In this document: in pieces, positions 1-64,000 of the stretch | Position numbering within the stretch: the first letter of the stretch is position 1 | How the letters are laid out: the number at the start of each line of letters is the position of its first letter | DNA from: Alphaproteobacteria bacterium | GTDB taxonomy: Bacteria > Pseudomonadota > Alphaproteobacteria > UBA7887 | NCBI GenBank assembly: GCA_965216755.1 | Contig: CBDCGL010000011.1 | Location: 1,600,001 to 1,664,000, forward strand | Direction of reading: 5' to 3' | Length of the DNA stretch: 64,000 nt | Notes under the pieces: model-generated | The model's database searches: none | The model's input: only the letters and a program-made list of their open reading frames with translations | Told to the model about the DNA's origin: nothing | Translations under genes and position numbers: made by a program

Positions 1-53
1 CCGACGCCGAATACGACCCGTCCGGGCTTGGCATCATAGGTGAAAGAGCGCAT
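1..53 (-). CDS. N-terminus of maleylacetate reductase / iron-containing alcohol dehydrogenase family protein (runs off the window)
   Basis: The minus strand from the ATG at 53 reads MRSFTYDAKPGRVVFGV, a typical P-x-R-V-V-F-G start for this family. GGAGG RBS lies upstream. Confidence 0.6.
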   Translation of the reverse strand, partial: MRSFTYDAKPGRVVFGV

Positions 54-320
54 ATGGTCCTCCCGACTTCCATTTGGCAGCATACCCGGGTTCCGGTGTC
101 ATTTTGTGCTCGTTTCTTGATTTGCGGCCATGCGTGAATCAGAGTCGCCCGGATGATGCAAAGGGTGCCTGTATCAAAAGCTACGCTTGCATACGTGACA
201 CAACGCATTTGACGTCGCGGCACCGGCGCGCACCATCTACAATTGCCGCGAAGCGGGGCTTCTGCAGCGACGTCAGCCAGGCCAGTGGGCACTCAAATGA
301 CACTCTTAGGGAGACAAACA

Positions 321-1241
321 ATGGGCAAGACCGTGCAGCATGTGATGGTCGCGGGTTACGGCACCATGGGTCAAGGGATCGCACGTTCGTTTGCGCAATC
401 CGGACTGTCAACCACCGTGCTCAGCCGGCGCGCCGGCCAACTGGCCGATTTGCCCGATAATATCAATGCCGTTGCGGATCTTCCCGAAACACCGCCTGAT
501 CTGATTATTGAGTCGGTCCCCGAAGATATCGACCTCAAAATCGAATTGCTGCGTCGTGTCGATGCCGCATATGGGCCGGATACGATTATTGGCACCAACA
601 CGTCGGGCTTGCCGATCACAGAATTGGCCGCGCCCTTGGTTCACCGCCAGCGATTTCTGGCGATTCACTACATGCACCCGGCGGATTCGATGCCCATGGT
701 CGAAATCGCCCGCGTCGCGGAAACCACCGACGACGTGGTCAACAGGTCGCGTGCCGCATTGGCCAAAGCCGGCAAGGATTCAGTTGTGCTCAATGAACCT
801 GTGGTCGGTTTTTTGATCAACCGGCTGCAACATGCGCTCTTTCATGAAGCCTATCATCTGATTGAGACGGGCGTTGTATCGGTCGAGGACGTGGACAAAG
901 TTGCGCGCAGATTGTTGGGCCCGCGCATGGCCGTAACTGGCATGCTGATGCAAAAGGATCTGAGTGGCTTGCAAACACATGCACGCGCGCATGGAACGAT
1001 TGTCCCGTATTTGTGTCACAAGGCCGAGGCGCACAATGTCGCGGCGCAGAAATTGCGCGACAATACTTTGGGCATTCGGACCGGCACGGGATTCTATGAT
1101 TGGCGCACCGTCGATATTGATAGGTACAAACAGGCCGTGGCTGAAAAGATTGGTCGGCTGATTGCCGCCCTCGACGATCGGCCGATTGCTATTCCGCCGC
1201 AGATGCCGTTGCCACCTCGGGAATCGTCAGAGCCCGATTGA
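321..1241 (+). CDS. 3-hydroxyacyl-CoA dehydrogenase family protein
   Basis: GYGTMG Rossmann motif; IESVPED..LK, TNTS, HYMHP, GFLINRLQ motifs; GGGAG RBS before the ATG at 321. Confidence 0.9.
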   Translation: MGKTVQHVMVAGYGTMGQGIARSFAQSGLSTTVLSRRAGQLADLPDNINAVADLPETPPDLIIESVPEDIDLKIELLRRVDAAYGPDTIIGTNTSGLPITELAAPLVHRQRFLAIHYMHPADSMPMVEIARVAETTDDVVNRSRAALAKAGKDSVVLNEPVVGFLINRLQHALFHEAYHLIETGVVSVEDVDKVARRLLGPRMAVTGMLMQKDLSGLQTHARAHGTIVPYLCHKAEAHNVAAQKLRDNTLGIRTGTGFYDWRTVDIDRYKQAVAEKIGRLIAALDDRPIAIPPQMPLPPRESSEPD

Positions 1242-2724
1242 GGGCCGCGCCACTGGGGTCAGCCAACGCGGCGCGCCGCGCCTCCGAAAGCGCGGCAATG
1301 GCGCGTTCGGGCGAAATCAAACCTCTGACAGCCGGCGCAATCAGCGTGTCATGAATTCGCGCATAGTTGCCACGGCCGCGTTGATCGGTCTCCCCGTAGC
1401 CCTTCACCAACCGTGCGCAAGCGGCAATCTGGAATGCCAACTCAGGTGAGATTTCGAACCCGCGCGCCACCGCGCTCAACCAGGTATCGATCCAACGCTG
1501 CTCGGCGGCGAAGCGATGGCCAAGACGGCGCAACGGTCGCAGGGAAGCCAAGGCGCGCAAGACGGCAAACCCGGCGACCCCAGAGCTGCGCACACGAAGC
1601 GGCAACCGCAGGCGCTCGGTCAACCCACGGCGTCTTGCCCAACTCAAGACCGGTACGGCAATGACGCCCGGCATCAGCGCGCAGAATTCTTCAATTCCCG
1701 GCTTCAAGAATTCGGTCACGATGAGCCGGTCATTGTCGCCAACACCGGCTTCGCCACGTATCGCCGCGAGTCGCGACACGTCTGCCTTGATTTGCGCGAC
1801 TCGAATGACATCCTCGTACGTCATGCGCAGTGCCAGGTGACGTGCGGTTTCAAGGAGAACGCGGTTGTCACCGGATGCCTCCAATAGGACGATCGGGGCC
1901 AGACGATCCAAAAAACGTCGGCCATAGCGAAAGTCTTGAAACGTCGCCGCGCGGGTTACGCCCAACCTTAAGACTTCTCTGACGGCGGCAGGGAATTCGT
2001 TGTCGATGCGATCCATCAGTTTGACAAGCGGTCTTTGGGTGGGCGCGGCCGCGGTTATCCGTTCAGAGGCGTCCACGGCCGCGTTGGAGGGCGACCTCTT
2101 GGCGAGTTTGAGCCCGGCTTCAAATCCAGCGAGATTGGATTCGACCGCGATGTCTGCCGCGCGTATGGCATCGGCGAATCTGCCTTCGGGAATCGGCAAT
2201 ACGCCGCTACCGGCGATCGCACCGAGCATGACCGCATTCATCGCACCGCCGCTCTCGGCCGCCGCGCGGCGGAGGTCGGTCAACACGCTATGCTTGGCCA
2301 TTTCTTGGGCGGCGGCGAGAACACGCTCGGACGACGCGCGGCCGTCACCCATGGCGGCGCGCTCCTCAATCGCAAAAACGCGGTGGGTCGAAGCAATCAA
2401 AGTCGTGCAGTCGGGCGTCACATAGCCGTTTTGAACCGCACGGCCGGCCTCGATCAATTCACTGGCGATCACGAGGTCGACCGTGCCGCCGATCGGGTAG
2501 AGCGCAAACACGGGCGCGCGTCCGCCCAGTTGTCCGCGATCGATCGGGAAGATCTCGATGTAATAGGTTGTCGCGCCCGTGCGCTGGGCCAGACCGGGTA
2601 TGGATGTGCCTTGGACCGGCAAATCGTGGGCCGAAGCGGCGGCGACCAACCATGACGCCAACACGCCACCGCCTTCGCCACCCATGGCGGCGATCAACAC
2701 CGACAGCGGTCGTGGCGCGGTCAT
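1189..2724 (-). CDS. iorB: Indolepyruvate ferredoxin oxidoreductase beta-family subunit with long C-terminal extension
   Basis: AMGGEGGG and PGLAQRTGAT motifs; start overlaps the alpha-subunit stop (ATGA). Confidence 0.85.
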   Translation of the reverse strand: MTAPRPLSVLIAAMGGEGGGVLASWLVAAASAHDLPVQGTSIPGLAQRTGATTYYIEIFPIDRGQLGGRAPVFALYPIGGTVDLVIASELIEAGRAVQNGYVTPDCTTLIASTHRVFAIEERAAMGDGRASSERVLAAAQEMAKHSVLTDLRRAAAESGGAMNAVMLGAIAGSGVLPIPEGRFADAIRAADIAVESNLAGFEAGLKLAKRSPSNAAVDASERITAAAPTQRPLVKLMDRIDNEFPAAVREVLRLGVTRAATFQDFRYGRRFLDRLAPIVLLEASGDNRVLLETARHLALRMTYEDVIRVAQIKADVSRLAAIRGEAGVGDNDRLIVTEFLKPGIEEFCALMPGVIAVPVLSWARRRGLTERLRLPLRVRSSGVAGFAVLRALASLRPLRRLGHRFAAEQRWIDTWLSAVARGFEISPELAFQIAACARLVKGYGETDQRGRGNYARIHDTLIAPAVRGLISPERAIAALSEARRAALADPSGAALNRALTIPEVATASAAE

Positions 2725-4850
2725 GTCGCGGTTCGCGGCGCCAGGAAGCGAATGGCTTTTTGGCGCAAGGATTCCAGCCGCATCTCCCAAGCCCGGCCAT
2801 TGCGCACCACATCGGCGCGATAGAAAGACGGGCACAAGGCCGCCACATCGGCAACCGCACCGCATAAACCGCAACCAACGCAGTCATTGTTCACATGCGC
2901 AACTGGATCACTGCACAGCGGATCCGGATTGGCCTTGATGGTCAGTGACGGACAACCTGAAAGCCTGATGCACGAATGATCGCCGGTGCATACTTTCTCG
3001 TCGACACCGAACCGCGTGGTGGTCACCCGCTCTCCGGCCGCGACTTGTTTCCGAATCTGGGGTCGAAGGCGCCGTTGCCGCGCCAACTGACATTCACCGT
3101 CGGCGATAATCACTTTGAGACCGCGTGTTGCTGTGGTCATCGCGTCACGCAGAGTGCGCACCATGCGCCGTACATCGTATGTACGGACCTTGCGTATCCA
3201 TTCGACGCCAACGCCCTTGAGTGCGCTTTCAATCGTCATACCCATCGGCGCGCCGGCGCGATGCTGGCGACTCGACGGCAGATACTGCCACCCTGTCGCC
3301 GAGGTATAACCGTTGTTCATGATCACCAAGACAGAGTCGTCTTTGTTAAAATGGGCGCTGGCGATTCCGGACGTCAGGCCATTGTGCCAGAAGCCGCCGT
3401 CGCCCATTATGCTTACCACCCGTTTGTCGAAGCTTGGCGCGACGCCTGTTGAACTGGCCAACCCCAGTCCATAGCCGAGCACCGTATTGCCGAGATTGAA
3501 TGGCGGCAAAGTCGATATTGTATGGCAACCAATGTCAGCGCTAATATGTGTTGGACCAAACTCTTTCTCAGAGATCTTGATGGCGCTGAACACAGGCCGT
3601 TCGGGACAGCCGGTACAAAAGCTTGGCGGCCGGCCCGGCATCGTCGCACCTAAGAGCGCGGTGGCCTTTTCCCTGTCGGCGGCCGCCCGGTCGACTTTCT
3701 CCACAGCCAGAGAGTGCGTGTCTGACGGTGCGACTTGTTCCAAGAACCTGCGCACGCCGGCGATGACGACCTCACCGGTATACTCGCCCGCCATGGGCAG
3801 AAAATTCTTGCCATGAACTTTGGTTTGCAAGTCTGCTTTGCGCAGCACCACGTGCACGGCCTGTTCCAGATAGTCGGGATTGCCCTCCTCAACCACCAAT
3901 ACCGCCCGCTTGCCAGCACAAAACGCCTGGATTTCCGTCGGCACAACCGGATAGGTGACGTTCATCACATAGAGCGGAATCTGCGTTGCGCCGAAAACGT
4001 CCGCCCAACCCAGCCGCTCCAGCGCCCTGACGACCGTGTTGTAGAGACCACCCTGCAAGATGATGCCGATATCATCGCGGGTACCGGAGAAAACCTCATT
4101 GAGTTTGTTATCGGCGATGAACCTCTCGGCCGCCGGCAACCGTGTCTCGACTTTGAGTTTTTCTTGCGCATAGGTCGCCGGCGGTAGGCATATGCGTGCA
4201 TAGTCGAAATCCGGTTGCGCCAGCATCTGCTTTCGGGAGATGGCCGGCGCTTGATTGTCCTTGCACGTAAAGCGCCCGGTGACATGGCACGCGCGGATGC
4301 GCAGTTCTAACATGACTGGCAGATTGCTGGCTTCCGACAAGGCAAAGCCTTGCTCGACCATGCGCACGATGGTCGGAAGATCCGGGCGCGGGTCCAATAG
4401 GCAAATTGACGATTTCAACGCAAAGGCGTGGCTGCGCTCCTGAATGATGCTGGCGCCCTCGCCATAGTCCTCGCCGATCACGATCATGGCCCCGCCCATG
4501 ACCCCTGCCGAAGCCAAATTGGACAAAGCGTCCGACGCCACATTGGTGCCAACCACCGATTTCCACGTCACAGCACCGCGCATCGGATAGTTGATCGACG
4601 CGCCGAGCATCGCCGCAGCCGCCGCCTCGCTGGTTGGCGTTTCAAGATGCACACCCAGCTCATCGAGCAAATGAGCGGCATCGACCATCACGTCCAGCAA
4701 ATGAGATACCGGCGACCCCTGATAACCACCGATGTAACTCACGCCCGACTGCAAAAGCGCCTTGGTGACAGCCAGGATCCCTTCGCCCTCGAAAATCTCC
4801 CCGTCGCCACGCCGCAGGGTCTCGACTTCACGCTTAAATGATCGTTCCAT
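2721..4850 (-). CDS. iorA: Indolepyruvate ferredoxin oxidoreductase alpha subunit
   Basis: GYQGSP, RPPSFCTGCP, DIGC, TPP-binding GDGGFWH..NN, and C-terminal ferredoxin cysteines (CTGDHSC..GCP; CVGCGLC). Confidence 0.92.
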   Translation of the reverse strand: MERSFKREVETLRRGDGEIFEGEGILAVTKALLQSGVSYIGGYQGSPVSHLLDVMVDAAHLLDELGVHLETPTSEAAAAAMLGASINYPMRGAVTWKSVVGTNVASDALSNLASAGVMGGAMIVIGEDYGEGASIIQERSHAFALKSSICLLDPRPDLPTIVRMVEQGFALSEASNLPVMLELRIRACHVTGRFTCKDNQAPAISRKQMLAQPDFDYARICLPPATYAQEKLKVETRLPAAERFIADNKLNEVFSGTRDDIGIILQGGLYNTVVRALERLGWADVFGATQIPLYVMNVTYPVVPTEIQAFCAGKRAVLVVEEGNPDYLEQAVHVVLRKADLQTKVHGKNFLPMAGEYTGEVVIAGVRRFLEQVAPSDTHSLAVEKVDRAAADREKATALLGATMPGRPPSFCTGCPERPVFSAIKISEKEFGPTHISADIGCHTISTLPPFNLGNTVLGYGLGLASSTGVAPSFDKRVVSIMGDGGFWHNGLTSGIASAHFNKDDSVLVIMNNGYTSATGWQYLPSSRQHRAGAPMGMTIESALKGVGVEWIRKVRTYDVRRMVRTLRDAMTTATRGLKVIIADGECQLARQRRLRPQIRKQVAAGERVTTTRFGVDEKVCTGDHSCIRLSGCPSLTIKANPDPLCSDPVAHVNNDCVGCGLCGAVADVAALCPSFYRADVVRNGRAWEMRLESLRQKAIRFLAPRTAT

Positions 4851-4949
4851 GGGCGAATTCCCTCCGTCAGGCTAGTATAGCCGATCTCATCACGCCGTCG
4901 CGGGGTCGCCGCGCGCCGGCACTGACCCACACCGCGAGGAGAGAACCCC

Positions 4950-5648
4950 GTGATCGACCTTTATTACTGGCCGACGCCGAATGGCTGGAAAATCACCGTC
5001 ATGCTGGAAGAAGTCGGGCTACCCTACAACGTCATTCCGGTCGATATATCAAAGGGCGATCAGTTCAATCCGGAATTCCTGAAGATCAGCCCCAACAACA
5101 AGATGCCCGCCATCGTCGATCCTGAAGGGCCAGACGGTAAACCGATCTCCATATTCGAGTCCGGCGCGATCATGATTTATCTCGGCGACAAGACCGGCAA
5201 ATTGCTGCCACAGGAACCGCGCGCCCGTTACAAGGTTTTCGAGTGGCTGATGTTCCAAATGGGCACAGTGGGCCCGATGCTCGGCCAAACCCATCATTTC
5301 CGCACCTACGCGCCTGAAAAAATCGAATATGCAATCAACCGCTACACGAATGAAGCGAGCCGGATCTACAACGTGATCGACAATCGGTTGGCAGAAAGTG
5401 AGTGGCTCGCCGACGACTATTCGATTGCGGATATTGCCACGTGGTGCTGGCTGCTCGGCGAACGCCAAGGCCAGAATTTCGACGACTACCCCAATCTCAG
5501 TCGCTGGCGGAACGTGATGAAGGGGCGGCCGGCCGTACGCAAGGGCCGCGACGTCATGCGCGACGCGACCAAACCAGTTTCTGAACTGACCAAAGACAAG
5601 GAACGCTTCGAAATCCTTTTCGGCAGTAAACAATATGCAAAAAGGTGA
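4950..5648 (+). CDS. Glutathione S-transferase, YfcG/YghU-like (GSH-dependent disulfide oxidoreductase)
   Basis: TPNGWK, SPNNKMPAIVD, FESGAI and YSIADIA motifs; GAGGAG RBS. Confidence 0.9.
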   Translation: MIDLYYWPTPNGWKITVMLEEVGLPYNVIPVDISKGDQFNPEFLKISPNNKMPAIVDPEGPDGKPISIFESGAIMIYLGDKTGKLLPQEPRARYKVFEWLMFQMGTVGPMLGQTHHFRTYAPEKIEYAINRYTNEASRIYNVIDNRLAESEWLADDYSIADIATWCWLLGERQGQNFDDYPNLSRWRNVMKGRPAVRKGRDVMRDATKPVSELTKDKERFEILFGSKQYAKR

Positions 5649-5784
5649 AAAACTCGGGTGATGTTGGCGCATTGTCGTATCCGGACTGGTTCATCTCGTG
5701 ACACAGCATTAGAGCGCGCCAGAAGGCTAAAGGCGGCGACCGACCGCGGGTTTCGCAACAAGACGATCGAGAAGGAATATATTC

Positions 5785-6687
5785 ATGGCAAGCCATACGA
5801 CAGGGGACGGCGGCATCCCGCCTCGAGACGCGAACGAACGCGGCTTAACGCGGGTCATGACTCTTGGCGGTGCCTACGGCACACGCAACTACACGGTCAA
5901 AGGACTGCGCGACCAAAAGGGCAAAAAGCTTCTGGTTGAGACCCTACCGTTTTCGCCGGAGGAGGCCGCGGCCGCCGAGGAGGCCGGAATCGACACCATG
6001 AAAGCGCGGTTCGACCCGGCCGCGCCGGACTCAGCAGCCGAGATTCGGCGCGCCGCGCCCAACACCTTTATGGCTTTTTCGGTACCCTTGGTGGCGGCTG
6101 CCACGGCCGATGAAGCGGTGCGCATTGGCTACCAAGCGATGGCAATCGGCGCGGATGCTGTTATGACACAGTGGAGCCCCCGCTTTATTGCCGCGGCCGC
6201 CGAGGCCGGCATTCCGGTGCAGGGTCACGCGGGTTTGGTACCGCGCAAGAGCACGTGGACCGGAGGTCTGCGTGCGGTCGGCAAGAACATTGACGAAGCC
6301 ATGTGGGTCTACCAGCAGATTAAAACGTTTGAGTCAGCCGGCGCCTACGCAGTCGAGGTCGAAGTTATCCCCGAGGCGCTGCTGGTTGAAATCAGCAAAC
6401 GCACGACGCTGTTGACCTCGTCGATTGGCGGCGGCAGCGGCGGCGACATTCAATTCCTGTTTGCCGACGATATTCTCGGCAACAACGCCCCGCCGTACCC
6501 GCGCCACTCTAAGCAATATCGTCACCTGTACAAACTCAAAGAACAGATGCAGGCCGAACGAATCAGTGCTTTCAAGGAGTTCGTTGCTGACGTTCGGCAG
6601 GGCGCTTTCCCGGCGGCCGAACATGTGATCAAGGCGCCAGACGGCCTGGTTGGCGCATTTGTTGATGCGGTTGACGGCGCAGTATAG
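5785..6687 (+). CDS. Divergent ketopantoate hydroxymethyltransferase (PanB)-like protein
   Basis: AEEAGID, GIPVQGHAGLVP, AGAYAVEVE, SIGGG..D.Q, F..DVRQGAFP follow the PanB pattern, but the LVGDS and DMPF motifs are missing. Confidence 0.75.
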   Translation: MASHTTGDGGIPPRDANERGLTRVMTLGGAYGTRNYTVKGLRDQKGKKLLVETLPFSPEEAAAAEEAGIDTMKARFDPAAPDSAAEIRRAAPNTFMAFSVPLVAAATADEAVRIGYQAMAIGADAVMTQWSPRFIAAAAEAGIPVQGHAGLVPRKSTWTGGLRAVGKNIDEAMWVYQQIKTFESAGAYAVEVEVIPEALLVEISKRTTLLTSSIGGGSGGDIQFLFADDILGNNAPPYPRHSKQYRHLYKLKEQMQAERISAFKEFVADVRQGAFPAAEHVIKAPDGLVGAFVDAVDGAV

Positions 6688-6800
6688 CACTGCGGCTATG
6701 GCGCAATTTGCCGCGGTTCGTTCGCAATTTGAGTCGCTAACGCCACAATGATGGGCGACTGCGCACGGCGCGTATCGCGTAAAGTTTCAGGTGCACCCCA

Positions 6801-7085
6801 ATGGAAGACCAAAGGCACGCCACACTCGGTGTTATCAGTTTTGGCCTCGCTTTCGGCATGAGCGGTGTCATCGTCACCGTCGTGCTTGGCTTGTCGGCAT
6901 GGCTGGCGAGCTGGGGCGTCACCGTGGTGCAAGTCCTAGGTTCTCTGTTCCTGGGCTACGGTCCGAGTTTCGTCGGCATTGTTGCTGGCGCGGTGTGGGC
7001 GTTCTTTGATGGCTTTGTTCTCGGTGTCCTGATCGCCTGGTTCTATAACCGGTTTCTGCTGCGCCGACAGCGGCACGTGTCCTAG
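6801..7085 (+). CDS. Small membrane protein of the family often auto-annotated 'bacteriophage holin'
   Basis: 94 aa and hydrophobic, with a GY.PS..G...G..WAF.DG...G.LIAW.YN signature. Confidence 0.7.
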   Translation: MEDQRHATLGVISFGLAFGMSGVIVTVVLGLSAWLASWGVTVVQVLGSLFLGYGPSFVGIVAGAVWAFFDGFVLGVLIAWFYNRFLLRRQRHVS

Positions 7086-7097
7086 CGAGATCCGATC

Positions 7098-8966
7098 TCA
7101 ATTCACGGCCCGAACCACCGCAGCTTCACCCTGCGCCGGGCCCAAACATGCCTCGATCTCCGCACGGCTTAAGGTTTCCTTGGCCTCAAGTTCGGCAACG
7201 AGACGCTCCATCTCCGGGCGATGTTCGCGAATTTGGGTTGCCGCACGCTCACCCGCCTCGGCAAGCAATTTGCGCACGGCTTCGTCGACTTCATGAGCCG
7301 TGGTTTCACTAAATCGACGCGGTTGCGCGATTTCCCGTCCCAAGAACGGATGTTCCTCACTTTGGCGCAGATCGATGGGGCCAATCGTGTCAGACATGCC
7401 CCAACGCGCGACCATCGCGCGGGCCAATTGCGTCGCCTGGCGAATATCGTCGTCCGCCCCAGATGAGACGTTGCCGAGAAGCTCATCTTCCGCGGTGCGC
7501 CCGCCAAGCATCACGGCAAGTCGATCGCGCAAATAGTCCTCGGGCAACGTATGACGCTCCTCCTCCGGTAGCATATGCGTGCCGCCGAGCGCGCGCCCGC
7601 GCGGAATAATGGTCACTTTGTAGAGCGCGTCGGCCTTGGGCAGAAAATGCGCGGTGACGGTGTGCCCCGCTTCGTGCACCGCCAATCGATGCCGCTCCTC
7701 CGGCAAAATGGCGAGCGTGCGGACCGCGCCCATCATGACTTTGTCGCGCATGTCGTCAAAATGGCGCGCGGTCACCGCGTCGGCGCCATCGCGCGCGGAC
7801 GCCATCGCCGCTTCGTTGACGAGATTCTTGAGATCGGCGCCAGAAAACCCCGGTGTGCCCGCTGCGAGAAGGCCGAGATCGACGTCCTTGGCCAGTGGCA
7901 CCTCGCGCACATGGACTTTGAGAATTTCCTCGCGCGCCTTTTTGTCCGGCAGTTCCAACGTCGCATGCCGATCAAATCGGCCCGGTCGCAGCAGCGCGGG
8001 GTCGAGCACATCGGGTCGATTGGTGGCCGCCAGCACGATCACGGTCTCACGACCGGTAAATCCGTCGAGCTCGGACAATATCTGATTCAGAGTCTGCTCG
8101 CGCTCGTCGTGGCCACCGCCAAATCCCGCGCCGCGGACGCGGCCGACAGCATCCAATTCGTCGATGAAGATAATGGCCGGCGCCCGTTTCTTCGCCTCGT
8201 CGAACATTTTGCGCACCCGCGACGCACCTACGCCGACGAACATTTCGATGAACTCCGATGCCGAGATATGGAAAAATGGCACGCCGGCTTCACCAGCAAG
8301 AGCGCGAGCCAGCAACGTTTTTCCTGTGCCGGGTGGGCCGACCAGCAGCACACCACGGGGCGGTTCTGCCCCGAGCTTGCGATAACGTTCTGGCGTGCGC
8401 AAAAAATCGACGAGCTCGGAGACCTCCTTTTTTGCATTGTCCTGGCCGGCAACATCGGCAAACGTGACCTTTTTTTGGCCCTTTTCCTCTTTCTTCGCGG
8501 AACCGGACAGAAAGTCGCCAAGATCGCGGCCGCCAAGTCGCCCGACCATGTTCTTTTGCATCCGGCTCCAAAACCAGAAATAGAGACCCAAGAAAAAGAG
8601 CCATGGCAAAAGGGCGGAAAACCATCCAAGGCCCCCATCTGCACCTGGTAAGTTCTCGATCTCGACGCCGAATTCCTCCAGATGCGGCAGCAATGTCGGG
8701 TCACCCACCTCTGGCAGCCTGGTCCGGATCTGCCGGACCGCGGTTGCCGTGTCTCCAACCACCTGTGGTTGGGTCAGCTCTGCCGTCGCCTCATTGCCTC
8801 GCAGTGCGACCTTCGCGACTTTGCCTGTTGAGACCAACGACTTGAACTGGGAATAGGTGACAGCCGCGCCCGACTCAATCTCTGCCTGTTGAGCCCCGTA
8901 GAACAGGGTGAGCAACACGACAGCGCCGACTAGGGCGGCCAATAGCCAGGACGGCGTTCGATTCAT
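7098..8966 (-). CDS. ftsH: ATP-dependent zinc metalloprotease FtsH
   Basis: Two TM segments, Walker A GPPGTGKT, Walker B IFIDELD, SRH motif [24 protein letters not shown] zinc motif; AAGGA RBS before the ATG at 8966. Confidence 0.97.
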
Positions 8967-9052
8967 AGCGTCCTTCCAATCCACGGCAGGCGCTTTTCGG
9001 CAATCTTATCCATTTCAGCCCCCTTTTCTATCCCGCTGAGCGCCCCGATTGG

Positions 9053-9066
9053 TTGATCTGAATTAC
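9053..9066. promoter_or_regulatory. Imperfect FNR/FixK-like box between divergent ftsH and archease
   Basis: TTGATctgaATTAC versus TTGAT-N4-ATCAA (2 mismatches). Confidence 0.35.
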
Positions 9067-9103
9067 AGTTCTGGATCATGACACGTGCGACCATGCAGTC
9101 CCC

Positions 9104-9544
9104 ATGATCAAGCAATCATCCGGCAAGTTGCCGCGCTGGGAGCATTTTCCCCACGATGCGGACATCGGCGTGAGAGGCGTTGGCGCAACCAAGCCCGATG
9201 CGCTGGCCCAAGTCGCGTTGGCGATGACCGCTGCCGTCACGGATCCCAGCCATATCGAACCGCGGGATCGCGTAGACATTCAATTTCGGCACGGTGATGA
9301 CTCACTGCTTTTGTACGACTGGCTCAATGCACTCGTCTTCGAAATGGCGGTCCGTTCCATGTTGTTCAGCCGCTTTGACATCGTCCTTGAAGCGGATCGC
9401 CTAACGGCAACCGTTTGGGGCGAATCCGTAGATCCTGACCGGCATCAGCCGGCCGCCGAAATCAAAGGCGCAACCTTCACCGGATTGCGGCTTGAACCAG
9501 ATGCGGACGGCCACTGGATCGCCGAGTGCGTCGTGGACGTTTGA
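9104..9544 (+). CDS. Archease (RtcB activator)
   Basis: WEHFPHDADIG, L.DWLNALVF, EIKGATF and terminal VVDV; 12 bp upstream of rtcB. Confidence 0.93.
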   Translation: MIKQSSGKLPRWEHFPHDADIGVRGVGATKPDALAQVALAMTAAVTDPSHIEPRDRVDIQFRHGDDSLLLYDWLNALVFEMAVRSMLFSRFDIVLEADRLTATVWGESVDPDRHQPAAEIKGATFTGLRLEPDADGHWIAECVVDV

Positions 9545-9556
9545 TCGCGGGGCGCC

Positions 9557-10987
9557 ATGGATCGAAGCTCACTGACCCGCGTCGATGACACGGTATGGCG
9601 CATTGAACCATCCGGCGCAATGCGGGTTCCCGGCATTATTTATGCCAGCGAAGACCTCATCAGCGAAATGGACGAGAAAGTCCGCGAGCAGGTCGCCAAT
9701 GTTGCCACCCTCCCCGGCATTGTTACGGCATCCTATGCCATGCCCGACGCGCACTGGGGTTATGGCTTTCCAATCGGCGGGGTCGCGGCCTTTGATGCGG
9801 ACGCGGGCGGTGTTGTCTCCGCCGGTGGCGTGGGTTTCGATATTTCGTGTGGCGTCCGCACGCTGCTGACCGGCCTCCCCGAAACCGACGTGCGCGCGCG
9901 CGCCCAGGATCTTGCCAAAGCCCTATTTGAAACGATCCCGGCGGGCGTCGGCAGCAAGGGGCGAATCAGCCTTGAACCCGCCGCGATGGACGCCATGCTG
10001 GAAGGCGGTGCCCGTTGGGCGGTCGACCAAGGCTGGGGCCTAAGCGAAGATCTGGATCGCATCGAGGAACATGGGTGCGCGGCCGGGGCCCGGCCCGATT
10101 GCGTGTCAGAGCAGGCCAAGAAACGCCAGCGTCGAGAGATGGGCACTTTGGGTTCGGGCAATCATTACCTCGAAGTTCAAACCATCGCCGAGATTTTCGA
10201 TGCCGCCACTGCGGCGCGTTGGGATCTGCGCGCGAGCGACGTGATCGTGACCATTCACTGCGGATCACGCGGTCTTGGCCATCAGATCGGCACCGATTTT
10301 CTGCGTGAGATGGTGGTGGCGGCCGCCGAGCACGGCATCATTCTGCCGGATCGTGAACTCGCTTGTGTGCCGATCAAATCCGAAATCGGCGCCCGCTATC
10401 TTGGCGCCATGCGCGCTGGCATCAATTGTGCGCTCGCCAATCGGGAAATCATCGGTCACCTCACACGCCACGTTTTTGCCGAGCTGCTTCCTTCAGCGTC
10501 GATGACGCTGCTCTACGACGTTTCGCACAACACCTGTAAGGTCGAACAACACCACGTCGAGGGCAAGCAGCGGTCGCTTTTTGTTCACCGCAAAGGCGCC
10601 ACGCGCGCGCTCGGTCCCGGACATCCGAACTTGCCAACGGCCTTTGCCGAGACCGGACAACCGGTTCTGATCGGCGGCAGCATGGGCACCTGCTCTTATA
10701 TACTCGTCGGTACCGAGGCCGGACTCGCGCGCTCGTTTGGGTCCGCCTGCCACGGTGCCGGTCGGGCGATGAGCCGTCACCAAGCGCGCAAACGCTGGCG
10801 CGGCCGCGATGTCTCCGAAGCCCTCGAGGCGCGCGGCATCTTCGTGCGCAGCCCAAGCGCGCGTGGTGTCGCCGAAGAGGCGCCCGGCGCTTACAAGGAC
10901 GTCACCGTCGTCGTGGCGGCGACCGAACATACGGGGCTGGCGCGTCGCGTGGCACGACTTGACCCCATGATATGTATCAAGGGCTGA
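9557..10987 (+). CDS. rtcB: RtcB RNA ligase (archaeal/eukaryote-like type)
   Basis: MPDAHWGYGFPIGG, GFDISCG, GTLGSGNHYLE, HCGSRG, SHN, HRKGA, GGSMG, SACHGAGR, EEAPGAYK and terminal IKG. Confidence 0.97.
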   Translation: MDRSSLTRVDDTVWRIEPSGAMRVPGIIYASEDLISEMDEKVREQVANVATLPGIVTASYAMPDAHWGYGFPIGGVAAFDADAGGVVSAGGVGFDISCGVRTLLTGLPETDVRARAQDLAKALFETIPAGVGSKGRISLEPAAMDAMLEGGARWAVDQGWGLSEDLDRIEEHGCAAGARPDCVSEQAKKRQRREMGTLGSGNHYLEVQTIAEIFDAATAARWDLRASDVIVTIHCGSRGLGHQIGTDFLREMVVAAAEHGIILPDRELACVPIKSEIGARYLGAMRAGINCALANREIIGHLTRHVFAELLPSASMTLLYDVSHNTCKVEQHHVEGKQRSLFVHRKGATRALGPGHPNLPTAFAETGQPVLIGGSMGTCSYILVGTEAGLARSFGSACHGAGRAMSRHQARKRWRGRDVSEALEARGIFVRSPSARGVAEEAPGAYKDVTVVVAATEHTGLARRVARLDPMICIKG

Positions 10988-11020
10988 TGACGCCGCCGTC
11001 GGACCGGGGAAGACCCTATG

Positions 11021-11893
11021 TCAACGCGGTGTCACCTCGTCCCGCGCGAATGTCGGGTCCGATTGGTCGCGTGGGATGGCGGACATCGACGAAATCTCGC
11101 GGCGAAGTGCAGCAACTTCGGTGACTAACGCCCGAAGCGCCAGATCATGGGCAATCGCTTGATCTTGCTCCTCCTCCGCCGCGGCTTCGTGCATGGAGTT
11201 GACGATGATCGCAATAAACAAATTCAACACCGCGAATGTCACGATCAGAATAAAAGGCACAAAGAAGGCCCAAGCGTAAGGATGTAGCGCCATCACCGGG
11301 CGCACGATCCCCATTGACCAGGACTCCAGCGTCATAATCTGAAACAGCGTGTACGCCGACCGCCCGATCGTTCCGAACCAGGCGTCAAAGTCTGCACCGA
11401 ACAACTTTGTGGCCATAACCGCGGCGACATAGAAGACCAAACACAATAGGGCCAAGACGGACCCCATGCTCGGGATTGCCTGTAGCAGCGCCTGAATAAC
11501 GACGCGCATGCGGGGAACCACCGAAATGAGGCGCAGCGCCCGCAAAATACGCAATGCGCGGAGTACCGAAATGCCGTCGCCGGTTGGCGCCAATGAAACG
11601 GCCACGATCGCAAAATCAAACAGGTTCCACGGATCTCGGAAAAAGCGAAAGCGATAGACAACAAGCTTGATGGCAATCTCGACAACAAAAATGGTCAAAG
11701 CCATGGCGTCGAGCACGCGTAACAGACTGCCGGCCGCAGCCATGGCGGTCGACGATGTTTCGAGGCCGATAACGATGGCGTTGACCACAATAACGGCGAT
11801 GATCGCTTTGCGTGTCAGCCCGGCCTCGATGAAACTTTGCAGTCGGCTCATCGCGCCCAGCGGCGCAGCCTCCACATTTGCGTCGTCAGTCAT
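11021..11893 (-). CDS. Bacterial voltage-gated sodium channel (BacNav)
   Basis: 6-TM pattern, WNLFDF, S4 RALRILRALR, selectivity filter TLESWSMG, C-terminal coiled coil. Confidence 0.93.
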   Translation of the reverse strand: MTDDANVEAAPLGAMSRLQSFIEAGLTRKAIIAVIVVNAIVIGLETSSTAMAAAGSLLRVLDAMALTIFVVEIAIKLVVYRFRFFRDPWNLFDFAIVAVSLAPTGDGISVLRALRILRALRLISVVPRMRVVIQALLQAIPSMGSVLALLCLVFYVAAVMATKLFGADFDAWFGTIGRSAYTLFQIMTLESWSMGIVRPVMALHPYAWAFFVPFILIVTFAVLNLFIAIIVNSMHEAAAEEEQDQAIAHDLALRALVTEVAALRREISSMSAIPRDQSDPTFARDEVTPR

Positions 11894-12540
11894 CGCCAAA
11901 TCGGCCTGAATTGGTCGCTTTTTCGATCCAACCCGTGCAGCCGGCCGTCCGCGATATCGAAATAGGCCCCGCGCAAACGCAAAAGCCCGGCCGCGAGCCG
12001 CTCATTCACGAAGGGAAACGTCCGCAAATTCTCCAAAGATTGGCGGATAGAAGCATGTTCAAGCACCTGCTGCTGCACCTCGAGCGAAGCTTCAGCAGTC
12101 GCGCCGAGTGCCTCAATGTGCGCGGGGTTCAACAGGGACATCCAGCGTTCAATGAACATGGATCCTTGAGAGCGATCTTGAAGCCCATCCAAGAAAGCGC
12201 GAACGCCACCACAACGGGCATGGCCCAAGACCAATATGTTCTCAACGTCCAGACCGTTGACTGCAAATTCCAAAGCGGCACTGGTGCCGTGATAGTCGCC
12301 GTGTCGCTCGAACGGCGGGACCAAATTGGCGACATTGCGCACGATGAACAGCTGACCGGGGCCCGCGTTGAATATGGCCGCGGGGTCGACGCGACTATCG
12401 CAGCAGGCAATCACCATCGTTTTCGGCGCTTGGCCCGCATCCGCTAGTGCTCGATAGACGGCAGCTTCTTGGGGATATCGTTTTTCAAGAAAGTCCTTAT
12501 ACCCGTTTACCAATTCAGCGATATCGTGCACGGTCAACAC
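11890..12540 (-). CDS. Beta-class carbonic anhydrase
   Basis: GQAP, CCDSRV, RNVANLVPP, AALEFAV and HARCGG zinc motifs; ATGA overlap with the channel gene. Confidence 0.93.
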   Translation of the reverse strand: MLTVHDIAELVNGYKDFLEKRYPQEAAVYRALADAGQAPKTMVIACCDSRVDPAAIFNAGPGQLFIVRNVANLVPPFERHGDYHGTSAALEFAVNGLDVENILVLGHARCGGVRAFLDGLQDRSQGSMFIERWMSLLNPAHIEALGATAEASLEVQQQVLEHASIRQSLENLRTFPFVNERLAAGLLRLRGAYFDIADGRLHGLDRKSDQFRPIWR

Positions 12541-12657
12541 CTCGGTTCAGTGGTTGGCCTGGGGCGAGGTCCTAAGACGGCCTGGGGTGAGTTATTGACC
12601 ATCACCCTGATAGCAGCGTCCCCATTCAAAAGCACCCCTCCCGGGAACGGCGACGCC

Positions 12658-13524
12658 TTAATTCATGGTCTTGGGCGGCGGTGCCTGGGCATAGTATCGT
12701 CGGCACTCGCCTTCGCGACCGCGAACCACGCGTTCACCGACAAGAACGCCCCGGGTCTCTGTCACAATCGTGCGCTGACCTTCTGCATGATCATCCGAGT
12801 GGAAATAGACGACGACCCAATCGTGCGTGCGCCCCAGATCGTGGGCGCGCGCTGTATTGGAGAACAACACAGTGAAATGCCAGCGGCCGCGGTTGGTGTG
12901 AAGGATCGGCAGCCACGCTTCGGCGCTTGGGTTGAAACGCCGGGGCGCGATCGTACGCAGCTGGCCGGCCGCCGCTTTCTCGCGATATTCGCGATCCACA
13001 TCGAGCAAGGCGTCGATCGGCGGTTCCGTCGCCGTCGCCGGCCGCGGCCTTGGGCGTGCACGTTTCAGCATTTCCGCCAAGGATGCACGAACCATGGCTG
13101 CGCGCCTGGAGCCGACCCCGGGTACAGCGTCAAGCCGGCCGTCATGGGCAGCTATTTCTAGGGCTTCGAGTGTGTCGATGTGCAAAGTGTCGTGAATACG
13201 TTCGGCAAACTTCGGGCCAATCCCGGGAACCGTCTGAAACAATCGCTCCGGCCGCGATTCGCCCCGTAGCCGCTCCAGTAGACTCGATCGGCCGGTCCGG
13301 AGAATTTCCTCAATCGTGTTCGCGATCGATGGCCCGATACCTGGCAACGCAACCAGGCCTTCATGACCTGCCCGCTGAACCAATTCGCCGACATCGTCAT
13401 CAAGTTCGACTACGGTCTTAGCGGCACGGCGATAGGCGTTTTGACGGAATGGGTTCGCGCCTTGACCGGCAAGCAAAGCGGCGATTTGGTCGAGTATGTC
13501 GGCGATATGGCTATTTGGCGACAC
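12658..13524 (-). CDS. PolX-N-terminal/helix-hairpin-helix protein with an uncharacterised C-terminal domain
   Basis: NPFRQNAYRRAA (PolX 8-kDa domain) and three HhH motifs (LPGIG, VPGIG, VPGVG). No palm GS.RR/DxD motif and no PHP domain. Confidence 0.85.
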   Translation of the reverse strand: MSPNSHIADILDQIAALLAGQGANPFRQNAYRRAAKTVVELDDDVGELVQRAGHEGLVALPGIGPSIANTIEEILRTGRSSLLERLRGESRPERLFQTVPGIGPKFAERIHDTLHIDTLEALEIAAHDGRLDAVPGVGSRRAAMVRASLAEMLKRARPRPRPATATEPPIDALLDVDREYREKAAAGQLRTIAPRRFNPSAEAWLPILHTNRGRWHFTVLFSNTARAHDLGRTHDWVVVYFHSDDHAEGQRTIVTETRGVLVGERVVRGREGECRRYYAQAPPPKTMN

Positions 13525-16324
13525 GCTCTACCGGCTCCCCACGACGCACATGCCCATCAGTGTGGTTGGTTACCAACTTCAAGATTTCCATTACGACTAG
13601 CAAGGTTGCGGCAATTGCCGCCACTGTCAGCCAGTCGCGCCAACCAATGGGCGCTACGTCCAAGACTCCGCTGAAACCGGGCGTGTACATCGCTACAATA
13701 TGTAGGCCCTGCGCCGCAAATATGGCGAGTATCAGAAACGGGTTCGCCGATAGTGGCACACGAAACACCGAACGCCGCTCCGAACGCGCGTTCAGAGCCT
13801 GCACATTCTCAAACAACACCATGAGCAGCAGCAACAGGTTTCGCGCCGCCGCCTCGCTCATCCCGCTGTCCAATGCCCAACTGTAAAATGCAAAGGCCGC
13901 GACGCCCATGTACGTCCCGCCGACAATGACCTGCAGGATCATCCGGTGCTCGAACAACGGTTCTGTCGGCGGTCGTGGCATTCGCCCAAGAACATCCGGC
14001 TCGCCCTTTTCGAACGAAAGGGCGACGTCTTGAATGCCGTTGGTCACCAGGTTTAGCCACAATAATTGTATGGCAAACAATGGTAACGGCAAACCGGTGG
14101 CGATCGAAAGCAAGAACAACACGATCTCGCCGAGGCCCGTCGTGATAAGGAGAAAAACAAGTTTGCGAACATTGTCGTAGGCAATGCGCCCTTCTTCCAC
14201 GCCGGAAACAATGCTCGCGAAATTGTCGTCGGCCAAAATCAAATCGGCAGCGCCGCGCGCGGCATCGGTGCCGCTTTCGCCCATGGCCACGCCGATATCG
14301 GCGGCTGACAGTGCCGGGGCATCATTAACGCCGTCACCGCTGACCGCGACCAGTTCCCCCCGACGTTGCAACGCCTGTACAATTGACAGCTTTTGAACCG
14401 GGTCGATGCGCGCAAATACGCGGGCGCCACCGACCAAAGAGTCGAACACGGTTTGGTCATCTGCGGCATCGCCGAGCTCACTGCCACTAACGACCTGTGT
14501 TCGGTCGCCGGTGATGCGCAGTTCACGCGCGATCGCCAGGGCCGTGCTGGGGTGATCGCCAGTGACCATCCGCACGTCAACGCCTGCCGACCGACATCGA
14601 TCTATGGCCGCAGGGACCTCTGGCCGGACGGGGTCTATTAGGCCGACGAGTCCGAGCACCGTCAGCCCCCTTAGCGCCTCTATCTCCGGCGATAGAGCGC
14701 GTTCAATAGACATGGTCCCGCGCGCGACGGCCAAGACTCGATATCCCGCGGCAGCCATGTCCTCGGCGGCGGCCTGGATTGGCGCGCGGGCTGGGCCATC
14801 GCACATATCCAGAATAACCTCCGGTGCGCCCTTGACATGGGCGACTGCCACAGCCTTTTCATGCTCTTTGGGTGCAGCGCCAGCCGTGAATACAGCACCA
14901 AATCGACGGCGTGGTTCATAAGGAAGCAAGCCCAGACGCGGATGTGCTTCTTGCAATACGCGATAGTCGAGTCCGAGCTTGGCGGCAAAAACAAGCAGCG
15001 CGACGTCGACGGTATCGCCCAAATGCTCAACCTCGTGCGCCCGCACTCGCAGGCTGGCTTCGTTACACAGTGCAGCACTTGTCGCAAAACCTCTCAACAG
15101 ATCGTCGATATCCGCTGAGAGTGCGCGGCCGTTCAGTGTTGCACCACCCTGAGGCAGATATCCTTGACCACCCACCTCGACCAGGTCCGGTGGTGCAGCA
15201 TCACCGAACAATCGGACCCGTTTTACCGTCAGCTCGTTGCACGTCAAGGTGCCGGTCTTGTCGCTGGCAATCAGCGTGCACGCGCCAAGGCCTTCAACCG
15301 CCGGCAGGGCGCGGACAATCACATTGCGGCGCGCCATGCGCGTCGCGGCAATCGACAAGGCGACGGTGATCGCCACTGGCAATCCCTCCGGAATGGCCGC
15401 AACGGCCAACGCCACGGCCACCAAGAAAACTTGGACCAGCGGTAAACCTTGAAGGAGTTGAACGGCAGCAATTAAGGCAATGAACAACAACGTCGCAACG
15501 CCGATCACCCGGCTGAACCGCTCCAGGCGTGTGACCAAGGGCGGCGGCGCCACGTCGCCACGTGCCAGCGCTGCAGCAATCTGGCCAACCTCCGTCCCCG
15601 ATCCGATGACGGCAACGACGCCACTGACGCGCCCGGACAAGACGGTCGTCCCTGCGTGCAGCATGTTGCGCCGTTCGGCGATGGGAATCGAGTCACGCGC
15701 CATCGCCGCGGCGTCTTTCGCCACGGGGGTCGATTCGCCCGTGAGAAGTGATTCGTCGACAGTGAGTTCCGTAACTGAAAGTACTCTAATATCCGCCGGC
15801 ACCAAGGCACCTGAGCCCAGGGAAACAATGTCTCCAGGCACCAAGTCCGATGCATCCACCCGCCGGGCAACGCCATCTCGGCGGGCAACCGCGATATTGC
15901 GCACCAGCACATCCAAGGCGGCCGCCTGGCCTTCCGCTTGCCTCTCCTGATAGGTTCCGATCGCCGCATTCAGCTGTATGACAATGAAAATAAAAAAGGC
16001 GTCGGCCCACTCGGCCATGCCAACCGACACCACCGTGGCGAGCAACAAGAGATAAACAAGTGGATTCTTGAATTGCCTGGCATAGATGACTGCAAGACTT
16101 GCGCGCTTTCGTCGCGGCAAGATGTTGGCGCCGAAAACACGTCGCCGCGCCTGCGCCTCGGGGGAGGTCAAACCATCCTCCGTGGTCCGCAATTGCGCCA
16201 ACGCCTGATCCCGGCGTAAGGCGTGCCACGCACCATGCGCGTGCGCGCCAGGAATCAATGTCGGCTTGTCGCTTGGCTCAGTTGTTGAACGTCCTTCTAT
16301 CGCCGACATGTCCATTCCGCTCAC
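13511..16324 (-). CDS. Cation-transporting P-type ATPase (P2-like)
   Basis: LTGES, AIPEGL, DKTGTLT, KGAPE, DPVR, TGD and GDGVNDAPAL motifs; C-terminal TM bundle. Confidence 0.95.
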   Translation of the reverse strand: MSGMDMSAIEGRSTTEPSDKPTLIPGAHAHGAWHALRRDQALAQLRTTEDGLTSPEAQARRRVFGANILPRRKRASLAVIYARQFKNPLVYLLLLATVVSVGMAEWADAFFIFIVIQLNAAIGTYQERQAEGQAAALDVLVRNIAVARRDGVARRVDASDLVPGDIVSLGSGALVPADIRVLSVTELTVDESLLTGESTPVAKDAAAMARDSIPIAERRNMLHAGTTVLSGRVSGVVAVIGSGTEVGQIAAALARGDVAPPPLVTRLERFSRVIGVATLLFIALIAAVQLLQGLPLVQVFLVAVALAVAAIPEGLPVAITVALSIAATRMARRNVIVRALPAVEGLGACTLIASDKTGTLTCNELTVKRVRLFGDAAPPDLVEVGGQGYLPQGGATLNGRALSADIDDLLRGFATSAALCNEASLRVRAHEVEHLGDTVDVALLVFAAKLGLDYRVLQEAHPRLGLLPYEPRRRFGAVFTAGAAPKEHEKAVAVAHVKGAPEVILDMCDGPARAPIQAAAEDMAAAGYRVLAVARGTMSIERALSPEIEALRGLTVLGLVGLIDPVRPEVPAAIDRCRSAGVDVRMVTGDHPSTALAIARELRITGDRTQVVSGSELGDAADDQTVFDSLVGGARVFARIDPVQKLSIVQALQRRGELVAVSGDGVNDAPALSAADIGVAMGESGTDAARGAADLILADDNFASIVSGVEEGRIAYDNVRKLVFLLITTGLGEIVLFLLSIATGLPLPLFAIQLLWLNLVTNGIQDVALSFEKGEPDVLGRMPRPPTEPLFEHRMILQVIVGGTYMGVAAFAFYSWALDSGMSEAAARNLLLLLMVLFENVQALNARSERRSVFRVPLSANPFLILAIFAAQGLHIVAMYTPGFSGVLDVAPIGWRDWLTVAAIAATLLVVMEILKLVTNHTDGHVRRGEPVERVAK

Positions 16325-16388
16325 GGCTCAAAGCTTGGTCCGACAGTGGAAATCAATCGCAATCATGGTGATTTTTTGTTGCGGCTAT

Positions 16389-16402
16389 TTGCCAGCTCTC
16401 AA
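16389..16402. promoter_or_regulatory. FixK-type box upstream of the P-type ATPase
   Basis: TTGCcagctcTCAA fits the relaxed TTG(A/C)-N6-(T/G)CAA pattern, about 65 bp upstream of the ORF. Confidence 0.35.
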
Positions 16403-16519
16403 TCTCCTTGAACTGATGCATGAGGTCGATCGACACCTGCGCCACGCTCACGAAATCCGTTAAAGCGCGACGAAAAGAACCGGGATGGCAACGTCTCTGT
16501 AACTGATTCTGGACTCCAG

Positions 16520-16810
16520 CTAACCTTGTGCCACTTCAGCGGACCAATCGACCGACCGCGCCCCTTCGCCCAACGCGCGCGGTTGGTGGGCGAACTCAAC
16601 GAACCGTTTGAGGTCTTCAAGGGTCGCGCGTGCGCTGGACGCGGTCGAAGTTTGCGTCGGCCCCAGCGCTGAAAGGACGGACTCCAACGCCGCATCGACC
16701 TGATGATAGCTGACCGCGTCGGCGCGGATCAGCATTTCCAGTAGCACCTTGTTTACGACCGTCAGTGCGGCCAACCGCGCCTCGACCGTATCCTTACCTT
16801 GCGCGTTCAT
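16520..16810 (-). CDS. Hypothetical protein (96 aa)
   Basis: ATG start with a GAGGG RBS; helical composition; fills the gap downstream of the aminotransferase. Confidence 0.6.
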   Translation of the reverse strand: MNAQGKDTVEARLAALTVVNKVLLEMLIRADAVSYHQVDAALESVLSALGPTQTSTASSARATLEDLKRFVEFAHQPRALGEGARSVDWSAEVAQG

Positions 16811-16867
16811 GCTGCCCTCTTTGGACCTTCTTAACTAAGCCAAACGAAAAAATGGCACACGCTCGTG

Positions 16868-18049
16868 TCACGTGCCGAAATACCTGTCCATACGGTCGAA
16901 CGCCGAATTTATCACGTCATCGGCCACGCAAAACGCCATGCGCACACGGCTTTCACCACGCGGACCAAACGCACTACCGGGTGTCACGATTACCTTTGCG
17001 TGTTCAAGAAGATCTATAGCAAATGTGCTGGAATCTTTGTGCGGCACCAGAATTTTTGGAAAGACATAATACGCGCCCTCGGGTTTGACGTAGGAAAAAA
17101 CATGGTTGAGTCGATCGAGGCGTTCACAAATCAATGCGCGGCGGCGCGCCAGCACGGCCTCAAAGGCGGTCAAGTGTACCGGCGGTTCGCTCAATCCAAC
17201 AATCGCAGCAACTTGCGAAATCCTTGGTGTACAAATGATTGTTGCATCGTGAACTTTAAGAACTTCCTTCTTAATGGCCGCCGGTACGATCATATAGCCG
17301 ACTCGCCAACCGCTCATCGCATAGGATTTCGAGAACGTGAACAAGTAAGCGATGTGATCGAAAAGCTCGGTCACCGACGACAAATTGAAGATACGGTCAT
17401 GATTTTCATAGGCAAAATGCGAATAGGGATCGTCGATCAGAATCATCAAGTCACGTTGCCGCGCAACCTGGCCAACATGCCGCAGATCTTGCTCAGAAAA
17501 AATCACGCCCGTGGGATTCGACGGTGTCACCAGAACGATTGCCTTGGATTTTTCGGTGACAAGGCTGTCCAATGCGGCGACATCGAGGCGCCAGCCCCGT
17601 GCCTCATCCATCGGCCAGAAGACCGGCCGGCCGCCGCACAGGCGAATCTGCTGAAAGTGTGACGCGAAACCCGGATCGGTGACGATGATTTCATCACCGG
17701 GGTTGATCAGAACATGAAATAGCGCATTGAGGCCCTGCATGTTGCCAGCGGTGATCATCACATTTCGATCGGCATCCGTAGCAACGCCCGTCGCGTCCTG
17801 ATGCACTTGGGCAACGATATCTCTGAGCTCAGACAAACCGTCGGGCAATGCATATTTGCCGATGTCCGGATCCGCTTCGAGCGCCTTTTCAATGCCACAT
17901 CGAATATGTTCCGGTGTTTCGAACGAGGGCAGCCCCCACGTTAAGGAGGCAGCACCGTCGACTTTCGCACCGCGGATAGCCATCTCCTTGATTGCCGAAA
18001 CAGTGATTCCGGCGACATGCTGAGACACGCGATCCACAGTGGCGGTCAT
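16868..18049 (-). CDS. PLP-dependent aminotransferase class I/II
   Basis: PSNPTG, DDPY, FSKSYAMSGWRVG, PEGAYY and PGSAFG motifs; start taken at the MTATVD ATG. Confidence 0.93.
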   Translation of the reverse strand: MTATVDRVSQHVAGITVSAIKEMAIRGAKVDGAASLTWGLPSFETPEHIRCGIEKALEADPDIGKYALPDGLSELRDIVAQVHQDATGVATDADRNVMITAGNMQGLNALFHVLINPGDEIIVTDPGFASHFQQIRLCGGRPVFWPMDEARGWRLDVAALDSLVTEKSKAIVLVTPSNPTGVIFSEQDLRHVGQVARQRDLMILIDDPYSHFAYENHDRIFNLSSVTELFDHIAYLFTFSKSYAMSGWRVGYMIVPAAIKKEVLKVHDATIICTPRISQVAAIVGLSEPPVHLTAFEAVLARRRALICERLDRLNHVFSYVKPEGAYYVFPKILVPHKDSSTFAIDLLEHAKVIVTPGSAFGPRGESRVRMAFCVADDVINSAFDRMDRYFGT

Positions 18050-18107
18050 TGGTAGATCATTCGCATCGAGGTGTTTTTCCCGTCTTTTCGACGCGCTAAT
18101 CCGCACG

Positions 18108-19229
18108 CTAAAGGTTTGGTGAAGACCATCGTCGCGTGGCCATCGCTTTTCGGACACGTACCGAGGCCATCGCGTCGGCCACGGCGCGGGGAGTCACCGC
18201 GTCGCTTTGCGCGCGGCTCAAGACTTGCGATGTATTGAGGCTAATCTTTTCCTCGATGAATTGCAGTGCGGCCGCTTCCGTCCCACCGGCATATTCGACG
18301 GCCGCACAGATCACGCCGCCGGCATTGGCAATGAAATCGGGGATAACCAGCACATTCTTGTTGTGCAACCAGAGTTCCGCTTCGGCGGTCGCCGGTATAT
18401 TCGCGCCTTCCAGAACAAGCTTGGTGGAAAGCTGCTCGACATTGTCGCCGCGCAGCGCATTGGGTCGCGCCGCCGGAATCCAAATGTCACATTCGATGCC
18501 GATGACGGCGTCGCGATCGACTACGACACCGGTATTATGGTCAGCCAGGTGACCACTATCGCGTTTCGTGGCAATCAATGCTTCGATATCCAGACCGTCG
18601 CTATTGTAGACGGCGCCGCGCGAATCCGATGCGGCGACCAAAACAGCGCCCTTCGCGGCTAAGAATCGGGCGGCGTGCTGCCCGACCGCGCCAAAGCCTT
18701 GCACGACAACACGCGCGTTGCGCAAATCCAAATCGCAGAACGGCGCGGCAATGGTCGCCGCCACCGCCAGGCCAAAGCCCGTGGCGCCAATCTCATCGAG
18801 CGGGATTCCACCGAGTTCCCGTGGTAAACCAACAGCTCGACCGATCTCATCCTTCATCCATGCCATGCAGATTTCGTTGGTGCCCATGTCGGGGCCAGCG
18901 ATGTATCCGCTCTCATCGCCGATCGCACACGCGAAGGCGCGAACGATACGTTCTTTTTCGCGTGCCGGCATACGTGGATCACCAAAGATGACCGACTTGC
19001 CACCGCCATGGGACAGGCCGGCAGCCGCGTTCTTGAGTGTCATCGACCGTGCCAAGCCGAAACATTCTTCAACGCTCACGTCGGGCGCCATTCGAACGCC
19101 ACCGATTGCCGGCCCCGCCGCGATATTGTCGACAACGACAACCGCCTTAAGGCCTATCGATGGCTGATAGATTTGGAGAATTCGCTCAGGCCCCAGATCA
19201 TCGCAGAAATCAAATCCCGATCGGCTCAT
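18108..19229 (-). CDS. Glu/Leu/Phe/Val dehydrogenase
   Basis: GGVR, MTLK, GGGK, GPDMGT, ATGFG, QGFGAVG, EGAN and PDFIANAGGV motifs. Confidence 0.93.
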   Translation of the reverse strand: MSRSGFDFCDDLGPERILQIYQPSIGLKAVVVVDNIAAGPAIGGVRMAPDVSVEECFGLARSMTLKNAAAGLSHGGGKSVIFGDPRMPAREKERIVRAFACAIGDESGYIAGPDMGTNEICMAWMKDEIGRAVGLPRELGGIPLDEIGATGFGLAVAATIAAPFCDLDLRNARVVVQGFGAVGQHAARFLAAKGAVLVAASDSRGAVYNSDGLDIEALIATKRDSGHLADHNTGVVVDRDAVIGIECDIWIPAARPNALRGDNVEQLSTKLVLEGANIPATAEAELWLHNKNVLVIPDFIANAGGVICAAVEYAGGTEAAALQFIEEKISLNTSQVLSRAQSDAVTPRAVADAMASVRVRKAMATRRWSSPNL

Positions 19230-19247
19230 GTACCGCTCTCCTAAACC

Positions 19248-20228
19248 TCAGCCGTATGCCATCACCTTCTCGATTTCGGCCGTGACGCGCGCGATCGAGG
19301 GCATATTGATTCCTTCCAATCTGGGCAGCGGCATGACCGTGTCAAAAGCGGTGACGCGCATGACCGGCGCAACCAAGGACATAATGGCGTCTCGTGCCAG
19401 CCGCGCCGCGATCTCAGCACCGAATCCGCCGGTCAGCGGCGCCTCGTGGACAATGACGCAGCGTCCAGTTGTCTCGACGGATGCCAGAATCCCGGACATA
19501 TCGAGTGGCGACAGCGTCGCGACATCAATGACGGCGCATTCGACACCCTGCCCGGCCATATCGTTGGCGGCGTGCAAGGTCTCTTCGACCATCGCCCCCC
19601 ACGTTACCAATGTCACGTCCGCCCCATCGCGCAACATGACTGGCTGGTCCAGCGAATGTGCCACGCCATCGTCATCAAAGTCCTCTCGCAAAGCGCGATA
19701 AAGCCTTTTGGGCTCTAAGAACACCACCGGATCCGGGTCGTGAATCGCCGCGAGTAGCAAACCGTACGCACGTCGTGGCGACGACGGTATGACGACACGC
19801 AACCCTGGCACATGGGCAAACATTGCCTCGGTGCTTTCTGAATGATGCTCAGGGGCATGGATGCCGCCGCCAAAAGGCGCACGCAGAACCATCGGGCATG
19901 ACAGCCGACCGCGCGTACGATTTCGCAATCGTGACGCATGATTGACCATTTGATCCATGGTCGCGTAAACGAAGCCCATAAACTGAATTTCGACCACTGG
20001 CCGAAATCCTTGCGCAGCCAACCCGATGGCTAGGCCCGCAATGACTGTCTCCGACAGCGGCGTATCGCGAACCCGGTCGGCGCCATACGCGTCCTGCAAT
20101 CCTTCGGTGACACGAAACACGCCACCGTTTCGCCCGATGTCTTCGCCAACCAGGATCACCGACTCATCCTCGCGCAGAGCCCGGGCAAGCGCCAAATTCA
20201 GCGCTTCAACCATGGTCAATTCAGGCAC
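19248..20228 (-). CDS. 2-oxoacid dehydrogenase E1 beta subunit
   Basis: GEDIG.NGGVFR, DTPLSE, EIQF, EHHSES and FLEPK motifs. Confidence 0.95.
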   Translation of the reverse strand: MPELTMVEALNLALARALREDESVILVGEDIGRNGGVFRVTEGLQDAYGADRVRDTPLSETVIAGLAIGLAAQGFRPVVEIQFMGFVYATMDQMVNHASRLRNRTRGRLSCPMVLRAPFGGGIHAPEHHSESTEAMFAHVPGLRVVIPSSPRRAYGLLLAAIHDPDPVVFLEPKRLYRALREDFDDDGVAHSLDQPVMLRDGADVTLVTWGAMVEETLHAANDMAGQGVECAVIDVATLSPLDMSGILASVETTGRCVIVHEAPLTGGFGAEIAARLARDAIMSLVAPVMRVTAFDTVMPLPRLEGINMPSIARVTAEIEKVMAYG

Positions 20229-21318
20229 GCGCGTCGTCCTTCGCGATCAAGTCCGCACGCTGAGCGGCAAGTGGTTCCGGTAGTTGCGCAAATAACGAAT
20301 CGAATGCTGCTTGTGGCCGCTCGCGGTCGAAAGCAAGATAGGTCGCCGCGGCTTGATCGATCAGCTCATGACATGAGGTCAGCAAGCGTTCTTCATCGGC
20401 AGCCGTCCAATCATGCATAGCGGTCAGAAATGCGCGAGATCGAGCGATCGGCTCCGCGTGCCAATGGTGACGGACCTCGTTCTCGTCACGATAGCGGCGC
20501 GCATCGTCGACCGTCGTGTGATCGCTGAGCCGATAGGTCTCAGCCTCGATCAAGGTTGGCTCGCGCGCTGTCCGCGCGCGCTCCAACGCGTCCCTCACCC
20601 CTTCGTAAACCGCAACAACATCGTTACCGTCGACACGCATACCGGCAATTCCGGCAGCCATCGCCTTGTGTGCCAATGTCACCGCACGGGATTGCCGCGA
20701 ACGTGGCTGCGAAATCGCCCAGCCGTTATTGTTGACAAGAAAGACGACAGGCAGCGCCCAGACGCCGGCTAGATTGATGGCTTCGTAGAAATCGCCTTTC
20801 GATGTGGCGCCGTCGCCGAGAATACAAACAGCCGCACGCTGTTGACCCCGCAACTTCATCGCCAACGCGACGCCAACGGCGTGCGGCGCATGACTGGCGA
20901 TAGGAATGCTGACCGGAAAATCCTCCCGCGGCCCAGCAAAATTACTGCCTCGCTCATCGCCGCCCCAATATTGGAAGAGCTCGGCCGGCGTCACGCCGCG
21001 TACCAGCTGCGCGCCATGTTCGCGGAACGATGGCAGCAAGACGTCGGCGTCGTCCATGGCGCGCGCCGCGCCGACGCCCACGGCTTCCTGCCCCAATGTC
21101 GACGCAAAAGTACCAAGGCGTCCGGTACGCTGCAGTGCGATTGCCCGCTGATCGAAAACGCGTGTCTGCACCATGGCTCGATAGAGGGCAATAAGGGCAT
21201 TTCGGTCACGCGCGATCGCGGGAAGGTCAGCGACCACGCGTCCTTCGGCATCCACAAAACGCAGCAAGGGGTAGTCATCCGCGACGGCAGCACGGCCAAT
21301 GTAAGAACTGTCACCCAA
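20221..21318 (-). CDS. 2-oxoacid (pyruvate/branched-chain) dehydrogenase E1 alpha subunit
   Basis: LQRTGR, GQEA, TPP motif GDGATS..NNN, and YRLSDHTT.DD. Confidence 0.95.
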   Translation of the reverse strand: MGDSSYIGRAAVADDYPLLRFVDAEGRVVADLPAIARDRNALIALYRAMVQTRVFDQRAIALQRTGRLGTFASTLGQEAVGVGAARAMDDADVLLPSFREHGAQLVRGVTPAELFQYWGGDERGSNFAGPREDFPVSIPIASHAPHAVGVALAMKLRGQQRAAVCILGDGATSKGDFYEAINLAGVWALPVVFLVNNNGWAISQPRSRQSRAVTLAHKAMAAGIAGMRVDGNDVVAVYEGVRDALERARTAREPTLIEAETYRLSDHTTVDDARRYRDENEVRHHWHAEPIARSRAFLTAMHDWTAADEERLLTSCHELIDQAAATYLAFDRERPQAAFDSLFAQLPEPLAAQRADLIAKDDARA

Positions 21319-23005
21319 GCCCCAGTTCCTCCGCCATCATATCGCGCATGACGAATTTCTTGACCTTTCCCGTCACGGTCATCGGGAATGCTTCGACAAA
21401 CTTGATGTACCGCGGGATCTTGAAATGCGCGATCTTGCCTCGGCAGAATGCGCGAATTTCCTCTTCTGTCGCGGATTGCCCTTCGCGCAGTTTGATCCAT
21501 GCGCATACTTCCTCGCCGAACTTGGGATCCGGCACACCAATGACCTCGACTTCATCGATCTTCGGGTGCTGATACAAAAACTCCTCGATTTCACGTGGGA
21601 ATATGTTCTCACCGCCTCTGATCAGCATGTCTTTGATGCGCCCAACAATGCGACAATAGCCTTCGTCGTCCAGCGTCGCGGTATCGCCACTGGCAATCCA
21701 ACCTGCATCATCGATCGCTTTGCTCGTCCGCGCCGGATCGTTCCAGTATTTTGGCATCACGCAATAGCCGCGGGTCTTGAGTTCTCCGGCAACGTCACGC
21801 GGCACCATCCGGTTGTTTTCATCGACAATCTTGATTTCGATATGGGGCAGTACGCGCCCTACGGTTTCGGTGCGCCGCGCAATCGTGTCGCTGACCGAAG
21901 TTTGAAAGCTGACCGGGCCCGTTTCCGTCATGCCGTAGGCAATCGTGATCTGCTGGAGATGAAGGTCGGCCATCACCCGATGCATCAATTCAACCGGACA
22001 GGGCGCCCCGGCCATGATCCCGGTCCGCAGGGTGGCGACGTTACCGGGCGCCTGTTCCCTTGCATCCAATACGCCAATGAACATGGTCGGCACGCCATGC
22101 AACGCAGTGCATTTTTCGGTAGCGATCGCAGCCAGCACAGCGTGCGCATCAAAACTCTCGGATGGAAACACCATCGCCGCGCCGTGGGCAACACAACACA
22201 ATGCGCCCAATGCCATGCCGAAACAGTGATACATCGGAACCGGAATACACAACCGGTCTGCCTCTGAGAAAGCCATCTGTTTGCCAACGAAGTATGCATT
22301 GTTGACGATATTGTGGTGTGTCAATGTGGCAGCCTTCGGCGCACCCGTCGTCCCACTGGTAAATTGAATGTTGATGGGATCGTCAAATTGCAGCCGCGCC
22401 GAAACTTCTCTCAGCTGTGCGCGATGACTTGCCGTCGCACGACAGGCAACCGAGTCGAAAGTGATCATACCGCGCGGTTCAATGTCGCCCAAACAGATGA
22501 CCCATCGCAATGATGGGACCCGCGCCGCCTTGACATTGCCGGGCGCGGCCGTCGCCAGCTCTGGAATCAACTCGTTGAGCATGGCGACATAGTCACTTGA
22601 CTTCAGCGCGGGCGTCGTGATCAGGGCGCGACAGCCGACGGTATTCAGCGCGTATTCCAATTCCGGCAGCCGATAGGCGGGATTTATGTTGACCAGGATA
22701 AGACCCGCCTTTGCTGTAGCAAATTGTGTGACGACCCACTCCGCCAGGTTTGGCGCCCAGATACCCACTCGATCGCCCGATTCGAGACCAAGTGCAAGCA
22801 GTCCGGCAGCAACTTCATCGACCCTGTCGCGCAGGTCCGCATAACTCCAATGGATATTTTGATGACAGACGATTAGGGCATCCCGGTCACCGTATTGCTC
22901 GACCGTACGATCGAACAATGCCCCAACTGTCTCGCCCAAGAGTGGGATGTGGCTGGTGCCATGTACGTAACTTCGGGCCGCTTGTGGCATCACGTTGGCG
23001 ATCAC
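21311..23005 (-). CDS. Acyl-CoA synthetase (AMP-binding, ACSF2-like)
   Basis: FTSGTTGAPK, YGMTE, SGD, GRIKDMLIRGGEN and TVTGK motifs. Confidence 0.95.
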   Translation of the reverse strand: MIANVMPQAARSYVHGTSHIPLLGETVGALFDRTVEQYGDRDALIVCHQNIHWSYADLRDRVDEVAAGLLALGLESGDRVGIWAPNLAEWVVTQFATAKAGLILVNINPAYRLPELEYALNTVGCRALITTPALKSSDYVAMLNELIPELATAAPGNVKAARVPSLRWVICLGDIEPRGMITFDSVACRATASHRAQLREVSARLQFDDPINIQFTSGTTGAPKAATLTHHNIVNNAYFVGKQMAFSEADRLCIPVPMYHCFGMALGALCCVAHGAAMVFPSESFDAHAVLAAIATEKCTALHGVPTMFIGVLDAREQAPGNVATLRTGIMAGAPCPVELMHRVMADLHLQQITIAYGMTETGPVSFQTSVSDTIARRTETVGRVLPHIEIKIVDENNRMVPRDVAGELKTRGYCVMPKYWNDPARTSKAIDDAGWIASGDTATLDDEGYCRIVGRIKDMLIRGGENIFPREIEEFLYQHPKIDEVEVIGVPDPKFGEEVCAWIKLREGQSATEEEIRAFCRGKIAHFKIPRYIKFVEAFPMTVTGKVKKFVMRDMMAEELGLG

Positions 23006-23057
23006 TTGCCGAATCTTTCAAGAAGCGAAAGAGTGCTGTGAACGCTGTTGCAATGCG

Positions 23058-23071
23058 TTGATATGAATCAA
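23058..23071. promoter_or_regulatory. Perfect FNR/FixK box
   Basis: TTGATatgaATCAA is an exact TTGAT-N4-ATCAA match, about 50 bp upstream of the acyl-CoA synthetase ORF. Confidence 0.8.
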
Positions 23072-23143
23072 CCTGGATCTAAGTTCCGCAACGAGTCAGT
23101 AGAGTACACGCTGGACCGCTGTGTACCTTCGTTCTAGCGCACT

Positions 23144-23485
23144 CTACTGCGCCTCACGCGCCTTGGTCGCTTGGATGATCGGCCAGAAATCGTAACCGAC
23201 ATACACTTCACTCTTGAACGTCGTGTAGCTGCTGGACTCGAGCGCGCGATTTACGTCACGCACTTTGCCGGGCGGCACGGCCAACGTCACCACATGACCA
23301 AAACTCATCAATTGGTACCAACTTATGACCTCGACCCCTTGCGGCGGAAACTTCTGAAAGAAACCATTCTTGCGCAGGTTGATACCCATTTCCTCAAGGG
23401 TCAGCTGTTGGGTGTGCTTCAGAAAAATAGTCAGCATGACCCTATCGGGGTCCGATCCGATCGTGGCTGGATCTTGGTCTGCCAT
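23144..23485 (-). CDS. Hypothetical protein (113 aa, alpha/beta)
   Basis: GGAGG RBS; contains MLTIFLKH..FPP.GVEV.SWY..G.VVTL. Confidence 0.8.
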   Translation of the reverse strand: MADQDPATIGSDPDRVMLTIFLKHTQQLTLEEMGINLRKNGFFQKFPPQGVEVISWYQLMSFGHVVTLAVPPGKVRDVNRALESSSYTTFKSEVYVGYDFWPIIQATKAREAQ

Positions 23486-23682
23486 TGCACGTCCTCCGAT
23501 TACGAAATATTCGATATTGTGAGGTCAGTATCGCGATCCTCCGTTTACTATTGGCTGTTTCTATTGTTTCAAGCCACCAATGCTAAGATCCGCGATAGCT
23601 GTTAAGTCTTATTCGTTATCGGCGACTAGGACTTGGGCCAACACCTGCCGACCGGACCGCGCGCATGTTGACAACATTGCGG

Positions 23683-24969
23683 TCATCCGATGGCCCCGAT
23701 GAGCCGCGGAAACCACAGTACCAATGACGGGCTCAAAGACGCGACGATCAATACAACAAGATGACTGACAAAAAACGGCACTGACTCGCGAATTGTGGAT
23801 TCGTACGACACTTCGGCGATCCGCGACGCGGTCATCAGGGTCATACCGACGGGCGGCGTAATATTGCCCATGTTAAGGGCCAAGAGCATGACCATGGCGA
23901 AATGCAAAGGATGGAAGCCAAGCTCAATCATCGCTGGCGCCAGCACCGGTGCCGCAATGACAACAGCCGGCAAAACGTCGACGACCATACCGAGCACGAG
24001 TAGTAGGGCATTCACAGCAAGAATCTGAACTGTGGGATCACGACTGATCAGCGTAATCAACTCGGCGGCTTCGCGTGCGACGCCTGAACGGGTGACGAAC
24101 CAACCCAACACTGTCGACGCGCCAAGAAGCAAAAACACCACACCGGAAAAACGTACAGTCGACAAAAGCGACTCCCAAACGTCGCGCCAACCAATGGCGC
24201 GATAACCCAAAACACCGACGGCCAGCGTATAGATGGCGCCCAAGGCACCAGCTTCGGTCAATGTGGTCAATCCGCTTAAGATGCCGCCAATGATGAGCAG
24301 CGGAATGCCAAAAGCCGGCAATGTCGCGATACCTGTCAACAACATGAACCGGAACGATATCCCCGCATGCCGCGCGTAACCGCGTCGCCACGACAGCAGT
24401 CCACTGACCACCAACAAAGCACCGCCCATAACAAGACCAGGGACCAATCCGGCGGCAAACAAGCTCAGCACGGAAACATCACGCAGGGTCGACGCGTAGA
24501 CGATCATGATGATGCTGGGCGGAATGATCGGTCCGATGATCGATGAACACGCAGTCACAGCCGCGCTATACGCGGCCCCATAACCCTCCTTCTTCATCGA
24601 GGGGATCAGGGTTTTGCCTATGGCGACCGTGTCGGTGACGGCGGCCCCCGTAATGCCGGCGAAAAATACACTGACAAGGATGTTCACATGTGAAAGGGCG
24701 CCCGGGATACGGCCGATCAAGCTGTTCGCAAACGCGACCAAGCGATCGGTCAGGCCCGCGCGGTTCATGATCTCCGCCGTAAAAATGAAATACGGGACGG
24801 CGATCAGAAAAAATCCAGAGACGCCGGCATAGAAACGATCGGCGACGATTTCCAAAAAATCGATTCCGCCGAACTGGACCGCGCCCGCCAATCCTGCCGC
24901 GACCATAACCAAGCCAATCGGCAAGCCGATGAGCAGCAGAACACCAAAAACTGTAATCGCGAGGCTCAA
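23683..24969 (-). CDS. TRAP transporter large permease (DctM)
   Basis: LIAVPYF, IIPPS and ITPPVG motifs; many TM segments. Confidence 0.95.
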   Translation of the reverse strand: MSLAITVFGVLLLIGLPIGLVMVAAGLAGAVQFGGIDFLEIVADRFYAGVSGFFLIAVPYFIFTAEIMNRAGLTDRLVAFANSLIGRIPGALSHVNILVSVFFAGITGAAVTDTVAIGKTLIPSMKKEGYGAAYSAAVTACSSIIGPIIPPSIIMIVYASTLRDVSVLSLFAAGLVPGLVMGGALLVVSGLLSWRRGYARHAGISFRFMLLTGIATLPAFGIPLLIIGGILSGLTTLTEAGALGAIYTLAVGVLGYRAIGWRDVWESLLSTVRFSGVVFLLLGASTVLGWFVTRSGVAREAAELITLISRDPTVQILAVNALLLVLGMVVDVLPAVVIAAPVLAPAMIELGFHPLHFAMVMLLALNMGNITPPVGMTLMTASRIAEVSYESTIRESVPFFVSHLVVLIVASLSPSLVLWFPRLIGAIG

Positions 24970-25490
24970 AGATTGATGCCCGACGACCGGGAGGCGTTTT
25001 CGTCAACCGGCCGGCTGCCCACCAATGCGATGCCGTCGACGACATGAATAAGAAGGATCAGACCACCAACCGGAACCGCGGCGGCGACCCATTTGTGCGA
25101 GATCTGTATCCGATCCGACACCATGAACAGCTGATCCGCATCAAGAAAGTATCCGAGGCCGTACCACAATAGGGCCACCGCAAACGCGGCAATCAACACG
25201 ATGTTGACCATGTTGGCTACTGCCTGAAGCGAGGCTGGCATCCGACGCGTCAAAATTGTCATGGCAACATGTTCGCCACGCTTGAAAGCGACCGTGACAC
25301 TGAGCAGTGCGATCCACGGCACAAACAAGCGCGCCAGCGAGTATGTCCAAGAAAGCGGCGATCCGGCGAAGAAATTGTGGGCGATACCCGTAATGGATAT
25401 CCCAAACATGACCACGATCAGCGCAATACACCAAATGATGGAAAGGCGATCCACCCAATCGCTGAGCCACCGCCAGCGCTTCAGCACCAC
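24966..25490 (-). CDS. TRAP transporter small permease (DctQ)
   Basis: Four TM segments, WT..LAR and RGEHV motifs; lies between DctP and DctM. Confidence 0.9.
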   Translation of the reverse strand: MVLKRWRWLSDWVDRLSIIWCIALIVVMFGISITGIAHNFFAGSPLSWTYSLARLFVPWIALLSVTVAFKRGEHVAMTILTRRMPASLQAVANMVNIVLIAAFAVALLWYGLGYFLDADQLFMVSDRIQISHKWVAAAVPVGGLILLIHVVDGIALVGSRPVDENASRSSGINL

Positions 25491-25500
25491 GTTGGCGATC

Positions 25501-26583
25501 CTAGCGCAGGTAACTGTCGCGCGAGCTTGTCTCTAAGTCGGCGGCGACGGCGTCGACGGCTGCCCAGAACGCATCAACCTCAGCGGCTTCGATGCCGAAA
25601 TCATCTGTGATCCACGCCTTGAACGCTGGTCGTGTCGCATCGCGCATGCGCGCCTTTTCTGCCGCTGACAAGACATGGCAGGCCTCGAAATTGTCGCAAG
25701 ACTCGTTCCAACCGCGAACGCTCATCAATGCCGCAATGCCGTGGGCCATCGACACCGCTTCACGTGCGGCCACAACAATCGACGCCTTGTGCTCTTCCGA
25801 CAAGCCGGTAAACCATGCCTCACTGACCAGCCACGTCAATGTGTTGTACACATGTCCTGACCAGGTTGTGTAATCGTTGACTTCCCAAAGCTTAAACGAC
25901 GCGCTTACACCGGGCGCGTTGAACTGACCATCTGCCAGACCCGTCGCCAAGGCGGTCGGCACTTCGCCCCATGGCAGTGGCGTCGCGCTGGCGCCGAGTG
26001 CCCGCATCGTGGCGATGTGCGCAGGGTTCTCCTCGACCCGTATGTTCAGACCGGCCACATCCTCGACCGTCTTGATGAGTCGCTTGTTGTTGGTAAATGC
26101 GACAAAGCCACCACCATCATCCATTGTGCCCAAATAGCGCAGTCCTGCCTGGTCGACGGCGCCGCTCATGAAGTCGGCGAACCAACGCGAGTCAAAAAAG
26201 CGCCACGCCACCTCATAGCTGGGAAACAGGAAAGGTGTCGCGACGATCTGATATTGTTTGTAGAAAGATGACATGGCGCCAGACGAAATGACCACTGACT
26301 GGACCGTTTTGCCGCCTTGTGCCTGCTTGCCTGTTTCAACTTCTGACCCCAGCGAACCGGCACCGAATATCTGCACCTCTACTTCGCCGGAGGTTGCGGT
26401 CTCAACGAGTTGTTTGAAATGGAGCAAGGCGGGATGGACATCGTTGTCCATGTTCTCAGGATAAAGGTGGGCGATTGCCATGGTCTCCGCGCGAACGACG
26501 CCCGCCGCAATCGCCATCCAACCGAGGATCAACACCACCAACAACGCACAATGCGATCCGCGATTTGTAAAATTGGCGACCAT
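25501..26583 (-). CDS. TRAP transporter substrate-binding protein (DctP)
   Basis: Signal peptide, GL.IRV and GASATPLPWGEV.TAL.TG..DGQ motifs. Confidence 0.92.
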   Translation of the reverse strand: MVANFTNRGSHCALLVVLILGWMAIAAGVVRAETMAIAHLYPENMDNDVHPALLHFKQLVETATSGEVEVQIFGAGSLGSEVETGKQAQGGKTVQSVVISSGAMSSFYKQYQIVATPFLFPSYEVAWRFFDSRWFADFMSGAVDQAGLRYLGTMDDGGGFVAFTNNKRLIKTVEDVAGLNIRVEENPAHIATMRALGASATPLPWGEVPTALATGLADGQFNAPGVSASFKLWEVNDYTTWSGHVYNTLTWLVSEAWFTGLSEEHKASIVVAAREAVSMAHGIAALMSVRGWNESCDNFEACHVLSAAEKARMRDATRPAFKAWITDDFGIEAAEVDAFWAAVDAVAADLETSSRDSYLR

Positions 26584-27081
26584 CGCTCCCTCCCCTTCGC
26601 GAACAAGCTGCGGTGAAACTGTCGCAGGCCAGCGAACGCGGGTCAATCGGCCATTGCGGATCGCTGTTGCCGCTTCGGTAAGGGCACGCACGAAACATCG
26701 AGGTTCCAAGTCATCGTCCGTCGCGCGGCCAATGACGAGTATTCATTTACATCGACAATCTCTGATTGGAGCATTGGGTCTCGACGCGAGACCACAATGC
26801 GAAGTTGCGAAAATCACGGAATGATTTCAGTTACTTGCGTCCCGCAGGCGATTCTTTTTTGGTCAATATCAGGGCAGCAAAATTCGAATTAGTGGACCAG
26901 AATTATCGGGCATCGTGCAAACAAATAAACGGTTTCATTGTGCACCGCACCGTGGTTTTCCCAGGTATCTTTTCAGCGATCGCATGACAAGTCAGTGGCG
27001 CTGGCCGGCTATTGGCATGTACGATGTCGGCGTTTAGCCCGTTTTCATAGTCGTATCCTGCTGAGTGGAACCGAAGTTACC

Positions 27082-27765
27082 ATGGCGAAAGACACCGGCA
27101 CTAACGCAATACCCCAAACCAGGTTCGAAAGGCGCGCCGGCGCACCTGTGGACGCGGACACATGCGACGGCTGCACCTGCAAAAGGCGGCGCGCGAATTG
27201 GGGCCGCCGGATCTTGCTGGGTGGTGTCGCAGCGTGGGCCGCGTCACGCATTCTGCCTGGTGTGACCACGACGCGTGCTGCCACCGATGATCCGACAAAG
27301 ATGCGCGCCCAACCCGGTGATCAATTGATATTCAAGAGCGGCGCGCGCAAAGGGGAAGCTATCTCGGTTTCTGACGTGGAATGTGGGGCAAGGCCCTTGG
27401 TCGCGTATCCATACGATCCCGTTAACGATATCGCGCGCAAGGGTTCGCGTTTTAATCAGGTCCTGGTGCTCCGCTTGCCGGATACGGGATATACGGACGA
27501 AGTGCGCAGTCGCGCGGCTGAGGGTGTCATCGCCTATTCCGCGATTTGTACGCACGAGAATTGTCCGGTTACGGGCTGGCACCCTGACGAACAGCTTTTT
27601 ATCTGTCCGTGCCACGAAACACACTACGACCCGAAGGACGGGGCACGGGTCGTGTCGGGACCGGCGAAACGGGCCTTGCCGGCCTTACCGCTGACGGTCA
27701 AAGACGGCGTGCTTGTCGCCGCTGAAGGCCTGACTGGTAGGGTGGGAAAACGCAAGCGCACCTAA
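27082..27765 (+). CDS. Rieske [2Fe-2S] protein with a Tat-like leader
   Basis: YSAICTHENC and CPCHETHYD boxes, GPA.R.LP, and RRILLGG followed by a hydrophobic stretch. Confidence 0.9.
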   Translation: MAKDTGTNAIPQTRFERRAGAPVDADTCDGCTCKRRRANWGRRILLGGVAAWAASRILPGVTTTRAATDDPTKMRAQPGDQLIFKSGARKGEAISVSDVECGARPLVAYPYDPVNDIARKGSRFNQVLVLRLPDTGYTDEVRSRAAEGVIAYSAICTHENCPVTGWHPDEQLFICPCHETHYDPKDGARVVSGPAKRALPALPLTVKDGVLVAAEGLTGRVGKRKRT

Positions 27766-27836
27766 AGCCGCCCGCGATTCACATCGGACCTGCGACGGTC
27801 CTGTCCCGTAATAAACCACCTCTAGGGAGGAAAAAT

Positions 27837-29567
27837 ATGGCTGCAAGAAGGAGCATTGGGGCATTCGGCGGGGCGTTGGTCGTCTCGGCCATGCTTATGC
27901 CCGCGGTCGCCTCGGCGGACGGCTATTCGGCCGTTACCGACGACAGGCTCGTCAACCCTGAGCCCGAGAATTGGCTCATGTATCGCGGTAATTACGCCGG
28001 CTGGGGCTACAGCCCTCTGGAAGAAATCAATACCGAGAATGTTAAAGATCTTAAGCCGGCTTGGGCATTCTCGACCGATGTCAACGAAGGCCACCAATCG
28101 CCGCCGGTGGTCAATGACGGCGTCATGTTCATCACCACGCCGGAGAACCAGGTGATCGCGCTGGACGCGGAGAACGGTGAGCTTCTGTGGCGCTACCAGC
28201 ATGAGATCCCGGAAGAGCTGTTCCAGCTCCATCCGACCAATCGTGGCGTCGCGCTTTACGGCAACAACGTCTACATCACGACCACGGATTGCATGGTGGT
28301 CGCTCTCAACGCGGAGACCGGAGAGGAACTCTGGAAGACCGCCACCGACGATTGGGAGACAGGCTACTACATGACCATGGCGCCGCTGATTGCGGAAGGC
28401 AAAATCATGGTCGGCACGTCGGGTGGCGAATACGGCATCCGCGGCCATATCACGGCGATAAATGCCGAGACTGGCGCGATAGAATGGGTCCGCCACACGA
28501 TCCCAGGTCCGGGTGAATCCGGCCATGAAACTTGGGAAAACGATGCTTGGAAGACGGGCGGCGGCTCGGTCTGGCTGACCGGAAACTACGACCCCGATAC
28601 CGGCGTCTCCTACTGGGGCACCGGCAATGCCGCGCCCTGGACCGGCGACTTGCACCCGGGTGACAACCTCTACACCACCTCGGCGCTCGCAATCCGGGTT
28701 GCGGACGGCGAGATTGTCGGCCACCACCAGTATCACTGGAACGACTCGTGGGATTGGGACGAGGTTTCCACCCCGTTGCTGGTTCCGATTGAACGCGACG
28801 GCCAGCAGATCAAAGGTCTCGCCCATGCGGGGCGCAACGGCTATCTGTGGCTGCTCGATCGCGGCACGGGCGCGGACATCGGTTTTGTCGACGCGCATAA
28901 ATATGTGCGCCAAGACGCCTTCACAAGCATCGACCCGGAAACAGGGCGGCCGAGTTACGACGAGTCCAAGAAGCCTGTGGTCGGCGAACTCATCAAGTTC
29001 TGCCCATCGTTGTGGGGTGGCAAGGACTGGCCACCGGAAGCGTACAACCCGAAGAACGGCCTGTTCTATATTCCGGCCAACGACAACCTGTGCGGTTCGT
29101 TGATCGGCGAGGACGTGCCCTTGGTGCCTGGTGAGCTGTGGCTCGGCGTGCCGATCCCGGACATCAAGATGTACTACGTCGAGGGTTCGGACCATATCGG
29201 CGAAGTCCAGGCCTGGAATCTGAACACCGGCGAAGAGGTGTGGACGCAGAACTTCGAGTCCTTCAACTGGGGCCCACTGCTCACCACCGGTGGCAACCTG
29301 GTCTTCGCGGGCGGCACCAGGGATCGTCTTTTCCGGGCCTTCCACGGCGAGACCGGCGAGATCCTCTGGCAGTTCAAGACCAACTCCGGAATTACCGCGG
29401 TTCCTTCGTCCTACTCGGTCAACGGCAAGCAGTATATTGCCGTGCAAGCCGGCTGGGGCGTCGACGCGGTGCGCATGGAAAATTCGCTCGCCGCGGAGCG
29501 AGGTTGGGACGGCGACACGCGGCCGACGCCGATCGGTGGCGTACTCTGGGTGTTCGCGCTCAACTAG
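27837..29567 (+). CDS. PQQ-dependent dehydrogenase, methanol/ethanol family
   Basis: Signal peptide, W-docking repeats, GGEYGIRG, WGTGN, WDWD, RNGY, CPSLWGGKDW; GGGAGG RBS. Confidence 0.95.
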   Translation: MAARRSIGAFGGALVVSAMLMPAVASADGYSAVTDDRLVNPEPENWLMYRGNYAGWGYSPLEEINTENVKDLKPAWAFSTDVNEGHQSPPVVNDGVMFITTPENQVIALDAENGELLWRYQHEIPEELFQLHPTNRGVALYGNNVYITTTDCMVVALNAETGEELWKTATDDWETGYYMTMAPLIAEGKIMVGTSGGEYGIRGHITAINAETGAIEWVRHTIPGPGESGHETWENDAWKTGGGSVWLTGNYDPDTGVSYWGTGNAAPWTGDLHPGDNLYTTSALAIRVADGEIVGHHQYHWNDSWDWDEVSTPLLVPIERDGQQIKGLAHAGRNGYLWLLDRGTGADIGFVDAHKYVRQDAFTSIDPETGRPSYDESKKPVVGELIKFCPSLWGGKDWPPEAYNPKNGLFYIPANDNLCGSLIGEDVPLVPGELWLGVPIPDIKMYYVEGSDHIGEVQAWNLNTGEEVWTQNFESFNWGPLLTTGGNLVFAGGTRDRLFRAFHGETGEILWQFKTNSGITAVPSSYSVNGKQYIAVQAGWGVDAVRMENSLAAERGWDGDTRPTPIGGVLWVFALN

Positions 29568-29608
29568 GATCGATAAGAGAGCCGAACTTTAGAAGTTCGA
29601 CAAAGTTG

Positions 29609-29645
29609 GGGCCGGTCGTCGCATAGACGGCCGGCCTCTTCCTTT
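29609..29645 (+). terminator. Probable intrinsic terminator between convergent genes
   Basis: Stem GGGCCGGTCGTC / GACGGCCGGCCT with a 5-nt loop, followed by CTTCCTTT. Confidence 0.65.
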
Positions 29646-29660
29646 GTGGCGTGCTCAGAC

Positions 29661-29975
29661 TTATCGAGACGGCAATTCGATTGTCAGCATCAAGGAGCTC
29701 ATGCTCTTGCCATGTAGATCTTGCGACAGATTGGCGGTGACACCGCCGTCCAAGGCATGCTCGATCACGAAATTAAACGCTTGGATCTTGGGCAACTTGT
29801 AGCGGCGTACGGGGCCCTTAGCGACGCCTCGGAACGCCTCCATGACCTGCTCTTCGGTCAGGTATTCGGCCAAATAATCATAATCTTCGGGCCGATACGC
29901 GATCACGGAAACATTCACGATGTGCCCTTTGTCGCCGGCACGGGCATGGGCCAGATCATACAGACGAACCGTCAT
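29661..29975 (-). CDS. AtuA-related small protein (stand-alone AtuA C-terminal-like domain)
   Basis: LAHARAGDKG..N, V.RY.LP...A.NFV...L.GG and D.HGK motifs; ATGA-coupled to the upstream gene. Confidence 0.85.
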   Translation of the reverse strand: MTVRLYDLAHARAGDKGHIVNVSVIAYRPEDYDYLAEYLTEEQVMEAFRGVAKGPVRRYKLPKIQAFNFVIEHALDGGVTANLSQDLHGKSMSSLMLTIELPSR

Positions 29976-31318
29976 GATGGCGCCACCATTGAAAAATGAG
30001 GCGTCACCTGGTCGCGCGGCAAGAGCACCGATTGCACGGAATAGATCTCCCGCACCTGGCGATCGGCTCCAGCGCCGCCAGCGGGTCCATTGGTCAACAG
30101 CGTATCCAAATCTTGTCCAACCGCTTCCGCTGCTCTTCGGTCGGCCGTCCGCCCGGCAACGCGCAAGCGCACTTCGTAGGGCTCGGGTCTGGCGCCATCG
30201 GCCCCATGCAAGCTTTCCAGTCCAATCAGCTCGACCCGTAGGTCATCATAGTGAAAGCCGCGCATTGCAAGGCGCTCGCGCACGACGTCGCCCGCCAGGC
30301 GCGCGCGGGCAACCGCATTGATGCCGCCATAAGAGATCTGCCCCTCGCCGATATAGCCGTCAAAGTAGCCGACGCTGACCTTATACGTATCGGTGCGCGG
30401 CGTGGCACGGGCCCCGGTCACGGTCACCCGGTCGCCGCTCCATTCACGAAATGCGATGTCGGTCATATCAAGCACGCAATCCGGCGTGATGTAGCGCGAC
30501 GGATCATGGACTTCATACAAAAGCTGCTCGGCACAGGTCATACGATCGATCCGGCCGCCAGACTCCGGTGGTTTGGAAATCGACACCGCACCATATAAGC
30601 CGATATCCGCGCGCGGAAATCCGAGCCGGGCCAGATCAGGCACATCTTTGACGCCCGGATCCGCGAAGTAGCCGCCGGTCACTTGGCCGGCGCATTCCAG
30701 CAAGTGGCCCGCCGCGGTTCCTTGTGCCAGCAATGAATAGTCATCATAAGACCATCCAAGATGGTGAATCATTGGTGCGAGAAACAATGACGGATCGGCG
30801 ACCCGGCCGGTAATTACCACGTCGGCGCCCACCGCGAGAGCCGGAACTATTGCATCTGCCCCCAGATAGGCATTCGCCGAAGCCATACGCGGCAGAATTG
30901 ATTCGAGTGGCGCGCCGGTCTCCATCAAAACCATTTCGGGCCGACCAGCGATGACCTCGCGGACGTCGTCGCCGAGCACGGCCGCGACCTTGATATTGGC
31001 TACACCTTCTTCTTCCGCAATCGCGCCGACGTGCCGTGCCGCGCCCTCAGGATTTGCCGCGCCCATGTTGCTCAGAATGACGACGTTTCGTTCGTGTGCC
31101 GCTTTCAAAACCGCGCGGATACGCTCGGCCAAAAACGGATTGTAGCCGGCATCCGGATCATGATGACGCGCAAGATTCTCCCGGGCTATCGTGCGCTCCG
31201 CCAAACATTCGAAGCCCAGATATTGGATTTCTCCGCGCTCGACCAGCTCAACCGCCGGGTCCCAACGATCTCCGGCGTAACCGGCACCAGCGCCGATCCT
31301 GACATACTGAGGTGGCAT
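29972..31318 (-). CDS. Acyclic terpene utilisation AtuA family (DUF1446) protein
   Basis: RIGAGAGYAGDR, ECLAERT, SANAYLG, ITGRVAD, GHLLECAGQVTGG and EQLLYE motifs. Confidence 0.92.
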   Translation of the reverse strand: MPPQYVRIGAGAGYAGDRWDPAVELVERGEIQYLGFECLAERTIARENLARHHDPDAGYNPFLAERIRAVLKAAHERNVVILSNMGAANPEGAARHVGAIAEEEGVANIKVAAVLGDDVREVIAGRPEMVLMETGAPLESILPRMASANAYLGADAIVPALAVGADVVITGRVADPSLFLAPMIHHLGWSYDDYSLLAQGTAAGHLLECAGQVTGGYFADPGVKDVPDLARLGFPRADIGLYGAVSISKPPESGGRIDRMTCAEQLLYEVHDPSRYITPDCVLDMTDIAFREWSGDRVTVTGARATPRTDTYKVSVGYFDGYIGEGQISYGGINAVARARLAGDVVRERLAMRGFHYDDLRVELIGLESLHGADGARPEPYEVRLRVAGRTADRRAAEAVGQDLDTLLTNGPAGGAGADRQVREIYSVQSVLLPRDQVTPHFSMVAPS

Positions 31319-31336
31319 GACCCTGTGTTCCCTTGT

Positions 31337-32332
31337 TTATGCTATGGCATGACACGCGACCGACACGCCGTAGATCGACTTCAATTCAGGCCTGTCACGG
31401 CGGCACCGATCCACGGCAAGTGGACAGCGTGGGTGAAACGCACATCCGCTTGGCGGCGATATCGGATCCGGCACCTCGCCGTCGCTCGCGGTGCGCTCCC
31501 GCCCCGCCCCATTGATCTGCGGGATCGAATCCAGGAGCATTTTTGTGTAAGGATGGCGTGGGCTGGCGAATAGTGTCCCCGTGTCCGCCACCTCGCAAAG
31601 GCGGCCAAGATACATGACCCCGACCTGATCTGCCATATGATTGACCACGGCCAGGTCGTGGCTAATGAAAAGATATGTCAGGTGTCTGGCCGCTTGCAGA
31701 TCCTTCATCAGATTGAGGATTTGCGCCTGAACCGAAACGTCCAGCGCCGATGTTGGCTCGTCGCACACGATAAAATCCGGTTCGCTGGCCAGCGCGCGGG
31801 CAATCGAGATTCGCTGTCGCTGGCCGCCGGAAAACTGATGTGGAAACTTCCGTGCATCGCGTGCGTTCAATCCCACGTCGCGCAGAAAGCCGCCGACGCG
31901 GTTTCGCGCCGCGGCCCGATCCGCCACCAAACCATGCGCCAACAATGGTTCGGCAATAATCGCAGCCACACGCCAGCGTGGGTTGAGGCTCGCATACGGA
32001 TCCTGAAAAATCATCTGCACTCGATGCCGTACTTGGCGCGGAAACGCTTCGACATCCTGGCCGGCCACGGGAATCCCCTGAAAACGCACGGTGCCACCAT
32101 TCGGTTTCGTTAGCCCAACAATACAACGTGCCGCTGTCGATTTGCCGCAGCCTGATTCGCCCACCAATGCGAACGTTGTTCCTCGGGGTATCGTGAAGCT
32201 GACATCGTCGACCGCCCGCAGCACGCGCCGCTGCCGATCGTCGCCCGTGGCCAACGCCCGCTCCAGCCACGGCAACGAAACATCGAAATAGCGCATCAGA
32301 TGAGCGACCTCAATCAATGTGTCTGTACTCAT
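31337..32332 (-). CDS. Dpp/Opp-type ABC transporter ATP-binding protein (F-like)
   Basis: GESGCGKS, FSGGQRQR, DEPTSALD and GCAFHPRC motifs. Confidence 0.95.
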   Translation of the reverse strand: MSTDTLIEVAHLMRYFDVSLPWLERALATGDDRQRRVLRAVDDVSFTIPRGTTFALVGESGCGKSTAARCIVGLTKPNGGTVRFQGIPVAGQDVEAFPRQVRHRVQMIFQDPYASLNPRWRVAAIIAEPLLAHGLVADRAAARNRVGGFLRDVGLNARDARKFPHQFSGGQRQRISIARALASEPDFIVCDEPTSALDVSVQAQILNLMKDLQAARHLTYLFISHDLAVVNHMADQVGVMYLGRLCEVADTGTLFASPRHPYTKMLLDSIPQINGAGRERTASDGEVPDPISPPSGCAFHPRCPLAVDRCRRDRPELKSIYGVSVACHAIA

Positions 32333-33285
32333 GCCTTCACCCAACACGCAATCTCGACCTTGTCATCGGCCCAAGTGGGTGGCGGTGCGGCGCTGCAACG
32401 ATTTTCAGCGACACCGCACCTCGGGTGAAACGCGCAGCCCGCAGGGCGTTCGCCCAGGGGTGGCATGGCACCCTCGATCTGAACCAGGCGTGTAGACTCT
32501 GCACCGATCCGCGGCACAGCTCCCATTAGCCCAATCGTGTAGGGATGGCGCGGCCGCGACAGCACCTCAGGTGTCGGCCCCGTTTCAACGATACGCCCCG
32601 CATACATCACCGCGACTCGATCCGCCGTTTCCGCGATCACACCAATGTCGTGGGTAATCAGGATGACAGCGGTTTCGTGGTCACGACAGAGTCTCTTCAA
32701 GACCTCAAGGATTTGTGCCTGCACGGAAACATCCAACGCCGTGGTCGGCTCGTCGGCGATGACCATATCAGGCCCCGCGCATAGCGCCAGCGCGATAACC
32801 ACGCGTTGGCGCATGCCGCCTGAAAATTGATGCGGAAAATCGTCCATGCGCCGCGCCGCCCCGGGGATTCCGACTTCGGTGAGCAAGGCAATCGCATGAT
32901 CACAGGCGGCGGAGCGGTTCATATCGGTATGGGTCTGAATCGTCTCAACAAGTTGTCGCCCCACCGTGTAAAGCGGATTCAGACTGGTCAGCGGATCTTG
33001 GAAGATCATACCGATGCGCGCACCACGAATGCGCCGCATTGCCGGTTCAGGAAACCGATCAATCCGTTCCCCGGCAAACCAGATTTCCCCACCAGAGATT
33101 CGACCGGGCGGATCGATCAAGCCAATCACGGCTTGCGCCGTCAGCGACTTTCCGGCACCCGATTCCCCAACCACACCCAGCACCTCGCCGGGCTCGACAG
33201 CAAACGAAACATCATCCAGTGCCGTGACCGAACCATGGCGCGTGTCGAACGCAAACGACAGTGACTTGACTTCGAGAAGTGGCAC
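32329..33285 (-). CDS. Dpp/Opp-type ABC transporter ATP-binding protein (D-like)
   Basis: GESGAGKS, FSGGMRQR and DEPTTALD motifs. Confidence 0.95.
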   Translation of the reverse strand: MPLLEVKSLSFAFDTRHGSVTALDDVSFAVEPGEVLGVVGESGAGKSLTAQAVIGLIDPPGRISGGEIWFAGERIDRFPEPAMRRIRGARIGMIFQDPLTSLNPLYTVGRQLVETIQTHTDMNRSAACDHAIALLTEVGIPGAARRMDDFPHQFSGGMRQRVVIALALCAGPDMVIADEPTTALDVSVQAQILEVLKRLCRDHETAVILITHDIGVIAETADRVAVMYAGRIVETGPTPEVLSRPRHPYTIGLMGAVPRIGAESTRLVQIEGAMPPLGERPAGCAFHPRCGVAENRCSAAPPPTWADDKVEIACWVKA

Positions 33286-33288
33286 CGG

Positions 33289-34230
33289 CTACCCCAATTT
33301 CGGATTAAGCGCATCGCGCAACCAGTCGCCCAAGACATTGACCGCCAGCACCAGTATCACCAGTGCGGCCCCGGGGAAGATTGTCATCCACCATTCGCCC
33401 GAAAATAGGTAGTCGTTGCCGACACGAATCAGAGTCCCGAGCGACGGCTGTGTCGGCGGTACGCCGACGCCGAGAAACGACAATGTTGCTTCCGTGATCA
33501 CCGCAACAGCCAAATGGATTGTTGCAATCACCAACACCGGACCCATGACATTTGGCAGCACGTGGCGCACCATGATACCGAGGGGTCGCCGCCCGACCAG
33601 GCGCGCCGCCTGCACATATTCTTTCGACATCTCGACCATCGCTGAGCCGCGCACGGTGCGCGCGTAGCTCACCCAACCCGACAAGCCAATGGCCACAATG
33701 AGTACCGGAATTGCCAGCGTGTCGTGCATATCACGTGGCAACAGGCCACGCGCCAAACCATCGATCAGCAGGGCAATCAAGATCGCCGGAAAACTTAACT
33801 GCACGTCGGCGGCGCGCATGATAACCGAATCGATGACGCCGCCGAAAAAACCGCTGGCCAACCCCAAGGCAATACCGATGACGGCTGCCAGGATCACCGA
33901 GGCAAAGCCGACCAACAATGAAACACGGGCACCGTAAAGGACGGCCGATAGAATATCGCGTCCTTGATCATCGGTTCCGAGCAAAAAACGTGAATCACCG
34001 TCAGCATGCCAGAGCGGTGGCACGAATGAATCCAACAAATCAAGTGATGCCAAATCGAATGGATCTTGGGGGACGATCCAAGGGGCACATGCCGCCGCCA
34101 AAAAAAGAGTGACTGTGACAATTGCCGCCAAGACAACGCCGGGTCGTCTCAAGAAATCATAAGTCAGATCGTGGCGGACGGCGCGACGCCATAATGCTGC
34201 GCGCGTTTCAAATTCCGTGTCAGCCGACAT
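33289..34230 (-). CDS. Dpp/Opp-type ABC permease (C-like)
   Basis: LGTDDQGRD, EYVQAAR..G and LSFLG.G motifs. Confidence 0.95.
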   Translation of the reverse strand: MSADTEFETRAALWRRAVRHDLTYDFLRRPGVVLAAIVTVTLFLAAACAPWIVPQDPFDLASLDLLDSFVPPLWHADGDSRFLLGTDDQGRDILSAVLYGARVSLLVGFASVILAAVIGIALGLASGFFGGVIDSVIMRAADVQLSFPAILIALLIDGLARGLLPRDMHDTLAIPVLIVAIGLSGWVSYARTVRGSAMVEMSKEYVQAARLVGRRPLGIMVRHVLPNVMGPVLVIATIHLAVAVITEATLSFLGVGVPPTQPSLGTLIRVGNDYLFSGEWWMTIFPGAALVILVLAVNVLGDWLRDALNPKLG

Positions 34231-35212
34231 GACCAACGGCGATTCGGCGTTCGATGCGCAGACGAGGATCAACCGCAAAATACAAAAGATCGACGACCAA
34301 ATTGATGATCACAAAGAATAAGCCAACCAACAAAAGATAAGCAGCCATGACGGGAATATCGACAAAATCGATCGCCTGCAAGAACAGCAGCCCCATGCCA
34401 GGCCATTGGAACACGGTTTCGGTAATGATCGCGAATGCGATGATGGAACCCAGTTGCAAACCGGTCACCGTGATCACAGGCACCAATGTGTTCTTCAGCG
34501 CATGACCGAAATGAATGGCACGCCGGCGCAACCCGCGCGCACGCGCAAAGCGGATGTAGTCCGCCCTGAGTACTTCCAGCATCTCCGCACGTACCAGGCG
34601 CATGATCAATGTCATCTGCCAGAGGCCCAATGTCACCGCCGGCAAGACCAATGCCTTCAGGCCGCTGGCGGTGAGCAAGCCGGTTGTCCACGGGCCGATG
34701 GCAATCACTTCCCCTCGCCCGAAAGACGGTAGCCAGCCCAGCGTTACCGAAAACAGCAATATCAACAGAATGCCAATGAGGAACGTCGGCAATGATATGC
34801 CAACCAAAGAAATGATCATGAAAGCTCTGGACAGCAGGCTGCGCGGATTGAGTGCGGCAAATATGCCCATTGGAATACCGATCACCAACGCGAATAGCGC
34901 AGCCGCGAAACTTAATTCCAGAGTCGCCGGCAAACGTTCAGCGATCAGCTCGGCCACGGGCCGACCATGACGATACGACAACCCAAACGAGCCTTGCACC
35001 GCGTTGCCCACAAAACGTGCAAACTGTACCGGCATTGGGTCGTTCAGTCCCAAGTCCTCGCGCAGCTGTTCACGATCTTCGGTGCTGGTGTCCTGCCCAA
35101 CCAAATTGTTGATTGGGTCACCAACATAGGTGAACAACGCGAAGGCGACGAAGGCGACGGCCAATAGGACGAATAGAGCTTGGATAAGCCGACGCACAAT
35201 GAAGGCAAACAT
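34220..35212 (-). CDS. Dpp/Opp-type ABC permease (B-like)
   Basis: ERLPATLEL, DYIRFARARG and ETVFQWPGMG motifs. Confidence 0.95.
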   Translation of the reverse strand: MFAFIVRRLIQALFVLLAVAFVAFALFTYVGDPINNLVGQDTSTEDREQLREDLGLNDPMPVQFARFVGNAVQGSFGLSYRHGRPVAELIAERLPATLELSFAAALFALVIGIPMGIFAALNPRSLLSRAFMIISLVGISLPTFLIGILLILLFSVTLGWLPSFGRGEVIAIGPWTTGLLTASGLKALVLPAVTLGLWQMTLIMRLVRAEMLEVLRADYIRFARARGLRRRAIHFGHALKNTLVPVITVTGLQLGSIIAFAIITETVFQWPGMGLLFLQAIDFVDIPVMAAYLLLVGLFFVIINLVVDLLYFAVDPRLRIERRIAVGHVG

Positions 35213-35224
35213 GGCGGAACGGCT

Positions 35225-36802
35225 CTAGTTCACGGTCACCCAGCGCAGATCCAAAATATTGTTCGGAAACTGTGACACCCCGATTGACTCCCTGATTCCC
35301 CACGCCAAGGCCTGCTGATGCAACGGAATATGGCCAACATCCTGTTTGTGGATTTCCAAGGCCTCACCAATGAGCGCATTGCGGCGATCGAGGTCGACCT
35401 CGCGCTGGATTCGTACGCCAAGTGAATCGATATCCGCATTGCTGTAACCGCCCAAATTGAACTTCCCTTGACCGCGTTCGCCCCGGGTCATGATCAGATT
35501 GTAGATCGCATTGAAGCCATCCAGGGCGGCCGGTGACCAGCCAAGCAGATAGAAGCTGGTATCGAAGCTCAGGACCTTGGCGAAGAATTTGCTTTTGGTC
35601 TGGGCCAGCAAATTGACCTTGATACCGATTTTGGCCAAGGACGCTGCCACCGCTTGGCAGATCGCTTCATCGTTGACATAACGATCGTTGGGACAGTCCA
35701 TGCCGACTTCAAAACCATCACCATAGCCGGCTTCGGCCATCAACGCGCGCGCTGCGTCAAGGTCTTGAGCAAAGCGATCGTTCCGTACGGGGTCAAAGCC
35801 GGTGATATCCGGCGCGATCATCAGCCCGGTCGGCGTCGCCGCGCCGCGCATAATCTTGCGCTCAATGGCGTCTATGTCGATGGCCTGAAACATCGCCATC
35901 CGGACGCGTTTGTCCTTGAACGGATTGGCACCTTTGACATTCGACTCCAACAACTCGTCGCGCCGTTGGTCCATACCTAAAAAAATCGTGCGTAATTCCG
36001 GACCTTGCAAAACAGTGACCCCGGGCGTGCGATCCACACGCCGCACATCTTGTAGCGGTACGGGATACGCCATATCCAGCTCGCCTGATAGCAATGCGGC
36101 GATGCGCGTCGCGTCAGCCCCGATCGGCGTAAAAATCGCGTCGGTCACATTGTGTTGTGGCGCATCCCACCAATCTTCAAACGGCACCAATACAGTCCGC
36201 ACATCAGGTTCGCGCACAGTCAGTTTGAATGGCCCGGTGCCGTTGGCATGGCGGGTCGCGTAATTCTCCTTGCCCGCGCGCACATCGGTGGGGTCTTCGG
36301 CACCGTTTTCCTTGGTCCACGTTTCAGACATGATCAGCCATGCCGTCAGTTTGTGAACCAACATGGCGTCCGGACCGTCGGTGACGATATCGACCGTATG
36401 ATCGTCGATTTTTTCGACTGTCTTGATCGTAGCCAGCAGCGACGCGAAATCGGACCCAGGCTTATTGATCCGTTCGAACGAAAAGACAACGTCATCAGCT
36501 GTAAACGGCTCACCACCGTGAAACAAGACCCCTTTGCGCAAGACAAAGCGCCAACGGTCCGGCGCGGTCTGCTCCCAAGCCGTAGCCAGAGATGGCTCCA
36601 ACTGGAACTCGCGGCCGCGCCGCACGAGACCTTCATAGATGTTGGTATGGAAACCAAGCGTCATGGTTTCGAACAGGCCATAGGGATCCATCATGCCGAC
36701 GTCGCCCTGAAACGCCCATCGAAACGTTTCGGCGTGGGCAGTACCACTCAACGTTAAGATGAAACCAAATAAATTTGCCAAAACCCATCGCCGGATCGTC
36801 AT
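35225..36802 (-). CDS. ABC transporter substrate-binding protein, family 5
   Basis: Signal peptide, P.LA..W, LRKGV.FH.G..FTA.DV and GTGPF motifs. Confidence 0.95.
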   Translation of the reverse strand: MTIRRWVLANLFGFILTLSGTAHAETFRWAFQGDVGMMDPYGLFETMTLGFHTNIYEGLVRRGREFQLEPSLATAWEQTAPDRWRFVLRKGVLFHGGEPFTADDVVFSFERINKPGSDFASLLATIKTVEKIDDHTVDIVTDGPDAMLVHKLTAWLIMSETWTKENGAEDPTDVRAGKENYATRHANGTGPFKLTVREPDVRTVLVPFEDWWDAPQHNVTDAIFTPIGADATRIAALLSGELDMAYPVPLQDVRRVDRTPGVTVLQGPELRTIFLGMDQRRDELLESNVKGANPFKDKRVRMAMFQAIDIDAIERKIMRGAATPTGLMIAPDITGFDPVRNDRFAQDLDAARALMAEAGYGDGFEVGMDCPNDRYVNDEAICQAVAASLAKIGIKVNLLAQTKSKFFAKVLSFDTSFYLLGWSPAALDGFNAIYNLIMTRGERGQGKFNLGGYSNADIDSLGVRIQREVDLDRRNALIGEALEIHKQDVGHIPLHQQALAWGIRESIGVSQFPNNILDLRWVTVN

Positions 36803-36946
36803 AATGTGCCTCTCGTTCTTCGCATGCGACGAATATATCATCCTAGCACCAAGAGCTCATGGCGCATGCTTCAAAGCTCGTCCAACCGTGGTCATCGACG
36901 CGATCGTGGGTCAAGCTCCGCGTCGAGGGTGAAAGGAAGCAAGCAT

Positions 36947-37672
36947 ATGCCCACTGAATCGGAAGATGTCCCGGTCTCCGACAAGGTCCTGGAGGTTCTC
37001 GCCGGCATCAGCACGGCGACGCTCACGACGCAGCTCATCCATCGTGGTTTCCGCAATACGTTTTTGACCGGCGTGCGCCCACTCAACCCAACTGCGGGCC
37101 CGTTCGCCGGCCCAGCCTTCACGCTGCGCTATATTCCTTCGCGCGAGGATATCGCCGTTCCCGAGGTATGGAAAAACCGTGAGTATCCGCAACGGAAGGC
37201 GATCGAGATAGCCCCTGCCGGATCGGTCCTTATCGTCGACAGCCATGGAGACATGCGTGCCGGCGCCGCCGGCGACATTCTCGTCTTGCGTCTGCGGGAG
37301 CGCGGGGTCAAAGCGTTCATTACCGATGGCGCCATGCGCGACACGCCGGCCTTTTCAGCGATGGACTTTCCCGTTTATTGTGCGGGTGCGGCGGCGCCAC
37401 CCAGCATCGTGACCCTGTTCGCCGTCGCGTTACAGGTGCCGATTGGCTGCGCGGGAGTCGCCGTGTTTCCCGGCGATATTATCGTTGGCGACGGCGAAGG
37501 CGCTGTTGTCGTGCCCAAGCATGTGGCCGCCGACATCGCATGTGATGGCGCAGAACAGGAGCGTTTCGAGCGCTTTGTACACGCCCAGATTAAAGCCGGT
37601 CAGCCGACGTTTGGCCTTTATCCGCCCAATGAGGAAACATTGGCCGCATACGCACGCTGGACCGAAGACTAA
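36947..37672 (+). CDS. RraA family / HMG-aldolase-like protein
   Basis: GPAFTLR, AGDIL, TDGAMRD and PGDIIVGD.EG.V motifs. Confidence 0.88.
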   Translation: MPTESEDVPVSDKVLEVLAGISTATLTTQLIHRGFRNTFLTGVRPLNPTAGPFAGPAFTLRYIPSREDIAVPEVWKNREYPQRKAIEIAPAGSVLIVDSHGDMRAGAAGDILVLRLRERGVKAFITDGAMRDTPAFSAMDFPVYCAGAAAPPSIVTLFAVALQVPIGCAGVAVFPGDIIVGDGEGAVVVPKHVAADIACDGAEQERFERFVHAQIKAGQPTFGLYPPNEETLAAYARWTED

Positions 37673-38631
37673 TTCCGAATTTGGCCAAGACACGATGCAA
37701 CCGCGCGCGCATTACTGGCCATCAATTGAAAATACGCATCTGGACCCGCGGACACGCCGGCACCAAGGGGGTCCAAGATGCCGTGTTTGGCAGACGTATC
37801 CTCGGTGACGGCCGCCACGATAGCTGACTCAAACTGTGGTTCCGAAAAAACGCATTTGGCGCCCGTCGTCATAATGACTCGACGAATCTCTGCGAGCCGT
37901 CGTGGGCCAGGTGGCCGGTCCGGATTAACGACCACCGAACCAACCGGACTGAGTCCAAAGGCATGCTCGAAATATTGAAAGGCGTCATGAAAAACAATGT
38001 AGGGAGTATCGGCGACAGACTCTAATTTCGCAGCGATATCATGGACCATATTGTCGATCCGCACCCAAAGTCGTGTCCCATTGTTACGATAAATCTCACT
38101 ATTTTTCTGATCTATTTGCACTAAACTATCGACAATCGCGCGAACCATTTGCTTAGCATGTGCCGGTGATAACCAAATATGAGGATCAGAAACCTTGTCC
38201 AACCGCTGATGGTTATTCGCAGGAGATCCGACCCAAACACCGCCCTCCCGTACCGGCAATGTCATGATTCCAGGTACGTCTAGCAACGCGACGTGTAGGG
38301 CGTCCTTGCCCAAATTATTGATAGGATCAATCAAGAATCGCTCTAATGATGGGCCAATCCAAAAAATTACGTCGGCGTTGTCGAGCGCAGCCGCCCCTGA
38401 AGGACGCAGCTGAACGGCGTGTGGCGATCCATACCCCTTAAGAATCAGATGCGGTTCGGCAATGCCGTCCATGACGCTCGCGACCAGAGAATGGAGCGGC
38501 TTGATACTGACAGCTACGTCCGGTGCCGCCCAAACCGATTTGGCGCCGACATGGAACATCCCCGCCCACATCATCATAAACGCGCTAAGAATGACGCGAA
38601 TCCAATCAGGTTGCGTGCGCACATCTGTCAT
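37669..38631 (-). CDS. znuA: Zinc ABC transporter substrate-binding protein
   Basis: SIKPLH, SPH, DPHIWL, HDAF.YFE and LDPLG motifs; divergent from znuCB. Confidence 0.92.
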   Translation of the reverse strand: MTDVRTQPDWIRVILSAFMMMWAGMFHVGAKSVWAAPDVAVSIKPLHSLVASVMDGIAEPHLILKGYGSPHAVQLRPSGAAALDNADVIFWIGPSLERFLIDPINNLGKDALHVALLDVPGIMTLPVREGGVWVGSPANNHQRLDKVSDPHIWLSPAHAKQMVRAIVDSLVQIDQKNSEIYRNNGTRLWVRIDNMVHDIAAKLESVADTPYIVFHDAFQYFEHAFGLSPVGSVVVNPDRPPGPRRLAEIRRVIMTTGAKCVFSEPQFESAIVAAVTEDTSAKHGILDPLGAGVSAGPDAYFQLMASNARAVASCLGQIRN

Positions 38632-38678
38632 CTATGCGCGGTCCATGCTAGCATCATCACCTGGAAAAACTGGTAGTT

Positions 38679-38697
38679 AATGTTATTATATAACGTT
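38679..38697. promoter_or_regulatory. Zur box between znuA and znuC
   Basis: AATGTTAT-tat-ATAACGTT, a near-perfect palindrome matching the Zur-type TGTTAT-N3-ATAACA core. Confidence 0.85.
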
Positions 38698-38705
38698 TTG
38701 ATCAT

Positions 38706-39530
38706 ATGAGCAAACTTGCATCTACGAACGGCGCCCAAGCCCAATGTCGCGCCAGCTCCAATCAAGAACCACTTGTGTGTGCACAGGGCGTGACGGTCGC
38801 TTTTGATGGCCGAAACGTACTCGACAATGTCGATCTCTCGCTGACCAGCGGCGAAATCGTAACGCTGATTGGCCCAAACGGATCCGGCAAATCAACGCTG
38901 GTCCGCGTACTTCTCAGCCTCATCAAACCTGATTCCGGCTCCGTCTGGCGGCGTCCCGATCTTAGGATTGGTTACACGCCGCAGCAACTCCCTTTGGATC
39001 CGATCATGCCCATAACCGTCGGTCGGTTCTTGAATCTGAGCGCGCGGCAGCCCAAAGATCGGATCCTATCGGTATTGCGTGAGACCGGCGCGGACCATTT
39101 GGTGGACCGCCAGTTATCCGGACTATCGGGCGGCGAAGTTCACCGGACGCTGTTGGCTCGCGCGTTGCTCGGCACACCGGACCTCTTGGTCCTTGACGAA
39201 CCGATGGCTGGCGTGGATATCGCGGGCCAAGCCACTCTTTACACGCTTGTCCAACGAATTCGCGAGCACCATGGCTGCGGCGTGTTGCTCGTATCTCATG
39301 ATTTGCACATGGTGATTGCCGCCGCAGACCGGGTGGTCTGCCTGAATCATCATGTCTGTTGCACGGGCCACCCTGACCACGTCATCGTTGATCCGGCATT
39401 TCAGTCTTTATTTGGATCCGAACTGCCCCGTGCCATCGCGCCCTATCATCACCAACACGATCATGTGCATGATGAATCAGGCGCGGTTGTCCAGCCGCGA
39501 CGTGTCCTCCAGTCACATCTAGATGATTGA
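38706..39530 (+). CDS. znuC: Zinc ABC transporter ATP-binding protein
   Basis: GPNGSGKS, LSGGE, DEP, HHVCC.G.P motifs and a His-rich tail. Confidence 0.93.
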   Translation: MSKLASTNGAQAQCRASSNQEPLVCAQGVTVAFDGRNVLDNVDLSLTSGEIVTLIGPNGSGKSTLVRVLLSLIKPDSGSVWRRPDLRIGYTPQQLPLDPIMPITVGRFLNLSARQPKDRILSVLRETGADHLVDRQLSGLSGGEVHRTLLARALLGTPDLLVLDEPMAGVDIAGQATLYTLVQRIREHHGCGVLLVSHDLHMVIAAADRVVCLNHHVCCTGHPDHVIVDPAFQSLFGSELPRAIAPYHHQHDHVHDESGAVVQPRRVLQSHLDD

Positions 39531-40320
39531 CTTTGGCCATGAGTTTTTGATCCGAGCCGCCTTAGGCGGTATAGGCGTGGCATTGATTGCCGGTCCCCTC
39601 GGGTGCTTCGTCGTCTGGCGACGTATGGCTTATTTCGGCGCGGCGTTATCTCACTCAGCTCTGTTGGGCGTCGCCCTCGGTCTCGCGATGGGTCTCAACC
39701 CGACAATCGGCATTGTCGCTCTCTGTATTCTGGTTGCATTGGCCGTGGTCGTGCTGGAACAGCGGCGCACGCTGGCGGGCGACACACTGTTGGGAATTCT
39801 GGCCCATAGCAGTTTGGCGCTTGGCATCGTGGCGGCCGCCCTTGTCACGAGTATACGCGTTGACCTCATGGCCTATTTGTTTGGCGACATACTGGCAATC
39901 GGGTGGCGTGACGTTTTGGTGATTTACGTGGGCGCTGCTGGCTCGGGTATTGTCCTAATCTTTTTATGGCGCCCGTTACTCGCGATCACGGTACACGAGG
40001 ATATGGCTCGGGTGGAAGGCGTTCGCGCGGTGGTCGCGCGCGTTGCTTTCATGTTGGTTATCGCCGTTGTTGTGGCTGTCGGTATGAAGGTCGTCGGATT
40101 GCTGTTGATGGTGTCGATGTTGATAGTGCCGGCCGCGGCAGCGCGCCCTTTGGTCTCCACACCTGAACAGATGGCAATTGTGGCCGCATTGATTGGAGTC
40201 ACCGCAGTCATAGGCGGCCTCTCTGGGTCTTGGTACTGGGACATCCCAGCGGGTCCCTCGATCGTTGTGGCAGCGACCATTTTGTTTGCCGCCTTTTTCG
40301 CGGTTCCAGTCAGGCGCTAA
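39523..40320 (+). CDS. znuB: Zinc ABC transporter permease
   Basis: GPLGCFVVWRRMAYFG, YLFGDIL and GPSIV motifs. Confidence 0.95.
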   Translation: MIDFGHEFLIRAALGGIGVALIAGPLGCFVVWRRMAYFGAALSHSALLGVALGLAMGLNPTIGIVALCILVALAVVVLEQRRTLAGDTLLGILAHSSLALGIVAAALVTSIRVDLMAYLFGDILAIGWRDVLVIYVGAAGSGIVLIFLWRPLLAITVHEDMARVEGVRAVVARVAFMLVIAVVVAVGMKVVGLLLMVSMLIVPAAAARPLVSTPEQMAIVAALIGVTAVIGGLSGSWYWDIPAGPSIVVAATILFAAFFAVPVRR

Positions 40321-40571
40321 GACTGTGTTTGCCCCGACTTCAGCCAATCCCCCAGCATGATGGTTCGCTTTTGGGTGACAGCTGCCACCACAAATCCTAT
40401 TTTGGTACCTACTAACGAATGATCTTGAAGATCCGACGAGAACAAATTGGTAGCATATTTGATTGACGAATCTGTGTAATGATAGTGACCTGGCTGACGG
40501 ATCACGGATCGATCAAACCTGTTGCGCGGCCGGCGCCGTTGTTCGACAAAACGCATAAAGGGATCCTCTTA

Positions 40572-41159
40572 ATGACGAGTGCCGGGACATCAAGAAATTC
40601 ACGCGGGCGTCGACGTACACCCAGCCGCAGTGCCGTCGATCCTTTCGCTGCATCCGGTCATGATCACCGCAAATGCATCGACGATGCGCTCGACGCCGCG
40701 TCGATCCTGTGCCAGGAACGCGGGGTTCGTCTCACTGATCTGCGCCGACAAGTATTGGAACTGGTTTGGCAAGGACATCAACCGGTTGGCGCCTATGAGC
40801 TTTTGGAAAGACTCCGCGGCCCGCGCGGCACGGCCGCGCCGCCGACAGTTTATCGGGCACTGAATTTTCTGTGTGATCAAGGTTTGGTTCATCGAATTGA
40901 TTCACTCAACGCGTATGTCGGCTGCGCCGTGCCTGAGTCGACACATCGCGCATATTTTTTGCTATGCGATGATTGCGGCCAGGTTGGTGAACTTGTCGAT
41001 CACAACCTCGGTAATGCGATCACGCGCTCGGCGCAGCGTGTTGGCTTCACAACCGAGAATGAAACTATCGAACTACGCGGCCGCTGCGCGGATTGTTCGC
41101 GAACCGCGAGACGCGGAAGCGGCACCGACAAGCGGCGGCGCGAAGCCGGCGCCCGCTAG
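40572..41159 (+). CDS. zur: Fur-family zinc uptake regulator
   Basis: HDHRKC, RLT.LRRQVL, PPTVYRAL and two CxxC motifs; follows znuB. Confidence 0.9.
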   Translation: MTSAGTSRNSRGRRRTPSRSAVDPFAASGHDHRKCIDDALDAASILCQERGVRLTDLRRQVLELVWQGHQPVGAYELLERLRGPRGTAAPPTVYRALNFLCDQGLVHRIDSLNAYVGCAVPESTHRAYFLLCDDCGQVGELVDHNLGNAITRSAQRVGFTTENETIELRGRCADCSRTARRGSGTDKRRREAGAR

Positions 41160-41267
41160 GCCGCGATGTCGGCCGCATTGACCGGCCAGGAAGTTAACCG
41201 CAATTGCAGCAGATACCTTGGCGGACCGTTATTGGACGGCCCATCCGATAGTGTGGAAAGGATAGAT

Positions 41268-41816
41268 ATGATGGATGTCAGCCGCAGATCACTGTTGGCC
41301 GGTGCCACTGGCAGCGCGTGGGCGTTTGCATCTTCCGCTCATGCGCAAACGGATCACCCCGCCCTTCCGCAACTGACTCATTTGTGCGATTTGCATTTCG
41401 AACTCACGGAGCCGCTGCGACTGCCGTCAGGACCGTTTGGGGATCGTACGATCTTACGGGTGGCAGGCGGCCGCGTTGACGGCCCGAAACTCCAGGGGAA
41501 GATCCTTCCGGGGTTCGGTGATTGGGCGGTGATGCGTGCGGACGGCATCTTTGACGTCGACATTCGCGCAGCTTTGCAAATGGACGATGGGGCGATCATA
41601 ACGGTAAGCTATCGTGGTTTGCTGCGCATGGCACCAGAACTCTGGCGCTCATATCTGCAAGGCAATCAAATCGATCCAAATAACTATTACTTTCGGGTCA
41701 CGCCACGATTTGAAACGGGAGCGGACGCATATCGTTGGCTTAACGGTATCGTTTGCCTCGGCGTCGGATTTGATCTGCCGCCAACACCACGCTATCGGAT
41801 CTATGAGGTGACGTAG
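41268..41816 (+). CDS. DUF3237 family protein with a Tat-like leader
   Basis: G.R.I..V.GG.V.GP.L.G, DW, DDG, YYFR..P.FET and Y.WLN motifs; N-terminal SRRSLL...AHA. Confidence 0.85.
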   Translation: MMDVSRRSLLAGATGSAWAFASSAHAQTDHPALPQLTHLCDLHFELTEPLRLPSGPFGDRTILRVAGGRVDGPKLQGKILPGFGDWAVMRADGIFDVDIRAALQMDDGAIITVSYRGLLRMAPELWRSYLQGNQIDPNNYYFRVTPRFETGADAYRWLNGIVCLGVGFDLPPTPRYRIYEVT

Positions 41817-41850
41817 CGAAGATGACAACGGTCACGCTGGGGAGGACAAC

Positions 41851-42666
41851 ATGACGGTGCGACGGGTCTTAATCACTGGGGCCGCTGGCGCTATTGGATC
41901 GGTGCTACGCCAAGGACTTGCCGGGCATTATGAATTATTACGCTTGTCAGACAAGAAAACTCTGTCGGCAGCAGGTCCAGGGGAAGAGCTCAATCAGGCG
42001 GATATCAGCGATTTCAATGCAATTTACGAGGCCATGAGTGGCGTGGAGGCAGTCGTCCACCTTGGGGCAATCGCGACCGAAGACTCATTTGAGTCGCTGA
42101 TTTCCCCGAACTTCCTTGCAGTCTACAACATATACGAGGCGGCCTATCGCCGCGGCGTCGAGCGCGTCGTCTTTGCAAGCAGCAATCATGCGATCGGCTT
42201 GTACCCCGTCGGTAAGAGAATTGGCCCAGAGGTGATGCAAAAACCGGACAGCTTCTACGGCGTTGGCAAAGCATTCGGTGAGAATATGGGTATATTATAT
42301 CACACCAAATGGGGACTTGACGTCGCTTGCCTTCGGATCGGGAGTTTTCTCGAAGCGCCCAGCACACCGCGTCACTTAAGCACGTGGTTAAGTCATGGTG
42401 ACATGGTCCGGCTGGTGCGCGCCTGCCTTGATACGCCAACTTTGGGCTACGCCGTCGTTTACGGCATTTCGGCAAATACACGTGGATGGTGGGATAACCC
42501 TGAAGCCGACCGAATCGGATTTGTGCCGCAAGACAACGCTGAAGATTTCGCCCAGGACGTTCTAGCCAACGCACCGCCACCCGATCCCGACAATCCAGCT
42601 GATCGCTTGCAGGGCGGTCCTATCGCCGCGATCGATTTTGGCCGGCGTCCACGGGCTGACACTTAG
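41851..42666 (+). CDS. NAD-dependent epimerase/dehydratase, uronate dehydrogenase-like
   Basis: TGAAGAIG, ASSNHAIG, PDSFYGVGK, LRIGS and STWLS motifs. Confidence 0.88.
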   Translation: MTVRRVLITGAAGAIGSVLRQGLAGHYELLRLSDKKTLSAAGPGEELNQADISDFNAIYEAMSGVEAVVHLGAIATEDSFESLISPNFLAVYNIYEAAYRRGVERVVFASSNHAIGLYPVGKRIGPEVMQKPDSFYGVGKAFGENMGILYHTKWGLDVACLRIGSFLEAPSTPRHLSTWLSHGDMVRLVRACLDTPTLGYAVVYGISANTRGWWDNPEADRIGFVPQDNAEDFAQDVLANAPPPDPDNPADRLQGGPIAAIDFGRRPRADT

Positions 42667-42797
42667 CAATTAGCCTTTTCAACAGGCGTGCAAGTCGACG
42701 CGAAGTCACCCGGACTATTTCGAAAGCATTTCATGACAGCCGCCCTTGGTCGGGCTACAGTCTTGTTCTGGCATGATGGTAATGGCCATTGCGTCGC

Positions 42798-43388
42798 ATG
42801 GTGACACTGGCCGCCTTTGGCGAGAGACTGGAACCGGTGCGTGAAGATCATCTATGTGGCCTGATCGAGGCGATCGCACAGCGGCACGATAAGAGTGCGT
42901 TTGCGCGCCTGTTCACATTTTACGGGCCCAAGCTCAAGGCCTACATCATGACCGGCGGCATGGACTCGGAAACTGCCGAGGAAGTTGCGCAGGAAACGAT
43001 GCTGGCCGTGTGGCGCCGTGCGGCAACGTTTGACCGCAGCATTGCGCCGGCATCGGCATGGGTCTTCGCAATCGCCCGCAACAAACAGATAGATCGCGTA
43101 CGGCGCGACAAACGCCCCGATTTTAGCGCTGAACTGGCCTATTTTCGGTCAACTGCCCCACCAACGCCCGATGAGCAGATCATTCAGCAACGCCGCGCGG
43201 AATCGCTTCGCGACCTCATATTGGAACTGCCCGAAGAACAGCTGGATATTCTAAAAAAGGCCTTCTTCGAAGGGAAATCTCACAGCGCGATTTCGGCCGA
43301 GCTGAAATTACCCTTGGGAACTGTGAAGAGTCGGGTGCGGCTCGCGCTCGCGCGCCTTCGTGTCCAGGCGACGGAGGCGGCCCTGTGA
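42798..43388 (+). CDS. rpoE: ECF sigma factor, RpoE type partnered with ChrR
   Basis: AEEVAQE, WVFAIARNK.ID and LPLGTVKSRVR motifs; GTGA overlap with chrR. Confidence 0.9.
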   Translation: MVTLAAFGERLEPVREDHLCGLIEAIAQRHDKSAFARLFTFYGPKLKAYIMTGGMDSETAEEVAQETMLAVWRRAATFDRSIAPASAWVFAIARNKQIDRVRRDKRPDFSAELAYFRSTAPPTPDEQIIQQRRAESLRDLILELPEEQLDILKKAFFEGKSHSAISAELKLPLGTVKSRVRLALARLRVQATEAAL

Positions 43389-44014
43389 CCAAGCATCACC
43401 CGCCCCTCGATCTTGTCTTCGACCATGCCGCCGGGAATCTTCCAGAGGGCCCAGGCCTGATTGTAGCCGCCCATCTCACACTTTGTGGGTCATGTGCTGC
43501 CTTGACGCGGCATCTCGAATTAGTGGGTGGCGCGCTGCTCACGCAAATCGACCCTGTGGCAATCTCGGAACACAACATGGCTGCAACCATTCACCGCGCG
43601 AAATCGGCCGACATCTGTGCTCCGTGTGCGCCAACGCCGCCCGACTCGCACACTCGGTCGTTGCTGCCGGCGCCGCTTTGGGACTATGTGGGCCAATCCG
43701 TAGCCGCATTGCCATGGCGCGGCCTGACCAAAGACCGAGAGGAAATTGAGTTGACAGTCTCCGATGGCGATTGTCGTGTCAGCTTGCTCAGATTGGCGCC
43801 CGGCTATGCGGCACCATTGCACACACATGGTGGCTTGGAACTGACCCTGGTCTTAGATGGTGGCTTCACCGACCGAAACATGTTCTTTGGTCGTGGCGAT
43901 TTGAGCGTAGCCGATGGCGCCGTGACTCACGCACCGGTCGCCGACACAAACGGCTGTCTTTGCTTTATGGCTCATGAAGGGCCGCTCAAGCTCGCAGGAA
44001 CCGATAACAGCTGA
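43385..44014 (+). CDS. chrR: ChrR-family anti-sigma factor
   Basis: HHP...HLTLCGSC zinc anti-sigma domain plus cupin motif HTHGGLELTLVL.G.F...H.P. Confidence 0.9.
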   Translation: MTKHHPPLDLVFDHAAGNLPEGPGLIVAAHLTLCGSCAALTRHLELVGGALLTQIDPVAISEHNMAATIHRAKSADICAPCAPTPPDSHTRSLLPAPLWDYVGQSVAALPWRGLTKDREEIELTVSDGDCRVSLLRLAPGYAAPLHTHGGLELTLVLDGGFTDRNMFFGRGDLSVADGAVTHAPVADTNGCLCFMAHEGPLKLAGTDNS

Positions 44015-44025
44015 AGCGTGACCGA

Positions 44026-44967
44026 TCAGTCCGCGGACACGATCTTTGAACGAGCTGCCCACTCCATCGCCCGGACCATGGCACTGAGCGTATCGTTCAC
44101 CGGTGCCGTCATGTTTACTTTCGCGGCGGCGGCCGGGATAGCGCCGTTAATAACATCGATTTCAGTTGGACGCCCAGCCAAATAGTCGAGCAACATCGAA
44201 GGCCGCGCATTTGGAATTTTCTCTCCAAACGCGCGTACATATTGTGGCGCATCGTCAAACTCGAGCTTGATCCCCATGGCACGAGCGACACGAAACGCCT
44301 CGCTCGCGCAGTGAGCGGATATATGCACCGCATGTTCGTTCGCCAGGACTTCGCCAACCCGCCATCCGGTGACCGTACAAAGCGCACTGTACCCGACATT
44401 GCAGATGAGCTTTTCCCAGATCATCTGGTGAATGTCGTCGAAAGTTCGAACTCGAAATCCAGCGCTTCGCCACGCCGCGGCGACGGCTTCCAATCGTGGA
44501 GTCACGGTGCCATTGCGCTCCCCTAGCCGCACCAACTCCCAGCCATTGTGGTGCGCGTGTCCAGGACCGATCATAGATGCACCAAAGCCGCCGACAACAC
44601 CGATCGCAACCCGGTCCTCGCCAAGAATGGCCGCCACCTTGTCCGCGCTCCCCAGCCCGTTCTGAATGGTCAAGACGACGGTCTTTTCATCGACCATAGG
44701 CAGGGCGCTGCGTGCGGCTTCTTGGACATGCATGGCCTTGGTCGCAATAACCACCAAATCGCACACGCCAACGTCACCGGCATCACAGGTCGCATTGAGT
44801 GACACGGTGCGGTCACCGCTCGCGCCCTCAAGCCGTAAGCCGTGCGCATTGATCGCGTCGACATGGTCACGCCAGGGGTCGACCGCCCAAACCTCGTTGT
44901 CGGAGTCCCCGAGCAAACCGGCGTAGACAGATCCCATGGCGCCAACACCGACTATGGCAATTTTCAT
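44026..44967 (-). CDS. panE: Ketopantoate reductase family protein
   Basis: GVGAMG, TK, QNG, WEKL..N, SML.D and TEID.ING motifs. Confidence 0.9.
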   Translation of the reverse strand: MKIAIVGVGAMGSVYAGLLGDSDNEVWAVDPWRDHVDAINAHGLRLEGASGDRTVSLNATCDAGDVGVCDLVVIATKAMHVQEAARSALPMVDEKTVVLTIQNGLGSADKVAAILGEDRVAIGVVGGFGASMIGPGHAHHNGWELVRLGERNGTVTPRLEAVAAAWRSAGFRVRTFDDIHQMIWEKLICNVGYSALCTVTGWRVGEVLANEHAVHISAHCASEAFRVARAMGIKLEFDDAPQYVRAFGEKIPNARPSMLLDYLAGRPTEIDVINGAIPAAAAKVNMTAPVNDTLSAMVRAMEWAARSKIVSAD

Positions 44968-45305
44968 CGATCTTCCGTTCGTTCATCGATCATGCACAGA
45001 TGGCGACCGTCAGAAGCCAGAAGACGGTGCAGGCCGGCTAGACCGCTTCTAGCGCGAAAACGAGGTTTGAGCCACTGTCTTGGGTGTCGAGGGGCTGAAA
45101 ATCCGTCAAGAATCACGAGCGAACGTCGTCTAACGTGATCGTTTGGCCCATATTGACGACTGGTTCAACGCCCCCAACGATGAGTCGGATAAGGCAGTTG
45201 TCTGCTTTGTGCAACAAATCAATCTCGCAAATCGATTGCGGTTGCACTTGGGGATGATTGGTCCTACCAGGCCCTCGACACGGATTGGATGAGGCGGATA
45301 GGATT

Positions 45306-46058
45306 TTGGAAATTGATCTCCAAATGTCAGTGTCGATTGCCGGCGCCGCGGCGTTCGTTGCCGCGGGGTTGGTCAAAGGTGTGTTGGGGATTGGGCTGCC
45401 CCTGGTGGCGGTACCACTGCTGGCGACGATGTTCGAGGCATCAACAGCGGTGGCGCTGATGATTGTACCGGTATTGGCATCAAACACGCTTCTGCTTGTC
45501 CGTCACGGTCGCGTGGCCTCGACAGTGCGCCGTTACTGGACTTTGCTCGTACCACTGATCGCATTCACGCTTCTTGGTGGTCAGTTTCTGGCGGCCTTCG
45601 ACGCCAAAACCGGTGCAATCGTCTTGGCCGCCGTTGTTCTGTTGTTCTGTGCGACACGCGCGACCACCATGAATTTCGCCGTGCCGCCGCGATCCGAGCG
45701 TTGGTTGAATCCGGTGATGGGCACAGTCGCCGGCGTGCTTGGCGGCGTCAGCAATTTTTTTGGCCCGCCTTTGATTCTTTACTTGTCGGCTTTGCGCCTC
45801 GATAAGGACGAATTCGTCGGCACAATCGCACTGTTCTTTATGATCGGAGGTCTGCCGCTGTACGCCAGCCTGACTTTTCATGGTGTGCTCTCGCCAAACA
45901 TCGGCGGGCTTTCTTGTTTGGCCGCCGTTCCAGTTATGGTCGGCGTTTACGCTGGTCAAAGACTGCGCGACCGTGTTTCACAAAGTCATTTCGAGCGCCT
46001 TATGCTGATTGTGCTGGTGTTCACAGCCCTCAATCTGTTGCGCCGCGGCATGTCCTGA
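45306..46058 (+). CDS. TauE/SafE sulfite-exporter family membrane protein
   Basis: GLVKGVLGIG and G.VAG.LGG....GPP repeats, about 8 TM; start position uncertain. Confidence 0.85.
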   Translation: MEIDLQMSVSIAGAAAFVAAGLVKGVLGIGLPLVAVPLLATMFEASTAVALMIVPVLASNTLLLVRHGRVASTVRRYWTLLVPLIAFTLLGGQFLAAFDAKTGAIVLAAVVLLFCATRATTMNFAVPPRSERWLNPVMGTVAGVLGGVSNFFGPPLILYLSALRLDKDEFVGTIALFFMIGGLPLYASLTFHGVLSPNIGGLSCLAAVPVMVGVYAGQRLRDRVSQSHFERLMLIVLVFTALNLLRRGMS

Positions 46059-46073
46059 ATTCGGTCTGACCGA

Positions 46074-46847
46074 TCAATCGCGCAACCCCGCGACGCGCTG
46101 TTTCGCCATCGCCATCATGAATGATAAATCACTGCCCGCCAGAACGAAGGGCATTCCCATCGCGGTGTAGCGGGTCATCAGTGTCGGTTCGTAGACGCCG
46201 CCCAGACCAGCGAATTTGTTGTTGGCTTTGCACGCGGCGATAATCCGTTCATATGCGCCAGCAATCTGCGGACTATCGATTTGTCCCGGGATGCCCATTT
46301 CCAAACAGAGGTCATTGGTACCCACTAGCAAGATATCAATGCCCGGCACCGCAGCGATCGACTCAACGTTCTCGACTGCGGTTGGAGTCTCGATCATGAC
46401 AATCAAAAGGGTCGCCCTGTCGATGGCCGCCGTCGCCTCGGCCGCCGGCAGAGATTGGAAATCGATCTGCGGCAATGCGCCCGTGATCGAACGATGGCCA
46501 ACCGGCGGATAACGACAATTGTCGACCACCTTTGCGGCCTGTTCTGCCGTGTCGACGTGCGGAACGACGATACCCATTGCGCCACCGTCTAGGACGCGGG
46601 TGGCGTGATAGTGTTGCATGCCCGGGACACGCACAATTGGTGTGACGCCGGCATCCTGAGCGGCGACTGATATACGGCTGGCCCAATCGACCGACATGGT
46701 GCTGTGCTCCATGTCAATGAACAACCAATCGAACCCGCAACTTTTTGCAACTTTTCCGATGTCCACGTCGCGCGATTGGCGCAACCCCATGCCTATTGCC
46801 AATTCACCGGAATCTAGCCTTTCGCGGACACGGTTTCTGATTTGCAT
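46074..46847 (-). CDS. HpcH/HpaI aldolase family protein
   Basis: GFDWLFIDMEH, VRVP, LD.GA.GI..P, YPP.G.R, MIET and GTNDL motifs. Confidence 0.92.
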   Translation of the reverse strand: MQIRNRVRERLDSGELAIGMGLRQSRDVDIGKVAKSCGFDWLFIDMEHSTMSVDWASRISVAAQDAGVTPIVRVPGMQHYHATRVLDGGAMGIVVPHVDTAEQAAKVVDNCRYPPVGHRSITGALPQIDFQSLPAAEATAAIDRATLLIVMIETPTAVENVESIAAVPGIDILLVGTNDLCLEMGIPGQIDSPQIAGAYERIIAACKANNKFAGLGGVYEPTLMTRYTAMGMPFVLAGSDLSFMMAMAKQRVAGLRD

Positions 46848-47162
46848 GATTATTTTCCCTCCCTTTTTCGCGCGCTTCGCCACCAGTTTGTGCGGCGATT
46901 CGCCCATGAATGTGGCTCGATGATACTGCCGTCTTTGCCGCAAATGTCACAATGACCCTAGTTTTTTTCGCGACCTAGGCATTTTCGTTTCGGAGCTGTA
47001 ATTATCCCGTGGGTGAATATGTGTATTCTAACCAGGTCGCCGATACATCATTTGGAACATAGATATAAACATGGGCGCCTACACCGAGTCGTCTTGGGCA
47101 ACACAACGCGGCAACAAATTCGCGCGTCGACCGAAGTCCGCGACGGCGTGCGTCAAGCAATC

Positions 47163-47900
47163 ATGAAAAACCTCCTACTCATCTTGTTTGTCGTGTTCGC
47201 GCTGGCGATTGGCGCCAGCCTTGGGTTTGCGTCGACCAATTCACTTGCCCGGATCGTCGAACAAGATTGGTTTAGGGAGGGCCTAAAACTTTGGCCGGTC
47301 CTGGTCGCAGGCGTCATGGTGCTGTTTGGCGGCTTGCTTGGTCTTTATGGAGCTCATTACGGATCAGCGCGAAATTTGGAGAACATCACCGATCTGTTTC
47401 GGAATCAATGGCAAGCGCAGAGTGATCACGAAGCCAGAGTTCGAGATCAAGAAGCGCGCACCTTGGCGATGGCCCTCGTCGCCGAACTTCGCAACCTACA
47501 AAGCCGATTGTCTGGTTACGCGATCGGCATTGAAGCATGGAATGAAGCCGATTTTGTGCCAACTGCCGCGCAGCTGCGCGCGGCGATCAACACGGAAACA
47601 CCAATATTTACCGCCAACGCACACCGAATCGGGCTATTGGGTCCGGAAGCGGCATCATCTGTTGTTGGTTTTTACGGTTTGGTTCAACTGTTGCAGGAAT
47701 CCATCACCGTCGACGCGGCGGCGCTCGGCAACACACCGATTCGGCGACGAACCCTGTTGGATTACGAAAGCCGAATGGAAAAGGCAGCGCTGGACGCCGT
47801 TCAAGTGATCGGCCTGCTCACCGATTCCAATGCGTCGACCGATGCGCCAGGCGCGCTCAAACAACTTACGACGCACCCGAAGCTTGACCGCATAAGTTGA
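47163..47900 (+). CDS. Hypothetical membrane-anchored protein (paralog 1)
   Basis: Two N-terminal hydrophobic segments followed by a helical domain; shares motifs with 48093..48770. Confidence 0.7.
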   Translation: MKNLLLILFVVFALAIGASLGFASTNSLARIVEQDWFREGLKLWPVLVAGVMVLFGGLLGLYGAHYGSARNLENITDLFRNQWQAQSDHEARVRDQEARTLAMALVAELRNLQSRLSGYAIGIEAWNEADFVPTAAQLRAAINTETPIFTANAHRIGLLGPEAASSVVGFYGLVQLLQESITVDAAALGNTPIRRRTLLDYESRMEKAALDAVQVIGLLTDSNASTDAPGALKQLTTHPKLDRIS

Positions 47901-48092
47901 TCGTCGACAGCCCTGTTCGACATTTGTGCCGGCATGTTGCGGGAGATGGTTCCATGAGTATTCATGTGACAATCTCAGTCAAGAATGAGCAGTCAATTAT
48001 CAGATCTGTGTTGTCATCATTGTCAACGTGACGTTTTTCGACGATTATGACTGCGTTCGTTCCCCGGCAATTGTTTCTGAGTAAGCATAAAC

Positions 48093-48770
48093 ATGCGCGA
48101 CCCCCGTGAAGATAGTAGTTTTTCTATTTTTCTCATATTTATTATTGTTTTGCTGGTCGGCTTGGGTCTTGGAATTGCTGGCTCTCGCTTCCTCAACGAC
48201 CCGGAATTTCGTGCGCTCTTGGCGCCCTGGCAAACCCTGATCACGGGCGGGCTTGCCGTTGTTGCGGCATTCATCGCGTTGGCCGCCGCTACGAGTGCCA
48301 CAACAGCAACAAGCGTGGCGGCGCATGCTCGGCGCGATGCCGATGCCGAAGACGCACGGGACGCCGTCGCCCTGGCCTTGCGTGCTGAAATCCTTGTCTT
48401 ACTCGACGGACTGGACCGGCGCCGCGAACTGTTGTTCTCTCTTGAGATCGCGGACGATAGTCGGCCGACCTTTGCTGCACCTTTGACACCCCTTCCGGAC
48501 ACAGTCGTATTCGACGGCAATGTTGGCAATCTCAGGCTTCTTGATGCCGCCGATTCGGAACATGTCGTGCGTTTCTATGCGCGATTTCGCGCATTTTCGC
48601 ACGAGTTCGGCACCACCGCCGGCCGTTCGCCGGGCAGAATGGCGCAGCTTGGCCGGACCGCGTGGCTTACGGCCATCGACGATTTGACTGAAATGGGCAA
48701 GATCTTGTCGGATCGCTTGTTGGAGATCGCTGATCGCCGTCGTCCCGGACGAGAGGCGAGCGATCCCTAG
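48093..48770 (+). CDS. Hypothetical membrane-anchored protein (paralog 2)
   Basis: Two N-terminal hydrophobic segments; ALALRAEI...VF.GN...L.LL......VV.FY. Confidence 0.7.
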   Translation: MRDPREDSSFSIFLIFIIVLLVGLGLGIAGSRFLNDPEFRALLAPWQTLITGGLAVVAAFIALAAATSATTATSVAAHARRDADAEDARDAVALALRAEILVLLDGLDRRRELLFSLEIADDSRPTFAAPLTPLPDTVVFDGNVGNLRLLDAADSEHVVRFYARFRAFSHEFGTTAGRSPGRMAQLGRTAWLTAIDDLTEMGKILSDRLLEIADRRRPGREASDP

Positions 48771-48936
48771 AGCCCTTTCGGACAATATGGAGCCGTTCTG
48801 CCGGAGCGATCTTGCGCCGAAATCAAGCCGGATGCGCGCCAGGTAGATTTGCCTTAGAAAAGTGCCATGATGTTATTCACGATCAGGGAACAGCGGCGAT
48901 AATCGGACACCAGGCGTCGCGCACACCAATTTCTCC

Positions 48937-49671
48937 ATGACCAAGCCAGAGACGCCCCTGCGGCGTTGGCGCAAGCGCCGTGGGCTCACCCAAAGCCAGT
49001 TGGCCGACCGCGTCGGTACGCGCCAACAACAGATCGCCAAGTTGGAAAACGCCCAGCGCCGCTTGAGCGACGACTGGCTCGGTCGTCTGGCGCAGGCTCT
49101 GGATATCGCGCCGTCGGATTTGTTACCGGGTTCGATTCCGAGCATTCCCGTACGTTATCTCGTCAGCAGCGCGTTCGCCGAATCGCGACCGGATCAGTTT
49201 GTCGTTCGCGACGACAATGACCGTGTCCATCCGCCGCGCGGGCTTGACGAGCCGGAGAATTGTGCGGCGGCCCGCATCCTGGATGACAGCGCGGACATTT
49301 TGTACGCGCCTGGATCGGAAGTAATTTACCGACCGATTGTTCAAATTGCAGTACCTCTGGAGATCGGAACCGAAATTTTGGTCCGCCACTATGCCGCGAC
49401 CCGTCGCACTGCGATGCCGATGGAAGTCTTGGTTGGCTACCTTGACGCAAATTTCGCGGGCGACCTTGTTTTGGTCACGCGCAGCAGCAACCGCCAGGTC
49501 CCGGCAAGTATTGTCATCCAACCATTTCGGGGGACAGCCGGTTTGACGGATCGAAGCGGCGAGTGGCGTGCCGCCCAACTGGGGTCGCGACCAACCATTA
49601 CCTATACGGCAAATGCCGACGACCCGGGTGATATCGTTGGCGTGATCGTTGCCGCCATGGTGGTCAAGTGA
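48937..49671 (+). CDS. XRE-family HTH regulator with a degenerate S24-like C-terminal domain
   Basis: LRRWRKRRGLTQSQLA..VG.....IAKLE HTH; C-terminal AARILDDSA...Y.PG and IVGVIV resemble cI-type tails. Confidence 0.8.
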   Translation: MTKPETPLRRWRKRRGLTQSQLADRVGTRQQQIAKLENAQRRLSDDWLGRLAQALDIAPSDLLPGSIPSIPVRYLVSSAFAESRPDQFVVRDDNDRVHPPRGLDEPENCAAARILDDSADILYAPGSEVIYRPIVQIAVPLEIGTEILVRHYAATRRTAMPMEVLVGYLDANFAGDLVLVTRSSNRQVPASIVIQPFRGTAGLTDRSGEWRAAQLGSRPTITYTANADDPGDIVGVIVAAMVVK

Positions 49672-49739
49672 GACCGACGCCCACCCCAACGATCCAGAAC
49701 CACCCGCACCACAGTTTGGGTCGCAACTTTCGATTAATT

Positions 49740-49782
49740 ACCCCATTTTGGGGTTGATCGAACCTGATTTTTGGCGTATTCG
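49740..49782 (+). promoter_or_regulatory. Palindromic operator candidate overlapping a putative promoter
   Basis: ACCCCA-ttt-TGGGGT (49740-49754) abuts TTGATC-N17-TATTCG upstream of ORF 49814. Confidence 0.4.
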
Positions 49783-49813
49783 TTCCTTAGCCTGACATTC
49801 AAAGTGGCCGATC

Positions 49814-50110
49814 ATGCCAGCATGCGATCCACCACGAGTACGCCCCACAATTATTGGCCAGCCTTCGAGCCAATCCAGCCAACGCAAGATCGATATGTGC
49901 GTGGAAACGCTGTTTGGCTATGTACTGTCGGAACTACGGCCAACCTATGGCGATGCCCCGACTTTGGCGGCGTTACAAGCAGTATTTGTCAGCTTGGCAA
50001 AGGAAAGCGGCTTCCTTGAGGCAGCCATTCAAGCGACAAAAGATCAACTCAATCTAATGGAGAATCATTCGGAGCTCATAAATACCCGTGTTCTTGGCGG
50101 CCGACAGTAG
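49814..50110 (+). CDS. Hypothetical protein (98 aa)
   Basis: ATG ORF with a plausible helical C-terminal half, downstream of the candidate promoter. Confidence 0.5.
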   Translation: MPACDPPRVRPTIIGQPSSQSSQRKIDMCVETLFGYVLSELRPTYGDAPTLAALQAVFVSLAKESGFLEAAIQATKDQLNLMENHSELINTRVLGGRQ

Positions 50111-50340
50111 CGCTGCGCCTGTTCCACGAACGGTCGCGTGCCGCGGGGACTCAGCCGATTTTCGGGTTGAAAATTAGCTCCGAAATGAAATAGCAGCCCG
50201 CCCACAGCACGGATCTGTTGCTCCAGCGTACCACCTCGGTCATGCTCACTGACAAGCGACCTGACGATGAGGTCAGCCAATCCAACGGCAATGAAGGGGT
50301 TTTGCGGCGGGATTTTGTGCCGTGATGTTTGGAACGAGCG

Positions 50341-51096
50341 ATGACCATCCACGATCCCATTCACGCGCTTCGGTCCATGATCAAGGGTCATCGGACGATC
50401 GCCGTCTTCACCGGCGCAGGCATCAGTACAGAATCAGGTATTCCGGATTTTCGTAGCCCTGGAGGCATCTGGACGAAGTTCAAGCCAATCGACTTTCGCG
50501 AATTCATTGGGTCCGAAGCGGCGCGACGGGAATATTGGCAACGAAAGTTTGGATCGGACCCGGTTATAGCGGATGCCCGACCCAATCGTGGGCATCGTGC
50601 CGTCGCACATTTGATTGGCCAAGGCCGCGCGACGGCGGTCATCACCCAAAATGTCGACGGACTACACCAGGCCGCCGGGGTGCCCGAGAACAAGGTCATC
50701 GAGTTGCATGGCAATACCACCTACGCGAAGTGCCTTTCATGTGCGGCGCACTACGCGCTAGACATATTGCGGGAGCGTTTCAATGTGTCCGGGAACCCGC
50801 CGACGTGCGATGATTGCGGTGGTCTGATCAAACCGGCAACGATTTCGTTTGGACAACCCATGCCCGAGGCCGAAATGCGATTGGCGGAACGGCAGACCCT
50901 GGCGTGCGATTTGTTTCTGGTATTGGGTTCGTCATTGTCGGTTCAGCCCGCGGCTGGATTTCCGGTACTCGCCAAACGAAACGGCGCCACGCTCGCGATC
51001 GTTAATCGTGATGCGACTCCCCTCGATGGTGTCGCAGACCTTGCGCTGCACAGCGAAATCGGCGACACGCTGGGGGCCGCGGTTGGTATCGCCTAA
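50341..51096 (+). CDS. cobB: NAD-dependent protein deacylase (sirtuin)
   Basis: GAGISTESGIPDFR, TQNVDGLH, ELHG, CxxC..CxxC and GSSL.V.P motifs. Confidence 0.93.
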   Translation: MTIHDPIHALRSMIKGHRTIAVFTGAGISTESGIPDFRSPGGIWTKFKPIDFREFIGSEAARREYWQRKFGSDPVIADARPNRGHRAVAHLIGQGRATAVITQNVDGLHQAAGVPENKVIELHGNTTYAKCLSCAAHYALDILRERFNVSGNPPTCDDCGGLIKPATISFGQPMPEAEMRLAERQTLACDLFLVLGSSLSVQPAAGFPVLAKRNGATLAIVNRDATPLDGVADLALHSEIGDTLGAAVGIA

Positions 51097-51394
51097 CCAT
51101 CGGATATTTTCCTCAAATTCGAAATTTATTTGCCCTGCCTTGGTGGGGCGCGACGATAGCCGGTTATTTGATAGTTCCGTGACGGGCGTCACAATCGTGC
51201 GCCACGACAAGACACTAGATTGACAGCATGACACCAGATACGACCCAAGAATGGATCTACATTATGACCATCGCTGCCGCGGCAGTGTCGTTGACGGCTA
51301 TGGTCTTTCAAACCGGTCGATGGTTTACAGGACTCATGGCTGTCACATTGTGGGGTGGTGTCGCCCTTTCGCTCACTGCGCGGCTAGCCTTTTT

Positions 51395-51501
51395 CTAGCG
51401 CACATCACGCTCAATTGCGGTCGCACTATATTCAATAATTATTTGATATTATTAGATATAATTTGGTTCAGGCGGAGTCGCTTGAACAAAGATTGATCTG
51501 G
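51395..51501. repeat. 107-bp CTAG-bounded interspersed repeat, copy A
   Basis: Aligns without gaps to 52006..52112 (67/107 identical by manual count); central TATTTGATA; ends ATTGATCTGG. Confidence 0.75.
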
Positions 51502-52005
51502 CGACCGTTCCCAGTACCCGCGGCATCCAGCCCACTTTCTGACGATATTGATTCATGTCCGTTGGCGATCGGGCGTTGCGATCCACGCGAAAGGCCGCAC
51601 AGCTTGATGTCTTGCATAGAGCAAGCCGTCAGACGTTGTGGTCGCCCACGTCGAATCCAACGCGGTCGCCCGCTGATCAGCAACCGGCAGGATGGTCAAA
51701 TCTGGTCGGCAAGTACGCGAGCCTTGATCGTCTGGACCATTCCAGCCCATCATCTTCGCGCGATCCCAAACCGATACGCTCAATATGGCTGACGACCGGG
51801 CATCTGACCCACATTCCGCGCGCGACGATGGTGACCCGCGCCCGACGGGAACATTGTTAGTTCCAGCAGAATTGCCTGAGTCGGAACTCCGGCGTGTCAC
51901 ACGTCTCGCCTGGCGACCGGCTTGGCGGCAACGGTACCGGCGCGGCTGCCTCGAACCGCTACTTTGTATCCTGCGAGTCTGTTCCCGACCCCGCAATCAC
52001 CGATC

Positions 52006-52112
52006 CTAGAGCGTTTGACGCTCAAAAGCGTTGGCGCGAAGTGATCTATCTATTTGATACAGTTCAATTTAACTTCGTTCCAACGACTCTGTATGAACGA
52101 ACATTGATCTAG
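52006..52112. repeat. 107-bp CTAG-bounded interspersed repeat, copy B
   Basis: CTAG at both ends; internal inverted repeat CGTTGGCGCGAAGT (52029-52042) / ACTTCGTTCCAACG (52072-52085). Confidence 0.8.
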
Positions 52113-52117
52113 CAACC

Positions 52118-53098
52118 TCAGGTCTCAATGTCGTCAAACAGAGCGGTAGAAAGATACCTTTCCGCAAATGACGGAATGATAACCACCATCAATTTACCTT
52201 CCGATTCGGGACGTTGACCGACGGTCACTGCAGCATGCAGCGCGGCCCCTGACGAAATACCCAACGGCGCGCCCTCAAGAGGCGCGACTTTTCGGGCCAT
52301 GGCCATGGCCTCGTCATTGCTGACTTGAATGATCTCATCGATTTGATCGGTGTCGAGAATATCCGGCACGAAGCCAGCGCCGATCCCCTGGATCTTGTGG
52401 GGTCCCGGCGCCCCACCCGACAGAACCGGGCTGTGTGTCGGCTCAACCGCGACCATCTTCAAACCCGGCCTTCGCTCGCGTAATACCTGGGCCGTACCCG
52501 TCAGCGTGCCCCCGGTCCCAATACCGCTGACGATGATATCCACCTGGCCGCTTGTATCCCGCCAAATCTCTTCAGCCGTCGTGCGGCGGTGGATAGCGGG
52601 ATTTGCCGGATTCTGGAACTGTTGCGGCATGATCGATCCCGGAATCTCATCAAGCAGCTCATTTGCCCGGGCGATCGCGCCGTTCATGCCCTTCGGCCCT
52701 TCGGTCAATACGATCTCGGCGCCCAAAAAACGCAGCATCTTGCGCCTCTCAATCGACATCGTCTCCGGCATGGTGAGTATCAGACGATAGCCCTTCGCCG
52801 CCGCAACAAATGCCAGAGCGATGCCAGTGTTTCCCGACGTTGGCTCAATTAAGGTATCGCCCGGCTTGATCCGCCCCGATTCTTCCAAGGCTTCGATCAT
52901 CGACACACCGATGCGATCCTTCACCGATGCCAGCGGATTAAAGAACTCCAACTTGCCGACCAAATCAGCCCGACAATTTGTCGCGTCCGCCAGTTTCTTG
53001 AAGCGAACCAGTGGTGTGTTGCCGATCGTCTCGATGATGCTGTCGTAAATCCGGCCGCGGCAATCGACGGCTGGCTCTTGATCCAATTTTGAACTCAT
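52118..53098 (-). CDS. cysK: Cysteine synthase A
   Basis: [31 protein letters not shown] and ERYLST motifs. Confidence 0.97.
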
Positions 53099-53202
53099 GT
53101 CATCTGCCTCCGCACTCCCACGCACTACGCCGACCCTTCAGCTAACACAACGCCTATGCGCCGCGCTATCCTAAACGGATCGGCGATGAGCCAGCTACGT
53201 GC

Positions 53203-53403
53203 TTACGGCTTTGTGTCCGCCTCAAACGCAGCGCCAAGGCGAGCCTCAAGATCGCGCAGATCATCCGGTATCGGCATGTTCATCGCCCGCATACTGTTAA
53301 TAAGCTGCTGAAGGCGAAGGCAAATCTCGTGTGAGTCGCCAAGATCGCCTTCCATCTCGGCAAGCAAGTCCATCACGGCCGCTTCGATTTCCTCGCGATC
53401 CAT
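53203..53403 (-). CDS. Small hypothetical protein (66 aa)
   Basis: GGAGG RBS; acidic helical protein directly downstream of the HPF-CSD gene. Confidence 0.7.
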   Translation of the reverse strand: MDREEIEAAVMDLLAEMEGDLGDSHEICLRLQQLINSMRAMNMPIPDDLRDLEARLGAAFEADTKP

Positions 53404-53435
53404 ATTCGGGACCCCTCCTTTTCGACAACAAGCAC

Positions 53436-53999
53436 CTACACAATGTGGTGTTTGCCAACCGGTCGAACGCTGGTCGCTTGCGGACCTTCATCGCCGACCG
53501 CTTCGCTAAATCGCACTTCGGTGCCAACCTCAAGCGAATCAAAGTCGGCGCCGATCACACTGTTGCGGTGAAAATAGATCTCACGTCCGTCGGCACTGGC
53601 CAGAAATCCGTGATCGGCGTTCGCGACCAAGCGCACGACGCGACCATGGGGCGGCGCTTCGTGAAACTTGGTTCGGCCCCGACGTTCCCGAACGTGGTCT
53701 CGCAATTGCCGTTGCGCGGCGCTAAACGCATCGCGCAGGGCAACGTAGACGTCCTCATGGGCGTGCTTATCATGTTGGTCACGATTGACCACGATCTCCC
53801 GACCCGGCGTGGTGATGTCGATACGAACGTGAAATATGCGGCCTTTGTGATGACGACGATGGTGCGCCTCGACCATCACCCGGCAACTGGTCATGCGATC
53901 GTGAAGCTGCTCAAGTTTGGCCACGTGCTCTCTGATCCGGCTTTCGACGGCGTCGGAGTGACCAAAATCGCGAAAGGTGATCTGAAGCGGAATCTCCAT
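53436..53999 (-). CDS. HPF/RaiA ribosome-associated domain fused to a cold-shock domain
   Basis: N-terminal PLQITFR...HEDVYVALRDAF (S30AE-like); C-terminal HGFL...DGREIYFHRNSV...GPQA (CSD). Confidence 0.9.
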   Translation of the reverse strand: MEIPLQITFRDFGHSDAVESRIREHVAKLEQLHDRMTSCRVMVEAHHRRHHKGRIFHVRIDITTPGREIVVNRDQHDKHAHEDVYVALRDAFSAAQRQLRDHVRERRGRTKFHEAPPHGRVVRLVANADHGFLASADGREIYFHRNSVIGADFDSLEVGTEVRFSEAVGDEGPQATSVRPVGKHHIV

Positions 54000-54146
54000 A
54001 ATTCGCTCCTCGACTTGTCAGAATGAGCTGTCGACACAGGCATGCACCGTGATTTGGGCGCGATGTCTAAGCCATTGTCGTAACAGCCATATCCGCTGAT
54101 AAATAATCATACCATGATGCAAGCCAAAACGCTGGTCGGGATGACA

Positions 54147-55712
54147 CTATGATTTTGTGGTGTTTCGAACACTTTGTACAAGCGGCATCAAAACCAACGA
54201 CAGGGCGACCAAAGCCGCGACGACGACCGTAATTTCATTGAAAGCCTGAATGACAGCCTCGCGTTCGACCAAACGCGTCAAAATCTGGACCTGCGCGGTC
54301 GCCAGCGCCGGAGATTCACCGATCCCATTGCCGATTAGGCTGTTTAGTACGCCATAAATGTCACCGGCATATTGCTGGCCAACAGGCAGCTGCTCGCGAT
54401 ATTCGTGATAGTGGATCTGCGCGCGCGTCACCAAGAAACTATTGGCGATGGCCACGGCAACAGCCGCGCCCAACCGCATCGTCAGCTGAAACAGCGCCGT
54501 CCCGTCTTTGACCTTGTCGATTGGCAACAGCCCCAATGCCAAGCCGATCATCGACAAAAAACACATCTGAGTCGCAAAACCACGCAGCAACTGCGGCAGG
54601 AGCAAATAGACGAAATCGACGTCGGCGGTCAGTCGTCCTTGGGCCCAGGTACCCACGGCCAACAGCGAAAAACCGACCAACGCTACGGTCCGCCGCCGGA
54701 AATAGCGCAACAACGTCGGCACCAAGAATCCGGCGAACATCATCGAAACGCCAAGAACAAACAACCACGATCCGATTTGAAAAGTATTGAGCCCAATAAT
54801 CCGCGCAAGAAAAAGTGGTAATAAATAGAGTGGCACAAACAAACCAGCGCCAAATATCATTATGTAAAACGCGCCAATGGCGAAGTTACGATTCTTGAAA
54901 ATGCGCAAATCGACGACCGGGTAGCGACAAGTCAGCTCGCGCCATACCAATACCAAGCCGCTGATTGCGGTGATGATTGTCAAAGTGACGATCATTTCTG
55001 ATTCAAACCAGTCGGCGCGCCGCCCTTCTTCCAGAACGATCAGCAAACACATGAAAAAAACGGCCAGCAGCGCGATGCCCGGGATATCGATTTGCCGCCC
55101 CAACTCCCAGTCCGGTCGGTCGAAGTCAACCAAGACAAACACCGTGACCGTAGCCAAGATGCCGAACGGCACGTTGAATAAGAACAGCCATTGCCACGAC
55201 AAGGATTCACTAATCCAGCCCCCTAAGCTGGGGCCGAGCGCTACCGCGCCGGTTCCCAGGACAGATACGATGGCGATGAGGTTATCCTGGTAACGGCGGG
55301 GAAATGCGGCGTAGACCGTCGAGAACACCATGGGCGCCATGGCACCGCCAAAGAAACCCTGCGATGCCCGAAACACGATCATCGACTCGATGCTTGTGGC
55401 GCTGGCGCACGCGATGCTCGCCAAAGTAAAACCGGCGCCGCACAGCGTGAAAAGGTAGCGTGTCGAAAAAAGCCGCGATAGCCAACCGGACATCGGAATC
55501 ATGATCACTTCGGCAATCAAAGATGCCGTCAACACCCAGCTCACTTCATCCGGACCCGCAGCGAGGCCGGCGCGGATCTCATCGAATGAACTGCCGACAA
55601 TCTGGATGTTCAAAACAGCCAGGAACATCCCCAGCGCCATGCCAATAAACGCGAGAAGGTTGCGACCCCCAAGGCGGCGTTCGCCGACGCTGTCAATCAC
55701 CTCAGCCGTCAT
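54147..55712 (-). CDS. DHA2-family (EmrB-like) MFS efflux permease
   Basis: LGMFLAVLNIQIV, WV.T..LIAE, GP.LGGWI and W.WLF..NVP.G motifs; about 14 TM. Confidence 0.92.
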   Translation of the reverse strand: MTAEVIDSVGERRLGGRNLLAFIGMALGMFLAVLNIQIVGSSFDEIRAGLAAGPDEVSWVLTASLIAEVIMIPMSGWLSRLFSTRYLFTLCGAGFTLASIACASATSIESMIVFRASQGFFGGAMAPMVFSTVYAAFPRRYQDNLIAIVSVLGTGAVALGPSLGGWISESLSWQWLFLFNVPFGILATVTVFVLVDFDRPDWELGRQIDIPGIALLAVFFMCLLIVLEEGRRADWFESEMIVTLTIITAISGLVLVWRELTCRYPVVDLRIFKNRNFAIGAFYIMIFGAGLFVPLYLLPLFLARIIGLNTFQIGSWLFVLGVSMMFAGFLVPTLLRYFRRRTVALVGFSLLAVGTWAQGRLTADVDFVYLLLPQLLRGFATQMCFLSMIGLALGLLPIDKVKDGTALFQLTMRLGAAVAVAIANSFLVTRAQIHYHEYREQLPVGQQYAGDIYGVLNSLIGNGIGESPALATAQVQILTRLVEREAVIQAFNEITVVVAALVALSLVLMPLVQSVRNTTKS

Positions 55713-55951
55713 GGTAACCGAAGCGACCATGACCAACTGCGGCGTCCGACACATCGCTGGACATGCTGGTCATTCGCAAACAAACATCTTTTCGTCCCAT
55801 GGAGTCGCTCGCAAATCCGGAACTTTTCCTGAAAGCATAGGAATATTGCCGTGGACCCAATCGCGCGGCTTGTCCATGATTACCTATCCCGTCCGTGGCA
55901 CGCGTCATCGTGCGCGGGCCCGATCCCGCAGGCCTGACAAAGGACCGTGTC

Positions 55952-57058
55952 ATGAACAGGATCGCTCTGCTTACCGCAATTCTTGGCTTAGTCGTTGGCA
56001 TTTTTGCTGGTCAACTCTGGACAAAAGACGAAACTTCGGGTGACGTCGCTGGCGACCTTGGCAACGGCAACGAACAAGCGCCACAAGCGGAGCGGATCCG
56101 CTGGAAGCTTGCCAGCGCCTTTCCCTCGGAGATGACCTTGCTCGGTGTCCAGGGCAAGCGTTTCGAGTCGCGCATCAGTACCGTGTCCGGCGGCGAGATC
56201 GAAATGAAATTTTTCGACCCGGGTGCGCTCGTGCCAGCGCTTGAGATATTTGATGCCGTGTCGGCCGGATCGATCGATGCAGGTTGGTCGTCATCAGGAT
56301 ACTGGGCCGGGAAAATGCCCGCGGCACAGATTTTCAATTCGGTGCCGTTCGGCCCACAGTTTGGCGAGCTCATGGCCTGGATGCGTTACGGCGGCGGTCA
56401 GGAACTGTTCCAAGAACTCTATCATCCGCACAATGTACATCCTTTGGTGTGTTTCTTCGTCCCGCAAGATGGCTCAGGCTGGTTCCGTGATCCCATCGAC
56501 ACGCTCGAGGACTTCGCCGGCCTCAAAGTGCGCTATTTGGGTCTCGGCGCGCGTGTCCTAGAGAAATTCGGGGCGTCGACACAAATCTTGGCGGGCGGCG
56601 ACATCTTTCCGGCTCTAGAACTTGGGACAATCGACGCTGCCGAATTCTCCATGCCGGCGATCGATCTTGATCTCGGTCTGTATCAGGTCGCCAAACACTA
56701 TTACCTGCCCGGTTGGCACCAACCTGCCAATATGGGCGAGCTGATCATCAATCTGGACCGTTGGAAAAGCCTAGCGGACCGTCAGAAGGCTCTGATCGAG
56801 ACCACCTGTGGCGAAGCACTGGTTGACAGTATCGCCTCTGGTGAATCCGCCCAATCCGATGCGCTACGCGAGCTTGAGCAAAAAGGAGTCACGATCCACC
56901 GCTGGCCGCCAGACATGATAAAGGCATTTCACGACGGCTGGATGCAAGTCGCCGAAGAAACCGCAGCGACGGATCCTGATTTCGCCCGCATGTGGCAATC
57001 CTTGAAGGACTTCCGTGTCAAGTACGACATTTGGCGAACGTTCGGCGATATGGATTAG
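55952..57058 (+). CDS. Orphan TRAP substrate-binding protein (TakP-like)
   Basis: LVPALEIFDAV, YW.GK, PFG, GWF, ALE.GTIDAAEF and YY.PGWHQP motifs. Confidence 0.9.
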   Translation: MNRIALLTAILGLVVGIFAGQLWTKDETSGDVAGDLGNGNEQAPQAERIRWKLASAFPSEMTLLGVQGKRFESRISTVSGGEIEMKFFDPGALVPALEIFDAVSAGSIDAGWSSSGYWAGKMPAAQIFNSVPFGPQFGELMAWMRYGGGQELFQELYHPHNVHPLVCFFVPQDGSGWFRDPIDTLEDFAGLKVRYLGLGARVLEKFGASTQILAGGDIFPALELGTIDAAEFSMPAIDLDLGLYQVAKHYYLPGWHQPANMGELIINLDRWKSLADRQKALIETTCGEALVDSIASGESAQSDALRELEQKGVTIHRWPPDMIKAFHDGWMQVAEETAATDPDFARMWQSLKDFRVKYDIWRTFGDMD

Positions 57059-57059
57059 G

Positions 57060-57926
57060 TCACGCATGGGAATGGGAGTCGGCGTCCCAAATTACGGACA
57101 CGCCGCAAGCGTCTGCCGCTGCGGTGCCCGTTGACGGCGGCTTGGCGCAATGGACGGCAATCCCGGCAAGAGTCGGACCGTGGTCGATATCGCGCATGTT
57201 GAAATTGGGCGCGATGTCAGCGATTCGCTCGGGCGTCAATACCCAAAGGTTTTGGTCAGCGCCGCAATGTAGGCGGACCCCGCCTTCGACCGGCTGCATT
57301 GGTGAACCGGTCAGTCGTTCCAGGAATGGAACATGTTGAGAAGGCCGCGTCGCGACAAGAAATACGGACGCGAGGCCCGATGCGCCGTTTGCGTGACGCT
57401 GGAATGGTTGTTTCCAGAAATTCTGCGGATAGTGGTTCTGGCAAAAATAGAACGCGCAATCGGGCATCGCAGGGTCGGTTGTGAACGCCAAAGTGAAGGC
57501 CACGCGCGACACGCTGCCGTCCGGCGCGCGCGCCTCGCGCCCGAAATCCAGAGGCGCGTAGCTCTTGCAGCCAAGCGCACATAGGCGATTGGCATCTGCG
57601 CGTGCGTCGTCGCTGGCAAAAACCAATGCCGCCATGCCTTCGCGTTTCGCGACATAGTCCCTGATATGCGCGCCGAAACTAAACTCTGGTGGTTGTGCCG
57701 CAAAGTCATGGTCAACCGCGGTTTCAGGTCGGTCGACCGTGACCAATTCAATAAAGCTGTGATTGTCGAATTGCACCAGACGATTCGACGTGCCCATGTG
57801 GTCTGGGTGGCGCGCAAGGGGCGTCACCGTGAATCCAAGCCGCGCGTAGATTTCAGCCGCCGCATCCAAATTACGCACCGCCACGACAATGTGGTCAATC
57901 GGACGACCGATGAGGCGGTTCGTCAT
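57060..57926 (-). CDS. VOC/glyoxalase-like family protein
   Basis: IDHIVVAV.NLD, LGF, HP..GT.N, IEL and H.NGA motifs. Confidence 0.85.
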   Translation of the reverse strand: MTNRLIGRPIDHIVVAVRNLDAAAEIYARLGFTVTPLARHPDHMGTSNRLVQFDNHSFIELVTVDRPETAVDHDFAAQPPEFSFGAHIRDYVAKREGMAALVFASDDARADANRLCALGCKSYAPLDFGREARAPDGSVSRVAFTLAFTTDPAMPDCAFYFCQNHYPQNFWKQPFQRHANGASGLASVFLVATRPSQHVPFLERLTGSPMQPVEGGVRLHCGADQNLWVLTPERIADIAPNFNMRDIDHGPTLAGIAVHCAKPPSTGTAAADACGVSVIWDADSHSHA

Positions 57927-58640
57927 TTATCGTACGGTCCGTTTTTCGGCGCCTGCGCCGGCGGTGGCCTGACGCCGCTTCGCTTCGGTGATGTCTGTCC
58001 GCACACCGAGGATACCGCCGTCCGCCAAAGCGATTTCTTCAGTCAGCAGCCAACGATCGCCAGACAGCGCTTCCTCGAAGCTCTCGTGATTATGATGGCG
58101 CGCCAAGCGTTCGGCGATTCGCTGCTCCGCATCCGCCGCACCGCCCGCAGCATGGCCCGCACGATACGCAGCGGACATGATGCATTCGAATCGCGCGCCA
58201 GTCTTGAGCAGGTGGGCATTCTTGCCGAGCACGCGGCGGTAAGTGTTGTTGCACCAGGTCAAACAGTCATCGGCATCGAACAACACCAATCCAACCGGTA
58301 GGTCATCGAGCCCAGATGGCACCGCAACACCCCCATCGATGTCGATCCACAAGACCCAGAGTTGGGGGGCGGTATTGCCGGGCGGTATCGGCGCGCCGAC
58401 CAGAGCTTGGGCCGATACGGCACGCAAAGTCAGCCGAAAGCTGACATGTTCAGCCATTGGCGCGGCGAGCGCCCCGCCTGACTGCGCATTGACGGCGCAA
58501 GCCAACGCCGCCTCCATGTCTTTGCCTGCGAAGGTATGCCGCGCCACGCCCGCAAGCGATGCGAACGCCTCATTCGCGTGCAGCACGTGGTAGCTGCCGC
58601 CGCGATCCTCACAAATGATGAGTGGTGTTGTCGCTACCAT
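57927..58640 (-). CDS. Tandem PAS-domain protein with no output domain
   Basis: ANEAF..L.G; LDDLPVGLVLFDADD.L...N; DGG.LGVRTDITE, with the stop shortly after. Confidence 0.75.
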   Translation of the reverse strand: MVATTPLIICEDRGGSYHVLHANEAFASLAGVARHTFAGKDMEAALACAVNAQSGGALAAPMAEHVSFRLTLRAVSAQALVGAPIPPGNTAPQLWVLWIDIDGGVAVPSGLDDLPVGLVLFDADDCLTWCNNTYRRVLGKNAHLLKTGARFECIMSAAYRAGHAAGGAADAEQRIAERLARHHNHESFEEALSGDRWLLTEEIALADGGILGVRTDITEAKRRQATAGAGAEKRTVR

Positions 58641-58705
58641 CCCGTCCCCCTGGCCCGCACCGGCTGATTAGGGGACAAGAATGGACCATATGGCAAGGGC
58701 GCCGA

Positions 58706-59194
58706 CTAGGTACCGCCTTGCGCCTCGATGTGCGATGCGAGCTCGATCGACGGACGACCGTCGGTCAGCAGCCCATGATCGGCCTGATAGGCGCGGATGG
58801 CGGCCTGGGTCCTGGGCCCATTAATGCCGTCGGCGGGCCCCGGTGTGTAGCCAAGACCTGCCAATCCGCGTTGTATGTCTTGGGTCACCGTGCTGGCCGC
58901 CCGTGGACGGGACGGGCCCGTGCCATCGTCCGATGCGTCACTGCTTTTCCAGATCGGATCACCGAGGTCCACTGTATCTTCATCGGTCAGGGCGCCGGTC
59001 AGTCCACCGGCCGCCGCACCGATCAATACTCCTTGCACCAGGCTGAGCCCCGTGACCGCACCCAGCACCGCGCCACCGGCCGCTCCGATGCCGGCGCCGG
59101 AGATTCCTCTTTCCTCAGCCGTGCTGCCGCACCCACCCAAGACAAAAGCCACTAACAAGGCGGCTCCATACAGCGCAGATTTGCGCATTGACAT
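58706..59194 (-). CDS. Lipoprotein with a glycine zipper and a peptidoglycan-binding domain
   Basis: LGGC lipobox, GAGIGAAGGAV.GA, and IQ..L..LGY.PG.ADG..GP.T..AIR.YQ...GL..DG. Confidence 0.9.
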   Translation of the reverse strand: MSMRKSALYGAALLVAFVLGGCGSTAEERGISGAGIGAAGGAVLGAVTGLSLVQGVLIGAAAGGLTGALTDEDTVDLGDPIWKSSDASDDGTGPSRPRAASTVTQDIQRGLAGLGYTPGPADGINGPRTQAAIRAYQADHGLLTDGRPSIELASHIEAQGGT

Positions 59195-59386
59195 GAACCT
59201 CTCGAAAACCCGAACCTCAAGCCGATGGTACCAAGAAAAAGTTAACAATCGTTAACTTTCCCGGGCGGGTCGGAGCCGCCGGCGATCACGCACAGGTGTG
59301 TTTTCGGCGTACGCGGATTTGCGGGATAATCCGCCCTGCGGCGATCACGTCGCAACAATCGAGGCTAACGAGCGGACGGAGGAACC

Positions 59387-59929
59387 ATGGACAGTGAGGA
59401 ACTCAAAGCGCTGCAAGCGCCGTTCAAGCAGAAATACCAAGAAACGCCAGAGGCCGCTGAAATAACACTTAAAGCCGAAGGCGTTCTCGACGACCACGAC
59501 GTCGCCTGCAGTGTCGACACCGGTCGGGCGATGATTGAAGCCGGCTTGCATCCATCCACCGGCGGCACAGGTCTGCAGGCCTGTTCGGGCGATATGCTGC
59601 TGCAGGCCCTCGCCGCTTGCGCGGGCGTGACCTTGCGGGCCGCCGCAACCGCGACAGGTATTCCGGTCGCCGCAGGGCGGGTCCATACCAGCGGCATCCT
59701 TGACGTGCGCGGCACGCTTGCCGTCGATAAGAATGCACCGGTCGGGTTCAAATCCATCACGCTGCGTTTCGACCTTGTCACCGAGGCGTCGCAAGAAGAC
59801 ATCGACCGTTTGGTGCAACTCACTGAGCGTTATTGTGTTGTGTACCAAACATTACGCAACAAACCACCGATAGACGTTGTCACGACGATCTTGCCTACCG
59901 CCGCACAACGCGCCCGAGGAATGACGTAG
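59387..59929 (+). CDS. OsmC family protein
   Basis: CSGDMLLQALAACAG, GF..I.L.F and LTERYCVV motifs; GGAGG RBS. Confidence 0.9.
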   Translation: MDSEELKALQAPFKQKYQETPEAAEITLKAEGVLDDHDVACSVDTGRAMIEAGLHPSTGGTGLQACSGDMLLQALAACAGVTLRAAATATGIPVAAGRVHTSGILDVRGTLAVDKNAPVGFKSITLRFDLVTEASQEDIDRLVQLTERYCVVYQTLRNKPPIDVVTTILPTAAQRARGMT

Positions 59930-60216
59930 GCGGGCCCAGCGTCAGCGTTGCGTCCCTTGTCAAAGGTGGGTATGGCCGCGCCTGCCGAAAGCATGCGCGA
60001 AAATGGCGTAGGGTTCGTCTTCGCTATTCTCTTGATGCGCGCGCCTAAAGTCTTGCTGGTAATACGAAAATATAGTTGTTACACTGATTTGAGGGAGTTT
60101 GGTTGCTGATAATAGGCGTGTTTCGGAACAATGCCGACGAATAACAAAGTAACCAGCGCGTTGCGTACAGTGTCAACGCCCGCGGACGCAATAACAACTA
60201 AAAAGGCAAGCAAGCC

Positions 60217-61080
60217 ATGAAACAGGGTCGGCTAATTTCGAATCCACGTCGCAAGAAACCGCAGAATCGCAGCTTTTTGCCCTTATCATTGGGGCTCGTG
60301 GCGGCCACCGCCTTGTTGATCGGCTGTCAAGGTTCGCCCCAGTTGGGCGCCGGCAGCTCGGTCGTGCAGGGCTCAGCCGGCCAAGCGGGCGGGCAAGGCG
60401 CCGGCCCCCAGTTGGAGCGATGCGCGCAACCGCTGGGCACGGCAACGCTAGTCGAACCTGATAACTACGTCATGTCTCGGCTCTACGCCTTGAGGCTGGA
60501 ATCACCACTGCCACTAGTGCGGCTGATGATGGCGCAATCCAACTGTTTTCAAGTGGTCGACCGCGGTGCGGCGATGGCCAACATCCAGCAGGAAGACGCG
60601 CTTAAGGCATCGGGCATGCTGCAGGAAGGCTCAACGACGGCGCGCGGGCGTATGGTCACGGCGCAATATATCGTCACGCCAAACGTGGTGTTCTCGGATG
60701 ATAACGCGGGCGGGTTGGACGCCTCTGGAGCTCTGGGGGCGGTCGGCAATCTCGTCGGTGGTGCCGTCGGCGGGCTCGTCGGCGGGGCGTTGGGCTCGAT
60801 GAGCTTTCAAGAAGCACAAACCGTCTTGTTCGTCACCGACGCCCAATCGGGCTTGCAAACCGCCGCGGCGGAGGGTTCGGCCAAAGTGACCGACTTCGGC
60901 GGCGTTGGTAGCCTCCGTGGCTGGGGCGGCGGCATATTCGGTGGCGGCCGCGTTGGCGGTTATGGCGATACCGCTGAGGGCAAGTTGATTGCCGCTGCCT
61001 TGATGGACGCACACAACAAGCTCGTACAACAAGTGCGCGCGACAACCCCGAACTTGCCACCGGTGACGCCAGAGGGCTGA
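60217..61080 (+). CDS. CsgG/HfaB family lipoprotein
   Basis: LIGC lipobox, C..PLGT, QSNCF.VVDRG, a Gly-rich insert and AAAEGSA. Confidence 0.8.
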   Translation: MKQGRLISNPRRKKPQNRSFLPLSLGLVAATALLIGCQGSPQLGAGSSVVQGSAGQAGGQGAGPQLERCAQPLGTATLVEPDNYVMSRLYALRLESPLPLVRLMMAQSNCFQVVDRGAAMANIQQEDALKASGMLQEGSTTARGRMVTAQYIVTPNVVFSDDNAGGLDASGALGAVGNLVGGAVGGLVGGALGSMSFQEAQTVLFVTDAQSGLQTAAAEGSAKVTDFGGVGSLRGWGGGIFGGGRVGGYGDTAEGKLIAAALMDAHNKLVQQVRATTPNLPPVTPEG

Positions 61081-61174
61081 CACCAGCGCACCGCTCCCCT
61101 GCCGACTCGAAGCCGCGAACGCGGGCACAATTCAGCTATGATGTCCCGTTCGAACTTCAACGGGGAGACGGTGC

Positions 61175-61930
61175 ATGGCAGAACGGGAATTTGACGGTCG
61201 CGTGGCCCTGGTGACGGGCGGGTCGCGGGGTATTGGCCGGGCTGCGTGTGTGCGCCTCGCCCAAGGGGGGGCCAAGGTCGCTATCGGTTTCGGAGGCAAT
61301 GCGGAAGCCGCCGCTGAAACCCAGAAATTGGTCGAAAGTACCGGCGGCGCGGCCATAACGATTGCCGCAGATGTGACTGATCCGGGTGCGGTCGCCGACA
61401 TGGTCGAGACGTGCGAGCGAGCACTGGGACCCGTCGACCTGCTTTTCGCAAATGCCGGATTGGCGTCGTCAGAGGATCACACCGACTTGGATTTCGCGGC
61501 GTGGCGACGTCTGATGGATGTCAATGTCGACGGCGTATTTCACACGGTAATGGCCGTCAAGGACGGCATGATATCCCGAGGTTTCGGACGGATAGCAGTG
61601 ACCGCGTCGATCGCTGGCCTGGCGCCGCGGCCGCGGTTGATCGCCTATGGGACATCCAAGGCGGCCGTCATTGCGTTTGTCCGTAATTGCGCCGGTGGGT
61701 TTGCCCCTTCTGTCCGTATCAATGCCATCGCCCCAGGGTTGACTGAAACCGACATGATTGCATCTTTGACGCCTGAAGCGCGCGCCAACATGGTCGAGAC
61801 GACGCCACTTCAGCGGGTCGCACAGCCCGAAGAGATTGCGGAACTGGCAGCGTTCTTGCTGTCCGAGCGTTCCAGCTTCATCACTGGCCAGACCTATGTG
61901 GCGGATGGCGGGCGCGTGACATTGCCGTAG
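61175..61930 (+). CDS. SDR family oxidoreductase
   Basis: TGGSRGIG, NAG, YGTSK and NAIAPG motifs. Confidence 0.95.
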   Translation: MAEREFDGRVALVTGGSRGIGRAACVRLAQGGAKVAIGFGGNAEAAAETQKLVESTGGAAITIAADVTDPGAVADMVETCERALGPVDLLFANAGLASSEDHTDLDFAAWRRLMDVNVDGVFHTVMAVKDGMISRGFGRIAVTASIAGLAPRPRLIAYGTSKAAVIAFVRNCAGGFAPSVRINAIAPGLTETDMIASLTPEARANMVETTPLQRVAQPEEIAELAAFLLSERSSFITGQTYVADGGRVTLP

Positions 61931-63147
61931 CGGCGGCGGCTGAGTAGCCACAAGGCGACACTGGCGGCCGCGGTTGTGCCGGCAAACACGTAGAACGCCG
62001 GCGCGTAGGCTTTGGTGATTTGGACAATCGCACTGAACAAGGCCGGCCCGACGACCACGCCCAGAAAGGTAAAGGCCACCATGCCGCCGGTGGCCGCAGA
62101 CACTTGTGCCGTCGACACGACCCGCACGACTTCGGCCAAATAGATTCCAGGCCAGCCGGCGGCGACGGCGCCCAGTAGTATCGAAAAAGCAACGATCGCT
62201 ACCACGGACCAGGTTTCGTTGAGGTTACTTGCCGCAACCGCGACAACGGCCATCACAAGGCCCAACAAGGAAAGCAGGCTCGTGGCGCGCACCAACCGGT
62301 CGCTACACCAACCAAAGAACACGCGGGCGCACACCCCGGCGACCTGCAAGGCGGCAAAGACCTGTCCGGCAGTGATCAAATTTAGCCCTCCCCGATCAAC
62401 CAGATATGCAGGATAGATCGCGAAAATTGACGCCATCGTTGCAGCAAACGCAAAAGTCGCGATGGTCAGAATGCGGAGTCGCGGTTCGGCAAGAACGAGA
62501 CCAATCGCGTGCAACGGCGCGTTGGCCGAGACCACAAAGGTCGGATCTCGATCATCGTCAAGGGCACCTCTCAACGGCGCGATAACGGCTATCGTGGAGA
62601 TGACCAAGGCGGCGCCGCACAACAATGCCGCTTGCCAACCGAACCATGCGGCCACAAGGGGCGCCGCCAGCCCCGCGAGCAACCCGCCAATCGGCACCGC
62701 ACTTTGCTTGAGCGAGAAAACCACGCCCCGGCTTTGCGCCGGCGTCACGCGCGCAAGGATGTGGCTGGCAGCAGGCGTGGCGAGGCCGTAGCCCATACCG
62801 GCGATCACAGCAAAAATCGCAACGCCCGCCAATGGCCCCATAGCCGTGGCCGCGACGGCCACACCGGCAACCCCAAGGGCCCACTGGCTACAACGTACGG
62901 CACCGACGCGTCGCGCGACCGCGCCGCCCAGCAGAGTGAAAATCAACGCGCCGCCAAACGACAAGGAGGCATAAAGCCCGACCAGGCTCGGCGCAATGCC
63001 GTAAGACCCGGCCAGCACCGGCGCTAAGACTGGGACCAGATTGACGGCCATAGCGACCATTGCTTGGACCAGCATGGTCGCGGCAAGTGGCCAAATCACT
63101 GGACCCATGGACCGCCCTTGCGCCACCCCGCGCAGCGAGCCGTTCAT
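61894..63147 (-). CDS. MFS transporter
   Basis: About 12 TM, RG..FS.KQ..VP.GG and GW.SDR motifs; ATGA-coupled to the CoA transferase. Confidence 0.9.
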   Translation of the reverse strand: MNGSLRGVAQGRSMGPVIWPLAATMLVQAMVAMAVNLVPVLAPVLAGSYGIAPSLVGLYASLSFGGALIFTLLGGAVARRVGAVRCSQWALGVAGVAVAATAMGPLAGVAIFAVIAGMGYGLATPAASHILARVTPAQSRGVVFSLKQSAVPIGGLLAGLAAPLVAAWFGWQAALLCGAALVISTIAVIAPLRGALDDDRDPTFVVSANAPLHAIGLVLAEPRLRILTIATFAFAATMASIFAIYPAYLVDRGGLNLITAGQVFAALQVAGVCARVFFGWCSDRLVRATSLLSLLGLVMAVVAVAASNLNETWSVVAIVAFSILLGAVAAGWPGIYLAEVVRVVSTAQVSAATGGMVAFTFLGVVVGPALFSAIVQITKAYAPAFYVFAGTTAAASVALWLLSRRRYGNVTRPPSAT

Positions 63148-64000
63148 AGCACCGCGCTATGCACCACACCAACCGTTTGGAACTTTTCGATCCGCGCGGC
63201 GGAGTAGCCGAGCTCGCGCAATATGTCCCCATTGTCAGCACCTAAGAATGGCGCCAAGGCGCGCACGCGAGCCGGCGTACGATCAAATCGCGCGGCCGGC
63301 CGTGGCTGACGCACCGCGCCCAGTTGCGGGTGATCGTGGATCTCGAAAATCTCATTTTGGACGACCTGCTCGTTGTCGAGTAGAGCCCGTCGGCTCAATA
63401 TCGGCGCGCATGGTACCTGCTCGCCTTGCAGACGGCGCAATATGGCGTCGGTTGTCCATTTGCTGATTTCTTCGCCAGTGATCTGGCGTCGCTCAGCTAC
63501 ATGCTGAAACCGCGCCGCCGCGGTCGTAAATCGTTCGTCATCGAGCAGATCTTCGCGATCGAACGCGCGGCACATTCCCGCCCATTCCTGATCTGTTACC
63601 GCACCAGCCGTGATGTAGCCATCTTTTGTCTTAAAAACCAAATCCATGCCCATTTGGCCACGCGCCGGATCCGCCTCTTGGCCAACCCATGACAGGGCCG
63701 ACATGCCCTCGGGCCACAAATAGGCGACCATTGTATCAAGCATCGACAATCGAACGTGCTGCCCCTTACCCGTCCGTTCCCGCGCCAGCAGCGCGGCAGT
63801 GATGGCCTGCGCCGCCGTGACCGAGGTCGTCTTGTCGGGTATGATCGTCCGCACCATCCGTGGCGTACCGGTCTCCCGATCCGCTTGAATATCGGCGAGA
63901 CCGGACAGCGCCTGGATCACCGGATCGTAAACACGTTGGTTCGCATAGGGGCCAGCCTCGCCAAACCCACTGATCGATACGAAGACGATGTCTGGGTTAA
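63144..64000 (-). CDS. CaiB/BaiF class III CoA transferase (5' end outside the window)
   Basis: The frame is open to the window edge and reads NPDIVFVSISGFG..GPY....YDP.IQA.SG; also GKGQ.V..SM.D, F.TKDG and APFLG. Confidence 0.93.
   Translation of the reverse strand, partial: NPDIVFVSISGFGEAGPYANQRVYDPVIQALSGLADIQADRETGTPRMVRTIIPDKTTSVTAAQAITAALLARERTGKGQHVRLSMLDTMVAYLWPEGMSALSWVGQEADPARGQMGMDLVFKTKDGYITAGAVTDQEWAGMCRAFDREDLLDDERFTTAAARFQHVAERRQITGEEISKWTTDAILRRLQGEQVPCAPILSRRALLDNEQVVQNEIFEIHDHPQLGAVRQPRPAARFDRTPARVRALAPFLGADNGDILRELGYSAARIEKFQTVGVVHSAVL

Follow-up and report, generated by a model that had tools for sequence, protein, structure and literature searches.

A probable lineage-specific patchwork of low-oxygen and dormancy-type stress genes around archease-RtcB and a polymerase-less PolX front end in an alphaproteobacterial genome

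The RNA-repair ligase operon rtcBA of enterobacteria is stress-induced and is controlled by RtcR and sigma-54. The low-oxygen-activated (lxa) locus of Burkholderia cenocepacia, which counts 50 genes in strain J2315, has been presented as a loose island of stress genes with Anr/FNR-like TGA-N6-TCA motifs, and Table 4 of that account lists among its members BCAM0309, an ATP-dependent Zn protease, and BCAM0318, a cation ATPase (Sass et al., 2013, PMC3721108). In Mycobacterium tuberculosis, the DosR regulon includes the RtcB protein Rv2631, Rv1997 (given under proteases/transport) and the phosphoribosyltransferase Rv0571c (PMC5309233). A study of Balon-type stress operons reports that RtcB, like RaiA and Hsp20, often neighbours a hibernation factor there (Helena-Bueno et al., 2024, PMC10901736). 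An earlier note on the DNA considered here had proposed that eight tightly packed genes may form one co-regulated stress or dormancy module and knew of no described system with such a gene set. Set beside the Zn protease and cation ATPase of lxa and the Rv2631 and Rv1997 of the DosR regulon, the latter statement was too strong.

The window is a stretch of 64,000 nucleotides, and the eight genes lie between its positions 6801 and 16402. Their content and the two overlaps claimed for them (13511-13524 and 11890-11893) were confirmed from the open reading frames and from Pfam and NCBIfam matches. A second FtsH paralogue, a stress-type AAA+ zinc protease (7098..8984, minus strand; Pfam and TIGR01241), is followed on the plus strand by archease, the activator of RtcB (9104..9544; Pfam Archease, E 2.1e-35), and, after a gap of 12 bp, by an RtcB RNA ligase of the archaeal/eukaryal, archease-dependent type (9557..10987; Pfam RtcB, 552 bits). 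The other run of genes is read on the minus strand and begins with a P2A-type (SERCA/SPCA/LMCA1-like) cation ATPase (13511..16324; Pfam and motifs), whose TAG stop at 13513-13511 lies inside the following gene and overlaps its start by 14 nt. That gene (12658..13524; HHH_8 and HHH_5) starts with GTG at 13524, preceded by GGGGAG, and encodes a 288-aa HhH protein that represents the N-terminal part of PolX without the polymerase. It is separated by 117 nt from a beta-class carbonic anhydrase (11890..12540; Pro_CA, E 3.3e-44), whose stop forms an ATGA at 11893-11890 (a 4-nt overlap) with the ATG of a BacNav voltage-gated sodium channel (11021..11899, probable start ATG 11893; NavAb, E 1.6e-79).

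The eighth gene encodes a small membrane protein of 94 aa (6801..7085, plus strand) that matched only NCBIfam holin_4, at 67.2 bits and thus below the cut-off of 70; it had neither a Pfam match nor a tblastn match in the 100 comparison loci, and is peripheral rather than a recurrent partner. Upstream of the ATPase, a further protein of 96 aa (16520..16810, minus strand; coding-like GC3 of 0.72) gave a weak match to DUF6781 (E 0.0019) and none in the comparison loci built around HhH (80) and RtcB (20), and the family search assigned none of the window's ORFs of 96, 98, 94 and 113 aa. In addition to these two sets, the comparison covered six loci with orthologues of the channel and 40 relatives.

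The FtsH paralogue scored 713.4 bits against TIGR01241 (cut-off 600) and has the AAA+ module and M41 HEXXH site with Walker A/B, SRH and HEAGH motifs intact, along with the N-terminal membrane/FtsH_ext region. It is about 49-51% identical to the genome's other FtsH, and clusters with 100/100 support, at 65-66% identity, with the FtsH proteins of two loci (L078 and L087) in which ftsH, the HhH gene and rtcA form an operon. RtcB is full-length and matched both the Pyrococcus horikoshii enzyme PH1602 (E 1.1e-148) and human RTCB (E 1.9e-125); with archease adjacent to it, as in 18 of the 20 RtcB loci, the pair belongs to the archease-dependent RtcB systems, and ligase activity is predicted. This sets it apart from enterobacterial rtcBA, where the RtcB is of the short E. 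coli type; moreover, the window's genome has no RtcA. By eye, the GG/GC spacing before archease was unsuited to a sigma-54 promoter, and among literature listings on rtcB and the regulators Fnr, Anr, FixK and Dnr there was no paper that dealt with control of rtcB by FNR. A predicted complex of RtcB with the HhH protein scored 0.00, which carries no weight either way.

The HhH protein is a DNA polymerase X front end fused to a domain that matches no fold, and its family has at least 8000 candidate members, with at least 519 loci in the genome contigs compared. Residues of about 7-156 make up the 8-kDa and fingers part, which aligns with residues 2-151 of Thermus thermophilus PolX (PDB 3AU2; E 5.7e-28), and residues of about 165-288 form a conserved second domain; AF2 models of the protein reached pLDDT 88 and 89. 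As in bacterial PolX the N-terminal 8-kDa and fingers HhH part is present, but a 124-residue domain without family or fold match replaces palm, thumb and PHP. None of these three domains was found by Pfam or NCBIfam, and the NCBIfam PolX match spans only residues 7-158 and scores 63 bits, the cut-off being 426, so that the protein is not itself a DNA polymerase X. The 8-kDa lyase lysine is likewise missing: in the profile alignment, Pol beta Lys72, the lyase nucleophile of the 8-kDa domain, corresponds to Ala in the consensus of the family and to Thr in the protein encoded in the window, while the Lys is retained in T. thermophilus PolX. Pol beta Lys35 aligns with an invariant Arg27 of the HhH family.

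Residues 165-288 had no Pfam match at E<=10 and none in NCBIfam. Searches of the domain with Foldseek against the PDB gave nothing at E<=0.001, the highest Z of the wide VIA-align search was 4.5, a tie between PUR-alpha, DUF155 and pseudopilin-like rows, and an Atlas search led only to unnamed "DNA-binding protein family" clusters. A profile of the domain found 1193 proteins at E up to 0.001 among 1.84 billion representatives; in the best 150 of these 1193 it is nearly always C-terminal in proteins of ~280-310 aa or occurs in fragments, and nothing informative emerged from the fusions in eleven longer forms (one carries a PRTase piece, one an S6PP_C piece). Residues that do not vary in the domain include Asp177, His209, Ser222-Asn223-Thr224, His228 and Glu256, besides an Arg. 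Full-length PolX adjoins archease-rtcB in two of the 20 RtcB loci (L115 and L118), and these are true PolX genes, with palm, thumb and PHP domains found.

The ATPase contains the TGES, PEGL, DKTGT, TGD and GDGVND motifs and matched SERCA1a in the PDB at E 3.3e-137, with SERCA, SPCA and LMCA1 matches at E about 1e-133 to 1e-137; against TIGR01116 it scored 577.2 bits, below the cut-off of 703.4. ATPases 30-38% identical to it adjoin RtcB in three of the 20 RtcB loci, two of the three coming from one genus, and a 52% identical orthologue in genome G028 adjoins a GDH 62% identical to that of the window. The channel is of the BacNav (NavAb) type, with a single six-helix Ion_trans domain (E 1.2e-43), a NavAb match over residues 10-272 and the selectivity filter TLESWSM, which contains the TLESW signature. 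The carbonic anhydrase has the Pro_CA domain of the beta class, and its translation contains CCDSR and HARCGG, presumably supplying the Cys/His/Cys zinc ligands. The 80 HhH loci and the 20 RtcB loci contained no instance of either the channel or the carbonic anhydrase, and none of the six channel-orthologue loci has a carbonic anhydrase, an HhH gene or the ATPase. The channel and carbonic anhydrase genes are translationally coupled to each other; otherwise the pair is an incidental neighbour and not a recurrent one.

The four minus-strand genes could be taken as a single operon, a lineage-specific unit of ion and bicarbonate homeostasis in which the HhH protein is passenger or regulator. They share a strand, the 14-nt and 4-nt overlaps and the 117-nt spacing between HhH and carbonic anhydrase fit such a reading, and the gap contains no more than a weak terminator-like hairpin. 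Terminator-like sites are not enriched in the region (24 against 19.3 expected), and a scan for sigma-70 promoters and terminators did no better than shuffles. This reading is nevertheless very unlikely, since the four-gene combination recurs in none of the HhH, RtcB or channel-orthologue loci, the ATPase orthologue of G028 has neither channel nor carbonic anhydrase beside it, and the conserved partners of HhH are RNA-repair, protease and dehydrogenase genes.

The arrangement of the eight genes occurred in no other genome searched, so that they are not a recurrent set, and in the 40 relatives RtcB, ATPase and channel were never adjacent. Of the neighbourhood expected by the earlier note, FtsH, archease-RtcB, HhH and, more weakly, the P-type ATPase do recur together; the channel and carbonic anhydrase do not. 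Of the 80 loci, eight have RtcB within 10 kb of HhH, seven archease, six FtsH and two each GDH and ATPase, counts whose independence is overstated because gene calls in foreign loci were crude (GC3-based) and the loci are related by kinship. The order ftsH-HhH-rtcA is contiguous in both loci named above, rtcA-HhH occurs in L017, and archease-rtcB-HhH in L057. In 10 of the 80 loci at least one of RtcB, RtcA and archease is encoded no more than 5 kb from HhH; the other 70 have none of the three at that distance, so the links are loose. At the level of whole genomes, RtcB is present in 5 of 11 HhH-positive against 16 of 289 HhH-negative genomes (Fisher p = 3.6e-4; 0.013 without same-genus pairs), an association that genome size may confound.

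At least one family of a wider pool was present in 54 of the 80 HhH loci and at least three in 20. Beside HhH were found Cpn60, PRPP synthetase, NAPRTase, PRTase, CBS, BON, Usp, PEBP and HPF-CSD proteins, Lon-type proteases, PhaC, MacB/HlyD/ABC components and the NCBIfam family lxa_BCAM0308 (E 1.3e-55). Neighbour families of 359, 317 and 93 aa gave no family match, and that of 359 aa matched no solved chain either. The DosR regulon also includes pncB2, a CapA-like protein, an HPF-like protein, CBS and Usp proteins, and these members have counterparts among the families found repeatedly near HhH.

The operon next to the island (16868..23005, minus strand) encodes, by Pfam and NCBIfam and in this order, an acyl-CoA ligase, 2-oxoacid dehydrogenase E1 alpha and E1 beta, a Glu/Leu/Phe/Val-type dehydrogenase and an aminotransferase, and there is a terminator-like hairpin at 16876-16854. 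Three loci (L028, L030 and L039) have an E1a-E1b-E2 operon within +-5 kb of HhH; in the first two the HhH gene was called inside or beside that operon, with a dehydrogenase 63-64% identical to the window's alongside. The amino-acid-dehydrogenase/2-oxoacid-dehydrogenase type of operon thus recurs with the HhH gene.

That the genes of the island lie side by side by chance, as unrelated accessory genes sharing neither regulation nor function here, is suggested by an order unique among the genomes searched, by the want of a common motif within the island, by a base composition equal to that of the flanks and by flanking genes of ordinary metabolism. We regard this as unlikely because FtsH paralogue, archease, RtcB, HhH and the GDH/E1 operon recur together far above chance, including the operonic ftsH-HhH-rtcA, and because HhH and RtcB co-occur across genomes.

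The earlier note had pointed to three FNR/FixK-like boxes, only one of which stood. The box at 23058..23071 (TTGATATGAATCAA) is a perfect site of FNR/FixK/Dnr type, TTGAT-N4-ATCAA, located 53 bp upstream of the start of the acyl-CoA-ligase operon at 23005, and it is probably functional. The site at 9053..9066 (TTGATCTGAATTAC), in the divergent region between ftsH and archease, is a degenerate half-site with two mismatches, both in the right half, where TCAA is destroyed. Upstream of the ATPase, the weak core-like site at 16389..16402 (TTGCCAGCTCTCAA) has three mismatches to TTGAT-N4-ATCAA and one to the core TTGA-N6-TCAA. Sites with up to two mismatches number 31 in the window against 22.8 +/- 4.5 in shuffles, and the 64-kb window holds 32 one-mismatch core sites, which places those at 9053 and 16389 at chance level. 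The five intergenic regions of 6688-16867 contain no exact TTGA-N6-TCAA and a single one-mismatch site (16389), and the region between ftsH and archease (8985-9103) has no core site with up to one mismatch. The island's own promoters thus have no convincing FNR box, only the neighbouring operon having one at promoter distance, and low-oxygen control of the island itself is putative.

The genome has a working FNR-type regulon. It contains 24 perfect boxes, including the one at 23058, and 14 of the 24 are intergenic; nnrU is headed by a perfect box, and a one-mismatch box lies between nirS-like and NosR-like genes. A gene for a CRP/FNR-family regulator (C11:1593734-1594477) is located ~12.6 kb upstream of the island; its product has no N-terminal cysteine cluster of the FNR kind and stayed below the equivalog cut-offs. 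In all, the genome gave 10 matches to the cNMP domain. In other genomes, the HhH loci carry 15 perfect boxes in 1.27 Mb against 0.26 expected, and an exact TTGA-N6-TCAA precedes 61 of 628 HhH-neighbour genes (9.7%) against 29 of 4434 genes (0.65%) genome-wide here. In orthologous upstream regions, for which a motif scan had been suggested, 10 of 25 archease genes and 11 of 81 HhH genes had such a box ahead of them, but none of six FtsH orthologues did. In this respect the archease-rtcB promoters again differ from those of enterobacterial rtcBA.

The model of the earlier note joined all eight genes in one module co-regulated by FNR/FixK, with RNA repair and proteolysis coupled to membrane potential and pH through the channel, carbonic anhydrase and ATPase. 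Tight packing and the ATPase/HhH and carbonic anhydrase/channel overlaps are in keeping with it, as are the perfect box at 23058, albeit 6.7 kb off, the CRP/FNR-family gene upstream and the boxes before archease-rtcB in other genomes. Against it stand the absence of channel and carbonic anhydrase from all HhH and RtcB loci and of their partners from the channel-orthologue loci, the lack of an exact box in the five intergenic regions, the chance-level nature of the two sites in the island and the absence of the arrangement from the 40 relatives; together these make the model improbable.

The stretch is probably a lineage-specific patchwork and not a dedicated eight-gene system. Several transcription units, with four or five of the eight genes, would have been drawn from a widespread accessory pool of stress genes of low-oxygen or dormancy type, a pool comparable in kind to the lxa locus and the DosR regulon. 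Zn protease and cation ATPase of lxa have counterparts in the FtsH paralogue and P2A ATPase of the window, and HhH neighbourhoods elsewhere also contain PEBP, Usp, PhaC, ABC/HlyD/MacB, metallo-beta-lactamase RNase-type and BCAM0308-family genes. The lxa locus differs in its many intergenic TGA-N6-TCA repeats, whereas the island has no exact motif, and in its multiple Usp, small heat-shock and PEBP genes; Usp, Hsp20 and PEBP genes are absent from window positions 243-49671 and from the 18 kb upstream of the window, and the genome's three Usp matches lie at least 0.7 Mb away. RtcB, FtsH and carbonic anhydrase go unmentioned in the main text of the lxa paper (PMC3721108). The DosR regulon belongs to another phylum, is scattered over nine blocks and is controlled by the two-component regulator DosR and not through an FNR-family box. 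With Balon-type operons the likeness is that HPF-CSD genes recur beside HhH, the difference that the window itself yielded neither a Balon nor an HPF gene.

Under the patchwork reading, and going by what is known of the respective families, archease-rtcB would reseal RNAs cut under stress to 2',3'-cyclic-phosphate/5'-OH ends, and the second FtsH would clear damaged membrane or regulatory proteins. The P2A cation pump would be translationally coupled to the HhH protein, which may bind nicks, gaps or ends of nucleic acid. The acyl-CoA-ligase/E1/amino-acid-dehydrogenase operon with its perfect FNR-type box would be an adjacent unit of the pool, and the BacNav/carbonic-anhydrase pair would stand outside it. 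The window copy may likewise be induced by low oxygen.

As a further, differently composed instance of the hypoxia/dormancy-type gene pool known from Burkholderia and mycobacteria, the island leaves the existing picture unchanged, and the comparative by-products are worth more than the island itself. In about 40% of the orthologous loci, which come from several classes, archease-rtcB is preceded by an FNR-family box, and this points to a control of RtcB other than RtcR/sigma-54. In addition, a very large and unstudied family of PolX front ends is repeatedly linked to RtcB, RtcA, a particular clade of FtsH and an amino-acid/2-oxoacid dehydrogenase operon, which offers concrete hypotheses for a family so far without a function. 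One of these, which we put forward tentatively and think rather doubtful, is that HhH works as a dedicated partner with RtcB and RtcA, the enzymes of 3'-phosphate end repair, and with a stress-type FtsH, and recognises or processes broken nucleic-acid ends (nicks with 3'-P/5'-OH in DNA or in structured RNA) for sealing in low oxygen; if true, this partnership would constitute a break-repair route so far undescribed. More generally, the comparative results bear on how nucleic-acid integrity is kept in non-growing bacteria without oxygen.

The eight genes that the earlier note placed in the island at 6801..16402 were all borne out by ORF listing and family scans. FtsH (7098-8984, minus strand) is followed by archease (9104-9544, plus) and RtcB (9557-10987, plus), which are separated by 12 bp, and then on the minus strand by an Ion_trans channel (11021-11899), a beta-carbonic anhydrase (11890-12540), a 288-aa HhH protein (12658-13524) and a P-type ATPase (13511-16324). 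The eighth gene (6801-7085, plus) encodes a hydrophobic membrane protein of 94 aa whose sole match, NCBIfam holin_4, scores 67.2 against a cut-off of 70; the surroundings showed no further phage gene. Both claimed overlaps are borne out: the ATPase gene runs 14 nt into the HhH gene, whose start is a GTG (13524) preceded by GGGGAG, and the carbonic anhydrase stop shares ATGA with the channel ATG. RtcB is of the archaeal/eukaryal, archease-dependent type (E 1.1e-148 to P. horikoshii RtcB), the channel is a NavAb-type BacNav (E 1.6e-79, filter TLESWSM), and the ATPase is P2A-like, matching SERCA, SPCA and LMCA1 at E about 1e-133 to 1e-137 without reaching the SERCA equivalog cut-off. Catalytic motifs are intact in FtsH and the ATPase, and FtsH shares 51% identity (49% by blastp) with the genome's other FtsH. 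Base composition does not differ between the island and its flanks, and the window outside the island, scanned to 49671, encodes ordinary metabolism and transport.

As a set, these genes do not recur. The HhH family comprises at least 8000 candidates (best non-self match 69% identity), and the best 80 of 519 relatives from species genomes were analysed. In tblastn searches with the window proteins within 10 kb of HhH, in loci some of which are just 2-6 kb long, RtcB was found in 8/80, archease in 7/80, FtsH in 6/80, and the dehydrogenase and a distant ATPase (30-31% identity) in 2/80 each; the channel, carbonic anhydrase and small ORFs were found in none. Of 300 other genomes in the class, 21 carry RtcB. 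Among 20 RtcB neighbourhoods fetched, 18 contained archease, three an adjacent P-type ATPase (30-38% identity), two the dehydrogenase and none FtsH, the channel or carbonic anhydrase. Two had a PolX-like match, in both cases full-length PolX. These PolX genes lie about 3 kb or less from archease-rtcB in two genomes of the alphaproteobacterial class (L115:11980-13704 and L118:5326-7044), with HHH_8, HHH_5, thumb and PHP domains and, in L115, also the palm. RtcB, the ATPase and the channel occur in 5, 10 and 13 of 40 relatives, respectively, never near one another, and six channel-orthologue loci held none of the other island genes. Together, these searches indicate that the eight-gene set is unique to the window genome among the genomes searched, and the BacNav/carbonic-anhydrase pair is outside any recurrent set.

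A subset does recur. When predicted genes up to 5 kb away on both sides of each of the 80 HhH genes were clustered and cluster representatives scanned, the recurring families included Cpn60 and PRPP synthetase (7/80 loci each), RtcB, FtsH, Mut7-C RNase and metallo-beta-lactamase (6/80 each), and CBS, a LonB/C-like protease and the NCBIfam lxa_BCAM0308 family (E 1.3e-55; 5/80 each). RtcA, BON, PRTase, NAPRTase, acetyl-CoA synthetase, DbpA helicase, PLD, PEBP, HPF-CSD and MacB/HlyD/ABC each occurred in 4/80, and Usp, DksA/TraR, PhaC, PGA_cap, PNPOx and E1 alpha/E1 beta/E2 in 3/80. At least one recurring family was found at 54 of the 80 loci and at least three at 20. The commonest neighbour (9/80; L054:8735-9814 and eight other loci) is a 359-aa family, usually divergent from HhH with an FNR-type box between, that matches nothing by sequence in Pfam, NCBIfam or PDB and could be either a real gene or an ORF-calling artefact. 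Two gammaproteobacterial MAGs carry contiguous ftsH-HhH-rtcA (L078, 3871-7673; L087, 8087-11926), spaced by a 0-bp gap plus a 4-bp overlap or 15-bp gap, and their FtsH proteins are the closest kin of the window FtsH (65-66% identity, 100/100 support). Other arrangements are rtcA-HhH (L017), archease-rtcB-HhH (L057), and HhH convergent on rtcB-archease (L050 and L054). These gene maps show genuine operon-like links of HhH with RtcB, RtcA, archease and FtsH. Across the 300-genome class sample, RtcB was present in 5/11 HhH-positive versus 16/289 HhH-negative genomes (Fisher p 3.6e-4, or 0.013 with one genome per same-genus pair dropped), with genome size a possible confounder; in the five genomes with both, the genes are on different contigs.

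Residues 7-156 of the HhH protein align with residues 2-151 of T. thermophilus PolX (E 5.7e-28), and family scans detected no palm, thumb or PHP domain. The position of Pol beta Lys72 is Ala in the family consensus and Thr in the window protein, and that of Lys35 an invariant Arg, both lysines having functional roles in Pol beta. Residues ~165-288 (window 12661-13032) are confidently modelled as a 124-residue alpha/beta domain (pLDDT 89, pTM 0.82) with many invariant polar residues; it belongs to no Pfam or NCBIfam family and has no clear structural match, none exceeding Z 4.5. This domain occurs in 1193 representative proteins, and those examined almost always have HHH_8 and HHH_5 before it, giving essentially one architecture and no informative fusions. 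From the PolX front end and the gene partners, we infer that the protein would bind a nick, gap or end.

Of the FNR boxes claimed for the window, the one at 23058 is a perfect TTGAT-N4-ATCAA, and those at 9053 and 16389 are imperfect. In the former of these, the two mismatches both fall within the right half; the latter has three, and one to the 8-bp core TTGA-N6-TCAA. With up to two mismatches allowed, the window has 31 sites and its shuffles 22.8 +/- 4.5, and one-mismatch core sites occur 32 times per 64 kb, a frequency at which the sites at 9053 and 16389 carry no evidential weight. By eye, the ftsH/archease divergent region contains an imperfect inverted repeat, TGATCTGAA-N6-TTCTGGATCA (9053-9077), that overlaps the degenerate site and may serve as the operator of a different regulator. 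The genome does use FNR-type boxes: it holds 24 perfect ones, where base composition predicts roughly one or two by our own arithmetic, and 14 are intergenic though called genes cover ~90% of the contig. One heads nnrU, and nirS-like and NosR-like genes flank a one-mismatch box. Directly upstream of the window (L111, G000:C11:1582001-1600000) are stress-flavoured genes: trehalose-6-P synthase, an OsmC-fusion hydrolase, AhpC/TSA, an AmmeMemoRadiSam trio (radical SAM, Memo, AMMECR1) and a CRP/FNR-family regulator. This regulator gene lies ~12.6 kb from the island, on its upstream side, and is itself preceded at 262 bp by a one-mismatch box. At 42789-44014, the gene for a ChrR-type cupin anti-sigma protein comes after that for an ECF sigma factor, a pairing typical of singlet-oxygen responses.

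The perfect box (23058-23071) lies 53 bp ahead of an operon at 16868-23005 (acyl-CoA ligase, E1 alpha, E1 beta, Glu/Leu/Phe/Val-type dehydrogenase, aminotransferase), which is probably under an FNR/Dnr/FixK-type factor and may represent a low-oxygen amino-acid/2-oxoacid route. HhH lies inside or beside an E1 alpha-E1 beta-E2-dehydrogenase operon at L028 and L030, and at L039 such an operon is within 5 kb of an HhH match at which no HhH gene was called; the type is that neighbouring HhH in the window, with E2 only elsewhere. In another genome, G028, an ATPase orthologue (52% identity) adjoins a dehydrogenase with 62% identity.

The check proposed in the note, for boxes conserved ahead of orthologues, gave a positive result in other genomes for archease-rtcB and HhH, and a negative one for the window's own island promoters. 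The 80 HhH loci (1.27 Mb) contain 15 perfect boxes versus 0.26 expected from composition and 68 one-mismatch boxes versus 8.9; the 20 RtcB loci contain 2 versus 0.05 and 17 versus 1.6. Exact TTGA-N6-TCAA occurs in -200..+20 of 61/628 HhH-neighbour genes (9.7%), compared with 29/4434 (0.65%) on the main contig of the window genome. It precedes archease at 10/25 orthologous loci, about seven independent lineages since loci from one genus or from close relatives share several boxes unchanged, as well as RtcB at L016, HhH in 11/81 cases, distant ATPases in 2/5 (one genus) and FtsH in 0/6. RtcB of G028 lies in two overlapping frames (L131, G028:C1:4127865-4129251; residues 13-274 and 273-476) and is probably frameshifted; its archease has a perfect box ~31 bp ahead despite the split. 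Among the papers listed by full-text literature searches, none dealt with control of rtcB by an FNR-family factor.

A close described system is the 50-gene low-oxygen-activated locus (lxa) of Burkholderia cenocepacia (PMC3721108), reported to have TGA-N6-TCA motifs at 17 intergenic points and deletion mutants that survive anoxia less well. The members given in Table 4 of that paper include PEBP, PhaC, many Usp, a metal-dependent RNase, a set of ABC/HlyD-type transporter genes, a cation ATPase and an ATP-dependent Zn protease with 130-fold induction. The protease and cation ATPase are shared with the window, as FtsH and the P-type ATPase. The DosR regulon includes Rv1997, Rv0571c and RtcB (Rv2631; PMC5309233), the last also shared, and RtcB is described as a common neighbour in stress operons in the Balon paper (PMC10901736). 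The notion of a low-oxygen/dormancy gene pool to which RtcB, a P-type ATPase and an FtsH-like protease belong has thus already been published. The note's observation is confirmed in part, and its interpretation as a co-regulated stress module is supported in part, with the BacNav/carbonic-anhydrase pair best read as bystanders. On balance, we favour the view that the window cluster belongs to a known type of FNR-linked pool of stress genes, of which it would be a lineage-specific patch under putative low-oxygen control.

Follow-up and report, generated by a model that had tools for sequence, protein, structure and literature searches.

A gene for a Rieske [2Fe-2S] protein (P0001) was found directly upstream of a gene for a PQQ dehydrogenase (P0002) in the window, i.e. 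the whole stretch of 64,000 nucleotides that was analysed, and the same pairing was found at most of the related loci. Since the pairing is kept across many phyla, electrons that go to cytochrome c in the studied relatives probably go here to the Rieske protein, which would be the dedicated electron acceptor of the dehydrogenase, replacing cytochrome c. The two-gene operon may form a periplasmic alcohol-oxidising module, in which the dehydrogenase, with a lanthanide-type metal site and no Cys-Cys ring, would oxidise an alcohol, most likely to the aldehyde, and the electrons of PQQH2 would pass singly to the [2Fe-2S] cluster of the Rieske protein encoded with it. The Rieske protein would be exported folded via the Tat pathway and re-oxidised by a component of the respiratory chain encoded elsewhere. 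To our knowledge, the type I PQQ alcohol and methanol dehydrogenases that have been studied all use cytochrome c (cL, c550 or XoxG).

The two-gene unit and its proteins

The Rieske gene (27082..27765, + strand) was found to encode a protein of 227 aa and the PQQ dehydrogenase gene (27837..29567, + strand; methanol/ethanol family, 'type 6a' clade) a protein of 576 aa. The intergenic spacer of 71 bp (27766..27836, + strand) contained the ribosome-binding site GGGAGG at 27825-27830, with the ATG of P0002 6 nt further on, and the scan for terminator-like sites gave none within it. An intrinsic-terminator-like hairpin (29608..29638, + strand), with a 13-pair stem that includes 10 G-C pairs and with a T-rich tail behind it, closed the unit; terminator-like sites in the region as a whole numbered 4 against a shuffle mean of 3.3, i.e. 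no excess. The ORFs, the spacer and the hairpin were thus located as the initial annotation had described them, a two-gene unit with a 71-bp gap and a terminator behind it. The flank on one side of the pair contained DctP/DctQ/DctM and an AMP-binding enzyme, and that on the other side contained AtuA and an AtuA ferredoxin-like protein (Pfam). No cytochrome c or XoxJ-type gene was found among the flanking genes scanned with Pfam, in agreement with the initial annotation, and no cytochrome b or AioA gene was found near P0001 in the ORFs and the Pfam scan of the flanks. No RNA data containing the stretch were listed.

P0001 matched the Pfam Rieske family (PF00355) with an E-value of 1.2e-8, and its start at 27082 was consistent with the starts of 60-64% identical homologues in the Rieske alignment A2. 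Rieske box I, CTHENC (27547..27564, + strand; aa 156-161), contained the cluster ligands Cys156 and His158 and the disulfide Cys161, and box II, CPCHETHY (27604..27627, + strand; aa 175-182), contained the ligands Cys175 and His178 and the disulfide Cys177. The residues C156, H158 and C161 of box I and C175, C177 and H178 of box II were found to be invariant in alignment A2, and the ligand boxes and disulfide cysteines were complete in 69 of the 69 Rieske partners at related loci. The two boxes with their extra disulfide cysteines were therefore as first read, and so was the Tat-like leader, which contained the twin-arginine motif GRRILLGG (27202..27225, + strand; aa 41-48) with R42 and R43 invariant in alignment A2; an RR-x-hydrophobic-hydrophobic motif was found in 63/69 of the partners. 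A Cys-rich patch of three Cys was found immediately ahead of the Tat motif in P0001, and a Cys-rich n-region was present in 44 of 107 Rieske homologues. The A-x-A-like site that closes the signal points to cleavage and to a soluble protein.

The Ser/Thr and Tyr positions of box II are hydrogen-bond donors in the bc1 Rieske protein, and the residues found there set the potential. These positions were occupied by Thr and Tyr in P0001; among the Rieske partners the hydrogen-bond position was occupied by Ser in 68/69 and the Tyr position by Phe in 66/69. Together with the disulfide cysteines, these residues bear indirectly on a putatively high midpoint potential, and the exchange of Tyr for Phe counts against the acceptor reading. 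Among solved structures, the closest relative of P0001 was the Rieske protein of Thermus thermophilus (1nyk/3fou), matched at E 1e-34 over the whole soluble domain (aa 71-223); by the title of 3fou it belongs as a subunit to a quinol:cytochrome c reductase, whereas P0001 adjoins a dehydrogenase. P0001 fell below every NCBIfam cut-off for bc1, b6f and AioB proteins, with 90 bits for QcrA (cut-off 275), 49 for AioB (95.65), 41 for PetC (250) and 32 for the proteobacterial Rieske family (97.4); with these scores, and with no adjacent cytochrome b or AioA gene, P0001 was not placed as a subunit of a bc complex or of arsenite oxidase. Judged by its boxes, disulfide cysteines, Tat motif and bc-complex relative in Thermus, the Rieske partner is of the respiratory type.

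P0002 scored 555.5 bits against TIGR03075 (cut-off 480.05) over aa 31-541 and matched the Pfam PQQ family (PF01011) with an E-value of 8.8e-74, and its best solved relative was PedH (6zcv, E 1.5e-108). The predicted signal peptide (27837..27917, + strand; aa 1-27) ends in A-S-A followed by D-G, the cleavage site being read from the translation; export signals were present in both the Rieske protein and the dehydrogenase. The metal-ligand Glu198 was found in GGEYG (28422..28436, + strand), aligned with GGEFG of PedH, and the metal-ligand Asn264 in GTGN (28617..28628, + strand), both invariant in the enzyme alignment A1. The motif WDWDEV (28749..28766, + strand) contained Asp306, the catalytic residue, and Asp308, the extra Asp of the lanthanide type; D308 was invariant and D306 at least 90% conserved in alignment A1, and NDSWDWDEV was found in 104 of the 121 aligned sequences (P0002 and its 120 best homologues). 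The W-D-W-D of P0002 corresponds to W-D-F-D of PedH, and the chains 1kv9 and 1yiq read W-D-F/Y-T. All the metal ligands named in the initial annotation, and the second Asp of D-x-D, were accordingly matched in the alignment with PedH. The D-x-D motif is used as an indicator of lanthanide binding (available text of PMC11996626), and from this one signature residue we infer that P0002 would use a lanthanide.

The site of the vicinal Cys-Cys ring of the relatives reads QLHPTNRG (28224..28247, + strand) in P0002. In the PedH alignment Q-L-gap-H stood opposite P-C-C-D, so the early reading of LFQLHPTNRG in place of CCD.VNRG held. All of the 120 best homologues contained Q/x-x-H-P-T-N-R-G, with CC absent, whereas CC was found at that site in seven further PQQ-dehydrogenase paralogues from this genome. 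The ring is thought to be part of the electron route to haem. The R-N-G and G-G-K motifs were conserved in P0002 and its clade, and pqqC and pqqE were found in this genome, both above their cut-offs; with the conserved ligands and catalytic Asp, the enzyme looks active and its cofactor can presumably be made.

Conservation of the Rieske-dehydrogenase pairing

Of 80 related genome loci, 69 were found to have a P0001-like Rieske gene immediately before the enzyme gene and in the same orientation. Three of the other 11 contained less than 100 nt of upstream DNA, which leaves 77 testable loci, and at 8 of these the Rieske gene was absent. The hosts, from no fewer than six phyla, included Methylomirabilota/Rokubacteria, Alpha-, Beta- and Gammaproteobacteria, Gemmatimonadota, Acidobacteriota, Myxococcota and Spirochaetota. 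For the reverse test, metagenome loci were found with the Rieske alignment, and a dehydrogenase start at most 600 nt downstream was counted; a dehydrogenase lay directly downstream in 64 of 80 loci, and 8 further loci contained less than 200 nt of downstream DNA, giving 72 testable ones. The remaining 8 of the 72 were without a downstream dehydrogenase, and some of these Rieske genes adjoin a small cytochrome c. Conservation of the pairing beyond this genome, on which the initial annotation had made its reading depend, was thus found from both sides, and the genome and reverse metagenome counts place the pairing far from chance. The Rieske-linked metagenome enzymes contained W-D-W-D-E in 42 of the 42 covering the metal site.

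The pair was also found in inverted order, dehydrogenase then Rieske, on Alteromonas macleodii pTE101a and Paracoccus yeei pYEE2, and with D-x-D as well as D-x-A enzymes whose identity to P0002 is no more than 47-51%. The genome of P0002 contained 12 PQQ-dehydrogenase-family loci and one P0001-like Rieske gene, the one adjoining P0002. Across the class, such a gene was found in 3 of the 151 genomes sampled; in the other two it lay directly upstream of a 60%-identical enzyme and beside none of 8 other paralogues. The pairwise distances of the Rieske proteins and of the dehydrogenases were found to be correlated over 64 pairs (r = 0.84), with 0/999 permutations as high. No Rieske-dehydrogenase fusion was found at E <= 1e-10 among 5741 longer candidates, which is weak evidence. 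The two proteins may form a stable complex; a prediction with aa 28-576 of the enzyme and aa 68-227 of the Rieske protein, from separate alignments, gave scores of 0.30 and 0.28 against a mark of 0.32, which speak neither for nor against a complex.

All the Rieske-linked enzymes fell in one clade (SH-aLRT 98, 84 rows) with a few secondary losses, and the Rieske partner was found beside 0 of 14 outgroup enzymes. On the tree the Rieske label required 8 changes; shuffled labels needed 23.1 on average, and 0/500 shuffles were as low. The clade of P0002 was separate from the Cys-Cys-bearing paralogues of the same genome, and it contained a subclade of five rows without the Rieske gene (four Gemmatimonadota and one labelled Proteobacteria, SH-aLRT 99), which was also Cys-less and is counted among the 8 testable genome loci where the Rieske gene was absent. 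The expected co-occurrence of Cys-Cys loss with a Rieske neighbour was found in the Rieske-linked metagenome enzymes, where CC was absent in 55 of the 55 covering that site. As a strict coupling it was ruled out, by the Cys-less members without a Rieske gene and by a Deinococcus enzyme with an intact Cys-Cys and an upstream Rieske gene; loss of the ring is therefore not required for pairing. Judged by the tree and the motifs, the Rieske pairing tracks the clade and not the lanthanide signature, the D-x-A (Ca-type) sister group also being paired.

The genes downstream of the pair were found to vary widely between loci, the Rieske gene being the only constant neighbour. Aldehyde-oxidising genes were frequent neighbours: IorAB-type Fer2_2 and/or MoCoBD domains (the latter of an IorAB-type subunit) were found downstream in 8 loci and an aldehyde dehydrogenase in 2, and aldA or an IorAB-type enzyme was annotated in 4 plasmid records. 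A cytochrome c domain was found in 1 of 115 same-strand downstream ORFs of the related genome loci, where it follows a sulfite-oxidase-like Mo enzyme. No dedicated cytochrome c was found among the flanking genes scanned at the present locus, and a cytochrome encoded elsewhere may serve the enzyme. Three further candidate features were rejected. A secreted protein of ~170 aa after the enzyme, which matched no Pfam family, was limited to ~21 loci of one proteobacterial subclade and was absent from this genome and from 80 metagenome loci; a different secreted protein of ~150 aa after the Rieske gene was found in Alteromonas and Paracoccus only. A sigma-54 promoter upstream of the Rieske gene was not a feature of the family, the sense scores at 67 loci being no better than the antisense ones; good sites were confined to two loci of Neptuniibacter and one of Aromatoleum, and the window contained one weak site (8/11) at 27002-27017.

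Candidate routes of the electrons

The conserved linkage could also reflect a functional link in which the Rieske protein is not the routine acceptor and the electrons of the dehydrogenase pass to a cytochrome c or a cupredoxin encoded elsewhere. The Rieske protein might then act at some other step of the pathway, such as reductive activation or maturation of the quinoprotein, or carry electrons for an adjacent oxidoreductase. The same genome was found to contain another copy of the enzyme (C11:2453575-2455308), with 99.6% DNA identity over the mature part, a different signal peptide and no Rieske gene nearby, which indicates that the enzyme is not always encoded with its supposed acceptor; the mostly Gemmatimonadota subclade likewise has no adjacent Rieske gene. 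Rieske relatives without the enzyme exist, some of them beside a small cytochrome c, and the IorAB-type Mo enzymes, which are often neighbours, need an acceptor too. However, the Rieske gene is the sole neighbour that stays constant while the downstream genes change, the pair is intact under inverted gene order, and the distances of the two proteins co-vary (the r of 0.84 given above). We know of no case in which a Rieske protein takes part in the maturation of a quinoprotein, which counts against that version, and a non-acceptor role is on the whole unlikely.

It is a good deal less probable that the adjacency is inherited baggage without function, with a soluble cytochrome c in use and the Rieske gene merely co-transcribed. 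Gene order is shared among kin, so the counts over related loci (69/77 and 64/72) overstate independence; yet the linkage was found in both directions, in six phyla or more, whichever gene comes first, and with D-x-D and D-x-A enzymes, and both families have stayed intact and conserved, the cluster ligands being invariant. The least credible alternative, and a very improbable one, is that the propeller is not a working PQQ/lanthanide dehydrogenase, being cofactor-less or differently cofactored, and that the Rieske cluster is the real redox centre. The Cys-Cys ring beside PQQ is missing, and P0002 matches the 'acido-empty-quinoprotein' model TIGR04528 at 362 bits, but this score lies far under the cut-off of 650 whereas that of TIGR03075 is passed. 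Throughout the clade, little or no variation is seen in the Glu, the Asn, both Asp and the Arg and Lys motifs, and PQQ synthesis genes are present.

The Rieske protein as dedicated acceptor could also take a stricter form. By analogy with arsenite oxidase, it would be a fixed small subunit of a 'quino-iron-sulfur' dehydrogenase class, with its cluster over the PQQ funnel, a form that we put forward tentatively and consider doubtful. If it were true, the cluster would dock in the space vacated by the Cys-Cys ring, and a third wiring of PQQ alcohol dehydrogenases would exist besides soluble cytochrome c and fused haem domains. The class would have a single origin, with transfer across phyla and with lanthanide and calcium versions, and the Cys-rich patch ahead of the Tat motif could serve dedicated assembly or proofreading.

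Comparison with known systems and relevance

PedH (6zcv/6zcw) was found to resemble P0002 in its end-to-end alignment, propeller family, Glu/Asn/Asp ligands, extra Asp and periplasmic location, and to differ in its vicinal Cys-Cys, which P0002 lacks. The electron partner of PedH/ExaF is a c-type cytochrome (c550, PedF/ExaB), whereas the conserved neighbour of P0002 is a Rieske protein. XoxF shares the enzyme family and D-x-D with P0002; the E-values of the solved XoxF chains range from 1e-85 to 1e-70. XoxF keeps the Cys-Cys and is encoded with the cytochrome c XoxG and the periplasmic binding protein XoxJ; neither gene is found beside P0002. The grouping of xoxF, xoxG and xoxJ is given in a gene table in the available part of PMC5023235.

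The closest working analogy for the proposed pair was found in arsenite oxidase, AioAB, the AioB chains of which match P0001 at E 1e-10 to 1e-6. AioAB is periplasmic, and its small partner, a disulfide-bearing Rieske protein exported by the Tat pathway, relays single electrons towards cytochrome c or azurin. AioA is a molybdoenzyme, whereas the neighbour of P0001 is a PQQ propeller, and P0001 scores below the AioB cut-off.

In the Keltjens classification, P0002 was found to be a member of type 6a, with no difference in kind. The initial annotation had called the enzyme uncharacterised, and the same is said of the family in the available text of PMC7356819, where type 6a 'has not been characterized'. 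A plasmid of Methylobacterium aquaticum contained two relatives of P0002 (L176 and L177; 59% and 51% identical), each with an upstream Rieske gene and both within a clade with P0002 (SH-aLRT 99). Adh4 (Maq22A_1p32165) and Adh6 (Maq22A_1p30675) of M. aquaticum 22A are listed as PQQ-ADH type 6a in the accessible portion of PMC7356819, and 1p30675 has Ala at the lanthanide position according to that of PMC5784242. The loci, which lie at 144 kb and 449 kb on the plasmid, could be assigned to these tags by position and by the Ala of 1p30675, which fits the D-x-A locus, so that L176 would be Adh4 and L177 would be Adh6. The word Rieske is absent from the available text of PMC7356819 and PMC5784242. 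No description of a Rieske partner of a PQQ dehydrogenase was found in the full-text literature searched, the type-defining review (10.1007/s00253-014-5766-8) and supplements lying outside that search.

As far as we know, every PQQ alcohol or methanol dehydrogenase studied feeds a haem, either in a soluble cytochrome c or in a fused or associated cytochrome. A large, phylum-spanning clade without the ring and with a Rieske protein alongside points to another electron outlet in a textbook family, and lack of the right acceptor could be one reason why the family stayed uncharacterised. Lanthanide-type and calcium-type enzymes with the same partner would be useful for asking what the metal changes. 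Mutants of adh4 and adh6 exist in M. aquaticum 22A (available text of PMC7356819), and the idea is therefore directly testable in cultured, genetically tractable carriers. In deep ocean water, 'ADH type 6a' is one of the dominant types by PQQ-dehydrogenase transcripts, according to the available text of PMC11996626, and the clade was also found in soil Methylomirabilota/Rokubacteria, in Gemmatimonadota and in plant-associated Methylobacterium. The stretch itself was found as contigs in four runs, all of one study.

The gene pair and its two proteins

In the window, the gene of the Rieske [2Fe-2S] protein P0001 (227 aa by ORF translation; 27082-27765, plus strand) was found to be followed by the gene of the PQQ dehydrogenase P0002 (576 aa by ORF translation; 27837-29567, plus strand). 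The intergenic gap of 71 bp contained GGGAGG 6 bases ahead of the P0002 ATG, and a 13-pair hairpin followed by a T-rich tail lay after the P0002 gene (29608-29638), so that the gap and the terminator-like hairpin of the two-gene unit described in the initial annotation were both present. The pair was found to be a plus-strand island amid minus-strand operons, and one of its flanks contained, by Pfam, the TRAP transporter genes DctP, DctQ and DctM and an AMP-binding, acyl-CoA-synthetase-like enzyme. The genes of AtuA (acyclic terpene utilisation family) and of an AtuA ferredoxin-like protein (Pfam; 29661-31318, minus strand) converge toward the terminator of the pair. A weak sigma-54-like -24/-12 site, TGGCCG-N5-TGGCA (27002-27017), matching 8 of the 11 consensus positions, was found about 65 nt ahead of the P0001 start. 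Among 67 related loci scanned, such sites were not enriched upstream of the pair, good ones being present in two loci of Neptuniibacter and one of Aromatoleum.

P0001 was found to match the Pfam Rieske model (E 1.2e-8) and to lie under the curated cut-offs of all NCBIfam models for bc1, b6f and arsenite-oxidase Rieske subunits. Its closest solved relative was the Rieske protein of Thermus thermophilus (1nyk/3fou; E 1e-34), the likeness covering the entire soluble domain (aa 71-223). The ligand boxes CTHENC (aa 156-161) and CPCHETHY (aa 175-182) are complete, with the four cluster ligands and the two disulfide cysteines in place. A twin-arginine motif, GRRILLGG, was present at aa 41-48, and the start codon matched the starts of homologues 60-64% identical; the boxes, extra cysteines and Tat-like leader first read from the DNA were thus recovered. 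Since a short hydrophobic stretch ends in an A-x-A-like site, P0001 is predicted to be a soluble periplasmic protein with a cleaved Tat signal. All 69 Rieske partners from genome loci conserved the two ligand boxes and the two disulfide cysteines, and 63 of them a recognisable Tat motif. Of the two positions that match the bc1 hydrogen-bond donors, one was Ser in 68 of the 69 and the other Phe in 66, P0001 itself containing Thr and Tyr. In bc1 Rieske proteins, positive potentials go along with the disulfide and with the hydrogen bond of the Ser; a positive potential, if present here by analogy, would suit a role as acceptor from PQQH2.

A Cys-rich patch (CxC, CC or CxxC) was found within the Tat signal's n-region, directly ahead of the twin arginines, in P0001 (three Cys; window about 27154-27225, aa 25-48) and among its homologues P0123-P0241. 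Of 107 Rieske homologues, 44 contained at least two Cys in the 25 residues ahead of the RR motif and 27 more contained one, and the patch recurred in distant Rieske subclades. It is not a lipobox.

With TIGR03075, the model of the methanol/ethanol family, P0002 scored 555.5 bits, above the cut-off of 480, and its best solved relative was the lanthanide enzyme PedH (6zcv; E 1.5e-108). In this alignment, Q-L-gap-H of P0002 stood opposite P-C-C-D of PedH, the vicinal Cys-Cys pair beside PQQ, and the metal site was read as W-D-W-D against W-D-F-D, whereas the quinohaemoprotein chains 1kv9 and 1yiq, which we take to be calcium enzymes, carry Thr at the second position. The lanthanide-type second Asp and the missing Cys-Cys, as first proposed, were therefore borne out. 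Within the clade alignment, Glu198, Asn264 and Asp308 were invariant and Asp306 was conserved in at least 90%. An "empty" propeller, for which the acido-empty-quinoprotein model gave 362 bits, under its cut-off of 650, is unlikely because of the TIGR03075 pass, the conserved ligands and the presence of pqqC and pqqE, both above cut-offs, in the source genome.

Linkage of the two genes and tree of the enzymes

An alignment of 24 clade members was used as the forward query and gave 80 genome loci from many phyla, 69 of which contained a P0001-like gene directly upstream on the same strand; of the remaining 11, three had less than 100 nt of upstream DNA and eight had more than 1 kb yet no Rieske gene. 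The reverse query, an alignment of 30 Rieske partners, gave 80 metagenome loci, and a dehydrogenase start was found at most 600 nt downstream of the Rieske gene in 64. In eight of the others less than 200 nt of DNA remained downstream, and the last eight had room but no dehydrogenase. Conservation of the pairing, set beforehand as a test, thus held in both directions. In the Rieske-linked metagenome enzymes, Cys-Cys was absent from all 55 covering that site and W-D-W-D-E was present in all 42 covering the metal site. Within a class-wide sample of 151 genomes spread across the class, the source genome among them, a P0001-like Rieske protein was found in three, the source genome counted; in the other two it lay directly upstream of a 60%-identical enzyme and next to none of the eight other paralogues.

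Annotated plasmids from cultivated bacteria were found to contain both gene orders, so the pairing outlasts inversion. Rieske then enzyme was present in Roseomonas marmotae (followed by an IorAB-type Mo enzyme), Azoarcus sp. KH32C (followed by aldA) and Deinococcus aetherius (pDAETH-2, L174 3407-5701), and enzyme then Rieske, with aldA nearby, in Alteromonas macleodii Te101 (pTE101a, L171 4944-7475) and Paracoccus yeei (pYEE2, L173 3890-6367). Pairwise distances of enzyme and Rieske protein over 64 pairs were correlated at r = 0.84, as high a value being reached in 0 of 999 permutations; this shows inheritance as a unit and says nothing on binding.

The tree contained 98 rows (clade and plasmid enzymes, the 12 source-genome paralogues and paralogues within fetched loci), picked by likeness to the query and built in quick mode with a small outgroup and a midpoint root. 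On it, all Rieske-linked enzymes formed one clade of 84 rows (SH-aLRT 98), and a Rieske partner was found for none of the 14 rows outside. The earliest branch within the clade was the Deinococcus enzyme, with Cys-Cys retained, and the other 83 rows were Cys-less (SH-aLRT 99). The latter were divided into a D-x-A group of three (L177, the 144-kb locus of M. aquaticum, with Alteromonas and Paracoccus), with Ala at the lanthanide position, versus a D-x-D group of 80 containing P0002. Nested inside was a Rieske-less subclade of five rows, four Gemmatimonadota and one labelled Proteobacteria (SH-aLRT 99), with A-F/Y-H-x-T-N-R-G instead of Q-L-H-P-T-N-R-G; further nested Rieske-less rows were L061, L008 and the second copy of the source genome. 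The locus L059, not a tree row, was also without a Rieske gene and contained transposase-like ORFs upstream. The Rieske label changed 8 times on the tree against a shuffled mean of 23.1, with 0 of 500 shuffles as low. The pairing tracks the clade and not the metal signature.

The Deinococcus aetherius enzyme (L174) was found to contain Cys-Cys and D-Y-D, preceded by a more distant Rieske gene and followed by binding-protein and ABC transporter genes. The D-x-A sister group (L171, L173, L177) was Cys-less with W-D-W-A, Ca-type by the usual rule, and still Rieske-paired; two of its three loci contained the reversed gene order followed by a secreted protein of about 150 aa of no known family.

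The Rieske protein as proposed electron acceptor

From the genes, motifs and linkage found here, we infer that the enzyme would be exported by a signal peptide read as Sec-type, be loaded in the periplasm with PQQ and a lanthanide and oxidise an alcohol, after which two electrons would pass one by one to the cluster of the Rieske protein, itself exported by Tat, and from there to a respiratory component. That the two proteins are functionally coupled in some way is very probable; that the Rieske protein is the routine acceptor of the quinoprotein is somewhat more probable than the contrary. Counted against the acceptor reading were the clade members without a Rieske partner, the Rieske-less second copy in the source genome, the Rieske relatives that stand by themselves or next to a small cytochrome c, and the lack of any Rieske-dehydrogenase fusion among 5741 longer candidates (E <= 1e-10), itself weak evidence. 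The relation to Cys-Cys loss was counted likewise. The initial annotation had proposed to check whether this loss co-occurs with a Rieske neighbour. The clade is mostly Cys-less, and a strict coupling was rejected, the loss being neither necessary (Deinococcus) nor sufficient (the Rieske-less rows). As far as sequence reaches, the acceptor reading is supported once it is refined on three points: the pairing goes with the clade and not with the metal signature, Cys-Cys loss and pairing are not strictly coupled, and the source genome contains a Rieske-less twin enzyme.

This twin (contig C11, 2453575-2455308, minus strand, outside the window) was found to be 99.6% identical in DNA over 1653 bp, equal to window 27909-29560 and to the mature part only, with another signal peptide, other neighbours and no Rieske gene found nearby. 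The borders of the match are sharp and lie inside the coding sequence, which suggests that the mature domain was recently duplicated or underwent gene conversion. In the source genome, the PQQ alcohol-dehydrogenase family was represented by 12 members, alongside a single P0001-like Rieske gene. D-x-D was read at the metal site of ten of the 12, and the Cys-Cys ring was present in seven, all of them paralogues other than P0002, a large and mostly lanthanide-type set for a 5-Mb genome.

Described relatives and neighbouring genes

Adh4 and Adh6 of M. aquaticum 22A were designated "PQQ-ADH type 6a", a family stated in PMC7356819 not to be characterised, which agrees with the first description of the enzyme. 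Plasmid pMaq22A_1p was found to contain a D-x-D enzyme 59% identical at 449 kb and a D-x-A enzyme 51% identical at 144 kb, each with a Rieske gene upstream; we infer that they correspond to the tags 1p32165 and 1p30675. In PMC5784242, 1p32165 had no clear expression pattern, and 1p30675 was repressed by La3+ and contained Ala at the lanthanide position. ADH type 6a was among the types dominating PQQ-dehydrogenase transcripts in deep water, as given in PMC11996626. The word Rieske was absent from the text of PMC7356819 and PMC5784242, as were Rieske, cytochrome and electron from that of PMC11996626, and a full-text literature search, with the type-defining review and supplements outside its range, gave no account of a Rieske-PQQ dehydrogenase pairing. 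From the type 6a papers and this search, the enzyme family is therefore known by name and uncharacterised, and its Rieske partner appears undescribed in the searchable literature; what is new would be the redox partner, the enzyme family itself being known.

Downstream of the enzyme in related genome loci, a cytochrome c domain was found in one of 115 same-strand ORFs, where it followed a sulfite-oxidase-like Mo enzyme. Aldehyde oxidation was the commonest functional theme among downstream neighbours, with Fer2_2 and/or MoCoBD domains (IorAB-type subunit) in L006, L022, L024, L030, L031, L032, L037 and L040 and an aldehyde dehydrogenase in L054 and L058. Other neighbours differed (enoyl-CoA hydratase and thiolase-like, amidohydrolase and ThuA, SDR and amidase, acyl-CoA dehydrogenase), so the Rieske protein was the only constant partner. 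The most likely predicted chemistry is alcohol to aldehyde, and the substrate probably differs from lineage to lineage.

In one proteobacterial subclade, the quinoprotein gene was directly followed by that of a protein of about 170 aa that carries a signal peptide and falls in no Pfam family (L053 4583-5101 and about 20 further loci, e.g. L027, L031, L036, L040, L044-L051 and L056), which was not found in the source genome or in the 80 metagenome loci. A Rieske gene of the same family, with no PQQ dehydrogenase downstream, was arranged head to head with the gene of a small c-type cytochrome (C-x-x-C-H) in L099 (5306-6407), L091 and L144, which hints that the wider Rieske family works with cytochromes c. 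On a Burkholderia multivorans plasmid (L175, 3917-7346), a TonB-dependent receptor gene was found upstream of a PQQ dehydrogenase gene with Cys-Cys and D-Y-D, which was followed by a substrate-binding-protein gene and by a gene annotated as high-potential iron-sulfur protein (HiPIP); this HiPIP may be another iron-sulfur partner for the PQQ dehydrogenase family.
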